Assembly (NCBI GenBank): GCA_036785375.1
Contig: JAWMAR010000069.1
Coordinates: 6,262,001 to 6,326,000, forward strand
From: Leucoraja ocellata
Lineage: Eukaryota
Length of the DNA stretch: 64,000 nt
Reading direction: 5' to 3'
The notes below the pieces were generated by a model. That model did not search any database. It worked only from the letters and a program-made list of their open reading frames with translations, and had not been told where the DNA came from. Shown here piece after piece: positions 1-64,000 of the stretch (positions are counted from its first letter, which is position 1; each line of letters opens with the position of its first letter). The position numbers and the translations under genes were made by a program.

Positions 1-139
1 TAGATATATTCCATAATGTTAAAAGCTGCATTGTTTCAGAGTTCTGCAACAGGGGACATGAGATCTATATCTCACATTGTTATCATTCTTTGCCAAGTCT
101 CTGTTGAAAAGACAGTGGAGGAAAAGGCAGGCTGGGTTG

Positions 140-320
140 ACGTTAGTTTATTGTCACATGTACTGAGGTACAGCGCAAAGCTTTTGTTGCGTGCTAACCA
201 GACAGTGAAAAGACAATACATGTTATTAGCAATCGAGGCATCCACAGTGTACAGATACATGATAGTAGGAATTACATGAATAACATTTAGTGCAAGATAA
301 AGCCGATAAAGTTTGATTAT
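140..320 (-). mobile_element. Rex1/Babar-type LINE 3' UTR fragment
   Basis: Reverse complement of the tail ...catgtgacaataaactaa; the same tail follows Rex1-like RT sequence at 47515-48045. Confidence 0.7.
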
Positions 321-528
321 AGGTACACAAAAATGCTGGAGAAACTCAGCGGGTGCAGCAGCATCTATGGAGCGAAGGAAATAGGCAATGTTTCGGGCCG
401 AAACCCTTCTTCAGACCTTCTTCAACCCATCAGTCTGAAGAAGGGTTTCAGCCCGAAACATTGCCTATTTCCTTCGCTCCATAGATGCTGCTGAACCCGC
501 TGAGGTTCTCCAGCACTTTTGTCAACCT
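321..528. mobile_element. Fold-back (inverted pair) of Penelope terminal repeat with two hammerhead motifs
   Basis: 321-416 is the near-perfect reverse complement of 433-528, with a 16-nt spacer; each arm contains ctgaagaagggtttc(g/a)gcccgaaacatt. Confidence 0.85.
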
Positions 529-644
529 TATTAAGGGACTTCTGCTCACCCCTGTCTTTATTTGTAATGTCTTACACATGTATGTAGTACTGTCCTTTAA
601 GGAATATTTTAGGATAAAAAGGAACAAGCATCTGAGGAGCCAAA

Positions 645-921
645 GCTGCACAGTGGTAGAGTTGCTGCCTTATAGTGCCAGAGACCCGGTATTGATCCTG
701 ACCACGGGTGCAGTCTATACGGAGTTTGTATGTTTTGCCTGTGATCGCGCGGGTTTTCTTCGAGTGCTATAGTTTCCTCCCACACTCCAAAGACATACAG
801 GGTTGTAGGTTAATTGGCTTCTGTAAATCGTCCCTAGGGCATAGGATAGTGCTAGTGTATGGGGTGATTGCTAGTCGAAGCGGACTCGGGCTGAAGAGCC
901 TGTTTTTACGCTGTATCCCTG
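645..921 (+). mobile_element. HE1-type V-SINE
   Basis: tRNA-like head (cagtggtagagttgctgcc...gatcctgac), V-domain (ggagtttgtatgtt...tttcctcccaca), CR1-type tail. Confidence 0.9.
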
Positions 922-1055
922 AAGACAAAAGCATGGAAACAGGCCCTTTGGCACACCGGGTTTGCGCTGACCAGCGATCACACAATAGACCAGCACTATC
1001 CTACACACTAGGGACAATTTACAATTGACAGAAGTAAAGTCGATCACAAAACCTT
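922..1055 (-). mobile_element. HE1-type V-SINE 3' fragment, tail-to-tail with previous copy
   Basis: ggaaacaggccctttggc...cactatcctacacactagggacaattta is the reverse complement of the HE1 tail. Confidence 0.85.
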
Positions 1056-1851
1056 CAATCTTTAATGGTTGTCGCTTCTTACAGTAAATGTAATTATCTA
1101 TCTTAACTTCCATTCTGGGACATGTCTCCAATGAAACAACTAAACTGCAAGTGAACAGAATTTTCCACATGCATTGTACACAAGTACAAGTCATCACCAA
1201 TCACAAAGACACAAGCTGAACAATAGTTGCCTGAAATATTTCTTTATGCATCCAAAATAATCTGTGTTAAACATAGCACAATAATGACTGTAACAGTCAC
1301 CGCTTTTAGCAAAAGTGCTAAACCACATATTTTGTAAAAACTAATGGGCCTATTTTTAAAATGAGGAAAGAAATATCAGAAATATGTGCTAGCCATCTGC
1401 TAAAACTGGAAACACTCATTTTCAGCCTCACATCATTTGACAGATTCAAATTCTTCGTGATACTTACTTTCAATTTTTTATATATGTTATCCTAATTATT
1501 CACTTTTAAAGAACCTTGGAGTTTGTTGGAAGTCACTTAGCAGTGAACCAAAATTAGTTGGAAACTCTCAGCAGAGGCGATAACTTTGTACCCCTGCACC
1601 CATACCTCTACAAGTTCTGAGCTCGTCATTATGTCGAGCTCTTCTTCTGTTACCTCTGGCTCCAGGCCTATTTCTCTGGCCAGGAATTCCCTCCCAAGTT
1701 TAATTTCTTCGTCCCCGCCCAAGGTGAAGCTTTCCAGTCTAGCACATCCAAGGTTGACATCTGTTGGATCCCCCGTGCAGTTGTGGTTGGAGCCATCATC
1801 CGTATCTTCTCTGTAGTTCGGTTCTCACTCTCCTTTCACGCAGATGAAACA

Positions 1852-2795
1852 AAGATACAGTTCCCCTGGTCCTCATCTTTTACCCCATCAGCTCCCACAT
1901 CTGATGCATCATCCTCCAACACAATCCCACCACCAGTCGCATTTTCCAACCCCCACTATTTTCTGCTTTCCATTTGAGACCACAACTCATTGTTTGGCTC
2001 ATCTCTTCCACTCAACCCGTCCCATCCCCGGGTATTTTTTCCAGCAACTGCAGGAGATATGACACCTATTCCTACACACCCTCGCTCACTTCCTTCAAGG
2101 GACCCTAGCAGTCCTTCCAGATGAGACAGAAGTTCACGTGCAACCCTCACTAACCTCATCTACTGCATTTGGAACTCCAGATGTGGCCTCCTTTACATCA
2201 GCAAGACCAAGGGTAGACTGGGCGGACATTTTCGCTCGGACTGCTTAGTGCTGCTGGATCTCCCAGTTGCTAACCATTTTAACTCTCCTTCCCATTCCCA
2301 TACTGACCTTTCTGCCCTGGGCCTCCTCAAGTGCTGGAGTGAGGCCTCACGCAAACTGGAAGAAGAGCACCACATATTCCGCCTGGGTAGTCTTCAACCC
2401 AGTGGTGTGAACACTGAATTCTCCAAATTCAAGTAATATTCCTATGACCCCTCCTCTCTTTCCAGTGTCCTACCCCACCCCAGTGCACCAGCCACCACAT
2501 CAACCTGCTCCTTCCCCCTTCTCCACACACTCATCTCCTATCACCGTCCCCTTTATCCTTTCTCTTTTCACTCCATTCAGTCTTCTTCTACCCACATCTC
2601 TCCCTCCCATTTTATATTTCACAACTCTTCATCACCCTTTTGCAAATCACCCCCTCATCTGCATCTATCCATTACTTACCCGACGTTGCCCCATCCACAC
2701 CTCTATTTTCCAGCTTTCTCTATCCCCCCCTCCCCCCCCCCCTCCCCCCCACTCCCCCTCTCCATTATTTTGAAGATTCCCAACCTGAAATGTTG
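1852..2795 (+). mobile_element. Penelope-like retroelement 3' part (degenerate GIY-YIG endonuclease plus terminal repeat)
   Basis: Frameshifted peptides NLIYCI..SRCGLLYI..TK.RLG and DLPVANHFNSPSHSHTDLSALGLLKCWSEASRKLEEEHHIFRLGSLQPSGVNTEF (ORF 2248-2436); C/T-rich 3' region. Confidence 0.9.
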
Positions 2796-3035
2796 TGTTT
2801 AAGAAAGAACTGCAGTTGCTGACAAAATCAAAGGTAGACTCAAAACACTGGAGAAACTCAGCGGGCGAGGCACCATCTTTGGAGAGAAGGAATTGGCAAC
2901 GTTTCGGGTCGAGTCAGAAGAAGGGTCTCCCCCCGAAACATCGCCAGTTCCTTCTCTCCATAGATGCTGCCTGACCCATTGAGTTCCTCCAGCATTTTGT
3001 GTTTTACTCAAAATTCCAGCATCCGTAGTTTCTCA
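2796..3035. mobile_element. Penelope terminal-repeat fold-back pair
   Basis: ctggagaaactcagcggg...ggcaacgtttcggg is inverted relative to gaagaagggtctcccccgaaacatcgcc...gagttcctccagc. Confidence 0.8.
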
Positions 3036-3509
3036 TGAGGGACAGACCATTGAATGCCATCGACTACAAACCCATTGACCCCCCACAGCTACATTGACCT
3101 CATTTATATTGACCTTTCTAAATAGAGGGAATGGTTGTCAATTGTTTTTACTCTTGCAATATTTCGCAATTGAGTTCAATTGAGCAAATATTGAAATACT
3201 CTGGTTAGGGATTCCCACAACATAAAGTCACACCATAAGGTTCTAATTAATAACAATTAATAAGCTTGCATTGTCTGTGCAGTCTGAAGAATGCAGGTAC
3301 AATGTTAAGCTGCATTGACTCCCCACACATAATGTAGGAAAAATAATTTGGATTTGATCCTTCGACTTTGATCCTAGCAGCTTTCATGAAGTTCGAATAT
3401 TCCGACATGCTTTTTCGGCACCAGAATATTTTTAAACTGTAACTTCTGTTGTTATGTTCAAAATAAGCCAAGGTGTAAATATCTCTTTGCGCAATTCAAT
3501 TTTTGAAAG

Positions 3510-3895
3510 CAAGCACTGTTCTAATAAACAACGTCCTGGAGGAACCCAGCGGGCCTGGGAGTATCTGTTGAGGGACATGAACAGACAATGTTTTGGGTTG
3601 CGATTGTTCTTCAGAATGATGAAGGCAAGGGGAGATTGCTGGTGGCATGAAGTGAGGGAGTAGGTGGGGTAAGACTGGACAGTTCATTGGCAGATCGAGG
3701 GAAGAAGGTTTGGCTTCTTGCATGGATCCACGTATCTCTTACCACATCGTCTTTCTACCGTTTATCTCCCCGCTACTTCATGAGTCTGAAAAAATGTTCC
3801 ATTGCCTTCCACAAATGCTACCTGGTTTGTTGAGTTTCTCCTGAACTTTGATTCTTGCTCAAGATTCCAGTATCTACAGCCCCTCTTGTGTCTCC
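3510..3895. mobile_element. Degenerate divergent Penelope terminal-repeat pair
   Basis: Minus copy at about 3510-3720 and plus copy at about 3740-3895 resemble the PLE repeat consensus seen elsewhere in the window. Confidence 0.6.
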
Positions 3896-4105
3896 ATTAT
3901 TCCAAACAAACCACCCTGCATTTTCTCCGATATCTTTTCTAAGATATTGTGCTCAGAACTGCTCATAGTGCTCTTGATCAAGTTTAACCAGGCTTTGTAA
4001 AGCTGAACCATGGCTTCTGCACCCTTGCAGTTTAGAAGGGCCGGAATTTCATCCTCTTTTTCCTAAAGGCTAAAGTTATTGAGTCATTGAGACAAACAGC
4101 AAAGG

Positions 4106-4225
4106 AACAGTCTGAGGAAGGATCCTGATACAAAACTCTCCATGTCCTTCACAGATGCTGCCCGACCTGCTGATGTCCAGGACTTTGTATTTTGCTCAAG
4201 ATTCCAGCAGTTTCTTGTGCCTCCA
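4106..4225 (+). mobile_element. Penelope-derived mini-element
   Basis: cagtctgaggaagg...agatgctgcccgacctgctga...agattccagca. Confidence 0.7.
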
Positions 4226-4281
4226 GAACAGAAATAGGATCATCAACCCATAACTGCGCTACCCATTTCCACTACATTAAT

Positions 4282-4366
4282 CCAGTCTGAAGAAGGGTCC
4301 CAACCTGTCCATTCCCTCTACCGATGCTGCCTGACTCGTTGAGGTTCTAGAGCACTTTGTGTTTTG
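4282..4366 (+). mobile_element. 85-bp Penelope-derived mini-element with 10-bp TSD
   Basis: ctacattaat at 4272-4281 and 4367-4376 flanks ccagtctgaagaagggtccc...agcactttgtgttttg. Confidence 0.85.
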
Positions 4367-4519
4367 CTACATTAATTCTATTTTATTCATTCCACATTAT
4401 CATCAATTTCCTCACAGATTCTACCACTCACCTGCACAGAGGAAACATTTACGGTAGACCATTAACCTACTAAATGCTACATTTGGGGAGCATTTGCTAC
4501 ATGGAATGTAGCCTGAAGA

Positions 4520-4783
4520 TTGTAACATCCAGGTTCAGGAACAGCTACGTCCCCACAGCCATCACACTATTAAACACAACGAATAAGCTATGAGCTCTGA
4601 ACTGCAAAAGATTATATCATTATTTGTTATTCGCACTATATTTGTTATTTATTGAACTTTTTTTTTCCCCCCCGTTATATACAATGTTTACATATTCACA
4701 TATTCTGTTGTGCTGCAGCAAGTAAGAATTTCATTGTCCCGTCCGGGACATTTGACAATAGAACACTCTTGACTTGACTTGAC
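4520..4783 (+). mobile_element. Rex1/Babar LINE 3' end
   Basis: aggttcaggaacagctacgtccccacagccatc (RFRNSY.PTAI), then UTR ending gacaatagaacactcttgacttgacttgac. Confidence 0.7.
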
Positions 4784-4890
4784 ATGGAATGGGGTTGAGA
4801 GGGAAAGTTAGGTCAGCCTTGACTGAATGGTGGGGTAGACTAGATGGGCCAAATGGCCTAATTCTGCTCCTAGAACTTATGGACATGAAC
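4784..4890 (+). mobile_element. CR1 (HER1-like) LINE 3' end
   Basis: gaatggggttgagagggaaag...gatgggccaaatggcctaattctgctcc. Confidence 0.75.
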
Positions 4891-4899
4891 TTATCTTTG

Positions 4900-5045
4900 G
4901 GTTATGGGAGGAAAATGTGGTATCCGATGAAACCCAGGTGACCACGGGAGAACATACAAACTCCACACAGACTGCACCCGACCTTAGGTGTGAACCTATG
5001 TCTTTGGCATGGTAAGGCAGTGGTTCTATCACCAATGTCACTATG
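4900..5045 (-). mobile_element. HE1 V-SINE fragment
   Basis: tgggaggaaaa...aaactccacacagac is the reverse complement of the V-domain. Confidence 0.75.
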
Positions 5046-6039
5046 CCTTTAATATCATAACATTGCTTCGCTCCCATCCAGCATAATAACTCTTTACTTG
5101 ATGGTATTATTAAACTTTTTGTATTCCTACATAATTCTAACACAAAATAAACCAACATAAAGTGCATAGAATATATAGGCAATCTGCCCAGGCATTACAG
5201 GATTATGGCCTTTGTAGATTATCAGTTCTATTTCCATTCCTTGGAATTCATACAGTAGAAATTCATCTTTGAGAAAAATACCTCAAGTTTTATTAGTGAC
5301 CACAACACAACAAACTCATTTAGAATACTTTCCATTCTGTGGTTGCTTGATATAATGAATTCTTTGAAATCCTTTTGGCTTTTATTGACGTCTTCTTTGT
5401 GTTGAATATATTGATCAAAACCTTTGACATTGGATTTTATCTTCCCGCAATCCTAATCTTGTCTATTTTAACTGTTCTGTTAAAGGTATCAGTTTCCAGC
5501 CTTTTTAAGTCGGTGATCAAAACTAATCCATGTAGTTAATCTTGGCCTACATATGACTTTATAAAGGAAAGGTTTTTTTAATCTTGTAGTAGCTTTTTCT
5601 ATCACCTACGCAATCACCTCTCACTGATTGAACTCTTATTTTCAAGGTAACGTATAACTGCATTGTTCACAATGTTTTCCTGCAAATTTGTTCCCTCGAT
5701 TTCTTCAGAATGTTTGTTTGATCTTCTCCCTTCATAATACACCTTCCACATAGCCCGACTGTGCGGTTTAAGATTCTGCTGCGTTCTGTGTAGTTATCAT
5801 GTTAAATGGGGTCAAGGAAAGGGCGTTCACATCGCGGCCCTGTTTCCACCAATCTTTCCACCACTATGCACAAGAAGCACAAGAAGCGCAAGACACCATT
5901 GTCTGCAGATGCCGAGAAGTGTGTTCAGCTCTGGCTGAACAATTTCTAATCTTGTGATGTGGACTCTATAAGAAAATTACATTAAATAAAAGTACACCCT
6001 CTTGGCAAGTGTGGCCTGTTGAACTTTGGGAGTTTGTAT

Positions 6040-6228
6040 ACTAGGGGAAAGTTTACAGTTAATGGCAAGACCCTAAACAGCATCAATCTATAGAGGGATC
6101 TTGGGGTCCAAGTCTACAACTCCTTGGAAGTGGCAACACAAGTAGATAGAAGGTGTATGACATGCTTGCCTTCATTGGTCAGGGTTCAGCATCCAAGTCG
6201 GGAAGTCATGATGCGGCTCTATAAACAT
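6040..6228 (+). mobile_element. CR1 LINE RT C-terminal fragment
   Basis: RDLGVQVYNSLEVATQVDR...MLAFIG...SREVMMRLYK. Confidence 0.8.
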
Positions 6229-6239
6229 AGAGTGCCAGA

Positions 6240-6545
6240 GGGGCAGCTCAGTGGCTCAGCGGTAGAGATGCCACATTACAGCGCCAGAGACCCAGATTTG
6301 ATCCTAACTATGGGTGCAGTCTGTATGGAGTTTGTACATTCTCCTTGTGATCACGTAGGTTTTCTCTGGGTGCTCCGGTTTCCTCCCAGGCTCCAAAGAC
6401 GTACAGGTTTACAGGTTAATTGGCTTCCATAAAATTATAAATTGTTCCCGGTGTATAGGATAGTGCGAGTTTAAGGGGTGATCGCTGGTTGGTGCAGTCT
6501 CGTATCCTGAGGGACATGTTTCTGCCTTGTATCTCTAAAGTCTTA
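6240..6545 (+). mobile_element. HE1-type V-SINE (full length)
   Basis: Head gtggctcagcggtagag, V-domain, tail tgtatctctaaag. Confidence 0.9.
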
Positions 6546-7025
6546 GTTACAGTCAATGTTTTATCCAATTAGTACACAGTTTCTAGGGTAACATGTGTTC
6601 CAGTCTTTCATTAATTATTGTTACATTGAAAGAGGAAGGCATCACAATAAAGTAATGTATCACTGTGGCATAGAGCATTATGACTTCCATTTCCATTGAT
6701 GGCTGCTTGGTTTTCTAAAGAAACACTCCAAGGACATGGATGGAAAATCAAATAAACTACAAGCGCTAGAATTTTGAACTAAAAACAGAAAGTGCTGAAA
6801 ATACTCGGTAGGTCAGGCAACGTCTAGGGGAATCAAAACATCTGTTGACCCTTCATCAGAATCTCTGGCACACTATCGAGCAGCAAGCCCAGCTTCATAT
6901 GATGCCTGCCCTGCACACATTGTGAATGATGGTGAGTTCCTTCTCTGGCCTCCAATCTCCCGAGCGACCCTTTTCACTGCACCATCTGCTCCAAAACTCT
7001 TGCCTTGCCTTCAACACTCACATGT

Positions 7026-7167
7026 GTAGGAAGGAACTGCAGATGCTGGTTTAAACCAAAGATAGACACAAAATGCTGGAGTAGCTCAGTGGGACAGCAG
7101 CATCTCTGGACAGAGGGAATGGATGATGTTTCGGATCGAGACACTTCTTCAGACTCAATATGATTAC
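7026..7167 (-). mobile_element. Penelope-derived mini-element with 11-bp TSD
   Basis: cactcacatgt at 7015-7025 and 7168-7178 flanks the PLE repeat. Confidence 0.85.
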
Positions 7168-7369
7168 CACTCACATGTTAGTCCACCATGTTAACACAAA
7201 GATGACCTCAAAGCCTAATTTTCCTTAGAGATAGGATTTTGTCTCTTTCACCATCTAGATGAAGAAAATCTATTACGTCACTTAAAGGAGACCAGTGAAG
7301 ATCTAATGGGGTCCACACTGATTAAAATATAGTTTTTTATGATTACCCAGTTGGAAGGATCAGAAAATG

Positions 7370-7455
7370 TCCGAAGAAGGGTCTCGACCCGAAACGTTAC
7401 CCATTCCTTCTATCCAGAGATGCTGCCTGTCCCATTGAGTTACTCCAGCATTATT
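7370..7455 (+). mobile_element. Penelope-derived mini-element with 10-bp TSD, hammerhead motif with mutated core
   Basis: tcagaaaatg (7360-7369) / tcggaaaatg (7456-7465); ccgaagaagggtctcgacccgaaacgtt. Confidence 0.8.
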
Positions 7456-8159
7456 TCGGAAAATGACTTTTTTTTCTTGACCCTCTGATTATTACCAGGA
7501 AAACAGTGTGATGGTTAAAACTATTAGCACCATAAGATTAATAAGTAGCTTGGAAGACTTTCTGTTGATTTATTCTTTATTTATGTTTTCACTGTTTTGA
7601 TCGCAGCTGTCTACATATAATTGCTATCATTGATCATTGTTCCTTCCTTTCTGTTGTTTAGTTAGTCCACTATCCAGTCTGCACCATCTTGATTCATGTA
7701 GAATCTTTCACACTAGCTTCATTACTCTTACAACATAGCCAGCTTAACATAATCTAAAAATCAAGGGACGGAATTTTACCATCTTCAGCTGAGTTGGTCA
7801 CATGATTTGATAAAATTGTCGGCCATGATTTTTGTTTCATGAAGTTATGTAGTTGCTGTCATTACTCTCAGCAAATAGGTTTATACTGTATTTCTTTCCT
7901 AAAATGTTATCATGCTTTTATGTCCTAATTGCTAAGTTGTCGTTACTGCTTGATTTCCATGTACAAAAAACACCCTGAAGTATTTCTCGTATCTTCCCTA
8001 CACCCTAACTTTATTTTCGGAAACAATAACAATGTGAAATTATTAGTGAAATTAAATGTGAAAAGTCCATTATTCTGACTGAGGAAAGAGCTTGAAGATG
8101 ATAACTCCTATTCAAAGTCTAAGTGGGTTCCTGGGGAATGGTGTAGAGCAGTAAGGTCT

Positions 8160-8277
8160 AGGTGTAAGAAGGAACTGCAGATAGACACAAAATGCTGGAG
8201 TAACTCAGCGGGATGGGCAGCATCTCTGGAGAGAAGGAATGGGTGACGTTTTGGGTTGGGACCCTCTTTCAGACTGA
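8160..8277 (-). mobile_element. Penelope-derived mini-element
   Basis: aagaaggaactgcag...gggtgacgttttgggttgggaccctctttcagactga. Confidence 0.8.
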
Positions 8278-8294
8278 CAACGCAGCTTGTACTG

Positions 8295-9090
8295 TTATGT
8301 TTGTACAAGACACGGGTGAGTTTTTGGAGTAATGTACATCATTTTTGTCACCCTGATGTAGGAAGGATGTTGTTAAGCTGAAAAGCTGAAAAGAGTGCAG
8401 AGAAGATTTACAAGGAAGTCGCTAGGACTCGATGGCCAGAGCTAGAGTTAGAGGTTGGGCAGGGTACGACTTTATTACTTGGAGTGCATGAGGATGACGG
8501 GTGATTTTATAGAGGTTTATAAATTATGAGGGGAATAGATAAGGTGAATGCACAATGTTTTATGCACAGTGTTTTAATCAAGAACCAGGGGACATAAGTT
8601 TAAAGTGAGAGGAGAAAGATTTAATACGGATTTGAGGGGCAACCTTTTCACACACCAGGTTGGCGGGTATATGGAACAAGCTGCCAGCGGAGGTACTTGA
8701 GTCAGGTACTATAACACAGGTACTATAACACATCGGTAGAGTTGCTGCCTTACTGTGCCAGAGACCTGGGTTTGATCCTGGCTATGGGAGCTGTCTGTAT
8801 GGAGTTTGTGACAGCGTGGGTTTTCTCCGAGATCTTTCGTTTCCTCCAACACTCCAAAGACATACAGGTTTGTAAGTTAATTGGATTGGTATTAATGTAA
8901 ATTGTCCCTAGTGTGCAGGATAGTGTTAATGTGTGGGGATCGCTGGTTGGCGCGGACATGGTGGGCCGAAGGACCTGTTTCCACGCTGCATCTCTAAGGT
9001 GAATGAATCTAAACTAAACATTTAAAAGGTATGGATAGGTACATGGATAGGAAAGGTTTAGAGGAATATGGTTGGCATGGGTATGTTGGG
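8295..9090 (+). mobile_element. CR1 LINE 3' fragment interrupted by HE1 SINE
   Basis: RVQRRFTR..LG, GDFIEVYKIMRGIDKV, SRTRGHKFKVRGERF; resumes at about 9018 (catttaaaagg...atggataggaaaggtttagagg). Confidence 0.85.
8734..9017 (+). mobile_element. HE1-type V-SINE nested in CR1
   Basis: cggtagagttgctgcc...gtgggccgaaggacctgtttcc...ctaaactaaa. Confidence 0.9.
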
Positions 9091-10054
9091 TTTTTTTGGG
9101 TACCCACGCACATCTCCTTTAAAATTCTCTCCAGCCACCTGCCCGCTAGTCTTTGACATTTCCATCCTGGGAAAAATATTCTGACTATCTACCCTATCTA
9201 TGCCTCTCAGTTCCTCAAATATAAACAATAACATTCCATAGCTGTCCTCGTCATTTGCTGTTACCTGTACTCTTTGTGTAACATTCATTAGCAACCTTTG
9301 ATTCCTCTGCATCTCAGAGTTTGGTAGCCTCAAGAGACAAGAGACATTTATTGTCACATGCACCGATTGGTACAGTGAAATTTGTGGTATCTCTTACCAT
9401 TAAAATAAGATCCTGCTAGACTGGACAAAGGCACCCTTTCTCTATCACGAGCCACCTTTTGAAAGATTTTTGCCTCCTCACTCAACTACAAGTATTTAGT
9501 TGTATTATCCATATACTCCATCCCATCAGGCACTGATATAAATCTGTAAGACTGAAGGTAAAGATCAAATGTTATTCTTCTCGTGTCGTCGGCAGAGGGT
9601 TTACAGGACCCTGCAGAGAACGGGTTTTTGTGGTTAAAAATGTTATGCATGTAATAAGCTCATCTGGCTGATCGAGACATAATAGAATAGCTGCTGCTAC
9701 AGCACATATCTCCATTACCATTACAATTAAGAGAATGAAGAGGTGAACCAGAAGGACATTGATCTTCTCTTGTTTAGTCCTTTCCATCTTACTAATCGTC
9801 ACAGCTCGGCATAATCAATCTCTGAAATTCTGCTCTTAATATTCAAAAGCCATTGCAGAAATCCTATTGTTAATTGGTATGCATTGATTGCTGCACAGAT
9901 GCCAGAACTCTGGCGCCACTAACGGCTAGTGCCTACAGAAGTATACAGCATCAAGGTCAGGAATCTAGGAGAAAGCTGGACTAAAGAAACGTTAAATTAT
10001 TAATCATCAAGTCCTCTGGGTATTCAGTAACCCTCAATCTAACCTGATGATTTT

Positions 10055-10378
10055 CGAGAGCACAGTGACACAGCTGGTAGAGCTGCTGACTCACAGCGTC
10101 AGAGACCCGGGTTTGATTCTGAATTTGGGTGTTGTCTGTGGAGTTTGCACATTCTCCCTTTGGCCATGTTAGTTTCCTTCGGGTGCTCCGGTTTCCTGCC
10201 ACATCCCAACGTTATGCGGGTTTGTAGGTTAACTGGCCTTTGCAAATTGCCCCTAGTGTGTAGGGAGTGAATGAGAAAGTGGGATTAAATGAAACTGGTG
10301 TGAACGGGAGTTCGATGGTGTGTGTCGACTCCGTGGATCGAAGGGCTTGCATCCATGCTGTATCTCTAAACTAAACTT
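10055..10378 (+). mobile_element. HE1-type V-SINE
   Basis: Head, V-domain and tgtatctctaaactaaac tail. Confidence 0.9.
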
Positions 10379-10880
10379 TTATAGGTATTGGTATTGATAT
10401 TGAGTTAATATTGTCACTTGTACCGAGCGAAAGTGAAAACACTTTTTTTTAACATGTTATTCAGGCAGGTAATATACGATACATGAGCTTGTATATGGTT
10501 TGAGCTGCAGACAAAGTGTTGAGACAGGTGTGATAACAACTTTTAAAAGCCATTTGGACAGGTAGATGAATAGGAAATGTTTAAAGGTTGAGAGGGTCAA
10601 AGGCAGGAAGATGATCCTGCTTAGTTGCATCCAAGGCTATTTCAGAGATCTACTCAATGTTGGCTACAAAGCTCTGTGCTTAGAGTAATGGAATGGCCAC
10701 AGCAGCCAAAGATAGAGGATCTCCTTTACTTAAGCACCTGTCCCACTTTCACAACCTAAATCATGACCTCTGACGACCTTAAACAACCTAAAACAAAATC
10801 AAGGTCATGGTACCCGACGACCTCCTACGACCTTCCACGACTATGTGTACGACCTCCTACGACTATGAAGAAGACTGGCT

Positions 10881-11125
10881 TTGACCATGTATGTTTTACT
10901 GCTGTTTGCAGTAGCCCTTTTGCTTCAGCAGCCTTTTAAGAAAGGTAGAAGTGGAAGAGCAAGGGTGAAGAGGGAGCACAAGAAGAGGTCTCAATGGGTG
11001 AATGGGGATGATGTGATGGACTGTCCCAGTACACCAGATGATTGGAAGAGAGTGGCGCTGGGCTTTGACAAAAGATGGAACTTTAAGCACACATATGGGA
11101 CAGTGGATGGCAAGCATGCCATTCT
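10881..11125 (+). pseudogene. Harbinger (HARBI1-like) transposase fragment
   Basis: CPSTPDDWKRVALGFDKRWNFKHTYGTVDGKH matches the Harbinger P.T..W..IA..F..RWNFP.C.GA.DGKH motif, including the first catalytic Asp. Confidence 0.88.
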
Positions 11126-11585
11126 TGTCCCTGTCCCTGTACCCCGCATTTTCCTTTTCGTACAGGATGGCATTCTGCTGGAACCATTCCTCAAGGCCCC
11201 CCTCTTGCTGCGTGGTGAAGGTGTTGGGCATAACCTTTCTCCAGTCCTCCCTCACCACCAATGGGGCATCTGCCTCTGATGCTGTGTCAGACACAGGAGA
11301 AAAGGCTGCTTTGCTGCCTTCAAATGAGGCAGTGGATGGGGTGGTGGTGGGGACATATACTACCGCCCTGGTCTCCTCCTCCAGGGGTCTCTCATGCAGG
11401 GCTACCTCTTCCTGCACTATCACCCCCTGTGGCATAACCTCCTGCCACTCCTCCTCCTGGGTGGGCAACACCTGCATGGCTGTTTTTTTTAGGGTTATGC
11501 CGTCCCCCTGCGCTGCTGCCTTTTTGGAGCCATCTCTAAAACACAAGTCTCCTCTCCAAAAAACTCTCCAGCTATGAATGAACAT
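11115..11585 (-). pseudogene. Harbinger second ORF (Myb/SANT-MADF-like DNA-binding protein) fragment
   Basis: FTTQQEGGLEEWFQQNAILYEKENAGYRDRDK resembles the MADF start (L.E.....P.LYD.....Y.D...K); convergent with the transposase inside the TIRs. Confidence 0.7.
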
Positions 11586-12097
11586 GCCTTGGAGTGACAG
11601 AGGTGACGTCTGCTGTTTAAATAACCTTTTTTTTCTACTGACGTTTTTTTCACCCCGGAGCTATTACCTTCGACTGCCTCCGACCACCTACGATTACCTA
11701 CAACTACCTACGACTAGCAACACGACCTACTACGACCTACCTTACGACCTACCTACGAGTAAAAAGTATCGATTTTTCCATGCCGACCTTTTTTTTAACC
11801 TGTGGACATTTTATTATCAGGCTAGAAAAAACGCTGCGACCTACTTGATGCCAGGAGTACCTACGGCTAGCATCACAACCTGCTACGACCTACCCACGAC
11901 CTATCTACAACCTTGTGGCGACTATGCTGCGAATCTGAGCCAAGGGCAAACACGGCAGGGGTCGTGAATTAGGTCGTTTAAGTGGGACAGCGGCTTTACG
12001 CATAAAGAGTGAAGTGGATATGTTTTATGACAACTTAGTTTGTTCATTGTCACCAATTTATTTAATGTTTATTTATTTAACTGATTTTAAATGTCCA

Positions 12098-12299
12098 TCT
12101 GTGTAGGAAGGAACTGTAGATGCTGGTTTACACTGAAGATGGATACAAAATGCTCGACTAACTCAGCAGGTCAGGCAGCATCTCTGGAAAAAAGAAATAG
12201 ATGATGTTTCTGGTCAAGTCAGGGTGTCAGTCTGAAGAAGGGTCTCGACCCAAAGGTCACGTATTCCTTTTCTCCAGAGATGCTGCCTGAGCTGTAGTC
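12098..12299. mobile_element. Penelope terminal-repeat fold-back with 11-bp TSD
   Basis: ttaaatgtcca (12087-12097) / ttaaatttcca (12300-12310); inverted arms around cagtctgaagaagggtctcgacc. Confidence 0.8.
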
Positions 12300-13329
12300 T
12301 TAAATTTCCAATTGTTAATTTCTCTGTATTAGTAATCATGTTCCATGTATTACCAAACTAGAAGGAAAACCATGATTCTAAATACCCATGTAAATTAATT
12401 GATTACTTTTTACCATTTCAATTTAATAAATACAGGCAGTGAACATAGTTGAGTCAGGTCCATCTGTAATGGTCACTTCAGATTGTATTGCGAGATAATT
12501 ACTCTTTGATTAACATGCCTAGATTTAATAATGAAATGATGTTGACATGAATAAGACACAGTTAGCATTGTCTAAGTCTGACCAGCATTTGCTGATGGCA
12601 GGTATTGCATCATGAGTTTAAACTACAATCTTTTGCCATTTCCTCCTGAAAACTTAATGCAAATTAAATTTAATCCATGAGTGAAAAAATAATGAATTTT
12701 TCGACGGCGATTTATGACATTTGTGGTGCGGACTGATAGTTATATGACATTTATACAATCATACTGCAGAACAATTTTTTACTGTTATTGACAATCAAAT
12801 GATTTCCAGAGATTGATCTGTGGCAGATTTATTTCATATGAGAAATCTTGTACACATGAGGCAACAAAAGCTATAAAATATGTTACAAATTCTATCTGAA
12901 ATGGTCGAAAGATTTCACGTCATCCACAGTTAAAATAATGGAAATGTCTCGTATAAAATGGTTTACTGCATTGTTTAATGACCTATTGAATTGAAGCCTT
13001 CTCAACAAATGCTAATGAACACAAGATCTATCACTGTGCATGCCTCACTCAAATCGTTCGGTGACCTGTTCTTCCCAAGATGCCTTCTTAATTACCTTCA
13101 TATCATTTAACACAAAGCTTTTTATTTTTTCTACATAATTTATCATCCAGACAGACCTGTACAGTTTGCCGTCTTCATGATTTCAAACGGGGAAAAAAAC
13201 AAAAGCCTCAATGAAGATTAGTTTATGACTAACTAGATCCTGCATGAAGTATGGGGCTGTTAAATCAATTCTAAACTTTCAAGTTCACAAGATCTCTTGT
13301 CTCAAGTTCTAGCTTTCTACTTCCCCCAA

Positions 13330-13510
13330 TTATAATAATTCCTCCCTGTCTTATCCTCTCTGCTTCATTTACTAATAGGCTGCTTAAAACCTACCTCTTT
13401 GACTAAGCTTTTGGCCATCCTTCCTAATACATGCTTTTGGGGTTTCGGTATCAGCTGTTGTGTGCTCATATTCCATTTGAACATTTCACACTTTAACAAA
13501 GCTGTACTGA
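13330..13510 (+). mobile_element. Old L2-type LINE 3' fragment
   Basis: ctgcttaaaacctacctctttgac (LLKTYLF), typical of the L2 ORF end. Confidence 0.5.
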
Positions 13511-13639
13511 CACCAGTTGCTGCTGCTGAAGGTTCTGCTTTGGGGACAGACTTGCTCTTCAGAGGTGAGAAGAAACAAACTATTCTCAGCCTATTCAAGA
13601 TTCTACTCGTTAAATGGGGTCCCCTCATTAACTACCTTG

Positions 13640-14195
13640 TTTGTTAACCTTCAGGAGATTTGCCTGCTAAACACAAACTTCCTGACAACAGCCTCCTTCA
13701 TTAACACAGTAGGGAATCCACACACTTGAGAAACAGAACCTAATTTTCCGTTTGAGTATCTTACAACCCAATGGTATGAGGCTACTGACTAACGAACTAA
13801 ACCACACCCCCCACCCCCTTTCTTCCCTGTGCCCCGCCTGGACACGTACCCATTTCTCCCCTTTCCTCATGCCTCAACTATATTCCTTCTTCTGACTTCA
13901 CAATTCCAACCTCCTCTATCCTTGTCTCATACCTTTTGTCCTGTCATCCCTAGCCAGTGTACAATCATCTGCCTATTAAACCAACCCTCCCTCCCTCCGT
14001 CCACCAGGACTCTCCAGGCTTTTATCCTGCCCCTCCTCTCTTCCAGTTTTATCTCCTCCCTCCCTCCACCATAATCAGCCTGAAGAAAGGCCCCATCCTG
14101 AAACATCACCAATCCATATTTTCCAGAGAAGCTGTCCATTTACCCCAGGAAGTTGTTTCTTTTTTTGCAAACAAGCACCTGCAGTTCCTTATCTA
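13640..14195 (+). mobile_element. Penelope-like 3' fragment
   Basis: LEKQNLIFRLSILQPNGM endonuclease tail, C/T-rich tract, cctgaagaaaggccccatcctgaaacatcacc. Confidence 0.8.
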
Positions 14196-14306
14196 CATCT
14201 GAAATATCAGAACATCAATGAACATGAATGATACTTTATTGTCTGATGTTCTTAGGGTACCTCGGAACAATGAAATGCATTGTTTTGCAGACAACCTAGG
14301 CAGCAC

Positions 14307-14340
14307 CAAAGATACTAGAGGAGCTCCTCTGGTATCTTTG
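14307..14340. mobile_element. 34-bp palindromic insert with 8-bp TSD (hAT-like mini-element)
   Basis: caaagatactagaggagctcctctggtatctttg flanked by ggcagcac at 14299-14306 and 14341-14348. Confidence 0.75.
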
Positions 14341-14406
14341 GGCAGCACACAATGTCGCCACGTGTTGGGTGCAGACAAAGTAACAAAGTACCAAATTATC
14401 TTTGTG

Positions 14407-14942
14407 CAGATGCTCCTCGACTTACGATGCTCCGACTTACGATATTTCGACTTTACGATGGTGCCAAAGCAATACACATTCAGTAGAAACCGTACTTCGA
14501 ATTTTGGATTTTGATTCAAAATCCGGAGCGTACATACATTCATCAAGAGTCCAGGATTCAAGGCATGCAAAGACCGTGTAACGCTGCTTTTGGGTGGAAA
14601 TGTTGCAGGGTTCTAATTAAAGCCTTTACTAATCTACCACTTGGAGAACCCTGGAGCATTGAAGAATGTGAGCAAGCATATGCTTCCCGTTTATTATCGC
14701 CATAACATGAAAACCTCGATGAAATTAGCATTGTTTGAAGACTAGTTTCCAAACTGTTTTATTCCGCAGGCAAGAGAATATTGTAGGCAAGCCAACATCC
14801 CATTCAAAATTCTTCTGATCTTGGATAATACTCCAGGCCATCAGCAGCATGTTTGGTAGGTTCGGTGTATTAAATGCATTTTCGACATGATATTTATTGG
14901 CTTTATTGGAACGTAACCCCATCGTAAGTTGAGGAGCACCTG
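14407..14942 (+). mobile_element. Tigger/pogo (Tc1-mariner) deletion derivative, Tigger5/MER47-like termini
   Basis: TIRs cagatgctcctcgacttacgatg / catcgtaagttgaggagcacctg with right-hand TA; transposase PGFKACKDRVTLLLGGNVAG..KPLLIY..ENP.ALK...KILLILDNTPGH with stops. Confidence 0.92.
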
Positions 14943-16544
14943 TACTGGGAAAGGCCTAGCTCCTAGAACTGTCATTGATCAAGTACAGTAACTTGTGTCT
15001 ATTGCAGTTCTCACTGAAAGATCAAGATTATTTATTTTCAGAGCCATTTCACTTGTTATGTCTAAAATGTTTAATAAGATCAGATATACAGTAGCTTGAT
15101 ATGAAAAACCCAATACAAGATTACAATGTTATTCACTTTTCTTTTCAACTCTGCAGTATTTTCTAAAAATAATAAATCCAGGGAACTTTATGACAGAGGA
15201 TGAAGCCACTCGGCCCATCTGGCTTGTGCAAGCAAGTCAAAAGATGTGCCAATTAGTTCCATAATTTTTATCAGTCTCTGGAATCTCTTTTTCAAGTATT
15301 ATATAATGTACTTTTTTGAAATTAACGTTGAATTTACAGCTCATCCAGATAACTGTCTGAACACATGCCCAATAAAACAAGCTCCTGCAAAAAGCAATCG
15401 ATTTTATTGTCAGCTAACCCACCACCCAAGATGTTTATCCCCCCTCCCACTGTTGCTGCAGTGGGTGCCATCTACAAAATGCACTTAAAAAGTTAGCCAG
15501 GCACAATTGATGGGATAAATCCTAATCATTTCCATTTCTGAGATGTGCATTCAATATTTTGTTAGAAGGAGTAGAGAGGAAGGATTGAACCATGGCAGAT
15601 AATAAATGAAGAAGTCATTGGAATAACTTGACTACTAGTTGTTGTTGTGGAGTTGCTGATGGTGTTGGGACATGGAGATGAGAATCTGACAGATTTTAAT
15701 AGCTTCAATTAATTGCAGCATATTTCCAGCTCGGCGGGTTTATAATCCAGCATCTCCATCACAATGATTTATAGAGCAATTTGCTTCTAAACTTGCAAAC
15801 TATCTCTTCCTAAAATAGGTTCTTCAATTTAAGTCGCACCAGCCTTGTGGAAACATCACTTTTAAAAAAAAATCTATACATTCGTTAAAACTTTCTTTCA
15901 TTTGCTGAAAATAATGAACCTGGAGATAACTAAATTAGCTTGACGATTACTTGAATGGTTATACCTGCCCCAAGACTGGAGTTAGGGTGCTAATTTTGCA
16001 AGGTAAAATAACACGTATCCTATCAAAACAGAAAAAAAAAAACTTGAATTTACAACATTGAGACATGGAAGTGCATAACAGTCTAATTTTAACTTTCTAA
16101 CTCCTGTCAATCTGCTCATATTTAGTTGCCTGATGAATTAGTGTTCAAATCAGATTATTTAATGATTTGGTAACATCATAGATCAAAAATCCAATGCATA
16201 TCTGAAAGATTTTTGGGAGCTATGAGTGTTGAATTAGTTTCATTTTTATTGTCTAATACATGTGAGCTCATTTTGTAGCATGCTCTGTTTGGAGCCATAT
16301 TTATTTTTTCTCATATTATCTTACCAAATAGAACAAGACCATTTGGCCCATCTAGTCTAGGCCAGTTCCCTGAACATTCCCATCAGCCCTATTCTCCCAC
16401 TTATGTCCCTGTAAACCATTTCTCCTACAAACTCCTCCAACTTGACTGTCCTGTCATCTAGATTGAGGCAATTTACAGGATCTCATCCTGTCTTTGTGAT
16501 ACAAAAAGGAACCTACATTGAAGGATACCTACATGATAATTCTC

Positions 16545-16880
16545 AATGCTCTTGCCCTGCAAGATGCATTCTCAGTCCCCTATTATACATACATGACTGT
16601 ATGGCCAAATTCAGTTCTAACCCCATCTCCAAGTTTGCAGATAACACTGCTGTGGTGGGTCGAACCGTGAACAGTGATGGAATGGAGTACAGGAATGAGA
16701 TAGGGACATAATGACATGATGTCTGGACATTAACCGCTCCCTCAATGTCTGCAAGACAAAGGAGCTAGTTATCGATTTCAGAAGGCATAGTGGAGTACAT
16801 GCCTCAATCGGCATCAATAGTGCAGCAGTAGAAATAGTTGAGTGCTTCAATTCTTTGGAGCTCGAAGTTCTCAACCATTA
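16545..16880 (+). mobile_element. Rex1/Babar LINE RT core fragment
   Basis: CILSPLLY.HDCMAKFSSNPISKFADNTAVVGR...LNVCKTKELVIDFRR. Confidence 0.85.
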
Positions 16881-16919
16881 TTACCAATGGTCTGTTGTGG
16901 ATAGTACCACCAGCAATGA

Positions 16920-17178
16920 TAGTTTAGTTTAGCGATACAACGCGGAAACAGGTACTTCAGCCCATTGAGTCTGCACTGACCAGCAATCCCCAACCATTAA
17001 CACTATCCTACACACACTAGGGACAACATTTATACCAAGCCAATTAACCTACAAACCTGATGTCTTTGGAGTGTGAGAGGAAATCAAGGATCTCGGAGAA
17101 AACCCACACGGTCAGGTGGGCCGAAGGGCCTGTCCCCGTGCTGTGTCTCTAAACTAAACTAAACTAAACTAAACTAAA
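16920..17178. mobile_element. HE1 SINE minus copy fused head-to-head to a plus-strand HE1 tail
   Basis: Minus copy 16920-17113, then gtgggccgaagggcctg...ctctaaactaaactaaact (17114-17178). Confidence 0.85.
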
Positions 17179-17269
17179 TAATAAAAAATGGGATAAGCAT
17201 AGGATTCATGTTACTGGGTACTTAATATTCAGCACAGTGGACCAAAGGACTTGTTTCAATACTGTATGA

Positions 17270-17597
17270 TTGATTGATTGATTGAAAGATACGGCATGGA
17301 GCTAAGCCCATTAGCCCACCATGTCCACACCAACCACTGATCACCTCTTCATGTTCTATGTTATTCCGTTTTCACATTCACTCCGTACACACTAGGGGAA
17401 ATTTGCAAACCTACAAATTTAAAACTTACAAACCCACACTTTATGACATGGGAGGAAACCTGAGCACCTAGATGAAACCCATCGATCACAGGAAAAACGT
17501 ATAAACTCCACACAAACAGCACCTAAGGTCTGGATTGAACAAGGGATCCTGGCACTTTAAGGCAACAGCTCTACCCATTGCAGCACCATGCCACCCG
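17270..17597 (-). mobile_element. HE1-type V-SINE
   Basis: (tgat)n tail, V-domain, head ending ggcaacagctctacc...ccatgccaccc. Confidence 0.8.
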
Positions 17598-18549
17598 TAT
17601 GATTCTTTGACTGTGACTCCAAGCTATAGTCGTAAAGCTCAACAAAGTTGGCATGAAGCTATACCAACTACAGTCTTGAGCTGTAGTTATAGTTCCTGGC
17701 TGGAGAAGAACAATGTATCAAACAGGGATTGCATTCTGTCCTGTATTGGTTAAGCCATCTTGACACTATGTGGTAGAGCACGCCACACTCTCCAGACACA
17801 ACACAGACACACTAATGAACACTGAAAGTGCTACCGACACTAATTCCTGACATAATGTAGCTGACATTGTGACTTGCTGACCTTTCAATACCTTTTTACC
17901 TCAACAGTGAGTTAATCTCTCCACTGACAAAGCAACCATGAAGGCATCCAGGAAATTCTGATTTGAACCCAGGTCAGTCTTCCTGAGGGATTACATGGCG
18001 TTGCTTCGGAAGTAGGTCACCCGCTGCAGCTAGATAGAGTTATGACTGGTACAATGCTGTGACTGGAAGTGATTTGCAGTGACTGATTTCTTCAAGCACA
18101 CATGTAAAATCACAGGCATTAATTTCTGGCAGGTATGCTCCGCCAAGGGTATCTGCCAGGAACATCTACTCATTCCCCATTCATGAAACGCTCAAACAAT
18201 AGATATGGCAACGTTAACATGTAATTTCAGCAGGTTGTTCAATGTGAACACGATGGTTACGATTCTCAGTATTTGATGTGTTCTGGTCTGAGATGACAGA
18301 TTCAAATTTTCTTTGCTGAGATTAATACAAAGGTGACATTATGATACAGAGGTGGCTATCTGTTCACATTACACTCTTGCTGTTCCAGTTTCAGTTTGAG
18401 AGATGAAGCAATTTTTTTGAGATTGTAATAATAGAGTCCTGGTACGTAAATGATCACTTCATCAAATTTAGCGTTACTTTCCAGAACCATACTATCTCTC
18501 TCTGTAGTGCATCTTTGAGGAGATTAGTCATGTCTGACTGCTGCCTATA

Positions 18550-18770
18550 TTTAGACTTTAGACTACCGAGATACAGTGTGGAAACACGCCCTTTGGCCCA
18601 TCGAGTCCGTGCCGATCAGCAAACACCCCTACATCAGCACTATCCTACAACCTAAAACTACAACCCAAAATATCACCTATCCGTGTACACCAGGGATGCT
18701 GCCTGACCCGTTGAGTTACTCTGGTATTTTGTGTCTTTCCTTGGTAAACCAGCAAGTTCCTGCACAAGAA
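18550..18770. mobile_element. HE1 tail (minus) joined to Penelope mini-repeat (plus)
   Basis: gtggaaacacgccctttggccc... then atcacctatcc...gatgctgcctgacccgttgagttactc. Confidence 0.75.
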
Positions 18771-18774
18771 CAAA

Positions 18775-19075
18775 TTAGTTTAGTTTAGTTTAGAGATACA
18801 GCGCGGATAAAACCTCCTTGGCCCACCGAGTCCGTGCCGACCAGCGATCCCCATACATTAACACTACAATACACACACTAGGGGCAATTTACAATTATAC
18901 CCAAGCCAATCAACTGACAAACCTGCACGTCCTTGGGAGGAAACCGGAGCACCCAGGGAAAACCCATGTGGTCACAGGGAGAACGTAAAACTCCGTACAG
19001 ACAAGCACCCGTGGTCAGGATCGAACCGCTCGCTGTAAGGCAGCAACTCCAGCATTGAGCCACCGTGTCACCCTT
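18775..19075 (-). mobile_element. HE1-type V-SINE (full length)
   Basis: (ttag)n tail through caggatcgaacc...ggcagcaactc...ccaccgtgtcaccc. Confidence 0.9.
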
Positions 19076-19664
19076 AATTGAGATTAATATAATTTTAGAT
19101 CAGTAACTAATGATCGTTACTCCCCTAGCCCTTATACCCTCTCCTATTGACCATTTGATTTAGTGCATTGTAAACAAAAGTGCAGTTCAGAGAAGGATTG
19201 ACTGTTCTAAAAGGCGATTTAATTCTGTCATTTATCATAAGAAGTGGCAAGATGCAGCATTTTATTTGCTGCGAGCATAGAAAAAATTAACATCATTAAC
19301 GCCCTCAGACTAAAGATATTTTTAATGCACTTGTCTGGGATAAATTTGAATGCTAGAAAGATGCTCTGAACTCCTGAAATTCTTCAGATCTTTTATTTTA
19401 GCAGTGCTAATGTATTCAGAATCAATTTCCCTTACAGCTTTCTAATTTTAAAGATTTGCACGTGTTTTTGAGTGGAAGCAAGATTCTCTAATTATACCTT
19501 AGAGCTAAAGAGATGCAGTTTGAGAGATCATTATTACTATTCAAGCTGTGATATAAATATGCACTTTAGACATGATACCACTGATAACTAGAATCAAGAC
19601 TGTAAACCTATCATTGAGAGAATGTAAAGATTGTTATTTTAATGTCCAAGTGTCTCTTTAATAG

Positions 19665-20105
19665 GCTAGCACAGCAAAATGGTACAAGCAGTAGAGTTGC
19701 CACCTCACCGCTCGAGCCATCCAGGTTCAGTCCTAATGCTCTGGTGCTGTCTGTGTGGAGTTTGCATGTTCTCTCTGTGGGTTTCCTCAGGGTTTCCTCC
19801 CACATCCCAAATATGTGCAGGCTGATGGGTTCATTGGTCACTTAAACTTAGCCCAATGTGATGGAGAGAGGTGGAATTTTGAGTTTAGTTTGAGTCTAGT
19901 TTATTGCCAAGTGCACAGAAGTAGAGTGACGTGCTAACCAGTCAGCGGGAAGACAATACGTGATTCCATTCGAGCCGTCCTGGGGATAATTGATGGGAAT
20001 GCGGGTAGAAAAATGTAATATTTTATGGTACATTTGTCATATAGTGTCATCTTTGGCACAGACATGGTGGGCTGAGGAGTCAGTTTCCATACCATGTTAC
20101 TCTAT
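19665..20105 (+). mobile_element. Degenerate HE1 SINE interrupted by Rex1-type tail (about 19880-19985, minus)
   Basis: V-domain gtctgtgtggagtttgcatgttctc; tail ggtgggctgaggagtcagtttcc. Confidence 0.7.
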
Positions 20106-20499
20106 GATACAGAGGTGGTTTATGTATCCCTGCTGGTGTTAACTTCTCTGATAATTTATGATCATTTTAATCACCAGCTGCCTTTAACACGTTGGGCCCT
20201 CAAATAATTTTTGTCGCGGTTTGAATACTTAAATATCATATATTTCTTCAGGACATTTATACATTTGCCATGGTCCCTGGCGGCTTAACTACCACAATAC
20301 AATCACAAAAGGGACTCTAGATCCAAGCCAGGTTATAAAGTATTGAACGGCAATCCCATCAAATTGCAAATCACAATCTAATTATCCCCACTGGTCAGAT
20401 TACTCTGCTGCAGGGCATAAGCCGTTCTTTTATTGAATATTGAGGTTTGCCAGTTATACTGTACAGGGCAATGATATGCTTCTGTTAATGAGAGGCATG

Positions 20500-20800
20500 G
20501 TACAGATTGTAAACACAGTTTATACTTTTTACAATGGATTGCAGTCCATCATGTTTACTGACTTCCCCACCTTCAAAGGAATCTACAAGAGTTGCTTTTT
20601 CAAAAAGGCAGCCCGCATCATCAGAGACCCACACCAGACTGACCACACTTTTCTTTCACTCCCACCATCAGGAACACAGTGTAGGAGCCTGAAAACTGTA
20701 ATGAACAGGTTCTCAAGCAGCTTCTTCCCCACAACCATCAGGCTATGAAATGCTACAACCTTCAAATGAGCTCTGAACTACATAGATTTGGTGTCATTAT
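20500..20800 (+). mobile_element. Rex1/Babar LINE 3' coding fragment
   Basis: KKAARIIRDPHQTDHTFLSLPPSGTQCRSLKTVMNRFSSSFFPTTIRL. Confidence 0.85.
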
Positions 20801-20894
20801 TTTTGTCTTTGCATTATTATTAATTATTGTTCTAGGGGGAATTATTGTTCCATTAATCATTAATCTAGTGATGGTATTGATAACCTCACTATCC

Positions 20895-20896
<2 letters not shown>

Positions 20897-20940
<44 letters not shown>

Positions 20941-20942
20941 TA
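20897..20942. repeat. (TA)n(CA)n microsatellite
   Basis: Direct reading. Confidence 0.95.
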
Positions 20943-21024
20943 ATATATACTCACATAATATTACTTTTTTGTTATTTATTATGGTGTTTTGGTGTTTATA
21001 GAGTACCATGTTCACATCTCTGTG

Positions 21025-21155
21025 GAGAAAAGAACTGCAGATGCTAGCATATACCGAAGATAAGCACAAAGTGCTGGAGTAACTCAGTGAGTCAGGCAGC
21101 AACTCTGGAGAAAAAGGATGGGTGATGTTTCAGGTCGGGACCCTTCTTCAGACTG
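21025..21155 (-). mobile_element. Penelope-derived mini-element
   Basis: gaactgcagatgct...gtgatgtttcaggtcgggacccttcttcagactga. Confidence 0.85.
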
Positions 21156-21554
21156 AGTTCTCAGCTCAACTACAGCCCGAAGCCTCCATGCTGCAGGCTC
21201 CTATGCCTCGTCGTCAATGTTTACATATCTGTGTGCGTCTGCAAGTGAGAATTTCATTGCCCTGTTTCAGGACTAATTACCCCAAAACACTCTTGACTCG
21301 TACACGTGAGAAGTCAAGGATTTAGTGAGAGTAACAGGAAAGCATAGCTTCCTTTTGCATTTAATACTCACAGTTTTTGAGGGAGTATTTGGGGATGGCA
21401 TTGATAAACCACTATCCATTTGGAACACATGATGAACGGTGAATGATGAATGGTGGAAGGAGTGCACCAGCTCACTAATTGTTCTTGCACCTTCCCTGAC
21501 AGTGGATTCCTAAGGTGGTCTCATCAGCCATTCCAGAGAGAACAAAGTCATCAA

Positions 21555-21848
21555 GTAACCCTTGCTTTCCCTCTCTCCATCCCGTCCCCTTCCCGGTTCT
21601 CCAACCAGTGTCAGTCTACATTTTCCTTTATCTCTGTTTGCTTTGTTGTTACCTACTCCCAACTCACAATGATCTATTCTACATTTTCCTTGATCTCTAT
21701 TCCCTTTGCCCTGTTTTCACACCTTCACACTTCCTTATCTATCTATCTCCCTCCTCTGAAAAAGGATCTCGACCCAAAACATCTGCCATTCCTTCTCTCC
21801 AGAGATGCTGACTGTCCCACTGAGTTACTCCAGCATTTTGTGTCTCTC
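21555..21848 (+). mobile_element. Penelope terminal repeat
   Basis: Starts caagtaacccttgc (endonuclease stop), C/T-rich, ctgaaaaaggatctcgacccaaaacatc; reverse-complement similarity to 23582-23900. Confidence 0.85.
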
Positions 21849-22059
21849 CTCGCTCTCGAGGAGTTGGTTAAAGAGAAGGCTTTGTGCAAGGTTGTGGCAG
21901 CTGATTTAAGAAGCATTCAAAATCTTGCAGTGCGTGAATTCACAAGGAATCAGTCCTCTTGCCCCCACCCGAAATAATGTCTGAAAAAGGGCCTTGAGGG
22001 TTCCCGACCTAAATGTCACTTTAGAAATGTTGCCTGACCCACTGAGTTACTCCAGTATT

Positions 22060-22310
22060 AAGTGTTAATCCTATTAAATCTTTCACCTCTCACGTTAAAC
22101 CTTTGTCCTCTAGTTCTCGATTTCCCTACCCTGGGCTAAAGTCTCTGTCCATTCGCCCTATCTATTCCCCTCAAGATAGTATATGCCTCTATTAGATCGC
22201 CCGTCAGCCTCTTGCACTCCAAGGACTAAAGTGATAGCCCCTGCATATAATTCAGGACCTCGCGTTCTGATAACAGCCTCATAAATCTTCTCTGCACCCT
22301 TTCCAGCGTA
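22060..22310 (-). mobile_element. CR1 LINE fragment
   Basis: ccctatctattcccctc...ataaatcttctctgcaccctttccagc is the reverse complement of CR1 LERVQRRF. Confidence 0.8.
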
Positions 22311-22719
22311 GAGGCAAAGTAGTGGGAGTCATTAAACATTTCCACCAATGTGCTAGCAGTAGGTCGATGGGCTGAACAGCCTCCTCCTTGGCTTCGTTTA
22401 CTACCCTCCTTTTCACAACCATGCGTTCTGTATTATTGGTTTAGTTGCACACTGACATTCCCTCAAAATAAATAAGTATAACGATTGGTAATCCATACTT
22501 TAATTGCCGCTTAATGTTGCCACTTTGAATGTTCAATGCCAATTATTGACGTGATTCTCCACTCAATTTTGAAAGCTATTTAAAGCATTAAATTGTCAAC
22601 GAATATGAAGAGGAATTGGAATAAGTGGTGTCTGCCGAAGAAAATAAATGTGATTTTGAACATTCGTTGCCTCCATTTATTGATTCAGTAAACTAAAATA
22701 AGCAAATCTGCAAAGTATG

Positions 22720-23180
22720 TCAGGAGACACAAGGAACTGCAGATGCTGATTTACGAAAAAAAAAGAAGCGCAAAGTGTTGGAGTAACTCAGTGAGAGGCA
22801 GAATCTCTGGAGGACGTGGATAGGTAACATTTTGAGTTGGGACTTCTTCAATCCGATTGTAATAGGTGGGGTGGGGTGAGAAATCTGGAAAAAAGAGGTG
22901 GAGGCAAGATAAAGCCTGGGGGGGGGGTGGTATTCGCAGATGGGTGGACCAAGGCTGAAGATGAAGAGACAAAGGGTGTAAGATAAGGAGAGAAGAAGTG
23001 TGAAATGTGAAGCCAGAGGAGGGGATACAGGTCGGAGGGGTGGAGGAAGGGGGGGGGGAGAAAAATTGGGTGGGGAGAAAAAGTGGGATAAAATAGTGTA
23101 CACCCAGATTTGGCACAAGAAAGAAAGTGGGTTGGAAAAGAATGGGATTAGTTATCTAAAATTGGAAAATTCAATGTTTA
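22720..23180 (-). mobile_element. Penelope terminal repeat
   Basis: PLE repeat end plus G-rich tract ending attggaaaattcaatgtt (NIEF.N). Confidence 0.75.
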
Positions 23181-23234
23181 AATTCAGGTATGTTAGTAGT
23201 TTGATGAAGTTCCCGCACTGCTTGAAGGAGTACA

Positions 23235-23552
23235 CTTTAGTCTTTGGACTTTAGACAAAAGCACAGAAAAAGGCTCTTTAGCTCACCGAGTCGATCACCC
23301 TGTACACCAGCGACCAGCAATCACCCTGTACACACACACTAACCTATACACTCGGCACAATTTATAATTTTATCCCTACAAACCCATATATCTTTGGAGT
23401 GTGGGAGGAAACCGGAGCACACGGACAAAATCCTTGCAGTCACAGAGAGAATGTACAAATACCATGCAGATAGCACGCATAGTCAGGATTGAACCCAGGT
23501 GACTGGTGCTGCAAGGCAGCTGCTGAACTGCTGCGCCACTGTGCCACCCCTG
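23235..23552 (-). mobile_element. HE1-type V-SINE
   Basis: V-domain and head reverse complement. Confidence 0.9.
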
Positions 23553-23581
23553 TACAGTTCCAACAACATTCAAAACACGCT

Positions 23582-24298
23582 GAAGATAGAGACAAAAACC
23601 TGGAGTAACTCAGCGGGTCAGACAGGATCTCTGGAGAAAAGGTGACGTTTCAGGTCGAGACCCTTCTTCAGACTGAGAGTCTGCAGAAAAGGAAACGTGA
23701 GATATGGACGATGATGTAGGGGAATATAGAACAAATGAATGAAAGATGCAAAAAAGTAACAATAATAAAGGATATAGGCTATTGTTAGCTGTGGCTCAGG
23801 TGAAAATGTTTATGGACAATGAGACCCAACAAGATGACTTTGAAGCTGGTATGACGGGTAGGGGGAGGGATGGAGAGACGGGGGATGTAAGGGGTACTTG
23901 AAGTTAGTGAAATCAACATTCATACCACAGTGTTGTAAGTTGCCCAAACAAAATATGAGATGGTGTTCCTCCAATTTGCGTTTGGCCTCACTCTGACAAT
24001 GGAGGAGGTCGAGGACAGAAAGGTCAATGTGGGAATGGGAAGTAGAATTAAAGTGTTTCGCAACTTGGAGAACAGGTAGGTCCAGGAAGACTGAGAATAG
24101 GTGTTCAGCGAAACGATTGCCCAGTCTACGTTTGGTCTCGCCGATGTATAAGAGTCCACATCTTGAACCACAGATACAGTAGATGAGGTTGGAGGAGGTG
24201 CAAGTGAACCTCTGCCTTAGCCTGAAAGGACTGTTGGGGTCCCTGGACAGAGTCAGGGGATGAGGTATAGGGACAGGTGTTGCATCTCCTGCTTTAAG
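23582..24298 (-). mobile_element. Penelope-like retroelement 3' part with GIY-YIG endonuclease
   Basis: ORF 23810-24391: QRFTCTSSNLIYCICGSRCGLLYIGETKRRLGNRFAEH...VAKHFN...LEEHHLIFCLGNLQHCGMNVDF; followed by terminal repeat with hammerhead motif. Confidence 0.95.
23644..23671 (-). ncRNA. Minimal type I hammerhead ribozyme motif (Penelope-associated)
   Basis: Reverse complement reads CUGAAGA A GGGU CUCG ACCU GAAA C GUC. Confidence 0.7.
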
Positions 24299-24299
24299 G

Positions 24300-24730
24300 G
24301 GAATTAAAGTGCTTGCTGCTTGATTGTCACCCCATCTTCTACTTATACACCACTCTCTCCACCACAGTCCGATCGTGTCTCCTGTATGCATCGTCTACAA
24401 AGGCAACTCACCAAAGCTTCTTCACCTGCACCTCCCAAACCTGCACCTTCTGCCAACAGGACAGACAAGGGCAGCGGTCTGATGAGAGTGCTTCCAACTG
24501 CAGGATGGATTTCTTTTAAGCCACACATCATCCTGATATGAGAATCCATCACTCTTTACACTGGTCATCGAACCACTCGCCTAACAGCACCACAGGAATA
24601 TTTTTCCCAAAACATAGCAGTTGTTCCTTAAAGAAAACAGCTCACCATCACCTTCTAAAGAACAACTTGGTGAAAGCAATAAATGCTGGCCTTACAATTG
24701 ACGTCCACTTCCTCTGACTGAATAAATAAA
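24300..24730 (+). mobile_element. Old CR1/L2-group LINE 3' end
   Basis: cagctcaccatcaccttct...caataaatgctggcc...gaataaataaa; related copies at 27345-27592 (+) and 30665-30740, 31335-31390 (-). Confidence 0.65.
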
Positions 24731-25406
24731 CCACAAAAGTTATGGAGAACTATTCTTTTACAAGTCAGAGTCTTTAGGGACCCACTGTAATGAAAGCTGC
24801 CTCATACATTGCACTTTCAATTACTTTCCTAATAATCACAGTTTCTGCTTAATTGTAAATTCTTTCTGGTCGTGAGTGATTGCAATTAAGAGCACAAGAG
24901 CACTAGACTGTACATAATTACCTTCAATGTGCAAAATAAATAACCACTTATTTTTATTTCAATGGTGTTCTTGATTGCAAAGAACTGCGATCTGAACGAA
25001 CATGCAAAATATGATCGATCCACAGTTAATTATCGCGGTCTGTTCACAGAAACAATCCCAGCACTGAGATTCTCTTCAACAACATGGCAAAGAGCTGTCA
25101 ATGCAAAAATCCTCATTGTTTAATCAACATGTGTTTTGTACATTGTTAAAAGAATGTTGATAAATAAACAAGGATTTGGGTGAAGAGCTATCAAGTTGTG
25201 AAGGAGCTGGACTGTCATTAGGAAATGTGAATGGAGAAATTGCAGTGTATGATATGGTTCGGTGAATGCTCAATGCAATAATCGGACTAACTATTTATTG
25301 TTTTTGCAAAAGCATTGGGTAATAACATATTCATAGATTTACATTGACATTAAATGGCCAAGAGAAAGTCTCATTTGAATATTTTGAAAAAAATAAAAGA
25401 TTTAAA

Positions 25407-25540
25407 AGGGTGGCACAGTGGCGCAGCGGTAGAGTTGCTGCCTTATGGCGCTGGAGATCTGCCTTCAATTCTGACAACGGGTGCTGTCTGTATGTAGTTT
25501 GTACTTTCTCCCCAAGACTGCGTGTGTTTTCTCCGGGTCA
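25407..25540 (+). mobile_element. HE1 V-SINE 5' half
   Basis: gggtggcacagtggcgcagcggtagagttgctgcc... Confidence 0.85.
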
Positions 25541-26124
25541 ATGCAGCTCACCCCCTCCATGTCACAGGTCACCGTATAGAAGAAGGTTGGAAATGGTTGG
25601 AACGAGATTGTAGCAGCACTGTGTATTTTAGACAGGCTTTGGTCATAACACTAACTGCAGCAATATTTTAACGCACAAAACATAGGTGCAACACAAACTC
25701 TAGACATGGGTATTGCCTAACAGATTGAAAATCTGCTGCAAAAAATGATTTACATCAACTATCTCATGAAATGTTACAGTTTGGAAATAGGTCCCTCAGC
25801 CCATCAAGCCCATGACAATTATCCAACGTCTACTATTAATGATTCCTCAGGTTTGCCCTGTTATTTCTCCCAAGATTTCCATCATCTGCTCTAGATCCTA
25901 CCACTCATCAACACACTAGAGGTGATTTACAGTGGCCACCTGCATGTCTTTGGGATCTGGGAGGAAATCAGAGCACCAGGAGGACCCTCATTAAGTCCAA
26001 GGGGGAACGTGTCAACTCCACACAGGTAGCACCCAAGGTCAGGACTGAAGCTGCTTCACTGATACTCAGAAAAACATTCCTGCCAACCATTATGTCTCAA
26101 TACAAGGTTTCAACCAAAACACAA

Positions 26125-26370
26125 GTTCATAAATTCATAAATTATAGGAATAGAATTAGGCCATTCAGCCCATCAAGTCTACTCTGCCTTTCAATCTTGG
26201 CTGACCTATCTTTTCCTGTCAACCCCATTCTCCTGCCTTCTCCCCATAACCCCTGACACCCATACTAATCAAGAAACTGTCAATCACCATTTAAAAAATA
26301 CCTATTGGCTTGGCCTCTCCTGCCCCCTGTAGCAATGAATTCCACAGATTCATCACCGTCTCACTAAAGA
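26125..26370 (-). mobile_element. CR1 LINE 3' end
   Basis: gaattaggccattcagcccatc...aaccccattctcctgccttctcccc...gaattccacagattcatcacc. Confidence 0.85.
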
Positions 26371-26557
26371 CAAAATAACTTAAGACAAAATTCCCCCCAA
26401 AACATCACCCATTCCTTTCCAACCACAGATGCTGCTCAACCATTGAATTCCTCCAGCAGATGGCATGTAGTTCCACCAACCACACCACTGTACTTTTCTG
26501 ATTTCCACACCCAATAAACCAAAGCTTAAATAGATTTATTTTCATAGTGAGTCATGT

Positions 26558-26868
26558 GGCGCGACATGGCAAAGCAGTAAAGTTGCTGCCTAACAGAATC
26601 AGAGACCTGGGTTCGATCCTTACTATAGCTGCTTGTCTGTACTGAGTTTGTGCGTTCCACCCGTGACATGCATGCGTTTTCATCCAAGATCTTCGGTTTC
26701 CTCTTACGCACCAAAGACGTACAGGTTTGTAGGTTAATTCGCTTGGTATCATTGTAAATTGTCCCTAGTGTGGATAGTGTTTGTGTGCGGGGATCGCTGG
26801 TTGGTGTGGACTTGATGGGCCAAAGGGCCTGTTTCTGTGCTGTATCTCTAAATTAAACTAAACTAAAT
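26558..26868 (+). mobile_element. HE1-type V-SINE (full length)
   Basis: Head with ggttcgatcc B-box, V-domain, (ctaaa)n tail. Confidence 0.9.
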
Positions 26869-27222
26869 ACGAGAAAGATTGGGTACATCACCTTACACCT
26901 GCAAATTGGAGATCCCCATGAGAAGATGTATTTCAGAGAGAGGTCTGAACTCTGCAAGTGAGGTGAAACTCAGCAGGAAAAACAAAAGCTTGTAGCGAGC
27001 TATTAAAGTAATTGGAGTAATTTAAGTAATTGGAACACGGATTAATTTCTCCATGTGTTACAATTAGTGCAGGTGAACGGCAAAGCAGAATGTGAGGGAC
27101 TTTTAAGCATCATCTGGATCTCCCTTCCTGATTACTGGTGCTCTTCATTGGTGATAATGATCAGAGTGTGGAGAGAGTCACTGCTTAGGCAGGCTTAAAC
27201 TTAAATACTTGCGGGAGGACAT

Positions 27223-27337
27223 AGATGTAGAAACATCACCTTTTTCTCCAGAGATGCTGCCTGACCCGCTGTGTTACTCCAGCACTCTGTTTCTATCTGC
27301 GTTATAAACCTGCATCTGCAGTTTTTTTGTTTCTACA
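27223..27337 (+). mobile_element. Penelope-derived mini-element with 7-bp TSD and short inverted end
   Basis: aggacat at 27216-27222 and 27338-27344; 5' tgtagaaac is the inverse of 3' gtttctaca. Confidence 0.75.
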
Positions 27338-28489
27338 AGGACATCAAAAGCATAGGAACACCGCACGGGGCACATTGCCGTCCAAATCACGCACCATGTT
27401 GACTTGGAAATATATCACCTTTCCTTCACTGTGCTGGAGCAAAATCCTGGAATTCCCTCGTTAACAGTGATATTGAGATGCCCAGTCTGGCAAAGAGTGG
27501 AGTGGTTAAAGAAGGCAGCACAATGTCACCTTCTTTGGGGCATTTAAGGATGAACAATTAAATGTGAAGCCCACATCCCTTGAAAAATAAACAATCTCCA
27601 TCAATTCCTGACTGCAGGAAGCATCTCTGGTCCTTTCCCACTCTCCTGACCATTGACACTGACAGATTTGCATGTTGCCCCACAACACCAATCCCCATTC
27701 ATTGTTAAAGTCCATAGGAGATCTATGTTAAAACTGCTTCAGCCTGCATTGTGCAATGGTATCCAGGCCTAATTCATCATTGGCTGCAAATAAGTTCTCA
27801 GAAGTTTCAAGTTTTGGAATCACAAAAGCAAGTTCAAATCGATTGAAGAACTTGCACAAGATTAACAGCTCTGATTTCCAATTAAATATGCGGCTATGAG
27901 CAATCAGGATTAATAATCAAACACGGTCACTGATTTACTAATTTGCTCTCCACTGGGAGGTCGACAACATGAACCACGTTTACTATACTAAAGACATTGG
28001 AAATTGCTCAATTCTAAATAAAAATGCAACTGGGGCGAAATTGTACCGTGCAATATTAGCATGGACATAATTACATTTTGAGCAACTTTTTTGATGTGCA
28101 AATTTGTTGGTGGAATTAACTCTTTGGGGGTGAATTTGGTCTTTGCAGTATCTGCTCTCTTTGTGCTACAAATGTCTTAGAGCACAAAACATCTCCAGTG
28201 TTATTCACACAAATTAGTGGGCTGAATGGTGTTGGACACTTTTCATAAGGACCAGGCAGATCAGTGATAAACAGATGTATAAGTTCATGAATAATGCTTT
28301 ATCTAGACAGTACATAGATAGGAAAGGTTTTGAGGGATATGAGCCAAACACAGGCAGCTACCACAAATGTAGATGGGGCATCTTAGTCAATATGGGCAAG
28401 TTGGGCTGAAGGGTCTTCCATGCCAACTCTATGACTCTAAGTCTTAATACTCAGTGCTTCAGGGTACAAATTCATCCACAGCCACTGTT

Positions 28490-28782
28490 AAGTTTAGTTT
28501 GGTGTAGTTTAGAGATGCAGTGTGGAAACAGTTCCCTTCAGCCCATTGAGACTGAGGCAACCAATGGTCACCTGTACACTAGTTCTAACCTACACATGAG
28601 GGACAATTTACAGAAGACAATTAACCTCCAAGCCTGCACGTCTTTGGAATATGGGATGAAACTGGAGGATCCGGAGAAAACCCATGCAGTCGCCGGGAGG
28701 ACCAACAACCTCCGTATATAAAGCACCCTTAGTCAGGATTGAACCCGGCTTTCTGACGATGTAAGACAGCTATTCTACCGCA
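28490..28782 (-). mobile_element. HE1-type V-SINE
   Basis: Tail, V-domain and head reverse complement. Confidence 0.85.
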
Positions 28783-28904
28783 GGGAATTTCCGGGATTTA
28801 GCAGCCTCCAATAGAAGAAGTGTTTGTTCAGGAGTGAGGATTTCAAGGCTGGGTGCTGCAGAGGGAGGATAGGAGGTGGAGGATTTGTGGAAGGGTGGCA
28901 CTGA

Positions 28905-29230
28905 TTTTAGTTTAGTAGTAGTTTAGAGATGTAGCGTGGAATCAGGAACTTTGGCCCACTGAGTCCGTGCCGACCAGCGATCCCCGCACATTAACGTTAC
29001 CCTACACACACTAGGGACAATTTACACTTGTACCAAGCCAATTAACCTACATATCTACACGTCTTTGGAGTGTGGGAGGAGACCGAAGATCTCGGAGAAA
29101 ACCCATGTAGGCCACGGGGAGAATGTACAAACTCCATACAGACAGCACCTATAGTCGGGATCGAATCCGGATCTCCGGCGCCGCAAGCGCTGTATGGCAG
29201 CAACTCTACCACTGCGCCAACAGTGCCGTA
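28905..29230 (-). mobile_element. HE1-type V-SINE (full length)
   Basis: Tail through ggatcgaatcc...ggcagcaactctaccactgcgcca. Confidence 0.9.
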
Positions 29231-31702
29231 GTGATGATCATAGTGGGAGATGATTGGGATTGGGAGTGGGGAGGGAGGGGAGGTTGGGACAATCAGTGTG
29301 GCTGCAGATGCCTTGGAGAAAAGATTGGGAGATGGTGGTGGTCAGAGAGAAGATAGTGAAAAAGGTTGCTGAGGAAATATTCAAGTGGAACAGCTAATGC
29401 ACTGGAAGAGGTTAACAATCAGTAACAATGAAAACTTAAAAAGGACTCTTGAGAGGAGGTGGTGGACACTTTAGTTCTATGGGAATTATCCAAGTTTAGA
29501 TACTGCCCAAACTGGCTTCAACGCTGTGGAAACTATCCTGAAAGAGTGTGATGGCTGTTTGTCTCTCCACGGATCTTTCCAATCTCCCACTGGAGTTACG
29601 AAGGGAAAAATCACACAGATTTTATTGAAACCTCTGCAAAAATGACTGAGTTCAGATAAAGGTGACACCATCATAATCAAACGGCAGCCGAAGCTTGTAG
29701 AACATCCTTTATTGCTTTCAGGGCTGAAATTAAACCTAGAATTCAAAATGATTTTAAAAATGCAAGTGTCTCCTTTATTGAATTGTTCTTTCTTTAGCTA
29801 GAAGGTGTTGGGGGCAGAGAAGATCCAAGCAGCTTCAGAGCTTTAAGAAATTATTTTTTGCTTTCTAAATTTATTAGTAAAAAAAATGAATGTCACAGAA
29901 ATGATTGAAATGAATCCCCAGTCCACAGTATGCTGTTGCTTTGGAGGAAGGGATTCTGGATTGCATGTCTACCCATTCATATTCATATAAATAAATCACA
30001 ACGAGACACATCAAAGCGTGAAAGCTGTAATATTTTATGGTTAGTCACCGTTGATCAGAAGCCTCGCTGCTCCACGAACAATGTCATTCCCCATAAAGTT
30101 ATTTTAAATGATGTTCCAGGAAATACAATTGCACAGAATCTCACAGCACACCACTTGTTTCACTTGTGATTCTCTTTCATTCTAAGATTCTGATCATACG
30201 AGGCACAACTTCAATGTGTTACCTCCCTCATGTTCCTCTTTGATGCCAGATCTAAATGTTAACATGTAGGCCCAATCGATGATTGTGGTCTGTGAGAGAG
30301 ACCATCACCAGGGTAATTATCAAAGACTATCATGGGGACCATGCCTGGAATTCCCATATTGTATTTTTTTAATAAGTTATTGGAGTAGAATTAGGCCATT
30401 CGACCTATCAAGTTTACTCTATTTCTCGATTTCAAAGGAGAATGAGTTTTGGAAAATCTTGTTGAAGGAAAATTCATAAACAAATGTTGGCAAATTGGAT
30501 GAACAGAGAACTGTTTCAGTGTTTCAACAAAGGCAAAGTTTCTGCCACACGACAACATTAGTTAGAAAGAAAGAGCCCGCCACTTACTGACAAAGTAGTC
30601 TCAATAATGAAATGTGACAAAGATCCATCACCATCATTTAAAAGAAAATCTTTCTTTGGAATGTAAGCAAGAGATTTATTGCTCTTTCCTAGTTTCGTTT
30701 GAAAAGAAGATGGCGAGGCACTTTCTCCATCCATTACCTTCTGCTGGTGAAGGTATAAGGAAGCTTTTCAAGATTTATACCCAACGATGAATAAGGAATA
30801 AGTATATTTCCAAAAAAGAGAACAAAGTGTCGCGGTCCTACAATCAAATTATCAATTTCCAAGTTAGAATAGTGTTTGACTAACAGAATAAATTGAACAT
30901 GATGGGGTTCTAATGCAGCTGCTGTTCTTGCCCTTTGTGGTGGTGTGGGAGGCCCTGTTGGTCTCGACATGATGAGCAACCTCAGCCATGGAACACAAGA
31001 CATGGAAGGGCCATAAATTGTTAGCATGGCCAACGGCATACCAGTTGAGTGGGTTGTTTTGTGCTGGAAGAGTCCACCTCCATAAATGTTGCTGCAGCTC
31101 CAATTTTCCTGGCAACGTGTCCACATGAGTGTCAAGGCTCTTGTTTAAAGAAAGGAAACCATTTCACATCAAAATAAAATATCTCGAGATATATCATTGC
31201 GTTAATATTGGGGCTTTAGCTTTAAAAATATATTTTGGAAGAAAATGTTAAAGCCTTCTGAGCAGAGAAAGCATTGGGAGAATTAGGATTCAAATACAGA
31301 CAAATATTTCTTTAATGTGTGTTTTTTTAAAATCTGGGCCAGCATTTATCATCTCATTAATTGCCCTTGAGAAAGTAGCAGTGAACAGTACTGAGTATGA
31401 CACTATTGAATGTATAGAGAATATGTGAAGAATTTTTGCACAGTTTACATTTTGTATATTTATTTTATTCTGAATAAAGTTTAATATTCAAAAATTTAAA
31501 ATCCCGCACTGCAGGGACAAGTATAATAGCACACATTGCTACTCCCACCTGCAGTCCCCTCTCACCCCCTCAGTTTAAACACCATCTTAACAATGGTATA
31601 TTGCTAACTCTCCATTAGATTAAATACCAAAGCTCCCTACCCAGTAACATTGAGATTACCTTCATCGTAATTGTTGAAGAAAGTGCACTCACCACTACCT
31701 TC

Positions 31703-32260
31703 TCAATGGGGGGAGAGGATGGAGTCGAGGTATGTGGAAATAAGTTCGGTAGGACACGAACAGGCAGAAACAGTGGGTCTGCCAGGACAGTCAGATTTGT
31801 GGATTTTGTGGAGAAGGTGAAATAGGGCCATGCGGGACTGGGGAACGATGAGGTTGGAGGCTTGGGAGGGCAGGGAGCTGGAGTTGATGAAGTCAGTGAT
31901 GGTGCTGGAGATAGTGGCCTGATGCTCGTCTGTGGGGTCATGGTCCAAGGATAAGTAGGAGGAGGTGTCTGAGAGTTGGCGCATGGCATCTGCCTTGTAG
32001 AGATCAGCGCGCCAGACTACCACGGCACCTCCCTTGTCGGCGGGTTTGATCACCCAGTCTGGGTTGTTGCAGAGTGAGTGGAGGGCTGTACGTTCAGGGG
32101 GGGGAGAGGTTAGAGTGAGACAGGGGAGTGGAGAAGTTGAGGCGGTTGATGTCCCGCTGGATGTTTAAAATAAAAAGTCTAAAGCCGGTAGATGGCCATG
32201 AGGGGTGGCCCAAGAGGAGGGGGTCCGTTGGAGATGGGAAAAGGGGTCATCACTGATGTG
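31703..32260 (-). mobile_element. Penelope-like reverse transcriptase N-terminal fragment
   Basis: IKPADKGGAVVVW..DLY..A.RQLSD.SSY..L..DPT...KIHK..CPGRP.VSAC..PTELIS.YLD.IL.P, the characteristic PLE DKG motif. Confidence 0.93.
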
Positions 32261-32734
32261 GGGGGGGGGGGGGGGGGGAGGTAAATTGGCTAATGAAAAT
32301 TATCCCTGATGTATAGGATAGTTAGAGCTTGTTTCGGTGCTGTATCGCTAAAAATATCTAAAAAGATGCATGAAATGGAGATCCACTTATCATGATGCAC
32401 ATTTCATCAAGAAAGACGATACAGCTATTTGTCAACAATAACATGTTTCCACATGGTCCCTCTTTGTTTTTATGCATTTTATCGCTGTGAATATATGGAT
32501 GGAGAGATATCCTTGGTTGCTTCTGTTAAAATGTTGTTTGGTGTGAATTATGCAATCCTTGATTTAAGGAAACATCAATAAAGAAGACAATCACTTTCCA
32601 GAGCAAGTACAGTTACATTTGCAACAACCTAGGGCATCTCATTAACAGCTTTCAATAGCTCATCAAGATGCCTCAGAATGAATACTGGCCATTGAGTAGA
32701 ACATGTTTAAGGATGCATTACAATGATGGTGATT

Positions 32735-33095
32735 ATTGAAACGCTTCAAGGATAACGCTTCAAGGACAACATCAAGAACAGTCTGAAGAAATTCCACATC
32801 ACATTAAGCAGCTGGGAGCACATTGCACTGGACGGGCGCTCCTGGAGGAAATCCGTGCAGGAAGGAGCTGCAGTTAACAAGATGGAATTACACTGTGTGT
32901 TGCAGAGACAAAGAGACAGCACCGTAAGGAGCGAGAGAAGAGGGCTCGACGACTACCAACCACCGCCAGTCTCCACTGCTCACGTTGCACCAAGGTGTGT
33001 GGATCGCAGATCGGCCTCTATAGACATCTGCAGACCCACAAGTAGATGACCCAATGGAGAGGAAAGGACAGTCATACTCATTTCGATATCCCAAA
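32735..33095 (+). mobile_element. RTE-clade LINE 3' end
   Basis: RFKDNIKNSLKKFHI..SSWEHIALDGRSWRKSVQEG...KRQHRKER...HCSRCTKVCGSQIGLYRHLQTH* (C-terminal zinc-finger-like motif). Confidence 0.85.
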
Positions 33096-33206
33096 CCACT
33101 AGTAGAGTTGTTGCTTTACAGTGATCTGGGTTCAATTCTGACCTCCTATCAGTTTATAGTTTGTAGGTTCTCCTTGTGACCACATAGATGTTGCCCTGAT
33201 ATTACA

Positions 33207-33820
33207 ATTTTACTTCGGAGTCACGTGAGTGACAACGTGAAGAGCCCGCTCAGCACGCATGCACGGCATTGCGTTCAGCAGTGCAACAGTGGCCGCATCG
33301 AGAATCAGGCGCTCCCGCTACAGATTGAAAGACGGACCGTCAGGTAAGCACCCTGAGGTCGGTTTCTTTCATAGGAGAGCCTTCTGCCTTGTTTTACAGG
33401 CAGAGAACAAAGGCTCTTGAACAAACCTGTCCCCCGCTCGACTCCAACGGAGGAGCGTTCCATCTGGGGGGGGGGCAGCAACAGGCGGTAGGACGCTTAC
33501 CGGGTGCTCCGCCATCCCCGACACCGGGCCGAGACCAGTCCCGCTAGCGCCTGAGCAGCGGACTGGTTGTATTCCCTCCAGGAAGAGCATCCGGCCGGTG
33601 GTTTCCGACTCGTTGGACGGGAACGTCTCACCACCCGTTCGGGGGAGAGACAGCTGCCGGAGCAGGTGCTCCAGCGAGACGCGCTCCGTGAGGGGCACTC
33701 TCGCAGGGGGAGTTCAGGCACTCCCTCCACAGTGCCTTGTGCACTGGCCATCAAAAATACCCGGCGCTCCGCCATCCCCGACACCAGGCCGAGGCCAGTC
33801 CCGCTAGTGCCTGAGCAGCT
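33207..33820 (+). mobile_element. Probable DIRS-type tyrosine-recombinase retrotransposon 5' fragment
   Basis: Starts attttacttcggagtcacgtgagtgac (recalled as a DIRS-like terminus), abrupt GC/CpG-rich block, internal donor/acceptor pair; no diagnostic protein motif seen. Confidence 0.5.
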
Positions 33821-34409
33821 TCTTCTCCACATCCACTCTATCCAAGCCATGGTCAACAGAAGTCTGCCATATATATGCAAGTTGTCGTGGATCTTTAACT
33901 TTGTGCAGAAAGAAAGTATACAGTTATAGTTTATCTCCTTAAGCATGTTTGAGTTTGCAGCACCTGCTTAGAATTGTCTGGAAATGCTCATCTTGATATT
34001 GTTCTTAAAGTTCTGTAGTGACACTTGACTCCACAACCTCCAGAAAGGCACACTGCATATTTCTCATTAGGATTCATGTCATTTAATCTTACTCTCCCGA
34101 TGTTCAGTTATGTTCCCCTTTGATCCTCTGCTGCTTTTAAGGCTGAATAATCTTTCCTCAGTTCCTCTGGAATCAGTTTTCCAGCCACTCTCGCACCCTT
34201 TACAACACAATGGTAAAGAGCATTGCTGTCACTAATAGATGCTTTGATAAACTTTTTGTTCTACTCATCAAACAACTTTCTTTTATATCTCGCCCAACAT
34301 CCAGATATGTGAGGAAATCGCTGTGATCGCCAGGCTTGTAGGAAGCATGCATAACAAATAAGACTAAAATGTGCACTACCTCTTTGCTGGTCTATCTGCG
34401 GCAAAAACA

Positions 34410-35150
34410 AGGGGGCAGATTATTATCTCAATGGGGTTAGGTTAGGTAAGGAGGAGGTACAGCGAGACCTGGGTGTCCTTGTACACCGGTCACTGAAAGT
34501 TGGTGTGCAGGTACAGCAGGCAGTGAAGAAAGCTAATGGAATGTTGGCCTTCATAACAAGAGGATTTCAGACAAGGAGTAAAGAGGTTCTTCTGCAGTTG
34601 TATAAGGTTCTGGTGAGACCACATCTGGAGTATTGTGTACAGTTTTGGTCTCCTAATGTGAGGAAGGACATCCTTGTGATTGAGGCAGTGCAGCGTAGGT
34701 TCACGAGATTGATCCCTGGGATGGCGGGACTGTCATATGAGGAAAGATTGAAAAGACTAGGCTAGCATTCACTGGAGTTTAGAAGGATGAGGGGTGATCT
34801 TATAGAAACGTATAAAATTATAAAAGGACTGGACAAGCCAGATGCAGGAAAACTGTTCCCAATGTTGGGCGTGTCCAGAACCAGGGGCCACAGTCTTCGA
34901 ATAAAGGAGAGGTCATTTAAGACTGAGGTGAGAAAAAACTTTTTCACCCAGAGAGTTGTGAATTTATGGTATTCCACTAGCCCCTAGAGTTAGAGCTCTA
35001 GGGGCTAGTGGAGTCAAGGGATATGGGGAGAAGGCAGGCACGGGATATTGATAGGGGACGATCAGCCATGATCACAATGAATGGCGGTGCTGGCTTGAAG
35101 GGCCAAATGGCCTCCTCCTGCACCTATTTTCTATGTTTCTATGTTTCTAT
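34410..35150 (+). mobile_element. CR1 (HER1-like) LINE 3' portion, young
   Basis: ORFs 34505-34765 (AVKKANGMLAFI...LVRPHLEYCVQFWSP...VQRRFTRLIPG) and 34787-34987 (RGDLIETYKI...TRGHSL...FFTQRVVNLW); (tttctatg)n tail. Confidence 0.95.
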
Positions 35151-35171
35151 ATTCCATTCCAGTATGAATCC

Positions 35172-35473
35172 CAGTTTAGTTTAGAGATGCAGTGCGGATA
35201 CACGCAATTCAAGTCTGTGCTGACCAGCGATCACCCCAAACACTAACATTATCCTGCACGCTGGGGACAATTTACTTTTTTTTAAACCAAAGCCAATTAA
35301 CCTACATACATGTATGTCTTTGGAGTGTGGAGGAAACTGGAACACCTGGAGAAAGCTCAGGCAGTCACGGAGAGAATGTACAAACTCCGTACAGACAGCA
35401 ACCATAGTCAGAATCAAACCAGGGTTTCTGGCGCTGAATGACAACAATGCCATCTCTGAGCCACCGTGCTGCC
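35172..35473 (-). mobile_element. HE1-type V-SINE
   Basis: Tail, V-domain and head reverse complement. Confidence 0.9.
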
Positions 35474-35900
35474 ATCTGTAAATGTTGAACTAACCCTTAA
35501 GGTGTAATGATTCAAAAAAAAGTCCAACCCCATGTGTTCATCCATTATTTTCTCTCTAGTTGCTCAAGAATAGTATTTCATTACATCTGCCAGTTCATGG
35601 CTCACTCCTATTGCTGAACAATGAAATAAGACCAACAGCAGCTTGTATTTTAATAACGCTTTTAAACATAATCAGACACTCCAGGACTTTCACTGGACTA
35701 TTTCTGAAGCAAATTTCAATACAGAACCGTTGTAAAAATTGCTTGAATAAAATAAAATGCAAGTAGTTTTGATATGGCGTATGCTTTAGGAAATAAATAC
35801 CTAGTATTGGGAGCCTGGGAGAAAATAATGCCTCTTTTGGTTTACAATGAATTGAGAGTGTACAGAGACAGATATACATATCTGTGACCATGAAGTTTAT

Positions 35901-35993
35901 GTCTGAAGAAGGATCTCGACCCGAAACGTCACCTATTCCTTTTCTCTAGAGATGCTGTCTGACCCGCTGAGTTACTCCAGCTATTTGTGTCTA
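35901..35993 (+). mobile_element. Penelope-derived mini-element
   Basis: gtctgaagaaggatctcgacccgaaacgtcacc...gagttactccagc. Confidence 0.85.
35903..35930 (+). ncRNA. Minimal type I hammerhead ribozyme motif
   Basis: CUGAAGA A GGAU CUCG ACCC GAAA C GUC: core intact, one stem II mismatch. Confidence 0.7.
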
Positions 35994-36384
35994 ACTGTGA
36001 TCACATAGCTAAGTAACCAGTCTTGTTTTGACCCATAAGGTGAGGGTATTTACAGGCAGAGATTATCCTAGTCTTCTGGACAGAGAAGACAGAGACCCAA
36101 TGAAGGTGAACTAAACACTCCCTCCAGGATATGCATGGATGCTGAAGGCAAGGGACTGGAGAATAGGCTGAGCGACCTGCCTGTGAAGGTGACAGATCAC
36201 TGGCTCGTGATTGTTCATAGAGAGGTTCACAGGAATATTTATTATAATAAATGGTCACATCTAAATAAAGTGAATTAAAAAGCATTGAGGTATTATATCA
36301 ATAATGTTCAATTTCTTGGAAAATGTGGTAATTTAACACCACCGATTCTGAATGTGCTGGATTAGTGGTGTTTTGTTGTATATC

Positions 36385-36705
36385 AGGGGCGGTCTAGCGG
36401 TAGGGCTGCTGCCTTATACCACCAGAGTCCCTGGTTCGATCCTGACTACGGGTGCTGTCTGTACAGAGTTTGTACGTTCTCCACGTGACCTACGTGGGTT
36501 TTCTCCAGGTGCTCCAGTTTCCTCCCACACTCCGACAACATACAGGTTTGTAAGTTAATTGACTTTGGTAAAATTGCATATTGTACCGAGTGTGTGTAGG
36601 ATAGTGTTAGTGTGCGGGGAACGTTGGTCAGCGTGGATTTGTTGGGCCGAAGAGCCTGTTTCAGTGCTGTATCTCTAAACTAAACTAAAGTAAATTAAAC
36701 TAAAT
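36385..36705 (+). mobile_element. HE1-type V-SINE (full length)
   Basis: ggttcgatcc B-box, V-domain, (ctaaa)n tail. Confidence 0.9.
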
Positions 36706-37356
36706 TCTGGATTGTCTCTATGCTCCTCAGACTAATATTACATCTCCCGCAAGCATCGGTTGCAGCCTTTGATTCATTAAGCCAACTACACCCAATTTTC
36801 TAGACCAGTTCCCATGTCATTGAAATGACTGTGGGCTTTCTTATCCCATTGATCTGACTTACCAACACACTCCACTCATCCCTGTAAAAGCTGTCAGTTG
36901 TGCCCAAGGTACTTGTGGAAACAGAGATCTGTAGGTTCTCTTTCCCAGTTCTGTCAATGAGTTTTCAACTTGGAACATAAGCTCTATTTTTCTTTCTGTA
37001 GTGGCTGCCTGATTTGCTGAGTGTTTTCAGCATGTTTTATGTTTTTAGTTTAGATTTCCATCATCTGCAGTGTGTTTTATAATCGCAAATATGTTGTCAA
37101 ACTGGAAAGGGTGGAGGGAAGATTAATGTGGATGGTGCCAGGACTTGAGGGCCTGAGTGCAGGAATATGAGGGGGGATTTTAGAGAGGTGAATTAAGTCA
37201 TGAGAGAAATACATCAGGTACTATCGCAACATTTAAGAAACATTTGGACAGGTACATGGATGAAACAGATTTAGAGAGATACTAGACTGAGACCCGTTGG
37301 GTCCCATATTCACATGATTTATCTAAAATCAATATACAGTGCAAACAGGAAGTTAT

Positions 37357-37535
37357 CAAGTGCAGTTTCCTACCACTTCAAGCAGGGTGCAAGGCCACCA
37401 AATTCAAGTGCAGTTTCATGCCACTTCAAGCAGGGTGCAAGGCCACCAAATTCAAATGCAGTTTGATACCATTTCATGCAGGGGGCAAGGCCACCACATT
37501 CAAATGCCGTTTTTTACCATGTCAAGCAGGGTGAA
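37357..37535. repeat. 48-bp minisatellite (about 4 units) inside the Helitron
   Basis: caagtgcagtttcctaccacttcaagcagggtgcaaggccaccaaatt repeated. Confidence 0.9.
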
Positions 37536-37904
37536 ACCAACATAAAGCCACCATAAAACCACACAAAACACCACATAAACACCACACTCAAAGTTCAGTT
37601 GATTCAGAGCTCAGACAGAGTCGTGACCTCTCCCTCCCCCATGTTTCAGAGACAGAGCCATACCCACACTTCCGGGTTTTATAATCCTCCCCCTCTCACC
37701 AGAAGGGGCATGGCCTTCATGGCGTGATTGGCAGGAGGGACATTCTCAACATTTTTTAAACATCACTTTTATTTTTCAGTGATGGGAAGAATCCTCTGCA
37801 CCTGATGAACTGAGGGAGACTGAGTAAGATGGCCAAAAATCACAGCCGTAAGTGGTAGCATTTTATCTAAAATCAATATACAGTGCAAACAGGAAGTTGT
37901 CAAG

Positions 37905-38005
37905 TACCAACCATTTGCTGTGCTTTAGTTCAAACCTCACACCACCAACCATTTGCTGTGTTTTAGTTCAAACCAACCATTTACTGTGCTTTAGTTCAAA
38001 CCAAC
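37905..38005. repeat. About 30-bp tandem repeat (3 units) inside the Helitron
   Basis: accaaccatttgctgtgctttagttcaa repeated. Confidence 0.85.
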
Positions 38006-40326
38006 CACATTTTCATTTTCAAACCACATTAAGGGCACTCAAGTTCAGTAAAACCACACTCCCAATTTAGTAGACACGTATTCAGTGTTATTCACAGCTC
38101 AAACTGAGAGACGTGACCCTCTCACTTCCCCCATCTTGCAGAGACTGACTGAAGCACTCAACACTTCTGGGTTTTATAGTCCCTCCAGAAGGGGCGTGGC
38201 CTTCAGGGGAGACAATCTCAAAGTTTTTTAAACTCTAATAACTCTTTTATGTTTCATCGATGGGAAAACATCCTCTTGTCCTGCACAGCGGAGCGGGACT
38301 CTGAGTAAGATGGCCAAAGATCACAGCCGTAAGTGGCAGTATTTTTTCTAAAATCAATATACAGAACACCTGGAAGTGGTCAAGGTCAAACTTTTAGTAA
38401 TATAGATGGGCAAAACCCAGGCAGGTGGGACTATTGTAAATGGAACATGTTAGTCAGTGTGCGCAAATTCGGCAAAGGGCCTGCTTCCATGCTGTATGAA
38501 TCCATGAATCTATGACTATGACTATGACTATGACTATGAAATAAAACAGGAAATCCAACACATATTAAGAAGGACAAGGTACCATTGGAGCTTAAGATTT
38601 GAACTGACTTTAACCCACCTGTAAAATGACTTTCTCGTAACCTTCTCCTTATCACTATGTTCTCCTCCACCTTCATTTCAAGCCTGATCAGAATCTCCTC
38701 TGAAGGATTCCACGACAAAGGAAATTTTTAATGAATGCTAAATGTAATAATCTTCCATCTAATTAATTATTCTTGGCTTTATTTGCAGCTTCATTCCATT
38801 TTATTTAACATCAGAGGTGGGCGAATTAAGTATTGCAAACTCAGCAAAAAAAAAATCTTTGCCCGCTTTCTTCTGTTTAACCAGCATTCGATGTTAATAG
38901 CTTCAAAATGGAATAAAATCACCTTTTAGTTTGGAATTACTTTATTCAAGTGAGTATTATCAAATTTTACATTTGGTTCAATATTGATTGACATGTGAAA
39001 TTACATATTTTCATGGCAAAATTCTTTAGTTATATTTAATACCCTTGATTTCATAATCTTTCTCTAACCGGGACATTTCAGCTTAATTTTATATATAAAT
39101 TGACTTTTGTATGTAAATATGACACTTTGTTCATTTGCATGCGGCTGTGTGAATGTTTTTCTGAGATATATTTGTGTAGTGAAGTGTAACCAAAGAAAAG
39201 GCTTGACTAACAAAGCAAATTGGATTCTGATGACATAATCATCGCAAACTTGTTAGATTGGATTAGCAGTATCTGAAGAATATAAAGGACTTCAAACCAG
39301 TTGTGCAAATGCTGTATCTCACATCTGACCACAAGCATACGTATTCCCACTTTTCACTGAAATCCTATGATATGCATTTCAGTGCATGAAGATGTCACCA
39401 AGCCTACGTTAATGGGCTGATCCCACTTCAGTGACTTGGTCCATCAAATGTCCTCCTGCACTGAGACTCCATCACATCAACCCGTTTCACTTTCATGCAC
39501 TGCCAATTATAAACGCACACAAGTGCTGCAGTAACTCAGTGAGTCAGGCAGCATCCCTGGAGATTATGGATAGGTGGTGTTTTGGGTCAGAACCCTTCTT
39601 CATACTGATAGGTGACGGTTCAGGTCAGGACACTTCAGACAGTTTAATCTTTTTGCATCTGCTGTTTCATGTTTCCACTGCCAACTATAGATCACTTAAA
39701 ATCTCAAATAGTTCAAAATTGTAAAGTGGTGTCAGAATATTTCAAACAATGTGATGAGATTACCCAAATCACATACTATTGGACATTTCTCTCTTGGGAA
39801 AATGTCAACCCACAAAAATGAATAATTTATAAATACGAATACAATGATGTCAATTTTTATTTGCTGCAGTTTTCTTAATTTCAACTTGGTTGTGTAAAAT
39901 TCACTCATAAGTTTTACAAAATAAGTCCGTTTTGCTTTTAGTCACATCCACCATGCATATTGCATATTCCAATCAATTCACACAGTTGCATGAAAACCAA
40001 TCTTGGTCAATAAGCCCATGAACCTATATGTTATATTTGCATCCAAAAAGTCAATTTATGTTTGAAATCAAGAAACAAGGAGCTCCTGATGCTGGGTTAG
40101 CCAAAGAGAGTCAAAGTGCTGGATTTGGGTTTTAATTGTAACTGGAAGAAGGAAATGGACTCGGGAAAACCATGACATGAGAAACGTAAGTACGTGGCCC
40201 AGGACAACCTGATATCGGATGTAATTCCCAATTGTTCTGATAGGAAAAGGGGTAGGCAAAGATTTTATAAAGTAGTTACAGAGCAGAACATCAATGTTCT
40301 CCAGAGATGTTGCTGAACCCATTGAG

Positions 40327-40525
40327 NNNNNNNNNNNNNNNNNNNNNNNNNNNNNNNNNNNNNNNNNNNNNNNNNNNNNNNNNNNNNNNNNNNNNNNNNN
40401 NNNNNNNNNNNNNNNNNNNNNNNNNNNNNNNNNNNNNNNNNNNNNNNNNNNNNNNNNNNNNNNNNNNNNNNNNNNNNNNNNNNNNNNNNNNNNNNNNNNN
40501 NNNNNNNNNNNNNNNNNNNNNNNNN
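40327..40525. other. Assembly gap
   Basis: Run of N. Confidence 1.
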
Positions 40526-40954
40526 CCCTCTTTCGCTCTTTCTAGCCCTATGGATTGAAAGCTAGTATAATCAAATATAAAGGGCAATGCTTCAGTTCAG
40601 AAGAATAGAAATTCAATTAACATTTATTATTAAACACAATGATTGTCTAATTAACCTATATGCTAATATCCTCTAAACATGCTAAAATGGAAAAACACAA
40701 TCATTAAGCAAATGGAATTATTTGAGATGTCTGTAAGGTTTGAAATGTATTTTTGATAGTTTTAAGTGAAGAAACGTGCAAATTTTGCAACACCATGCAT
40801 CTTTGTCCAGAGTATAGAGGAAAAATTATTTTGCCACAAATAATTGTCTTGAATAATATATGTGCGTGCTTTTAATTGTGGAATAATAATTTTTTTCAAA
40901 GGTTGCTAGGAATATTTATCTGCCCATAGGTCTCTCTTAATCTTCTCTCTTTCT

Positions 40955-41096
40955 NNNNNNNNNNNNNNNNNNNNNNNNNNNNNNNNNNNNNNNNNNNNNN
41001 NNNNNNNNNNNNNNNNNNNNNNNNNNNNNNNNNNNNNNNNNNNNNNNNNNNNNNNNNNNNNNNNNNNNNNNNNNNNNNNNNNNNNNNNNNNNNNNN
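40955..41096. other. Assembly gap
   Basis: Run of N. Confidence 1.
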
Positions 41097-41654
41097 CTAT
41101 TTCTCTCCCTATGGATTGATAGCTAGAGTCCTAACCTGACAAGTATAATTGAAGAAGGAAGTCCAATTGAAGGCATCTGTTCTTTTTCTGACTGTGCACT
41201 GCACTGACTTGAATAGATTGACTTCTATTCAGAGTGCAATGGTAGGACTGTGAGATAAAAATATCACCCGATTCAAGTCAATTCATTTGTCTATCCAGCT
41301 GAGCTCAATGAGAACACACCAGCTGATAATGTGTTTCTTATGATATTGTTATTTTTCTCTCCTTTCTTATTATTTATATCCCCATACTCGATATAAAGAA
41401 CCCATGGGTAGGTGTAAAAGACACAGTTTAGTGAACATTTATGTTAAAAAACAGTTTCCACCGGAACGAAAAAGTGACCCATTGTTTAGCCAGGTGGGAA
41501 GTGATTTTATATAAAACCCCACAGTGATAGGGGAGAGACATACCTTCACTGGCACAGTGGATATCTGAAGATAGATGTACCATTCAGGAATAACATGTCC
41601 TGAGTCCACCGAGGAAAGTAATTTTGACAATTGTGGCAATAGAGAACATAGATT

Positions 41655-42578
41655 GTTGTATTGTATTGTATTGTATTCAAATTTATTGTCATTGTCTCAA
41701 TTTGAGACAACGAAATGAATTTCCCTTACAGGCAGTATCATTAAAAAAATCACAAAGAAATAATAAAAATAAGTAATAAATAAATAATAAAACATATTAA
41801 AAATAAAATTGAAATTGAATTAAAATTTAAAAAAAAGCACAAACACAGAAAGTCCACGACACAACATAACATATATGGCACCAAGGTGAGGAAGGCACCA
41901 TAGTCCAGCCAGCCTCCCCTCCGTGTTCATCCGTGGACGGGGCCTTCCGAGCACCCGCAGTCGCCGCCCCGGGTGGCCCGATGTTCAGGCCCTCACGCCG
42001 GGCTGGTGGAACGCCGACGCCGAACCCCGACGGTGAGCATCTTCCTCCTCAGCGGCCCGGACCGTCTGATCAGCCGTCTCCCGCTGCCGGAGTCTGCAGC
42101 TCCTGAGTCCGCAGGCCGAGCCGGGCAGAGTCACAGGACCCCGCGTTGTTAGTCAGCGCCGCCCGCGTTGGGAGCTCCGCAAACCGCAGCTCCAGGATGT
42201 TGGTGCCACAGGACCAGCACTCCGGGCTCCAGACAGCGACCCCCGGTAAGGCATCGCCAGCCCAGCGATGTTTCAGCGCTGTCCCGCCGCTGCTGGAGCT
42301 CCGGTCGATCCCGGCAGGAAAGGCCGCGCCAATCCAGGTAGGTAGGCCGCTGTGGGGGGAGGGGGGGGGGGGCGAGGACGCGACTCGAATAATAGTCGCG
42401 TCCTCACCAGGAAGCGGCTGAAGTACTGTATCCCCCGCACAGTGCCCTCTTCCCCCACATAAAAACACAAAAAAAACACAAAAAAATACACTTTTACATA
42501 ACTAAATAAACAAAAAAACAAAAAGATACCGGGCTGTAGGTGGAGGCTGCTGGCACCAGCGCCACCGGAAGTACAATA
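41655..42578 (-). mobile_element. GC-rich non-autonomous retroelement (no ORF, LINE-type tail)
   Basis: Sense 5' end tattgtacttccggtggcgc, T-tract, CpG-rich body, 3' gacaataaa + (tacaa)n; second copy at 63523-64000. Confidence 0.8.
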
Positions 42579-42579
42579 C

Positions 42580-43310
42580 CATGGACCAATATAGCACAGG
42601 AACTGTCTCATTGGCCTACAATGTACTGGACATGATGCCTACTGATGGAACATACTCCCTACCCCTGCTTTCGACTGCATATTTCAATGTTACATAGTGA
42701 ACTTTATTTTGCATATAATGCCGGCGTCGCCATGTTTAGGTCCATTTGATCAAATTCACAGTTCCGGCCTTGCCAAGCGCAGCCATGGTGCACTCCATGG
42801 GTGCTCCACCACTGTAAGTTGTGTCCAGTCCATATGCTCGGCCTCTTGGATTGGTGCCTGGTCCAACAGAGCCCCAGGCTGTTGCGGGGCCTCCAGCGGC
42901 CCACTCCCCCATCAAGTTCCCATCCCACAGTCGGTCCATCTACCCGCCCTCCATCCAGCTCCTTCCACTCTAGGCGGGTGAGCCAGGTGGGTTTCCGGTC
43001 TGCGGCATGGGTCCTCGATCCACGGTGGGCGAGCTGGACCTTCTGGGTTCTCTGTCCCCGTGGGGTCCCGGTCTTCGGGCACACAGCTCCCTGGGGTACT
43101 TTATATGTCCATCTCAAAGCCTCTTAAATGTCACTACTGTATCTGCCTCCACCACCACCCCTGACAGCGCGTTCCAGGCACCCACTACTCTCTGTGTAAA
43201 GCAAACTTGTCCTGCACATCCCCCTTTAACTTTCCCCTTCTGACCTTGTAGCGATCCAGTGCTTGACATTTCCACCCTGTGAAAAAAGTTCTAACTGCTT
43301 AACTTATCCA
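42580..43310 (-). mobile_element. CR1 LINE 3' fragment interrupted by a GC-rich insert (about 42680-43103)
   Basis: gcctcttaaatgtcactactgtatctgcctccaccacc...gttccaggcacccac; tail near 42580-42640. Confidence 0.7.
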
Positions 43311-43315
43311 CAATA

Positions 43316-43632
43316 TGATATGATACAAAATAATAGAACTTTATTATCTCAGGAGGGAAATTGATCAGCCAACAGTCATACAAAACACAACATACATGAA
43401 ACATGAAATTAAAGTGACTAGTGGAAAGGCTTGGATTATGTGCAACGTCTGAGAAGGGGAGGGTGGGGGGCGGGAGGGGAGTCACTCAGTCTCAGTCTAC
43501 CCCACGACAGAAGGGGAGGAGTTGAAACATTTGATAGCCACAGGGATAACACATATTTTGTGTATTAGGACTGTTGGTAGATCAATTTCCCTCCTGACAT
43601 AAATAAAGTTCTATTGCATGGTATCGTATCGT
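43316..43632. mobile_element. Head-to-head pair of Rex1-type LINE 3' ends
   Basis: atagaactttatt...gggaaattgatcagccaacagtc is inverted relative to gactgttggtagatcaatttccc...aataaagttctat. Confidence 0.7.
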
Positions 43633-44150
43633 TTCATTTCATTATCGAAGTTGAGGAGATTAGTTCAGACAAAAACAATGGGCCCACCTGGGTAGTGCTG
43701 TGTGTGCATCTTCAGGAGGAGATAGAAGCAAGGTGTGTGTGGTCGGGGCAGTATCAGGATGTAGGCTGAGGAAGGGAGACCTGATACAATGAGATCTGTG
43801 ATAATATGGGAGTCAGATACTGACTCTGGTGATTCTTGGTGGGATCATGGTGTGAGGTTATCATGGGGTGGTGTCCAAGAGCTGCCATCTCACCTCAGCA
43901 AGGCAGGCGTCAGTTCACCAGACCACAGGTATTTAAATGATACACATTTGTGGAGTCTCAAGACACTTTGTACCGCAAGTGTATCTATCTTTTCCACATT
44001 TGGGAAGTGCTGTTATCTACTTATCAAAATATTCTTATGGACTATTTTGTAGTTTGCACCAGGGGACAAATGACTGCAATGAGTTTGCAGAACATGTGGC
44101 AAGACGGTACAATTTACCCAGTCAAAATAACACACACACACTCAAAAAGC

Positions 44151-44468
44151 CAACACAAAGTGTCCGAGTTATGCCCCTGTCCCACTTGGGAAACCTGAAC
44201 GGAAACCTCTGGAGACTTTGCGCCTCACCCAAGGTTTCTGTGCGGTTCCCGGAGGTTGCAGGTGGTTACCGGAGGTTGCAGGTAGTGGAAGCAGGTTGGG
44301 AGACTGACAAAAACCTTCGGGAACCGCACGGAAACCTTGGGTGGGGCGCAAAGTCTCCAGAGGTTTCCGTTCAGGTTTCCTAAGTGGACAGGGGCATTAC
44401 TCAGCGGGTCAGGCAGCATCTTTGGCGACATGGGTAGGTAATGTTTTGGGTCAAGACCCTTCTTCAAG
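44151..44468 (-). mobile_element. Penelope mini-element split by a Harbinger MITE
   Basis: cacaaagtgtccgagtta | ctcagcgggtcaggcagcatc...acccttcttca. Confidence 0.8.
44172..44396. mobile_element. PIF/Harbinger MITE (Tourist-like)
   Basis: About 80-bp TIRs tgcccctgtcccactt.../...aagtggacaggggca; TTA TSD 44169-44171 and 44397-44399. Confidence 0.92.
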
Positions 44469-45854
44469 CATTGATTAACCCTGTGATATTACCCTCAGTG
44501 ATATTTTGAGGTTAAAATAAAAGAAATTAACACTTGAAATTCTGAATTTTATTCCCTCCAGTTTCCCCCCTTTGTTTAATCTATTGTCTTCCATCAAGTT
44601 TGTTCTCACCCTTTACTAATCTTAAAATGTAATAATGTGGGAAGCTAGAGTCATTATTTCTGACACAATGTACTGTTGGATGAATGTTTAATTAGCTGTG
44701 TAACCTGGTCTCCAGGCAGTTCACCGCGAGTCTGAGATTAACAACCGCAGTGCGACCTTAGAAATAGCTTAGCTTGAACCAGCAGTCGTATGTTATTCAC
44801 AGCTGGTGGCCACAAAGCTCGTCCAAGCGTGGCTTCAGCCGTTATCATAGCACAGCAAACAAAATTCATTCTCAGCCATGTCTCCACATCTCGGAAGCAT
44901 AGAATAGTTTATCACCAAAAGCCAGCAATTATTCAGCCCCAGTGTAGTTTGAATTAGAGTCAACAAAATAATTTATTGAGCAGCATAAACCTTTTCTACA
45001 AACATATCAGATAAAATAAACTCCATAATACATTGTCTATATTGTCATTACACCACAGTAGTCTGTCACTTTACATTATCAAATTAGCACATTGAGAAGA
45101 GGAAACAGCCCATTATTGTGAGAGTTATTTCTTTAATGAATGCGTTCTTTGTAGATTAAATAAATCACATTTGGTATAGCTAGATCTGGAACTTGCTCAC
45201 TGTCTCATCAATTCAAATATCAAGACTAGACAAAACTATTTTGTCGTTTGCCCCAGGGGAACAATGACTGTAATGAGTTTGAGGAACATGTGGCAAGGGT
45301 ACAAATTATCCAGTCAAAATAACTCACACACGCTCAACATTGATTAACCCTCCGAAGAGCTCGGTCATATTGTACTGCGTGTTAAAGAAAGACCTATTGC
45401 AGTGTACAGTCCAAACACTTTAATATAAAATGGCTATCTAACTAACATTACCATGAAGATGTAAAAACTGAGCCTTGCGTATCAAAGGCTCAATGTTGTC
45501 CATAGAGTGGATTAACAAGGATTAATCACGGTGCTTCACTAATCCAGGTCACCCGCCATTAACTCCTTAATGCTTCTTCTCAGCCGCATGCTTCCAATAA
45601 TAAAACAATTCACCAGTTGTTGCTGAGTCTCACACTTCATAATGTAGATTGTTGGAAAGTGTATTTGGGGAAAACACTGGTGTGATCCATCTCAGGAAAC
45701 AAAGAAAGAAATAAAGCTTTAAAATTGCTCTTTGCTGCAAAGATGTGGGACATTCACAATGTGGGTATGTGGGGGGAGGGGGGGGGGGTCCAATTAATGT
45801 TCTACTTGTATTGCCCATACCCACTCCAAAGGCATCATGTGCTGTAGAACATTA

Positions 45855-46115
45855 AACTAGACTTTAACGATACAGTGTAGAAACAGGCCATTTGGCCCAT
45901 CGAGTCCATGCCGACCAGCAATTAACCTGTACACTAGAACTATCCAACACATTAGGGACAATTTACACTTTACAGAAGCCAATTAACCTACAAACCTGTA
46001 GGTCTTTGGAATGAAGGAGAAAGTTAGATCATACAAACTCCGTACAGACGGCACCCGTAGTCAGGATTGAACCCGCATCTCTTGCATTGTAAGGCAGCAA
46101 CTCTACTGCTGCGCC
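45855..46115 (-). mobile_element. HE1-type V-SINE
   Basis: Tail to ggcagcaactctactgctgcgcc. Confidence 0.85.
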
Positions 46116-46455
46116 GACCTGATATATTACGTATCCATATTCTCCAGGGATGCTGCCTGACCCTTTAAGTTACTCCAGCACTTTGAATCATTATTTGTTA
46201 CTATTTAATGCTCGTATGAAATTTAATATTGATTCTTAATATTAGTCCATGTGACAATGCCAGAGATATACAACTTGTATTGAAAGCCTGCATTAATAAC
46301 GCCAACTAATTTTCGTCTTTGCAGCTCGACTGGGAAAAAGATCTGCTGCAGGATTCACTGGAATTACAATCCATTGCTTTGACAATGTTGCATGATCCAC
46401 TCTGCCCGATGACTGTCCAGTCAATGAAGAGGGGAGTTTATTCTTCTCCACGTCT

Positions 46456-46760
46456 ACGGGATGGCACAGTGGAGCAGCTGTAAAAATGCTGCTTCATAGT
46501 GCCAGAGACCCTGGTTTAATCCTGACCATGGGTGCAGTCTGCACGGAGTTTGTATGTTCTCCCTGTGAATGTGTGGGTTTCCTCCAGGTGCTCCAGCTTC
46601 CTCCCATATTCCAAAGACGTGCAGGTTTAGAAGTTTATTGGCTTCCATAAATTATCCCTTGCGTGTAGGATAGAACTAGTGTATGGGTGATTGTTGGTCA
46701 GCATGGACTTGGGCTGCAGGGCCTGTTTCCACCCTGCATCTTGAAATTAAACTAAACTAC
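46456..46760 (+). mobile_element. HE1-type V-SINE (full length)
   Basis: Head, V-domain, tail. Confidence 0.9.
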
Positions 46761-47454
46761 GCAGTGCATTCAGACTGTCCTAACCAATCAAACAGCCGCT
46801 CAAAAGTCATATAAACAAATCATCAATTATGATTGAAAATTGAATTTTAGCTTCTACATTTGCACCAAATTGAATATTATCCAAATATATTATTATAAAA
46901 ACCTGTGCCCTAGGGATAAAATTAGGAATTCCTCTCCCATTTAGTTTTTTTTTGTTCTACGACAGAAATGGTTTCAATAAACTGAAAGGCATTCACAAAA
47001 AAAGATTATAATTAAATCCTTGGTTACAAGCTGAGTGTGTAATTAAATGTAAACAATGAAATGTGATTGAGTTGGGTTTTACATTACTGACAGTTACATA
47101 TTCAATTTGATTATTCTGATACTGAATACCCGGGCAGTCTTAGAAAATCTCCTGCTATCAAAACACCATTTCTATAGGAACTAACTATTCATCGTAACAA
47201 CTGGTTAGAATATCCAGCTAGTTTAAAGCAACCGAGAGAACGAGGTCATGTAAACATCCAAGAAACTATTTAAATTAATTAACCTCAGTCAATCAGCTTA
47301 GTTTATTGTCACGTGTACCGAGATACAGTGAAAAACTTTTGTTGTGTGCATGTCAGTCAGCATAAACACAATACATGATAACATGATGAGCCATTTACAG
47401 TGTAAAGATACATGATTAGGGAATTACCAGCTTAAGGGGGGGGGGGGGGGGGGC

Positions 47455-48410
47455 ATAACTTGAATAGTTCAGTGGCCTTCATGACCTTGAGGTATCAAAA
47501 GCACTTTGCAAAGCCTGATGTCCCCTACACTTCTCACCAACTTCTTCAGATGCACCATAGAAAGCATTTTATCGGGATGCACCACTGCTTAGTTTTGGGG
47601 ACAGCTCCATCCAAGACCACAAGAAATTACAGCGAATTGTGGACCATCCCAGACCATCACACAAACCAACCTCCCTTCTATTGACTCCTGTTATACTTCA
47701 CACTGCCTCAGCAAGGCCAGCAGCATAATCAAGGAAGAGTCACACCTAGGCACAATTGTTCAGGGACAATTTCTTCCCAGCTGTTATCAGGCAACTGAAG
47801 CATCCAACCACAACCAGAGAGCAGTGCTGAACTACTATCTACCTCTTTGGTGATCCTCGGACTATCCTTGATCGGACTTTGCTGGATTTTCCGTGCACTA
47901 AACGTTATTCCCTTATCGTGTATATATACACTGTAAATGGCTTGATTGTAATCATGTATTGTCTTTCTGCTAACTGGACACAACAAAAGCTTTTCACTGT
48001 ACCTCAGTACATGTGACAATAAACTAAACTGTAAACTGTAAACCATTTAAGTGCTTCAGAAGCTTTTGCATTGTAAGAAACACAACAATTAAATGACCAG
48101 AAATAGCATGTTAATATTTAGATAATCTGTTTCAGTGACGTTCCTTCAGGGATAAGTTTCGGCCAAACACTGGGGAAAAACACCCCTCCTCATCCTCCAT
48201 ATTGTGTCATGGCATCTTAAACATCCAACTAAGGGGACAGACAAGGTCTCAGTTTAACAGCTCATACTAATGACACGACTCGCAACCGTGCAGTGCCGAG
48301 GTAGAACTCAAATGAAGTGTCAGCCTGTATTCTGCCCTCAAGTCCATGGAAAAGCCTCAACCTTCTGACACTGAAGCAGACACATTACCAACTGAGGCAC
48401 AGCTGATGCC
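47455..48410 (-). mobile_element. SacSINE1/DeuSINE-like SINE interrupted by a Rex1 fragment
   Basis: Reverse complement shows a tRNA-like head (cagctgtgcctcagttggtaa) and a Deu-domain-like stretch tgagctgttaaactgagaccttgtctg...aagatgccatgacac...ccccagtgtttggcc...aaacagattatct. Confidence 0.75.
47515..48045 (+). mobile_element. Rex1/Babar LINE 3' end
   Basis: RCTIESILSGC.T.W, HCLSKASSIIK, NFFPAVIRQL, tail catgtgacaataaactaaact. Confidence 0.85.
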
Positions 48411-48493
48411 TTATCTTTTTCCAGACAGGTGATGATGATAGACAAAAGGAATTACTGTGTCAAAAATTGAGGAAAACTGACAGCAGGAGAGAT

Positions 48494-48713
48494 AGACCCA
48501 AAATGCTGGAGTAACTCAGCGGGACAGGCAGCGTCTCTGGAGAGAAGGAATGGGTGACGTTTCAGGTCGAGGTCCTACTGCAGACTGAAGAAGGATCTCG
48601 ACCCATAACATCACCAATCCCTTCTATCCAGAGATGCTGCCTGTCCTGCTGAGTTACTCCAGCACTTAGTCTCTATCTTCGGTGTAAACCAGCATCTGCA
48701 GTTCCTTCCTACA
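48494..48713. mobile_element. Penelope terminal-repeat fold-back with 10-bp TSD
   Basis: caggagagat (48484-48493) / caggagggat (48714-48723); arms meet at cagactgaagaagg. Confidence 0.85.
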
Positions 48714-49099
48714 CAGGAGGGATGTAGCCTGGTATGAAGAATATTTCTGATTATGCATTTTCTAGCAGGTATGCTAATTAACTTTAATTATGCCATTGAG
48801 GACAATGACTTTTCCAAGTGAACTTGTCAAATGAATGTGTTAGTTTGTTTGAGTTTTAGAACCGTCAGTTGGAGTGCATGAGCCTGTGATTGTACAGTGA
48901 GGTCAAGCAATCGTATTACAAAGGGAAACAGCTCTCTGCACTATGAGATCAAAGAGAAAGCCTTGCACAAGGTGTCAATTGCTGTTAATGTGAACGTCTT
49001 TGGTTCTGTTATAATAGAATACTGGCAATCCAGGATTTTAATTATAAAATATTAAACATTGAAACTGAACAAAGTGGATGGTGAAAAGCAGCCATTTTA

Positions 49100-49922
49100 A
49101 ACAGAATGTCCCAATGTCTTTTAAATGTTGTCATTGTACCAGCCTCAACCACTTCCTCTGGCAGTTCGTTCCACATTCTGTGTGAAAAAGGTTCTGGTTA
49201 AACCTTTCCCCTCTCAATGTAAATCTATATCCTCTAGTTCTTGATTCTCTAGCCTTGGATAAAAGATTGGCATTCACCCTATCTATATGTCTCATGGTTT
49301 TATACACATCTATAAGATCACACTTCAGTCTCCTATGCTCCAGGTGGCGCCGACAATGGCTGACTCGCCAACGGTCTCTCTCGTCATTTTCCTTCTTTGT
49401 TGTTTTTAGTTTATTGTAAGATGTATGTTTTAGTGTACTTTTAGTTTTGTATTATGTGGGTGTGGGTGTGTGTGGGGGGGGGGGGGGGGGGGGGGGGTGT
49501 AGTGGAAACCTCCTCTGGCAGTGTATTCCAGGCACCTTCTCTGCAAAAGCCGTGCCCTGCAAATCTCCTTTAAATTTTGCCTCTCTTACCCTAAAGCTAT
49601 GCCCTCTAGTTTTTTACATTTCCACGATGGGATTAGGTTTCTGACCTTATCTACACATCTCATCATCTTATTATCCTTCTATCAGCCTCTGTTGCACCAG
49701 TGAAATCACTCAGTTTGTCCAACCACTCCCTATAGTTTATACTGCCTAATCTCGGCAACATTCTGGTAAACCTCATCTGCACCCTTTCCAAAGCTTCCAT
49801 ATCCTTCCTGTAACAGGCTGATCAGAACTGCACACAATACTCTAATTGCTGCTGAACCAAAGTTCAATAAAGCTACAACATGACTTCCTGACTCTTGTAA
49901 CTAATGCCCTGACTGATGTAGG
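49100..49922 (-). mobile_element. CR1 LINE fragments with an inserted GC-rich element head (49343-49500, +)
   Basis: ccacttcctctggcagttcgttcca, ctgcaccctttccaaagc, cagaactgcacacaatactc; the insert starts caggtggcgccgacaatggctgactcgccaac. Confidence 0.75.
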
Positions 49923-50089
49923 CAGTGGCGGACTGGCCAGGGTGTCAGCTTACCCGATGGCAAGTGGGCCCCTGATGAAGTGATGGCAAGTGATGGCAAG
50001 TGGGCTCCTGTTAAATGATAGCATTGTAGTTGTGGGTGGGCCCCCTTTGTCTCCTGGCAACCAATATTTTTAGACCCAGTCTGCCACTG
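49923..50089. mobile_element. hAT-family MITE
   Basis: TIRs cagtggcggactgg / ccagtctgccactg; 8-bp TSD gatgtagg at 49915-49922 and 50090-50097. Confidence 0.92.
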
Positions 50090-50099
50090 GATGTAGGTA

Positions 50100-50392
50100 T
50101 GCAGATGGCAGATTGGTGCAGCAGTGGAGTTGCTGTCTTACAGTTCCTGAGACCTGAGTTTGATCCTGACCACGGGTGTTGTATGTATTGGAGTTTGCAT
50201 ATTCTTTCATTGTCCATGTGGGTTTTCCCCGTGGGGTTTCCTCCCCCATTCCAAAGGCATGAGGTTTTTAGGTTACATGGCTTCTGTTAATTGTCCCTAT
50301 TATGTCGGATAGAACTAGTGTATGGCATATCGCTGGTTGATAAGGAGACGGTGGGCCGAAGGGCTTGTTTCCACGCTGTATCTCTAACCCAA
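50100..50392 (+). mobile_element. HE1-type V-SINE
   Basis: Head, V-domain, gtgggccgaaggg tail. Confidence 0.85.
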
Positions 50393-51309
50393 ACCATACA
50401 CTTTCTTTTGGTGTGAAGGTCATGAAATCCTAATTAAGACATGCTGTTTTCTGTTCTTCCATTGTATTTCATTAGAGTGCAGGATGCAAAGGACAAAGAG
50501 TGGGACAAAGTTGGAGGTCTCCAGATTTTGGACAAAGGAGAATGGAGCGTGGATAGGCAAGTGTGTACATGAGCAACACCTCCCTATAGCCACCAGTGGT
50601 GGCTCTACCTTGCATGGGGAGTGAGATTCTCGAAGAAATCGCCAGGGGTGTTTTTCAATCGTTAATGACCAAACCTTACAATTACAATTTGAAAGCAAAG
50701 TAGTTTTGTGCTCATTTGTTTTTTTTAATAAACAAATTTCCTTTTAGCTTGAAGCAGATTTCATGTAATGTTTTCTTGTGTGGGTGAAATTATACTGAGT
50801 CAAATAGATTTAAGAAGAATCATGTGTTGTAATTTAAGTCTCATTGATTTTTTTTTAAAACCAGACATGCATCATGCCATTTTGCTAACTTTCGCACATT
50901 TCAGCATAAAATGATGCTGAAAGAAATTGATTTCCATATGAAGTTCAGGCAGCAAGTAGCGTGAAACATTAGTCCAGCCCTTACATTGCTGTTTAGAAAT
51001 TGCTGGTTTAATTACATTGCATGATGTTGCACATTGTTGAGAGGTAGCCAGTTTTCTTGATGCATCTACAATGCGCAATGTATAGGAGCTGCAGACCTTT
51101 TTTTTCAATTCACTGATATCCCAGAAACCAGGTCAACATTTGTGCAAGGTAGACACAAAATGCTGGAGTAACTCAGCAGGACAGGCAGCATCTCTGGAGA
51201 TGGCTGACGTTTTGGGTCGAGACCCTTATGCTCCATCTTGCCTCTGCATTTGAAAGAAATGGCTGTCGGGAAATGCAGCACCACCATTTACTCATGAATG
51301 GAAACATCG

Positions 51310-52070
51310 GGATGTACCTTTAGAAAGGGGACGAGAAGGAATTTATTTTGTCAGATGGTGATGGACATTGGAACTCATTGCCCCAGGTGGCTGTGCAGTC
51401 CAAGGTATTTTTAAAACGGAGATTGACACATTCTTGATTAGTAAGGATGTCAAAGGTTCGGGGAGAAGGCAGGAGAATGGGGTTGACAGGGAAAGCTTGA
51501 CCAGCCATGATTGAATAGCGGAGTAGACTCAATGGGTTGAATGGCCTAATTCTGCTCCTATGATTTATGGACTTCTAACAGCAAGGCGAAAAAGGCTGTA
51601 TGCTTGTAGATGGGATTAGTGATTCTGACCTTGGGTGCTGTCTGCATGAAGTTTGGATGTTCTCCTTGAAACCACAGAGGTTTCTGCTGGGTGCTCTGCT
51701 TTCCTTCCACATCACCTGATAGTGAAAGGCCTGGATGGAGTGGATGTGGAGAAGATGTTTCCACTAGTGGAAAGTGCAGGAGCAGAGGCCACAGCCTCAG
51801 AATAAAAGGACGTACCTTTACAAAGGAGATGAGGAGGAATTTCTTTAGTTAGAGGGTGGTGAATCCACAAAATTCATTGCCACAGGAGACCAAGTCAATG
51901 GATATTTTTTTTTCGGAGATTGATAGATTCTTGATTGGTACGGGTGTCAGAGGTTATGGAGAGAAGGTAGGAGAATGGGGTTGAGAGGGAAAAATAGATC
52001 AGCCATGATTGTATGGCAAAGTGGACTTGGTGGGCCAAATGGCCTAATTCTGCTCAGAGAACATATGGTC
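51310..52070 (+). mobile_element. Two CR1 3' fragments flanking an HE1 fragment (about 51585-51715)
   Basis: Two copies of gagattga...ggagaatggggttga...cagccatgatt...ggcctaattctgctc. Confidence 0.85.
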
Positions 52071-52369
52071 ACTTGACATCAGTACATCCTGTGCTCAACA
52101 ACATAGATTCAGAACACGATAATACAACAAACTGGTTGTGTGAAATTTTGACTAGAGAGTTGTGCAGGAAAAGGACAGAAAGTGCAGAAGAGTGAGCTAG
52201 TTTTAATTCATTTTGTTTTTTTGGCAGCCAGAATGAGCAGGAATTCACATCCAGAGGTTCGAAGGGAACGTATGTTCTTCCCTGATATTAAAATGCAATG
52301 GCCCCTGTTTCAGCCAGTGTTTGTGACAATTGATTTAAAGTTCCAAGATATCTCCCAGAAACAAGTTCA

Positions 52370-52793
52370 AAATTCCCGCGTCGGGGCGATCGAAGTTCCT
52401 GCGGCTTGGAGTTCCCAATGTCGGTCTCTAACCAGAGACTGCGAGCTCCACAATGTTAAAGTCTGTAGAGCTCAGAGGTCAATCCCTGGCAAAGGGATCG
52501 GGGGCTCCACAATGGTAAGTCCACAGGCACCCGCGGTAGAACTCTCGAAATTGGTCTCCAGCAAAGGCCGCCAACTCCTCGATGTTAGGCTGCAGTGTGG
52601 ACGGAGATACGATACGGAAAAAAAATCGCATCTCTATCGAGGTAAGAGATTAGAAAAAGTTTCCCCCCACCCCCCCACATAAAACAAGCTAAAGAACACT
52701 AAAAACATACATTTAACAAACACTAAAAAAAAACGAAGAAGAAATTGTCAGACAGACTGTTGGCGAGGCAGCCATTGCTGGCGACACCTGGTG
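52370..52793 (-). mobile_element. GC-rich non-autonomous element 5' part
   Basis: Sense start caccaggtgtcgccagcaatggctgcctcgccaacagtc matches the 49343 head; T-tract and G-run as in 41655-42578. Confidence 0.7.
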
Positions 52794-52859
52794 ATTCGAA
52801 TAATTACTAAACAGCTCACAAGCTACTGGAGGAAACAAAGCAGAAACTTTTTTATCATT

Positions 52860-53069
52860 AATGTTTAAGAAGGAACTGCAGATGCTGGAAAATCGAAGGT
52901 AGACAGAAATGCTCGAGAAACTCAGCGGGTGAGGCAGCATCTATGGAGTGAAGGAAATAGGCAACGTTTCGGGCCTGAAGAAGGGTTTTGGCCTGAAATG
53001 TTGCCTATTTCCTTAGCTCCATAGATGCTGCCTCACCTGTTAACTTTCTCTAGCATTTTTGTCTACCTT
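52860..53069. mobile_element. Penelope terminal-repeat fold-back with 14-bp TSD
   Basis: acttttttatcatt (52846-52859) / acttttttattatt (53070-53083). Confidence 0.85.
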
Positions 53070-53490
53070 ACTTTTTTATTATTCATTGGCTTTAAAAATG
53101 TCAGGATATTCTGAAACACTTTACAAACAATTTAAGTGTAGTCATCATTAGAAAGTATAATTCATCCAGCAGATTGTTTATACACGGCATGTCAAGCAGG
53201 TTAGATAAATAGACAGCATGCTTATTTTTTAAACTACCCTTAGGCTTAAGTAAGGAGTATTACTTTAGATTAAAAGTTATCCAGGTGCTCCTTTTACTGA
53301 TGAACATAGAGAGTTCTGTACATGATGTTAAGTGTTGAGGCATTGGTCTTTCTGAATAGCAGCTCTGCCATTCCACCATCTCTCTGTTTCTTGTAGCACC
53401 ATATGCACCCACGAAGATCTAATATCCAATACTAATAACCGGTGCAACACTCATTATTCTATTAGCACATGTTATCAGAGATTAAGGAGA

Positions 53491-53590
53491 GGTCTGAAGA
53501 AGGGTCCCGTCCCGAAATGTCGCCTATCCATTTTCTCTAGAGTTGCTGCCTGACTCGCTGAGTTAATCCAGCACTTTGTGTCTATCCTTG
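53491..53590 (+). mobile_element. Penelope-derived mini-element
   Basis: ggtctgaagaagggtcccgtcccgaaatgtcgcc. Confidence 0.8.
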
Positions 53591-54059
53591 AGATCTGATT
53601 GATACTTTTGTGCTTCAGGCTGTTTTATTGGTGTTGTCAGTTTACAGAGAACATCGTCAGTGGGAAACCACAATCGTGTAATTCTTAACACAAACCTTCC
53701 AATGGCAAATCTTGGTGGGGATCGAGTCTTATTTTCTTACTCTAATGAGACCATTTGTCTTGCATGGGACAAACATCTGATAACGCAACACATATAAAGG
53801 GGAAACATTACTTTAACGTACTGGCAAACATTATCTGAAGTAAATTCATCAAAGAGAAAAATATTGGCATTGCAATCAATACTGACATTAGAACACACTT
53901 ACTGCAAAGAGAGATATTGAAAACATTTTGGAAATGTGATGAAATGCCAATGTGTGACACAATGCCATACACATTTTGACGAAATATTTTATGTGGCTCA
54001 CATTGGCAAAAGACGATTTTTCCAATTTTTGACCCAAGTTCTGTCCCGAACTGTTGGCT

Positions 54060-54385
54060 TGGGCAGTGGCACAGCAGTAAAGATGCTGCCTTACAGAGCT
54101 AGATACCCGAGTTTTATCCAAGCTATGGATGCTGCCCGTATAGAGTTTGTACTTTTTCCCTGTGACTGCATTGGTTTTCTTCGGGTGCTCCAGTATCCCC
54201 CCACATTCCAAAGATGTACAGGTTTGTATATTAATTGGCTTCTGTAAATTGCCCCTAATGTGTAGGACATAGTGTGAATGGCGTGTGTCCATATTCTCCA
54301 GAGATGCTGCCTGATTTTCTGAGTTACTCCAGCACTTTGTGCCATTTTGTACATTCACCAGCATCTGCAGTTTTTTGGTTCTTCA
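54060..54385 (+). mobile_element. HE1 SINE followed by Penelope repeat end
   Basis: HE1 to about 54275, then ccatattctccagagatgctgcc...catctgcag. Confidence 0.8.
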
Positions 54386-54577
54386 AATGGAGGAAAGATA
54401 TGACAGAGGGTAGAAAGCAGTGGAGATACAAAGGGATAAGAGTGCAAAGCTAAAGTTAGTGGCAATATGCCCATAGGATGCAAAGGATGGGACTGGCAGG
54501 AGTACAATTGGAAGAAGCAGAATCATTATCTTAAACCAAGAGCTGGCTTGAGAAGCTAATGCAAATGGTCAAAAAAG

Positions 54578-55290
54578 GAAGGACAAGGACAAAGGACAAA
54601 GGACGTTTATTGTCACATACACCAATTGGTGTAGTAAAATTTGAGTTGCCATTGCAGCACACAAATAAATATAAAACACAACAATAAACAATAAAAACAT
54701 CCCCCCACAATGGTTCCCACTGTGAGAGAAGGCAGCAAAGTCCAGTCCTCTTCCTCTGTGTTCACCTGTGGTCGGGGCCTATTTGAGGCCTCCGCAGTCG
54801 CCGCAACGGTGGCCCGATGTTTCAAGCCCTCTTGCTGGATGATGGAGCTCCGGCATCGGAAGAACACTCTTCAGTGGCTTGGAGTGTCTGGAACAGCTGC
54901 TTCCCACTGGAGACCGCGGCTCCCAAAGTCCATAGCCCGCACTTGTCGGAGCTCCAACACTGGCGATCTCTGCGAAAGATCCCAGGCTCCGTGGTGTTTA
55001 AAATCAACACCGCCGCGGCTGGACGCTCCGCAGACCCCACAGCTGCACGATATTGGAGTCGGCGGTCTCAGCACTCCGGAGCTTACCACACAGCGGCCCT
55101 CAGTAAGGCATCGCCCGCTCCACGATGGTGTTTCAGCGCTGCGCCTCTGCCGAAGCTGAAGATTCTGGCTGGTCCCGGCAGGTAACGCCGCTCCAGTCCA
55201 GGTGATAGGCCGCAAGGAGAGGGCGAAGATGCGGCTCAGAGGAAAGACGCATTTCCGACCAGGTAGGGACTGAGAAAAATAGTTTCTCAG
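54578..55290 (-). mobile_element. GC-rich non-autonomous retroelement
   Basis: Tail tgtgacaataaacg + (tccttt g)n; shares blocks with 41655-42578 (cgcagtcgccgc...ggtggcccgatgtt, ggcatcgcc...tttcagcgctg). Confidence 0.75.
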
Positions 55291-55414
55291 TTATCATTCG
55301 AGATTATGTTGAGTTTCATGGTCTTCACAACCTCTTAAAACTGACTACAGTCACATTCCAAACACCATACACATATTTACAATGAAGAAACAGATCATTC
55401 TGCCCAATAGATCC

Positions 55415-55690
55415 ATGCTCTGTGTGTATGAAAATGTATGTATTTGAGAATGTGAATAAATATATGTGACCAAATATCTGTCTGGAGTTGTGTGCATGTA
55501 TGTGTGTGTCTGTGTGTTTAGATGAGAATGTTATTGTGTATGTGTGTGTTCAGAGGTGTGTGTGTATATGTGAGGGTGTGTGTGTAGTATGTGCATGTGT
55601 CATGTGTAAGTGCTAATGTGTATGTGTTAATGTGTGTGTGTGCGTGCACAAGCACACATATGTAGTAGTATATGTGCACTCATGGAGGTA
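55415..55690. repeat. Degenerate (TG)n-rich simple repeat
   Basis: Direct reading. Confidence 0.85.
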
Positions 55691-55715
55691 TTGCATTCTT
55701 GAATGTGTATTAAAT

Positions 55716-55842
55716 GTATAAGAAGGAACTGCAGATGCTGGTTTAAACCGAAGATAGACACAAAAAGCTGGAGTAACTCAGCAGGACAGACAGCATCTCT
55801 GGAGAGAACGAATGGGTGACGTTTTGGATCGAGACCCTTCTG
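55716..55842 (-). mobile_element. Penelope-derived mini-element
   Basis: aagaaggaactgcagatgctgg...gggtgacgttttggatcgagacccttct. Confidence 0.85.
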
Positions 55843-56153
55843 AGGACAGGGTCAATAAAGAGAAGAAAATTAGGAATAGTAATTAATGATGAAAACTGAT
55901 ATGATCATGAGAATATAATTAGAAATATTGCATCAGGACAATCAAAATGCCCAGAACCATGAAGTGGGAGGAAGTAGATGGTACAAATGAACTGACATTG
56001 AAGATTAGGCTATAAATTCAAATGAATAATAATTAAGGTCATAAGGCAAGGTGCAGGTGGACAGACCTAGCAAACAAAAATAATTAGGAAACCAATATGA
56101 GACGCATAAATTGGCTCAACATTTCAAGCAGAGGAGGCTGTGAAGGGTGGTGA

Positions 56154-56465
56154 AGGGGCAGCATGGTGGCACAGCGGTAGAGTTGCTGCTTTACAGCACC
56201 AGGGACCCCAGTTCGATCCTGACTCTGGTCTGGGTGCTTGTCTTTATGAAATTTATATGTTGTCCCCGTGACCCACATGTCTTTTCACCGACATCTTCGG
56301 TTTCCTCCCACACTCCAAAGACATACAGGTTTGTAGGTTAATTGGTTTGGTATAAATGTAAATTGTCCCTAGTGTGTGTAGGATAGTGTTAATGTAGGTG
56401 ATCGCTGGTCAGTGCGGACTCGGTGGGCCGAAGGACCTGATTCCGTGCTGTATCTCTAAACTAAA
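56154..56465 (+). mobile_element. HE1-type V-SINE (full length)
   Basis: Head with agttcgatcc, V-domain, tail. Confidence 0.9.
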
Positions 56466-56529
56466 ACAGAAGTAGTGGGATGCCATATGAATGTTTCAAT
56501 TATAAAGAACTTGTGGCTCACAGTAATTG

Positions 56530-56752
56530 AATCAGTTTATTGTCACATGTACCGAGGTACACGGATAAGCTTTTGCTGCATGCTGACCAGTCAGCAGAAA
56601 GACAATACATGGATACAATTGATCCATTTACAGTGTATAGATACATGATAAGGAAATAACGTTTAGTGCAAGATAAGGCCAGCAAAATCCGATCAAGGAT
56701 AGTCTGAGGGTCATCAAAGAGGTAGATAGTAGTTCAGCACTGCTCTCTGGTC
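56530..56752 (-). mobile_element. Rex1/Babar 3' UTR fragment
   Basis: Reverse complement of 47815-48030. Confidence 0.85.
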
Positions 56753-57821
56753 GATGAAAGATTATTTTTCAGTAACCCTGAGGTGATTGTGGTGCTACAG
56801 TTGATATGGTTATGTTTAGATGACCAAGCAGCATGGATACAAGATGCACAGGCAGCCCAATGCCAGTGCAGAAATGGACACATAGTCAGATGCAGCAGAA
56901 GCAAAAGAAAGAATCTGAAAATGTGCTGAGTGCAATCTCAAGATTCTTATAACAGTTGTGAGCTTCATCTGTTCTTGAAATTAATTATGTAATTGAACAC
57001 TGACTGTTAGATTGCTCCCGCAGTTAGTTATTATGTAGGCAATGCACAAAAAAATGGTAACAATAATATTTAACACAGTTACTGTGTTTCCTGTTCAGTG
57101 AATAACCTACTGCACACCAAAATTGCATTTACTTATCAGGATCCAGTGGCACAATACAAGCAATTTACAATGCTGTGATAGCACATTAATTATAGTGTCA
57201 CAGTAGACGGTTGCAGAACGATATGAGCTATGATGAAGTGTTTAAGTGATGAATGGTAATTCAACAAAAATGGAAGATTTTTCCCACCACAGACATCTAA
57301 TATTCCTGGCTGATGCATGGCACATATAAGTGCAAACTAAATGCTCCCATCAGTCTCAAACCCAGAATTGCCCATCTCCAATTACAGCATTGTAATACTT
57401 TTCATTCTCCATATAGCAGCCATCAGTGGCTATCCTGAAGGATAATATTTCTTGGCGCTGAAGCCAATTATCTTACACTGCCCCCCCTTGCCCACCAGGT
57501 CAACCAGCCAAAGCTGGTGAGCTATTCTCACGCCGACAATCAGATCTTTACCTGCAGTCTGGCATGCTTCCAGGCAGCGTGTTAAAAGGTCAGTGTACTC
57601 TCACAGAGCCCCATTTTTCAATATTTAAATTAAAGCATTCACCATATTTTTTCGTGGAATTAATCATTTGCAACTCAATTATCTTTCCAGGACTCTGTAC
57701 CAATGCGTGTTGTGGCCTTGGGGGAAATAAAGTGACCTTTGCCTTCCCTTGAAGATTAGTAATTACAGGAGCCTGTGTAATGCCCATGAAGTACACAGCC
57801 TAGATCTTGTCTTCGAACCAG

Positions 57822-58130
57822 TTCAGTTTAGTTTAGTTCAGAGATACAGCACGGAAACAGGCCCTTTGGCCCACCGAGTCTGCATCAACCAATCCCATAC
57901 ACTAGCACTATCCTACAAGCTAGGGCCAATTTACTATATTTACCAAAGCTAATTAATGTACAAATCTGTGCTTTTTTGGAATATGGGAGCAAACTGGACA
58001 CCTGGAAAAAACCCATGCGATCACGGGGAGAACGTATAAAGTCTATACAGACAGCACCCATAGTCAGGATCGAACCCGGGTCTCTGGTGCAGTAAGACAG
58101 TAACTCTACCGCTGTGCCACTGTGCCTGCC
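57822..58130 (-). mobile_element. HE1-type V-SINE (full length)
   Basis: Tail to ggatcgaacccgggtctctgg...ctctaccgctgtgccac. Confidence 0.9.
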
Positions 58131-58491
58131 ATGAATATTCACCCCTGTACTGTCAACAATAGTCAATCAAGAAATATTTTATTTTAAATACTCTTTTTCT
58201 GCAATCGAAAAGTAGCTGATTTACTTTCATACCACTTCCATATTTAATTGCATGCAGCATTTGTATGTATTGAAATTATTATTTGGTCCATCACACATAT
58301 TTGTATCTATAACCACTCCAGTGGAACAGATATGAGTTATGTTTTATCACTGAAGGTAGGAAGATCAATATGGCAGACAAAACTTTACCAATTTGAAAGT
58401 CAGTCAAAGGCATTGATCAATTATCAAAAAGGCACAAATTGCTGGAGTAACTCAGCAAGTAAGGTAACATATCTGGAGAACATGGATAGGT

Positions 58492-58519
58492 GACGTTTCA
58501 GGTCGAGACCCTTCTTCAG
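58492..58519 (-). ncRNA. Minimal type I hammerhead ribozyme motif in a PLE mini-element (58430-58520)
   Basis: Reverse complement CUGAAGA A GGGU CUCG ACCU GAAA C GUC. Confidence 0.7.
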
Positions 58520-58621
58520 GTTATTGTTGTTTTCACAGTATGTCAGTGTTTTTAGCAGAGTCACCACTGATCAGTCATCCTTAGTTGCCTTTGATAAGGT
58601 GGTGATGAATTATCTCAGTGG

Positions 58622-58840
58622 GTCTGCAGATGCTGGTTAATAAAACAAGACACAAAGTGCTGGAGTAACTCAGTGGGTCAGGCAGCATCCCTGGAGAACA
58701 TGGATACTGTAGGTGACATTGAGCAGAAGAAAGGTCCTGAAATGTCACCTATCCATGTTCTTCAGAGATGCCGCCTAGCCCGCTGAGTTACTCCAACGCT
58801 TTGCATTTTGTTTTGAAAACCAGAGTGTGCAGTTCCTTGT
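58622..58840. mobile_element. Penelope terminal-repeat fold-back
   Basis: Inverted arms ctgcagatgctgg...gaacatggata / tatccatgttc...gttactcc. Confidence 0.8.
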
Positions 58841-59868
58841 TTATAGTAAAGGAGCTGATTGCCAATGGCATTCTCCTTTAGTTAAATTAGACATGCTGTC
58901 TGTGAGGTGTCAAAACATTAGTGGAACCTCACAAATTGAACAAACCCTGTTGTTTGAACATGGAACAGTACAGCACAGGAAAAGGCCCTTCGGCCCACAA
59001 TGTTGGTGCTTAATATAATGCCAAGATAAATGCCAAGATAAACGAACTTCATCTGCTTACATTGGATTCATAACCCTCCATTCCCCGTTCATACAAGGAA
59101 GATTAAAGAATAGAGGAAGACATGCATCTGGACGCTGAGTTCCTGGTGTTTCATGCTTGTAAATGGTGCTATCTCCTCCCAATCCTATTAGGATCTGGAC
59201 TCCATTTGGAGATAAGCTGTGTATTTTCTCGTCTAATGTGAAGTATACAGGACGTCAAAGTTAATGTAAAATTTACAAAGCTATTTACTGCACAGAGTGT
59301 TTTTTGATCACTGAATACACAGGGTGCACAAATGAGATACACTCGGAGCATGTAGCAAGTGGACGAGGATGGATGTGATATGCAATGTACAAATCAACTG
59401 CTGATGTGTAGTCAGTGATGCCTGGACGTTTTATTTCCTCGTTATCTGAGCAGTGAGTCACCCAGAGACTGTGCCACACGCAAAACACAATCCCAAATGG
59501 TTATCTTCCAGCTAGATACTTATCTACGATGGTTCTGTTCTAACTCCTCTAGTTTGCTGACAAGACGGGTCTCTGAAAGGGGGAAACTTAATTCACTTTT
59601 TGCTACGTTATCGCCTGCCATCTATCTTTCCCCTGCAGCCAGCCACAGTCTCTGTAACGGGGCCTGATTTGCTGGTGCCTAGCAGTAATTGTTTGGCTGC
59701 TGCTGATGCTGAATGAGCAAACAGGTTTTGAGTTGCCAACTGCAAGAGGTCAGAAATAAATTAGCAAGTCGACAAATACATAACTGCACTTCCAATTTCC
59801 ATGTTAAGAGAATTTTGTTTGCCACTGGTTTATCCATGCTGGTTAAACAGCCAAGTGCTCCACGGATA

Positions 59869-60275
59869 CGACTGGACTTGTATTCACTGGAATTTAGAAG
59901 GATAAGAGGGTATCTTATAGAAACATATAAAATTCTTTAGGGATTGGACAGGCTAGATGCAGGAAAAATGGTCCCCATGTTGTGGAAGTCTCCATGTTGC
60001 GGAAGGACTGAGATGAGGAAAAACTTTTTCACCCAGAGAGTTGTGAATCTGTGGAATTCTCTGCAGCAGTTGGCAGTGGAGGCCAATTCACATGATGTTT
60101 TCAAGAGTGTGTAAGGTTTAGCTCTTAGGGCTATAAGAAACAAGAGATATGGGGAAAAAACAGGAATGCGGTACAGATTTTGGAGGATCAGCCATGATCA
60201 TATTGAGCGGCGGTGCCGGCTCGATGGGCTGAATTGCCTACTCCTGACCTATTTTCTATGTTTCTATATTTCTAT
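59869..60275 (+). mobile_element. CR1 LINE 3' portion
   Basis: LDLYSLEFRRIRGYLIETYKIL...FFTQRVVNLWNSL; (tttctatg)n tail. Confidence 0.9.
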
Positions 60276-60730
60276 GATGTATGTTCAGGAACTGCATGGG
60301 TCTGTCACATCTTACCAGCACCAAACCAACCTCCCTTCCTTTGACTCCATTTAGTTTGTTGACACGTGTACCGAGGTACAGTGAAAAGCTTTTGTTGCGT
60401 GCTAACCGCTCAGCAGAATGACAATACACAATTACAATCCATCTATTTACAATGTATAGATACTGTACATGATAAGGGAATTAAGTTTAGTGCAAGATAA
60501 AGCCAACAAAGTCCAATCAATTATGGAATTAAAAAGATGGGACATCTCTATAGGAAAGGCAGACTTTTTCAGATATTTACAATTTAGAGATTATGTTAAA
60601 TCAAATACACAAGATTATAGAACTAGAGATCCAGAAACTCTTGATGAATGTTTGAATAAACATACTAATACAGATAAATGAATATCTCATATTTATAATA
60701 CCTTAGATAGTGAGGTCCCACCGACAGAAT

Positions 60731-60735
<5 letters not shown>

Positions 60736-60810
<75 letters not shown>
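60736..60810. repeat. (TAA)n microsatellite
   Basis: Direct reading. Confidence 0.97.
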
Positions 60811-61753
60811 TATAAATTTTATTTTCGGGAGCCTTTCAAATCTCAAGGACACCTTACAAAGATTAACAGAAGAGAAAAAAACATATAGTCGGAGAAAAAA
60901 TAAATAATAAGGACATCATCAATATACAAATTAAAGATAGAAATCGCTCCAAAGACACAAAATCAAAAAAATCAAAAAACACGATGTGAAGAGAGAGCAG
61001 CGGCAGCTAAAGCGCGCCAGCGTCCACTCTCCCTTCCGACAGCCATCTTGGACACAGACTAACATAGTAATTACACACAGAAAAATCATCCCCCCACAGT
61101 GGCAACACAGTGGCACAAAGTCCAGTCCCCAACCCCAGTTCTCCCAAAGGTCAGGCCTATTGAAGCCACCGCTATTGCCTCTATGGAGGTGGAGTTGCCC
61201 CGGCATCAGGAGAGTCCTCACAGTGGCTGGGCCACCTGGAACGGCCGCTTCCTAGCTGGGGATTGTCGGCTTCCAAAGCCAACAGGGACGTACCGGGTTG
61301 GAGCTCCCAGGCTCCCGATGTTAAAGTCGGCGCCGCCCGCTCCGCTCCGCAGACCCGCAGCCTGGAGGTGTTGATCACGGCGGTCAGAGCTCACCGGAGC
61401 TCCAGCGCGTCAAATCAGCGCGCGACCCAGGCAAGGCATCGCCCGTTCCGCTCCACGATAGCGCTCCAGCGCTGTGCCGCCAACGAAGCCGAGGTGCTGG
61501 GCGGTCCCCGCCAGGAAACGGCGCTCCAAGCCCGCTGGTAGGCCATGAGGACGGGTCGATGGGCAGCCCGGAGAAAAAGCTGCCTCATCGACCAGGTAGG
61601 GACCTAGAAGTAAGATTACCTCCTTCCCCCCCACATTAAGAAGTCAATTTCTCCTACAAACGAAAAACAAGACTTACTAAGAACTGAAAAAAAAATGGAT
61701 TAAACGGACGGGTGCTGGTTAGCAGCCGTTCCCCAAGGTGACTCCTCCTCCGA
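60736..61753 (-). mobile_element. GC-rich non-autonomous retroelement with (TAA)n end, nested in L1
   Basis: Removing it restores the L1 frame (gaa tta tat | aga caa aca tgg gaa); shares blocks with the 41655 and 54578 elements. Confidence 0.75.
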
Positions 61754-62399
61754 AGACAAACATGGGAAAATGAATTAGGCCAACCTATAATGAAAGATAT
61801 TTGGGACGAAAGTTTACAACACATGCTCGTTAAATGCCAGACATCTTTTAAGACTTACAACAAGCCAAAGAAACTTTCTTGACTATAGTATAATAACTGG
61901 GAAAAAATTAATATTAAAATTTTGGAAAGGTCCTATAACCCACACAATTAAAATGTGGATTATGGAAATGTCGGAGACCTTACATTTGGAAAGAACGAGG
62001 CTTGTCTTAATTGACAAACAAGAATTATTTGTTAGAATATGGTCTTAATTTATTGACTTTTTGAAGGGGTAAATTGGTCCAGCACGGGAATCTGACTGAA
62101 GCGCAAACTCAGGATTAGATGAATAGTTATGTTTTATAACCTACCTCCAATGTTGTATTATTGGTAAATTACTCCATTCTTCTTATCATGCTTTTTTTTT
62201 TCTTTCTTACTTTCTATCTATAAAAAAATATATATATATTATGAAAGTCCAATCAAGGATAGTCTGAGGGTCATCGAAGAGGTAGATAGTGCCTCTTTGA
62301 TCTACCTACACTTACACTTCACTCTGAAAATTATAGGCCAGTGAGTCTTAAATCACTGGTATGGAAATTACTGGTGAATATGTTAGAGAAATGATTTAC

Positions 62400-63040
62400 T
62401 TGTATTGAGTAAAGATAAACTAATCATGAATAACCATCATGGATATCCTGTCTATCAAATTTGATTGAATTGTTTGAGGAGACACAGATGATTGAACATG
62501 ATAGGGATGGCTTGTTTAGTTTAGTTTAGTTTAGAGATACAGCGTGGAAACAGACCCTTTGGCCCATCTTATCCGCAATCCCCACACAATAACACAAGTC
62601 CTACACACGAAGGGACAATTTACAATTATACCAAGCCAATTAACCTACAAACCTGTACATCTTTGGAGTGTGGGTGGAAACAGGAGTCTCCAGAGGTGAC
62701 GTCATCTACAGTATTTGACCAAATCCCACATGTTAGGTTGAGTCAGAAGATGAAGTCACAAGGATCCATGATGCGTTATAAAGTTGAATATAAAATTGGC
62801 TTGGTCATAGAACACAGAGGTAGTGGCGGAGTGTGTTTTTCTGACAAGGTCCATGACCAGTGCAATTCTGCAAAGATCAATGCTGGGACTTCTGGTGTTT
62901 GTAATGATTTGGATGAAAATGTCGGTGGTCTGATTAGTGAGTTTACAGACATCCCAAAAATTGACAGAAAGGTGGATATTGAGGAAGGTTGTCAAATGAT
63001 AAAGCAGGATACAGAGCAGTATGAAACTTCCGTGGAAAAA
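62400..63040 (+). mobile_element. Degenerate CR1 RT fragment interrupted by HE1 SINE (62512-62695, minus)
   Basis: SCLSNLIELFE, FD.IPH.RL..K, NDLDENVGGLISEFTD.PK. Confidence 0.8.
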
Positions 63041-63522
63041 ATATCAGGTGGAGTGCTACTGCCTCACTACTACAGAGCCCTAGGTTTGATTTTGACCTTG
63101 TTTAGAATTTGCACATTCTCCCTGTGACCATGGAGATTTCTGATGCACACTTTTGGTTTCCTTGCATATCCCAAAATGTAAATGTAATCACCATATGCTG
63201 GTGATTTAATTGTCTACTGTAAATTATCTGTTGGTAGAGCTAATTAGCAAAGTAATTAAAGGAAAATTGATGAGCATCTGAGAAAGAATAAGAAGCAAGG
63301 ATAAAAGGAGAGGGAATAGTGTTGCTTTTCTGGAAGCAAACAGAGACTTGACAGGTTGAATAACCTTCTTTTAAGTTGTAATCTGTAGATGAGACACTGT
63401 TCAATGGAGAAGAAGCCTGCACTGGCTTGTATGAGTTGGATGATGAGTGGTAGGTATATTAGAACAACCCAGAGTTTCTGCAGCCACTGTTGGAACATCC
63501 GGTGGCGTTGTTGGAACTTCCA

Positions 63523-64000
63523 TATTGTACTTCCGGTGGCGCTGGTGCCAGCAGCCTCCACCTTCAGCCGGGTATCTTTTTGTTTTTTTGTTTTTTTAGT
63601 TATGTTGATGTGTGTTTTTTATGATTTTTTTTATGTTTTTATGTGGGGGAAGAGGGCACGGTGCGGGGGATACCGTCCTTCAGCCGCTTCCTGGTGAGGA
63701 CGAGACTATTATTCGAGTCACGTCCTCGCCCCCCCCAGCAGCCTACCTGGATTGGCGCAGCCTTTCCTGCCGGGATCGACCAGAGCTCCAGCAGCGGCGG
63801 GACAGCGCTGAAACATCGCGGGGCTGGTGATGCCTTACCGGGGGTCACCGTCTGGAGCCCGGAGTCCTGGACCTGCTGCACCGACATCATGGAGCTGCGG
63901 TTTGCAGAGCTCCCAACGCGGGCGGCGCTGATCAACAACGCGGGGTCCTGCGACTCTGCCCGGCTCGACCTGCAGACTCGGGAGCTGCGGACTCCGGCTG
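63523..64000 (+). mobile_element. GC-rich non-autonomous retroelement, same family as 41655-42578 (runs off window)
   Basis: Near-identical to the reverse complement of 42085-42578. Confidence 0.85.

Follow-up and report, generated by a model that had tools for sequence, protein, structure and literature searches.

How the terminal repeats, inversions and tails of Penelope-like elements (PLEs) are formed is a standing question, and one element has been reconstituted in vitro (PMC11167929). Endonuclease-positive (EN+) PLEs of the Neptune type encode a reverse transcriptase (RT) followed by a C-terminal GIY-YIG endonuclease with two internal cysteines and a CX4CxxC linker, and their insertions include partial tandems, an inverted 5′-truncated copy and a 30–40 bp tail that is often at one end only (PMC8557442). 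In the Anolis Poseidon element PAc the tail lies between two internal RT start sites, a little more than 100 nt past the hammerhead; cutting and extension affect both strands and require no hammerhead cleavage, and no reads end at the cut site (PMC11167929). Solo minimal PLE hammerheads of metazoans—with CUGANGA, a bulged base, stem II, GAAA and palindromic positions 15.2–16.2—occur as thousands of single motifs and opposite-strand pairs, and have been read as truncated PLEs (PMC4209133). Non-LTR retrozymes are non-coding kin of PLE terminal repeats with a type I hammerhead and dispersed monomers (bioRxiv 10.64898/2026.07.22.740005; PMC7229834), and are characterized by tandem full-hammerhead units and circular RNA (bioRxiv 10.64898/2026.07.22.740005). 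The Penelope elements of Adineta (PMC3846280) and D. virilis (PMC2377424) have inverted terminal repeats, 8–10 bp target-site duplications (TSDs), junction palindromes, and an Initiator-like motif or internal promoter.

The repeat analyzed here is abundant in a 64-kb stretch of DNA (the window, from an assembly of 3.44 Gb) and resembles each of these systems in the features just listed, leaving aside the two that define retrozymes. Unlike the Neptune PLEs as presented in PMC8557442, most of its insertions hold nothing but the end module and have a sharp 5′ edge; unlike PAc, a member of the Penelope/Poseidon clade whose open reading frame (ORF) starts inside stem II (PMC11167929), its ORF starts at about +165, where +1, as throughout, is the C of CUGA in the hammerhead motif. 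Ends and TSDs are mapped here, unlike those of the metazoan motifs in PMC4209133, and the hammerhead here is assigned from its sequence. Unlike retrozyme units, the copies for the most part stand singly or in head-to-head pairs, and most of the tandem units seen lack CUGA. Two further differences are that the Adineta inversions have been read as self-priming on an antisense template (PMC3846280), and that the D. virilis transcript starts not at the hammerhead but ahead of an intron (PMC2377424).

Repeats of this kind are already known and most copies are dead; it is the 5′ edge and the asymmetry of paired arms that bear on PLE insertion, and hundreds of stumps yield predictions at the level of single bases, namely that the template ends at −2, that cleavage plays no part, and that inverted insertions hold one cDNA per start site. 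No published description of such a PLE 5′ edge was found in the literature, subscription papers and Repbase entries being outside the scope. For annotation, these abundant repeats belong under PLE ends, not under SINEs or retrozymes.

The repeat module and its parent element

The module comprises CUGANGA at +1..+7, stem II at +9..+20, GAAA at +21..+24 and NUH ending at +28, followed by a further 65–100 nt; each unit adds about 95 or 131 nt to a minimal hammerhead. The repeat profile matches the window 41 times, six head-to-head pairs and a few long copies among them (Table 1), and has zero matches in a reversed 814-kb control. With the SINE-like repeat at 6240–6545, the putative HE1 of the original prediction, as query, BLAST gives 26 matches in the window, itself included, and the comparable density of the two repeats that had been claimed in the original prediction is borne out. 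CUGANGA, GAAA and NUH are all kept in only 9 of 34 strong window matches and, among the four copies on which that prediction was built (4272, 7015, 7360 and 27216), only at 7015.

Table 1. Repeat copies, pairs and coding remnants in the window (positions of the whole stretch).
Position	Strand	Feature	Details
4272..4281	+	Left TSD	10 bp
4282..4366	+	Short PLE end copy	Start about −4; broken hammerhead lacking GAAA box and 3′ half of stem II; end near first 3′ site
4367..4376	+	Right TSD	10 bp
7015..7178	−	Short copy with tail	Core intact; start −2, preceded by 12 extra nt; TSDs of 11 bp at 7015 and 7168
7360..7465	+	Short copy	Start −1/0 immediately after own TSD (9/10)
27216..27344	+	Short copy with tail	Start +21 (without CUGA core); 7-bp TSD
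318..532	.	Head-to-head pair of end copies	
2796..3033	.	Head-to-head pair	
12100..12298	.	Head-to-head pair	
48490..48715	.	Head-to-head pair	Arm ends +94 and +131; junction is the palindrome in front of CUGA
52859..53080	.	Head-to-head pair	Arm ends +134 and +104
58624..58841	.	Head-to-head pair	
21021..21156	−	Short copy with tail	Core intact; start about −5; candidate 17-bp TSD (2 mismatches) 59 nt farther upstream
35901..36001	+	Short copy	Start −1; core intact
53492..53591	+	Short copy	Start −1; core intact
58423..58519	−	Short copy	Start +1; core intact
23583..24223	−	Long 5′-truncated copy	GIY-YIG-coding remnant (24223-23915), 3′ untranslated part, then same hammerhead module
31709..32041	−	Remnant of PLE coding sequence	Region before RT core

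The minimal type I hammerhead pattern (CUGANGA, stem II, GAAA, NUH) is present in the family pattern, and copies 4272, 7360 and 27216 fail it. The motif was not called in an Rfam search, and four repeat sequences folded no more stably than shuffles (z −0.9 to +1.1). Helix I has two pairs only (0/+29 and −1/+30), with A-C at −2/+31 in 310 copies. The identification as a hammerhead follows the sequence pattern and PMC4209133, and self-cleavage is a predicted property.

The repeat is tied to a parent by the long copy at 23583..24223, in which a GIY-YIG remnant is joined to the same module; in the larger sample described below, 44 of 461 solo copies likewise reach endonuclease-coding sequence. At locus L116, a complete unit within a young subfamily whose members are 96–99% alike, two module copies 3.9 kb apart flank an open frame of 1202 codons. 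The Pfam matches of this frame are weak and under the Pfam cut-off (RVT_1, E 1.3e-5; GIY-YIG, E 0.0095); the RT motifs, GIY-YIG motifs and CX4CxxC linker are plain in its translation, and among 550 relatives most of those listed have RT domains. A candidate ATG lies at about +165, about 30 nt beyond the tail, so that the module forms both the 5′ leader of the downstream ORF and the 3′ end of the upstream one. A single ORF with RT and C-terminal GIY-YIG, partial tandem and inverted terminal repeats and an optional 30–40 bp tail place the unit among EN+ PLEs. A CX2-5CxxC motif between RT and endonuclease is described as present in Neptune and Nematis and absent in Penelope/Poseidon (PMC8557442), and the linker speaks against the label 'Poseidon'. 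The parent is an autonomous PLE, probably of the Neptune type, its clade being read from the linker motif, which Nematis shares. A resident Penelope RT/GIY-YIG had been proposed as the source, and the parent and the coding remnants agree with this.

A second intact PLE family (loci L031–L050, for example L044 1–3252) has a 759-aa frame with the same linker motif and lies in tandem arrays with a period of 1.5–6.5 kb, followed by long CCCTAA runs; it appears to be an endonuclease-positive PLE linked to telomeric repeats. A hammerhead pattern scan of five of its loci found none, and these intact GIY-YIG elements were rejected as the parent for want of the hammerhead repeat.

Within the window, the insertion at 7360–7465 and both its flanks are duplicated at 99% on contig C136, as a haplotype or segmental duplicate. 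Several short copies follow the SINE-like repeat directly, at its AT-rich tail, which may point to a target preference. At 5796–5859, beside coding-like sequence of another repeat, the Rfam model of the CPEB3 ribozyme matches weakly (24 bits, where the gathering threshold is 35; E 0.047); this could be an HDV-like ribozyme or chance.

The 5′ edge and target-site duplications

Copies were collected from 1,614,000 bases, made up of the window and 1.55 Mb from 11 contigs; the regions are non-random (near earlier matches, with 3 to 306 matches each), and counts are not genome-wide copy numbers. Among 1309 matches, 941 are strong and have flanks (863 once shared-flank copies are removed), and these comprise 482 solo, 344 head-to-head and 81 tandem copies and 34 with a short partner piece. 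The 5′ ends were placed by aligning solo copies to references anchored in endonuclease-coding sequence, giving 461 de-duplicated copies; all-against-all extension was not used, because chance matches and shared host repeats shift the ends. Calls made in this way err in both directions: the window copy at 46115 was called long through a neighboring repeat, and those at 22731 and 3528 were called short and are long by eye.

The ends pile up just before the hammerhead, 37 of the 461 copies ending at −2 and 28 at −1, and 153 of 346 at-risk solo copies end within the 10-nt stretch −6..+3. Between +40 and +11, and again between −17 and −126, the background amounts to 0.04–0.07 of copies per 10 nt. 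The two bins next to the peak stand above it, at 0.16 and 0.11, and the peak itself is about seven times background (p 5e-91 against 6%). It is present in all four subfamily groups (19/65, 48/109, 16/32 and 70/140). Not all copies are short, 35% of the solo ones having at least 30 nt extra upstream. By contrast with the peak, only 9 of 442 copies end near the cleavage site (+27..+31), and no second peak is seen there; the GUC site is about 30 nt downstream of the pile-up, and the ends are therefore not defined by cleavage. That hammerhead self-cleavage or smooth truncation sets the 5′ end is extremely improbable and, as the cause of the peak, already refuted: the fixed edge leads us to reject both smooth truncation and ribozyme-cut templates, even though a background of 4–7% per 10 nt on both sides implies that a good part of the copies are ordinary truncations.

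Base conservation and TSD position, both independent of the end placement, agree with this edge. The A at −2 is kept in 85 of 131 short and 110 of 122 long copies, and the C at −3 in 52 of 131 and 113 of 122 (the figure for short copies supersedes a sharper one, 21/76, from a narrower class of copies). Long copies conserve TCAG at −4..−1, and the sequence farther upstream is variable. The four TSD pairs from which the original prediction had concluded that the units are TSD-flanked are all in place (4272/4367, 10/10; 7015/7168, 11/11; 7360/7456, 9/10; 27216/27338, 7/7), and the conclusion extends to the class: a TSD ends within −3..+5 nt of the aligned 5′ end in 12 of 169 short copies, where controls with swapped flanks give 0.1. 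When the 32 TSD-bearing short copies are taken together, the TSD lies within 8 nt of the edge in 14 and 9–330 nt upstream of it in 18 (3.2 by chance), the extra 5′ sequence between being partly PLE-derived and partly unique. That the units begin at the hammerhead is upheld by the pile-up at −2/−1; of the founding copies, one (4272) has a broken hammerhead and another (27216) starts beyond the CUGA. Many copies thus share almost the same 5′ base just before the ribozyme motif, and this likely marks the start of the element RNA.

Short copies, paired copies and the origin of the edge

Short and long copies are common to every core subfamily, so that an independent SINE-like family is unsupported. 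No internal column separates the two after correction for 138 tests, the edge lies at the same place in every subfamily, and the hammerhead core is no better kept in short copies (intact in 52/132) than in long ones (73/163). That the short units are instead a SINE-like or retrozyme family with its own master copies, mobilized in trans, would fit their fixed ends and TSDs; some rearranged junctions, moreover, recur with different flanks, which indicates that short derivatives can spread. A tree of 262 cores has 74 changes of the short/long label against 85.3 ± 4.1 in shuffled trees (p 0.007), and the nearest neighbor has the same label in 58% of cases against 51%, a slight clustering in a tree that is mostly interleaved. 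Tandem units each with a complete hammerhead, by which retrozymes are recognized, are not the rule: 81 of 941 copies have a tandem neighbor, and most of the tandem units seen lack CUGA. The absence of pol III boxes noted earlier is consistent with the search of the repeat core with one B-box pattern, which found none. We consider an independent family improbable; the units are dead end-pieces of a Penelope-like element, and the SINE-like or retrozyme-like status first proposed for them is not supported. Ordinary truncated insertions had been expected to combine smooth 5′ truncation with short copies interleaved among long ones, and the data divide: truncation is not smooth, but the short copies are largely interleaved.

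The 3′ ends cluster at +85..+104 and at +120..+134, and the 35 nt between the clusters match the tail bounded by the two RT starts of the anole element (PMC11167929). After de-duplication there are 118 head-to-head pairs, in 87 of which both ends can be classified. One arm of each 3′ length is present in 71 of these, and two of a kind in 10 and 6, where half would be expected (p 9e-10); TSDs are found in 19 of the 87 and in none of the controls. That the tail is often on one arm only was already known (PMC8557442). The asymmetry points to two cDNAs copied from a single RNA, one primed on each strand. Recurrent junctions of the pairs lie at palindromes in and before the hammerhead. On contig C25, two head-to-head pairs separated by about 92 kb have an unusual junction insert in common, as would follow from descent from a single short master copy or from an old duplication.

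RNA reads from a species holding the family, at 97% likeness, rise in depth from about 10-fold to about 650-fold at the edge in run X24, and loose read ends, mostly of unrelated sequence, stand before −2 and −1 in all three RNA runs. These reads are mostly stumps inside host transcripts; they repeat the edge and reveal no start site. No place where many RNA molecules begin was seen in the raw runs, whose reads are mostly embedded copies, nor a pile-up of read ends at the hammerhead cut site, for which these three libraries are ill suited where cleaved or circular RNA is concerned. A copied cap would leave an extra G, and extra Gs were counted for that reason: one precedes GT in 14 of 27 non-templated cases (29% expected, p 0.009) and AGT, the main edge, in 10 of 27 (p 0.14), which is weak.

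The explanation towards which we lean, taken as a whole, is run-off at the RNA start. An RNA uncut by the hammerhead would likely begin at the A two bases before CUGA; we take TCAG at −4..−1 to fit the Initiator consensus, with the A at −2 as first base, and the motif at −4..+1 may thus be an Initiator. The mRNA would hold two copies of the RT start region, one within the 5′ leader and the other beyond the ORF. RT, if it behaves as in the anole element, would start at an internal site at about +95 or +131 and run off the 5′ end of the RNA, use of the leader copy giving a stump of 97 or 133 nt and use of the 3′ copy ordinary truncated copies. The endonuclease, again by analogy with the anole element, would nick both strands, and priming of both, one from each site, could produce head-to-head pairs joined at hammerhead-region palindromes. 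An Initiator-like motif lies in the terminal repeat of Adineta Penelope (PMC3846280), and D. virilis Penelope has its start site in the terminal repeat (PMC2377424); an intron begins 46 nt farther on and has its 3′ end at helix I (PMC2377424, PMC4209133). Against run-off at a start site stand this D. virilis start, which is not at helix I, the slight clustering of short copies on the tree, the raised bins beside the peak, the 18 TSDs lying 9–330 nt upstream, the RNA reads that reveal no start, the weak extra-G signal at the main edge and the ORF-start loci with PLE sequence farther up.

PLE sequence continues past −2 at 15 of 24 independent ORF-start loci, so that many templates reach beyond the edge. 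A template that continues upstream, with RT stalling or the endonuclease resolving the product just after the hammerhead is copied, would accommodate these loci and need no special RNA; the edge is spread over about −5..+5, and the tail has been ascribed to endonuclease resolution (PMC8557442). On a simple stall, however, partners of long arms should end at the edge no less often than solo copies, and they do so in 2 of 13 pairs where 7.3 are expected if stops are independent (p 0.003). This test was hand-filtered: from 47 rows, 23 were dropped for a reference with a tandem hammerhead copy, and of the 24 left, 18 general-sample rows gave the 13 pairs and one ambiguous case, and six from selected long loci were not counted; palindrome-driven joining could also bias it toward short arms. 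Full-length copies point the same way, 3 of the 18 ORF-start loci that reach the edge stopping there (at 0, +2 and +5; not clearly more than background, p 0.09), compared with 44% of solo copies (p 0.015), and helix I, with its two pairs, has already been passed by RT at the edge. A stall or resolution is to our minds rather unlikely; the strong RT stop at the ribozyme that had been raised at the outset is in this sense possible and disfavored by the partner arms. Splicing is a slighter prospect still. The pyrimidine-rich run that ends in CAG at −3..−1 in long copies would be an acceptor, and short copies would derive from spliced RNAs with an upstream exon ending in AG, as is suggested by the retention of AG with loss of C, by the extra 5′ sequence in 18 of 32 TSD-bearing short copies and by the D. 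virilis intron that ends at helix I (PMC4209133). Yet TSDs within 8 nt of the edge in 14 of the 32 leave no room for an exon; the upstream sequence common to 191 short copies consists, by eye, of other host repeats or low-complexity DNA and not a PLE exon, and a skip joint into position 0 is absent among the RNA-read joints listed, in one listing the best-supported ones.

A 66-bp cassette in older stumps

A rearranged junction that the parent lacks is matched exactly 839 times in the genome, with none for the control and none in the window; it marks a young derived cassette. At the 40 loci examined (L246–L285) it lies mostly in arrays of 66-bp units (+21..+87, without CUGA) plus an inverted compound. 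Fifty units at 20 longer cassette loci average 99% identity, and the arrays are joined to head and tail parts of older stumps that differ from one another, also in subfamily. On C5, C23, C25, C48 and C1, the listed places are in distal parts of the contigs. As a free, TSD-flanked element the 839-copy junction family failed, an outer TSD being found in 0 of 20 arrays and a TSD in 1 of 8 simple compound copies. From its sequence arrangement, the cassette may enter stumps already present by way of homology, through gene conversion or through homology-primed insertion.

A joint reading, which we offer tentatively as possible rather than probable, would have an mRNA start at the hammerhead edge and an RT start region present twice, yielding strong-stop-like leader copies in mass with both strands primed; ORF-less derivatives would then use the stumps as landing pads, the cassette of 66-bp units, for one, passing from stump to stump by homology.

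At L151 near 9400 and at other C70 loci, the compound junction occurs without arrays and with at least five different flanks, a clear TSD being seen in 1 of 8. The back-jump from +38 to +5 is also found in the RNA reads.

What the first reader, a model, noticed from the sequence alone, without database searches (positions are those of the whole stretch)
35901..35933. Minimal dimer-type hammerhead ribozyme repeated about 25 times in the window
Seen: CUGAAGA + extra A + 4-bp stem II with tetraloop + GAAA + C + GUC/GUU. Stem II varies while mostly staying paired (GGGU-CUCG-ACCC, GGGU-UUCG-GCCC, GGGU-CCCG-ACCU). Stem III is only the self-complementary ACGU, so it can form only between two copies, and stem I is just 2-4 bp. 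Best copies: 35903-35930 (+), 23644-23671 (-), 58492-58519 (-). Many others have CpG decay in ACGU. Known: PLEs carry minimal type I hammerheads that cleave as dimers. Inference: a long pre-mRNA through this region would hold many same-strand copies able to pair in cis, a possible dispersed self-cleavage system; most copies are probably dead.
Basis: partly seen in the sequence, partly recalled or inferred. Interest (0 to 1): 0.7.

Follow-up and report, generated by a model that had tools for sequence, protein, structure and literature searches.

The report
Decayed Penelope ends with minimal hammerheads
These roughly 25 repeats are clipped, mostly mutated tail ends of a known kind of jumping gene (a Penelope-type retrotransposon) that carry its known tiny self-cutting-RNA motif; they decay like neutral DNA and show no strand bias inside two large genes, so they are likely inert rather than a host RNA-cutting system.

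Summary
The motif is real: 25 copies span it (14 +, 11 -), none in shuffles. It is the minimal type I hammerhead at the 3' end of a Neptune-like Penelope element (RT + GIY-YIG), a kind described by Cervera and de la Pena 2014. The genome holds 164,224 core-plus-ACGU copies (control 70), so the window's three are exactly average, and none of them is fully intact. The proposed dispersed cis-cleavage system is not supported: cores decay as fast as the tail (6.5% vs 7.7%, p=0.21); in 600 kb of neurexin introns intact copies are not depleted on the transcribed strand (32 sense vs 27 antisense); the dimer fold is about 18-22 kcal/mol above competing folds; copies do not pile up at the cut site; no host exon was found. 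If the ribozyme cuts, it likely does so in the element's own tandem RNA, helped by protein. This scan has noted the same family many times (154 notes, 60 hammerhead notes in this genome). Ordinary; interest 0.13.

The parts
35903..35930 (+). Minimal hammerhead motif (C3 to C17), core and ACGU intact, A.C mismatch in stem II, stem I 2 bp; the only core-plus-ACGU copy on +
35899..35996 (+). Whole solo insertion: 3' end of the Penelope pseudo-LTR (motif plus about 65 nt of tail), starting a few bases before C3
   Evidence: nhmmer E 1.5e-27, model columns 5-101; blastn
23644..23671 (-). Minimal hammerhead, core and ACGU intact, G10.1.U11.1; lies behind the GIY-YIG frame of a 5'-truncated element
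23813..24394 (-). Decayed GIY-YIG endonuclease end of the Penelope ORF, same strand, upstream of the hammerhead at 23671
   Evidence: Pfam GIY-YIG E 0.0032, 18.2 bits, below the curated cut-off; 150 scored relatives in the genome
58492..58519 (-). Minimal hammerhead, core and ACGU intact, G10.1.U11.1, no stem I (copy starts at the motif's edge)
321..529 (.). Head-to-head inverted pair of young-type ends (GGGU-UUCG-GCCC), both with ACAU instead of ACGU
2832..3006 (.). Head-to-head inverted pair
12137..12294 (.). Head-to-head inverted pair
48490..48679 (.). Head-to-head inverted pair, both cores broken
52896..53069 (.). Head-to-head inverted pair
58648..58802 (.). Head-to-head inverted pair, degraded
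7059..8277 (.). Three further solo ends (7059-7158 -, 7368-7455 +, 8179-8277 -); each has a broken core or lost ACGU
21057..22857 (.). Four further ends (21057-21157 -, 21755-21848 +, 21979-22071 +, 22772-22857 -); none with core plus ACGU
53491..55841 (.). Three further ends (53491-53588 +, 54295-54341 +, 55751-55841 -)
2032..2460 (+). Second decayed GIY-YIG fragment of the same element family
   Evidence: tblastn 53% identity, E 4e-34
31706..32164 (-). Fragment of the N-terminal RT region (DKG motif) of the same element family; used to find near-intact elements

Best explanation
The copies are short, 5'-truncated 3' ends of an endonuclease-bearing Penelope-like retrotransposon that carry its minimal hammerhead motif, and once inserted they decay like neutral DNA and are likely inert. 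Shown: the motif sits 119-124 nt behind the stop of near-intact RT + GIY-YIG frames, and young elements form tandems with two motifs 0.9-4 kb apart on one strand. Inferred: any cleavage happens in such a tandem element RNA, where two ACGU palindromes can form the shared 4-bp stem III, and it probably needs the element's protein because only about 8 base pairs hold the dimer together. Inferred: most insertions were copied from uncut RNA, since they start at or ahead of the motif, not at its cut site.
For: Link to the element: 19 of 30 GIY-YIG loci have a sense motif 111-244 nt behind (two of the 19 are the window's own locus and its 98% duplicate); 7 of 8 long frames that reach the GIY-YIG motif have it 119-124 nt behind the stop; Pfam RVT_1 and GIY-YIG on L101. 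Tandems: L112, unit 3,952 bp, 99% identical; L254, two intact young motifs 934 nt apart. Neutral decay: non-CpG core 82/1253 = 6.5%, tail 270/3511 = 7.7%, p=0.21, composition-matched expectation 7.0%. No strand bias in 600 kb of neurexin introns: fragments 166 vs 160, core+ACGU 32 vs 27, fully intact 12 vs 11 (genes identified). Fold: dimer -4.2 to -7.6 kcal/mol for four pairs and +7.7 for the 35903 homodimer, against cofold minima of -14.6 to -28.8. Constraint in source lineages: variants at the free N7 (2,533) outnumber those at A6 (1,400) and A9 (1,100). Starts: 4 of 579 fragments begin at the cut-site column, like its neighbours. Literature: low activity even as dimers (PMC4209133); an anole PLE hammerhead cuts only with PLE protein and is not needed for insertion in vitro (PMC11167929).
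Against: No cleavage was measured for this family. Stem I is only 2 bp and no compensatory covariation was found, so the motif may be too weak to cut at all. The N7 excess could partly reflect mutational context. The intron test covers two genes and excludes only a depletion above about 30% (sense/antisense ratio 95% CI 0.69-2.06). G16.2 is lost more often (43/121) than other CpG guanines (82/372; p=0.004), which is unexplained. Folding energies ignore tertiary contacts, Mg2+ and proteins.
Confidence: 0.82

Rival explanations
1. One reading: dispersed same-strand copies pair in cis in long host pre-mRNAs and cut them.
For: Copy number is very high (164,224 core+ACGU, one per 21 kb); same-strand intact pairs 317-1,332 nt apart occur in neurexin introns; the repeat is abundant in RNA-seq on both strands.
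Against: No sense depletion in neurexin introns; neutral decay; only one (+) or two (-) usable copies in the window; dimer fold about 18-22 kcal/mol above competing folds; 12 of 36 window fragments lie in inverted pairs that would pair with their own antisense partner; no host exon found.
Confidence: 0.04
2. The motif no longer cuts in this lineage; it is kept in source elements for another reason (promoter or transcript start, protein binding, a stop for reverse transcription) or as a passenger.
For: Stem I only 2 bp; stem II probability at most 0.09 in monomer folds; copies start at the motif's front edge, with no peak at the cut site (421 at the site, 177 and 574 at neighbouring positions); no pile-up of read ends at the site (weak); Naiad PLEs thrive without canonical hammerheads (PMC8557442).
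Against: All catalytic positions, the extra A, G10.1-C11.1 and the palindrome are kept in both subfamilies; subfamily changes fall on the loop, on C17/U17 and on wobble-compatible sides of two pairs; N7 varies about twice as often as A6 or A9.
Confidence: 0.3
3. The copies are non-LTR retrozymes: short tandem units that self-cleave into circles and spread on their own.
For: Retrozymes derive from PLE pseudo-LTRs and were reported in one chondrichthyan (bioRxiv 10.64898/2026.07.22.740005).
Against: No tandem array of the motif in the window; copies are solo or head-to-head (143 solo, 81 inverted, 29 with upstream pLTR of 253) and are colinear with the autonomous element's 3' end.
Confidence: 0.03

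Closest known systems
Minimal hammerheads (min-HHR) of metazoan Penelope-like elements, Cervera and de la Pena 2014 (PMC4209133; read main text parts 1-2 of 4 and supplement file 2 parts 1-2 of 3)
   Same: CUGANGA-H core, extra nucleotide between 9 and 10.1, G10.1-C11.1, GAAA-C-GU-H with palindromic 15.2-16.2 and no loop 3, place in the pLTR behind an RT-GIY-YIG ORF, mostly single dispersed copies, some close pairs on opposite strands. The Acropora Neptune example (GGGC UAAC GCUC, CGUC) is the nearest shape.
   Different: Helix I is 2 bp (low end of their range: Culex, some Drosophila, Oikopleura); helix II is 4 bp, shorter than their fish and frog examples; copy number is far above their 4,000 (coelacanth) and 9,000 (Xenopus), though counted with another descriptor; no cartilaginous fish row in the parts I read.
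Neptune-clade EN+ PLEs (as defined in Craig et al. 2021, PMC8557442; passages read)
   Same: RT with DKG motif and YIDD, C-terminal GIY-YIG, CX2-5CxxC linker (CKKCNTC / CNRKRCNTC), 5' truncation, partial tandems, inverted 5'-truncated partners, hammerhead near the 3' end.
   Different: Clade placement not tested by tree; Nematis shares the linker motif.
Poseidon PAc hammerhead of Anolis (Frangieh et al. 2024, PMC11167929; passages read)
   Same: Minimal PLE hammerhead; there it cuts only with PLE protein, is dispensable for insertion in vitro, and leaves no RNA-seq ends at the site.
   Different: In PAc the ORF starts inside stem II; here the next ORF starts about 160 nt behind the motif (L112).
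Small PLE hammerheads that cleave as dimers (Lunse et al. 2017; not held, title and a review's summary in PMC6765202 only)
   Same: Palindromic very short stem III, dimer dependence.
   Different: Could not check whether this family is among their variants.

Membership tests
PLE minimal hammerhead (Cervera 2014) | Core CUGANGA ... GAAA ... NUH | tested here: met
   164,224 exact matches vs 70 in the reversed control; 10 of 25 window copies
PLE minimal hammerhead (Cervera 2014) | [quoted passage not shown] | tested here: met
   A in 128 of 135 copies
PLE minimal hammerhead (Cervera 2014) | G10.1-C11.1 closing helix II | tested here: met
   Majority state and in all young elements; lost by CpG decay in two of the three best window copies
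PLE minimal hammerhead (Cervera 2014) | Palindromic 15.2-16.2, no helix III in the monomer | tested here: met
   ACGU in both subfamilies
PLE minimal hammerhead (Cervera 2014) | Short helix I | tested here: met
   2 bp, GU/AC or GU/GC; 2-bp examples are in their Fig. S3
PLE minimal hammerhead (Cervera 2014) | Lies in the pLTR of an RT-GIY-YIG element | tested here: met
PLE minimal hammerhead (Cervera 2014) | Covariation in helices across families | tested here: inconclusive
   Only one-sided wobble changes between two subfamilies; shuffles match the observed score; 37 vs 27 control for double changes at two inner pairs; no other family with longer stems stood out in 100 listed of 5,743. Too little diversity within one genome.
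PLE minimal hammerhead (Cervera 2014) | Self-cleavage as dimer, not as monomer | not testable with these tools
   Needs in vitro assay; indirect signs absent
EN+ PLE, Neptune clade | Single ORF with RT and C-terminal GIY-YIG | tested here: met
   L101 815 aa: RVT_1 E 4.7e-6, GIY-YIG E 9.8e-4, both below curated cut-offs; motifs
EN+ PLE, Neptune clade | CX2-5CxxC zinc-finger-like linker between RT and EN | tested here: met
   Read in L101 and L102 translations; feature as stated in PMC8557442
EN+ PLE, Neptune clade | Partial tandems and inverted 5'-truncated partners | tested here: met
   L112, L254; 81 of 253 fragments in inverted pairs
EN+ PLE, Neptune clade | RT phylogeny groups with Neptune | not tested
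   No reference set fetched
Non-LTR retrozyme | Tandem repeat with at least two consecutive hammerhead-bearing units | tested here: not met
   None in the window
Non-LTR retrozyme | Circular RNA of unit length | not tested
   No suitable library laid

The most novel reading that the evidence does not exclude
With one core-intact copy per 21 kb and young tandem pairs under 1 kb apart inside introns, the element's own protein, when expressed, could chaperone such pairs into double hammerheads and cut nascent host transcripts: a retrotransposon-switched, genome-wide RNA cleavage network, too weak or too tissue-restricted to leave a strand bias above 30%.
Probability: 0.04. Interest if true: 0.75.

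Novelty: new member of a known kind. Interest (0 to 1): 0.13.

Why it matters
As it stands it adds a very high-copy, 2-bp-helix-I member to a known family and two negative tests (neutral decay, no intronic strand bias) showing that hundreds of thousands of such motifs are tolerated in a vertebrate genome. The role of PLE hammerheads is still open in the literature (PMC8557442, PMC11167929), and the near-intact tandems found here (L112, L254) are ready substrates for testing it. If dispersed copies did cut host transcripts, it would be a new layer of RNA turnover, but the evidence points the other way.

Tried and rejected
Rfam: no hammerhead family matched the window; its miRNA hits are inverted pairs and simple repeats. 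Host gene: Pfam on the 150 least repetitive of 284 window frames and 98 of 424 frames in 100 kb of flanks gave no host exon (three hits at E about 0.008, below cut-off; one LINE ORF2); small exons would be missed. Sequencing runs: no RNA holder listed for window 20001-30000, which says nothing on expression; no RNA reads could be laid on the window itself, so whether it is transcribed is open. RNA reads on the young element L102 (four runs of a coded organism that may be only a relative, 4-8% of laid reads 99% alike or better) showed no pile-up of ends at the cut site, but these libraries are fragmented cDNA. Cut-site starts: of 30 loci fetched from the 421 matches, most are inverted pairs, internal deletions or mutated motifs; about three distinct ones look like true solo starts; the recurring CUUCAG|ACCC joint is explained by a 2-nt microhomology. 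No Rfam RNA (such as U6) in 20 of those 30 loci. The peak at position 34 is an artefact of an indel between subfamilies and was dropped; 1 of 67 copies there starts at the cut site. A 3' splice-site-like tract 20 nt behind the cut site was noticed; no matching joint is among the 15 shown of 441; not pursued. The intron test used 600 kb from two minus-strand genes; the planned further 600 kb, including a plus-strand gene, was not obtained. Paper searches for hammerhead + Penelope + shark (1 paper, word used for the shape) and + elasmobranch (0) found no description in cartilaginous fish; Lunse 2017 and supplement file 1 of Cervera 2014 could not be read and may bear on this.

Full report
Observation. 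The sequence at 35903-35930 (+) is CUGAAGA-A-GGAU-CUCG-ACCC-GAAA-C-GUC. A mismatch scan with the three named copies finds 26 hits in the window and none in three block shuffles. The motif is the head of a repeat of about 100 nt. A profile built from 39 genomic copies finds 36 fragments in the window, 25 of which span the motif, 14 on + and 11 on -.

What it is. The window lies in a 3.44-Gb assembly (G000:C69). The host is a vertebrate by its neurexin exons; that it is a cartilaginous fish is recalled resemblance and earlier scan notes, not tested here. One 28-mer occurs 21,383 times and the pattern core + 13 nt + GAAACGU-H 164,224 times against 70 in the reversed control. That is one per 21 kb, 3.05 expected per 64 kb, and the window has three. 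In 500 kb from other contigs there are 165 fragments, 102 spanning the motif, about 1.1 and 0.7 million if scaled. The assembly holds duplicated stretches (L031/L032; paired Laminin-G hits), so totals may be inflated while densities are not.

The parent element. A decayed GIY-YIG frame (23813-24394, -) lies just upstream of the copy at 23671. Of 30 genomic loci found with it, 19 have a sense motif 111-244 nt behind (two of them are the window's locus and its duplicate). A second fragment (31706-32164, -) led to near-intact elements. Of 20 fetched, 8 have a frame that reaches the GIY-YIG motif and 7 of these have the motif 119-124 nt behind the stop. L101 matches RVT_1 and GIY-YIG and shows DKG, YIDD and a CX2-5CxxC linker, which Craig et al. 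give for Neptune and Nematis (PMC8557442, passages). L112 is a tandem with a 3,952-bp unit, 99% identical; L254 has two intact young motifs 934 nt apart. Of 253 unbiased fragments, 81 lie in head-to-head pairs, six such pairs in the window, a known PLE trait. Two subfamilies dominate: GGGU-CUCG-ACCC with GUC|A and the younger GGGU-UUCG-GCCC with GUU|G.

Is the motif under constraint? In inserted copies, no: non-CpG core positions differ in 82 of 1,253 cells (6.5%), invariant tail positions in 270 of 3,511 (7.7%; p=0.21). In source lineages, probably yes: single variants at the free N7 number 2,533 against 1,400 at A6 and 1,100 at A9, and subfamily changes keep pairs by wobble. True covariation was not found: on 28 copies the covariation score equals the shuffled mean, double changes at two inner stem II pairs give 37 matches against 27 in the control, and no family with a longer stem stood out among 100 listed of 5,743. 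One result does not fit simple decay: G16.2 is lost in 43 of 121 copies against 82 of 372 at three other CpG guanines (p=0.004); it is not strand-specific in introns.

The cis-dimer idea. A + transcript through the window would carry one usable copy and a - transcript two, 35 kb apart. The double-hammerhead fold scores -4.2 kcal/mol for that pair, +7.7 for the 35903 homodimer and -6.1 to -7.6 for three intact pairs, against co-folding minima of -14.6 to -28.8; stem II has probability at most 0.09 in monomers because the purine core pairs with the pyrimidine tract behind the cut site (secondary-structure model only). No host exon was recognised in 150 of 284 window frames or 98 of 424 flank frames, and the window's transcription could not be examined. 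As a direct test I took 600 kb between colinear exons of two alpha-neurexin genes. If intact copies cut pre-mRNA, they should be rarer on the transcribed strand. They are not: fragments 166 sense vs 160 antisense, core 43 vs 40, core+ACGU 32 vs 27, fully intact 12 vs 11. The interval excludes a deficit above about 30%; both genes lie on the minus strand of their contigs.

Traces of cutting. Following leads from earlier scan notes, I asked where copies begin. Patterns forcing a start at the cut site give 421 matches, against 177 one base earlier and 574 one base later, and most of 30 inspected are inverted pairs or small deletions. By profile, 4 of 579 fragments start at the cut-site column, like neighbouring columns, while 68 of 143 solo fragments start in the first 8 columns, at the motif's front edge. 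RNA-seq reads laid on L102 cover the motif's tail thousands deep on both strands with no pile-up of ends at the site (weak, as the libraries are fragmented cDNA from a possibly related organism). By contrast, a different repeat in the same window starts exactly at the predicted cut site of an HDV-like fold, which shows what such a trace looks like.

How it most likely works. Shown: identity, position in the element, tandems, neutral decay, no intronic strand bias. Inferred: cleavage, if any, occurs in tandem element RNA through the shared ACGU helix and needs help from protein; most insertions come from uncut RNA. This follows Cervera and de la Pena (PMC4209133; main text parts 1-2 of 4, supplement file 2 parts 1-2 of 3), who found no monomer and low dimer activity, and Frangieh et al. 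(PMC11167929, passages), whose anole hammerhead cut only with PLE protein and was dispensable for insertion in vitro. I put cleavage in tandem RNA at about 0.6 and inertness of dispersed copies at about 0.93.

Novelty. The architecture matches the published consensus point by point, including the extra A and 2-bp helix I examples. Two paper searches found no description in sharks or elasmobranchs; a 2026 preprint reports hammerhead retrozymes in one chondrichthyan (10.64898/2026.07.22.740005; parts 1 and 3 of 5 and passages); Lunse 2017 was not available. Within this scan the family has been noted 154 times in at least 19 genomes and hammerheads 60 times in this genome. Verdict: a new, very abundant member of a known kind; interest 0.13.

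Noticed in passing
window 5808-5974 (+): A separate SINE-sized repeat of about 165 nt whose first base is G1 of a CPEB3/HDV-like ribozyme fold with almost no P4 (Rfam RF00622, 24.2 bits, below the 35-bit cut-off). 3,571 first-look candidates; 33 of 38 other scored matches start at 5800-5810; 9 of 10 copies inspected start GGGGTC after unrelated flanks, some with target-site duplications. Earlier scan notes call such elements mini-Vingi derivatives (not tested here). More interesting than the finding itself.
   Followed up: partly
window 35931-35955 and all copies: A pyrimidine tract ending in CAG or TAG about 20 nt behind the cut site, and CUGAC/CUAAC just ahead of the motif, resemble a 3' splice site and branch point; PLE pseudo-LTRs often hold introns. 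The same tract is predicted to pair with the ribozyme core.
   Followed up: no
L102:4175-4221: RNA reads leave the element at a few fixed 3' points, about 52, 60-63 and 98 nt behind the cut site, like the 'tail' ends that mark reverse-transcription starts in the anole PLE.
   Followed up: no
G000:C1:48563 and C1:3012193: A variant with intact core but a stem II of only two pairs (CAGGU-CACG-ACAC) occurs twice among the first 100 matches; possibly a separate subfamily.
   Followed up: no
L154:8808-8940: A 66-bp tandem array made of the tail of the repeat, starting at GAAAC and lacking the CUGAAGA half of the core.
   Followed up: no
window 648-1026 and about 25 other places (for example 23311-23551): A second abundant SINE-like family; a V-SINE-type element from recall, not tested.
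   Followed up: no
L061:2001-5813 (-), 4-8 kb before the window: Intact 1,271-aa LINE ORF2 (AP endonuclease + RT).
   Followed up: no
window 10869-11660: Overlapping long frames in a stretch not matched by other fetched loci, with no Pfam match; the + frame has a GTVDGKH motif that looks like a decayed Harbinger-type transposase (recalled, untested).
   Followed up: no
window 37356-37533: 48-bp minisatellite, 3.7 copies.
   Followed up: no
G000:C136 (L032, L317): A 95-98% identical second copy of the window's region, probably the other haplotype.
   Followed up: no
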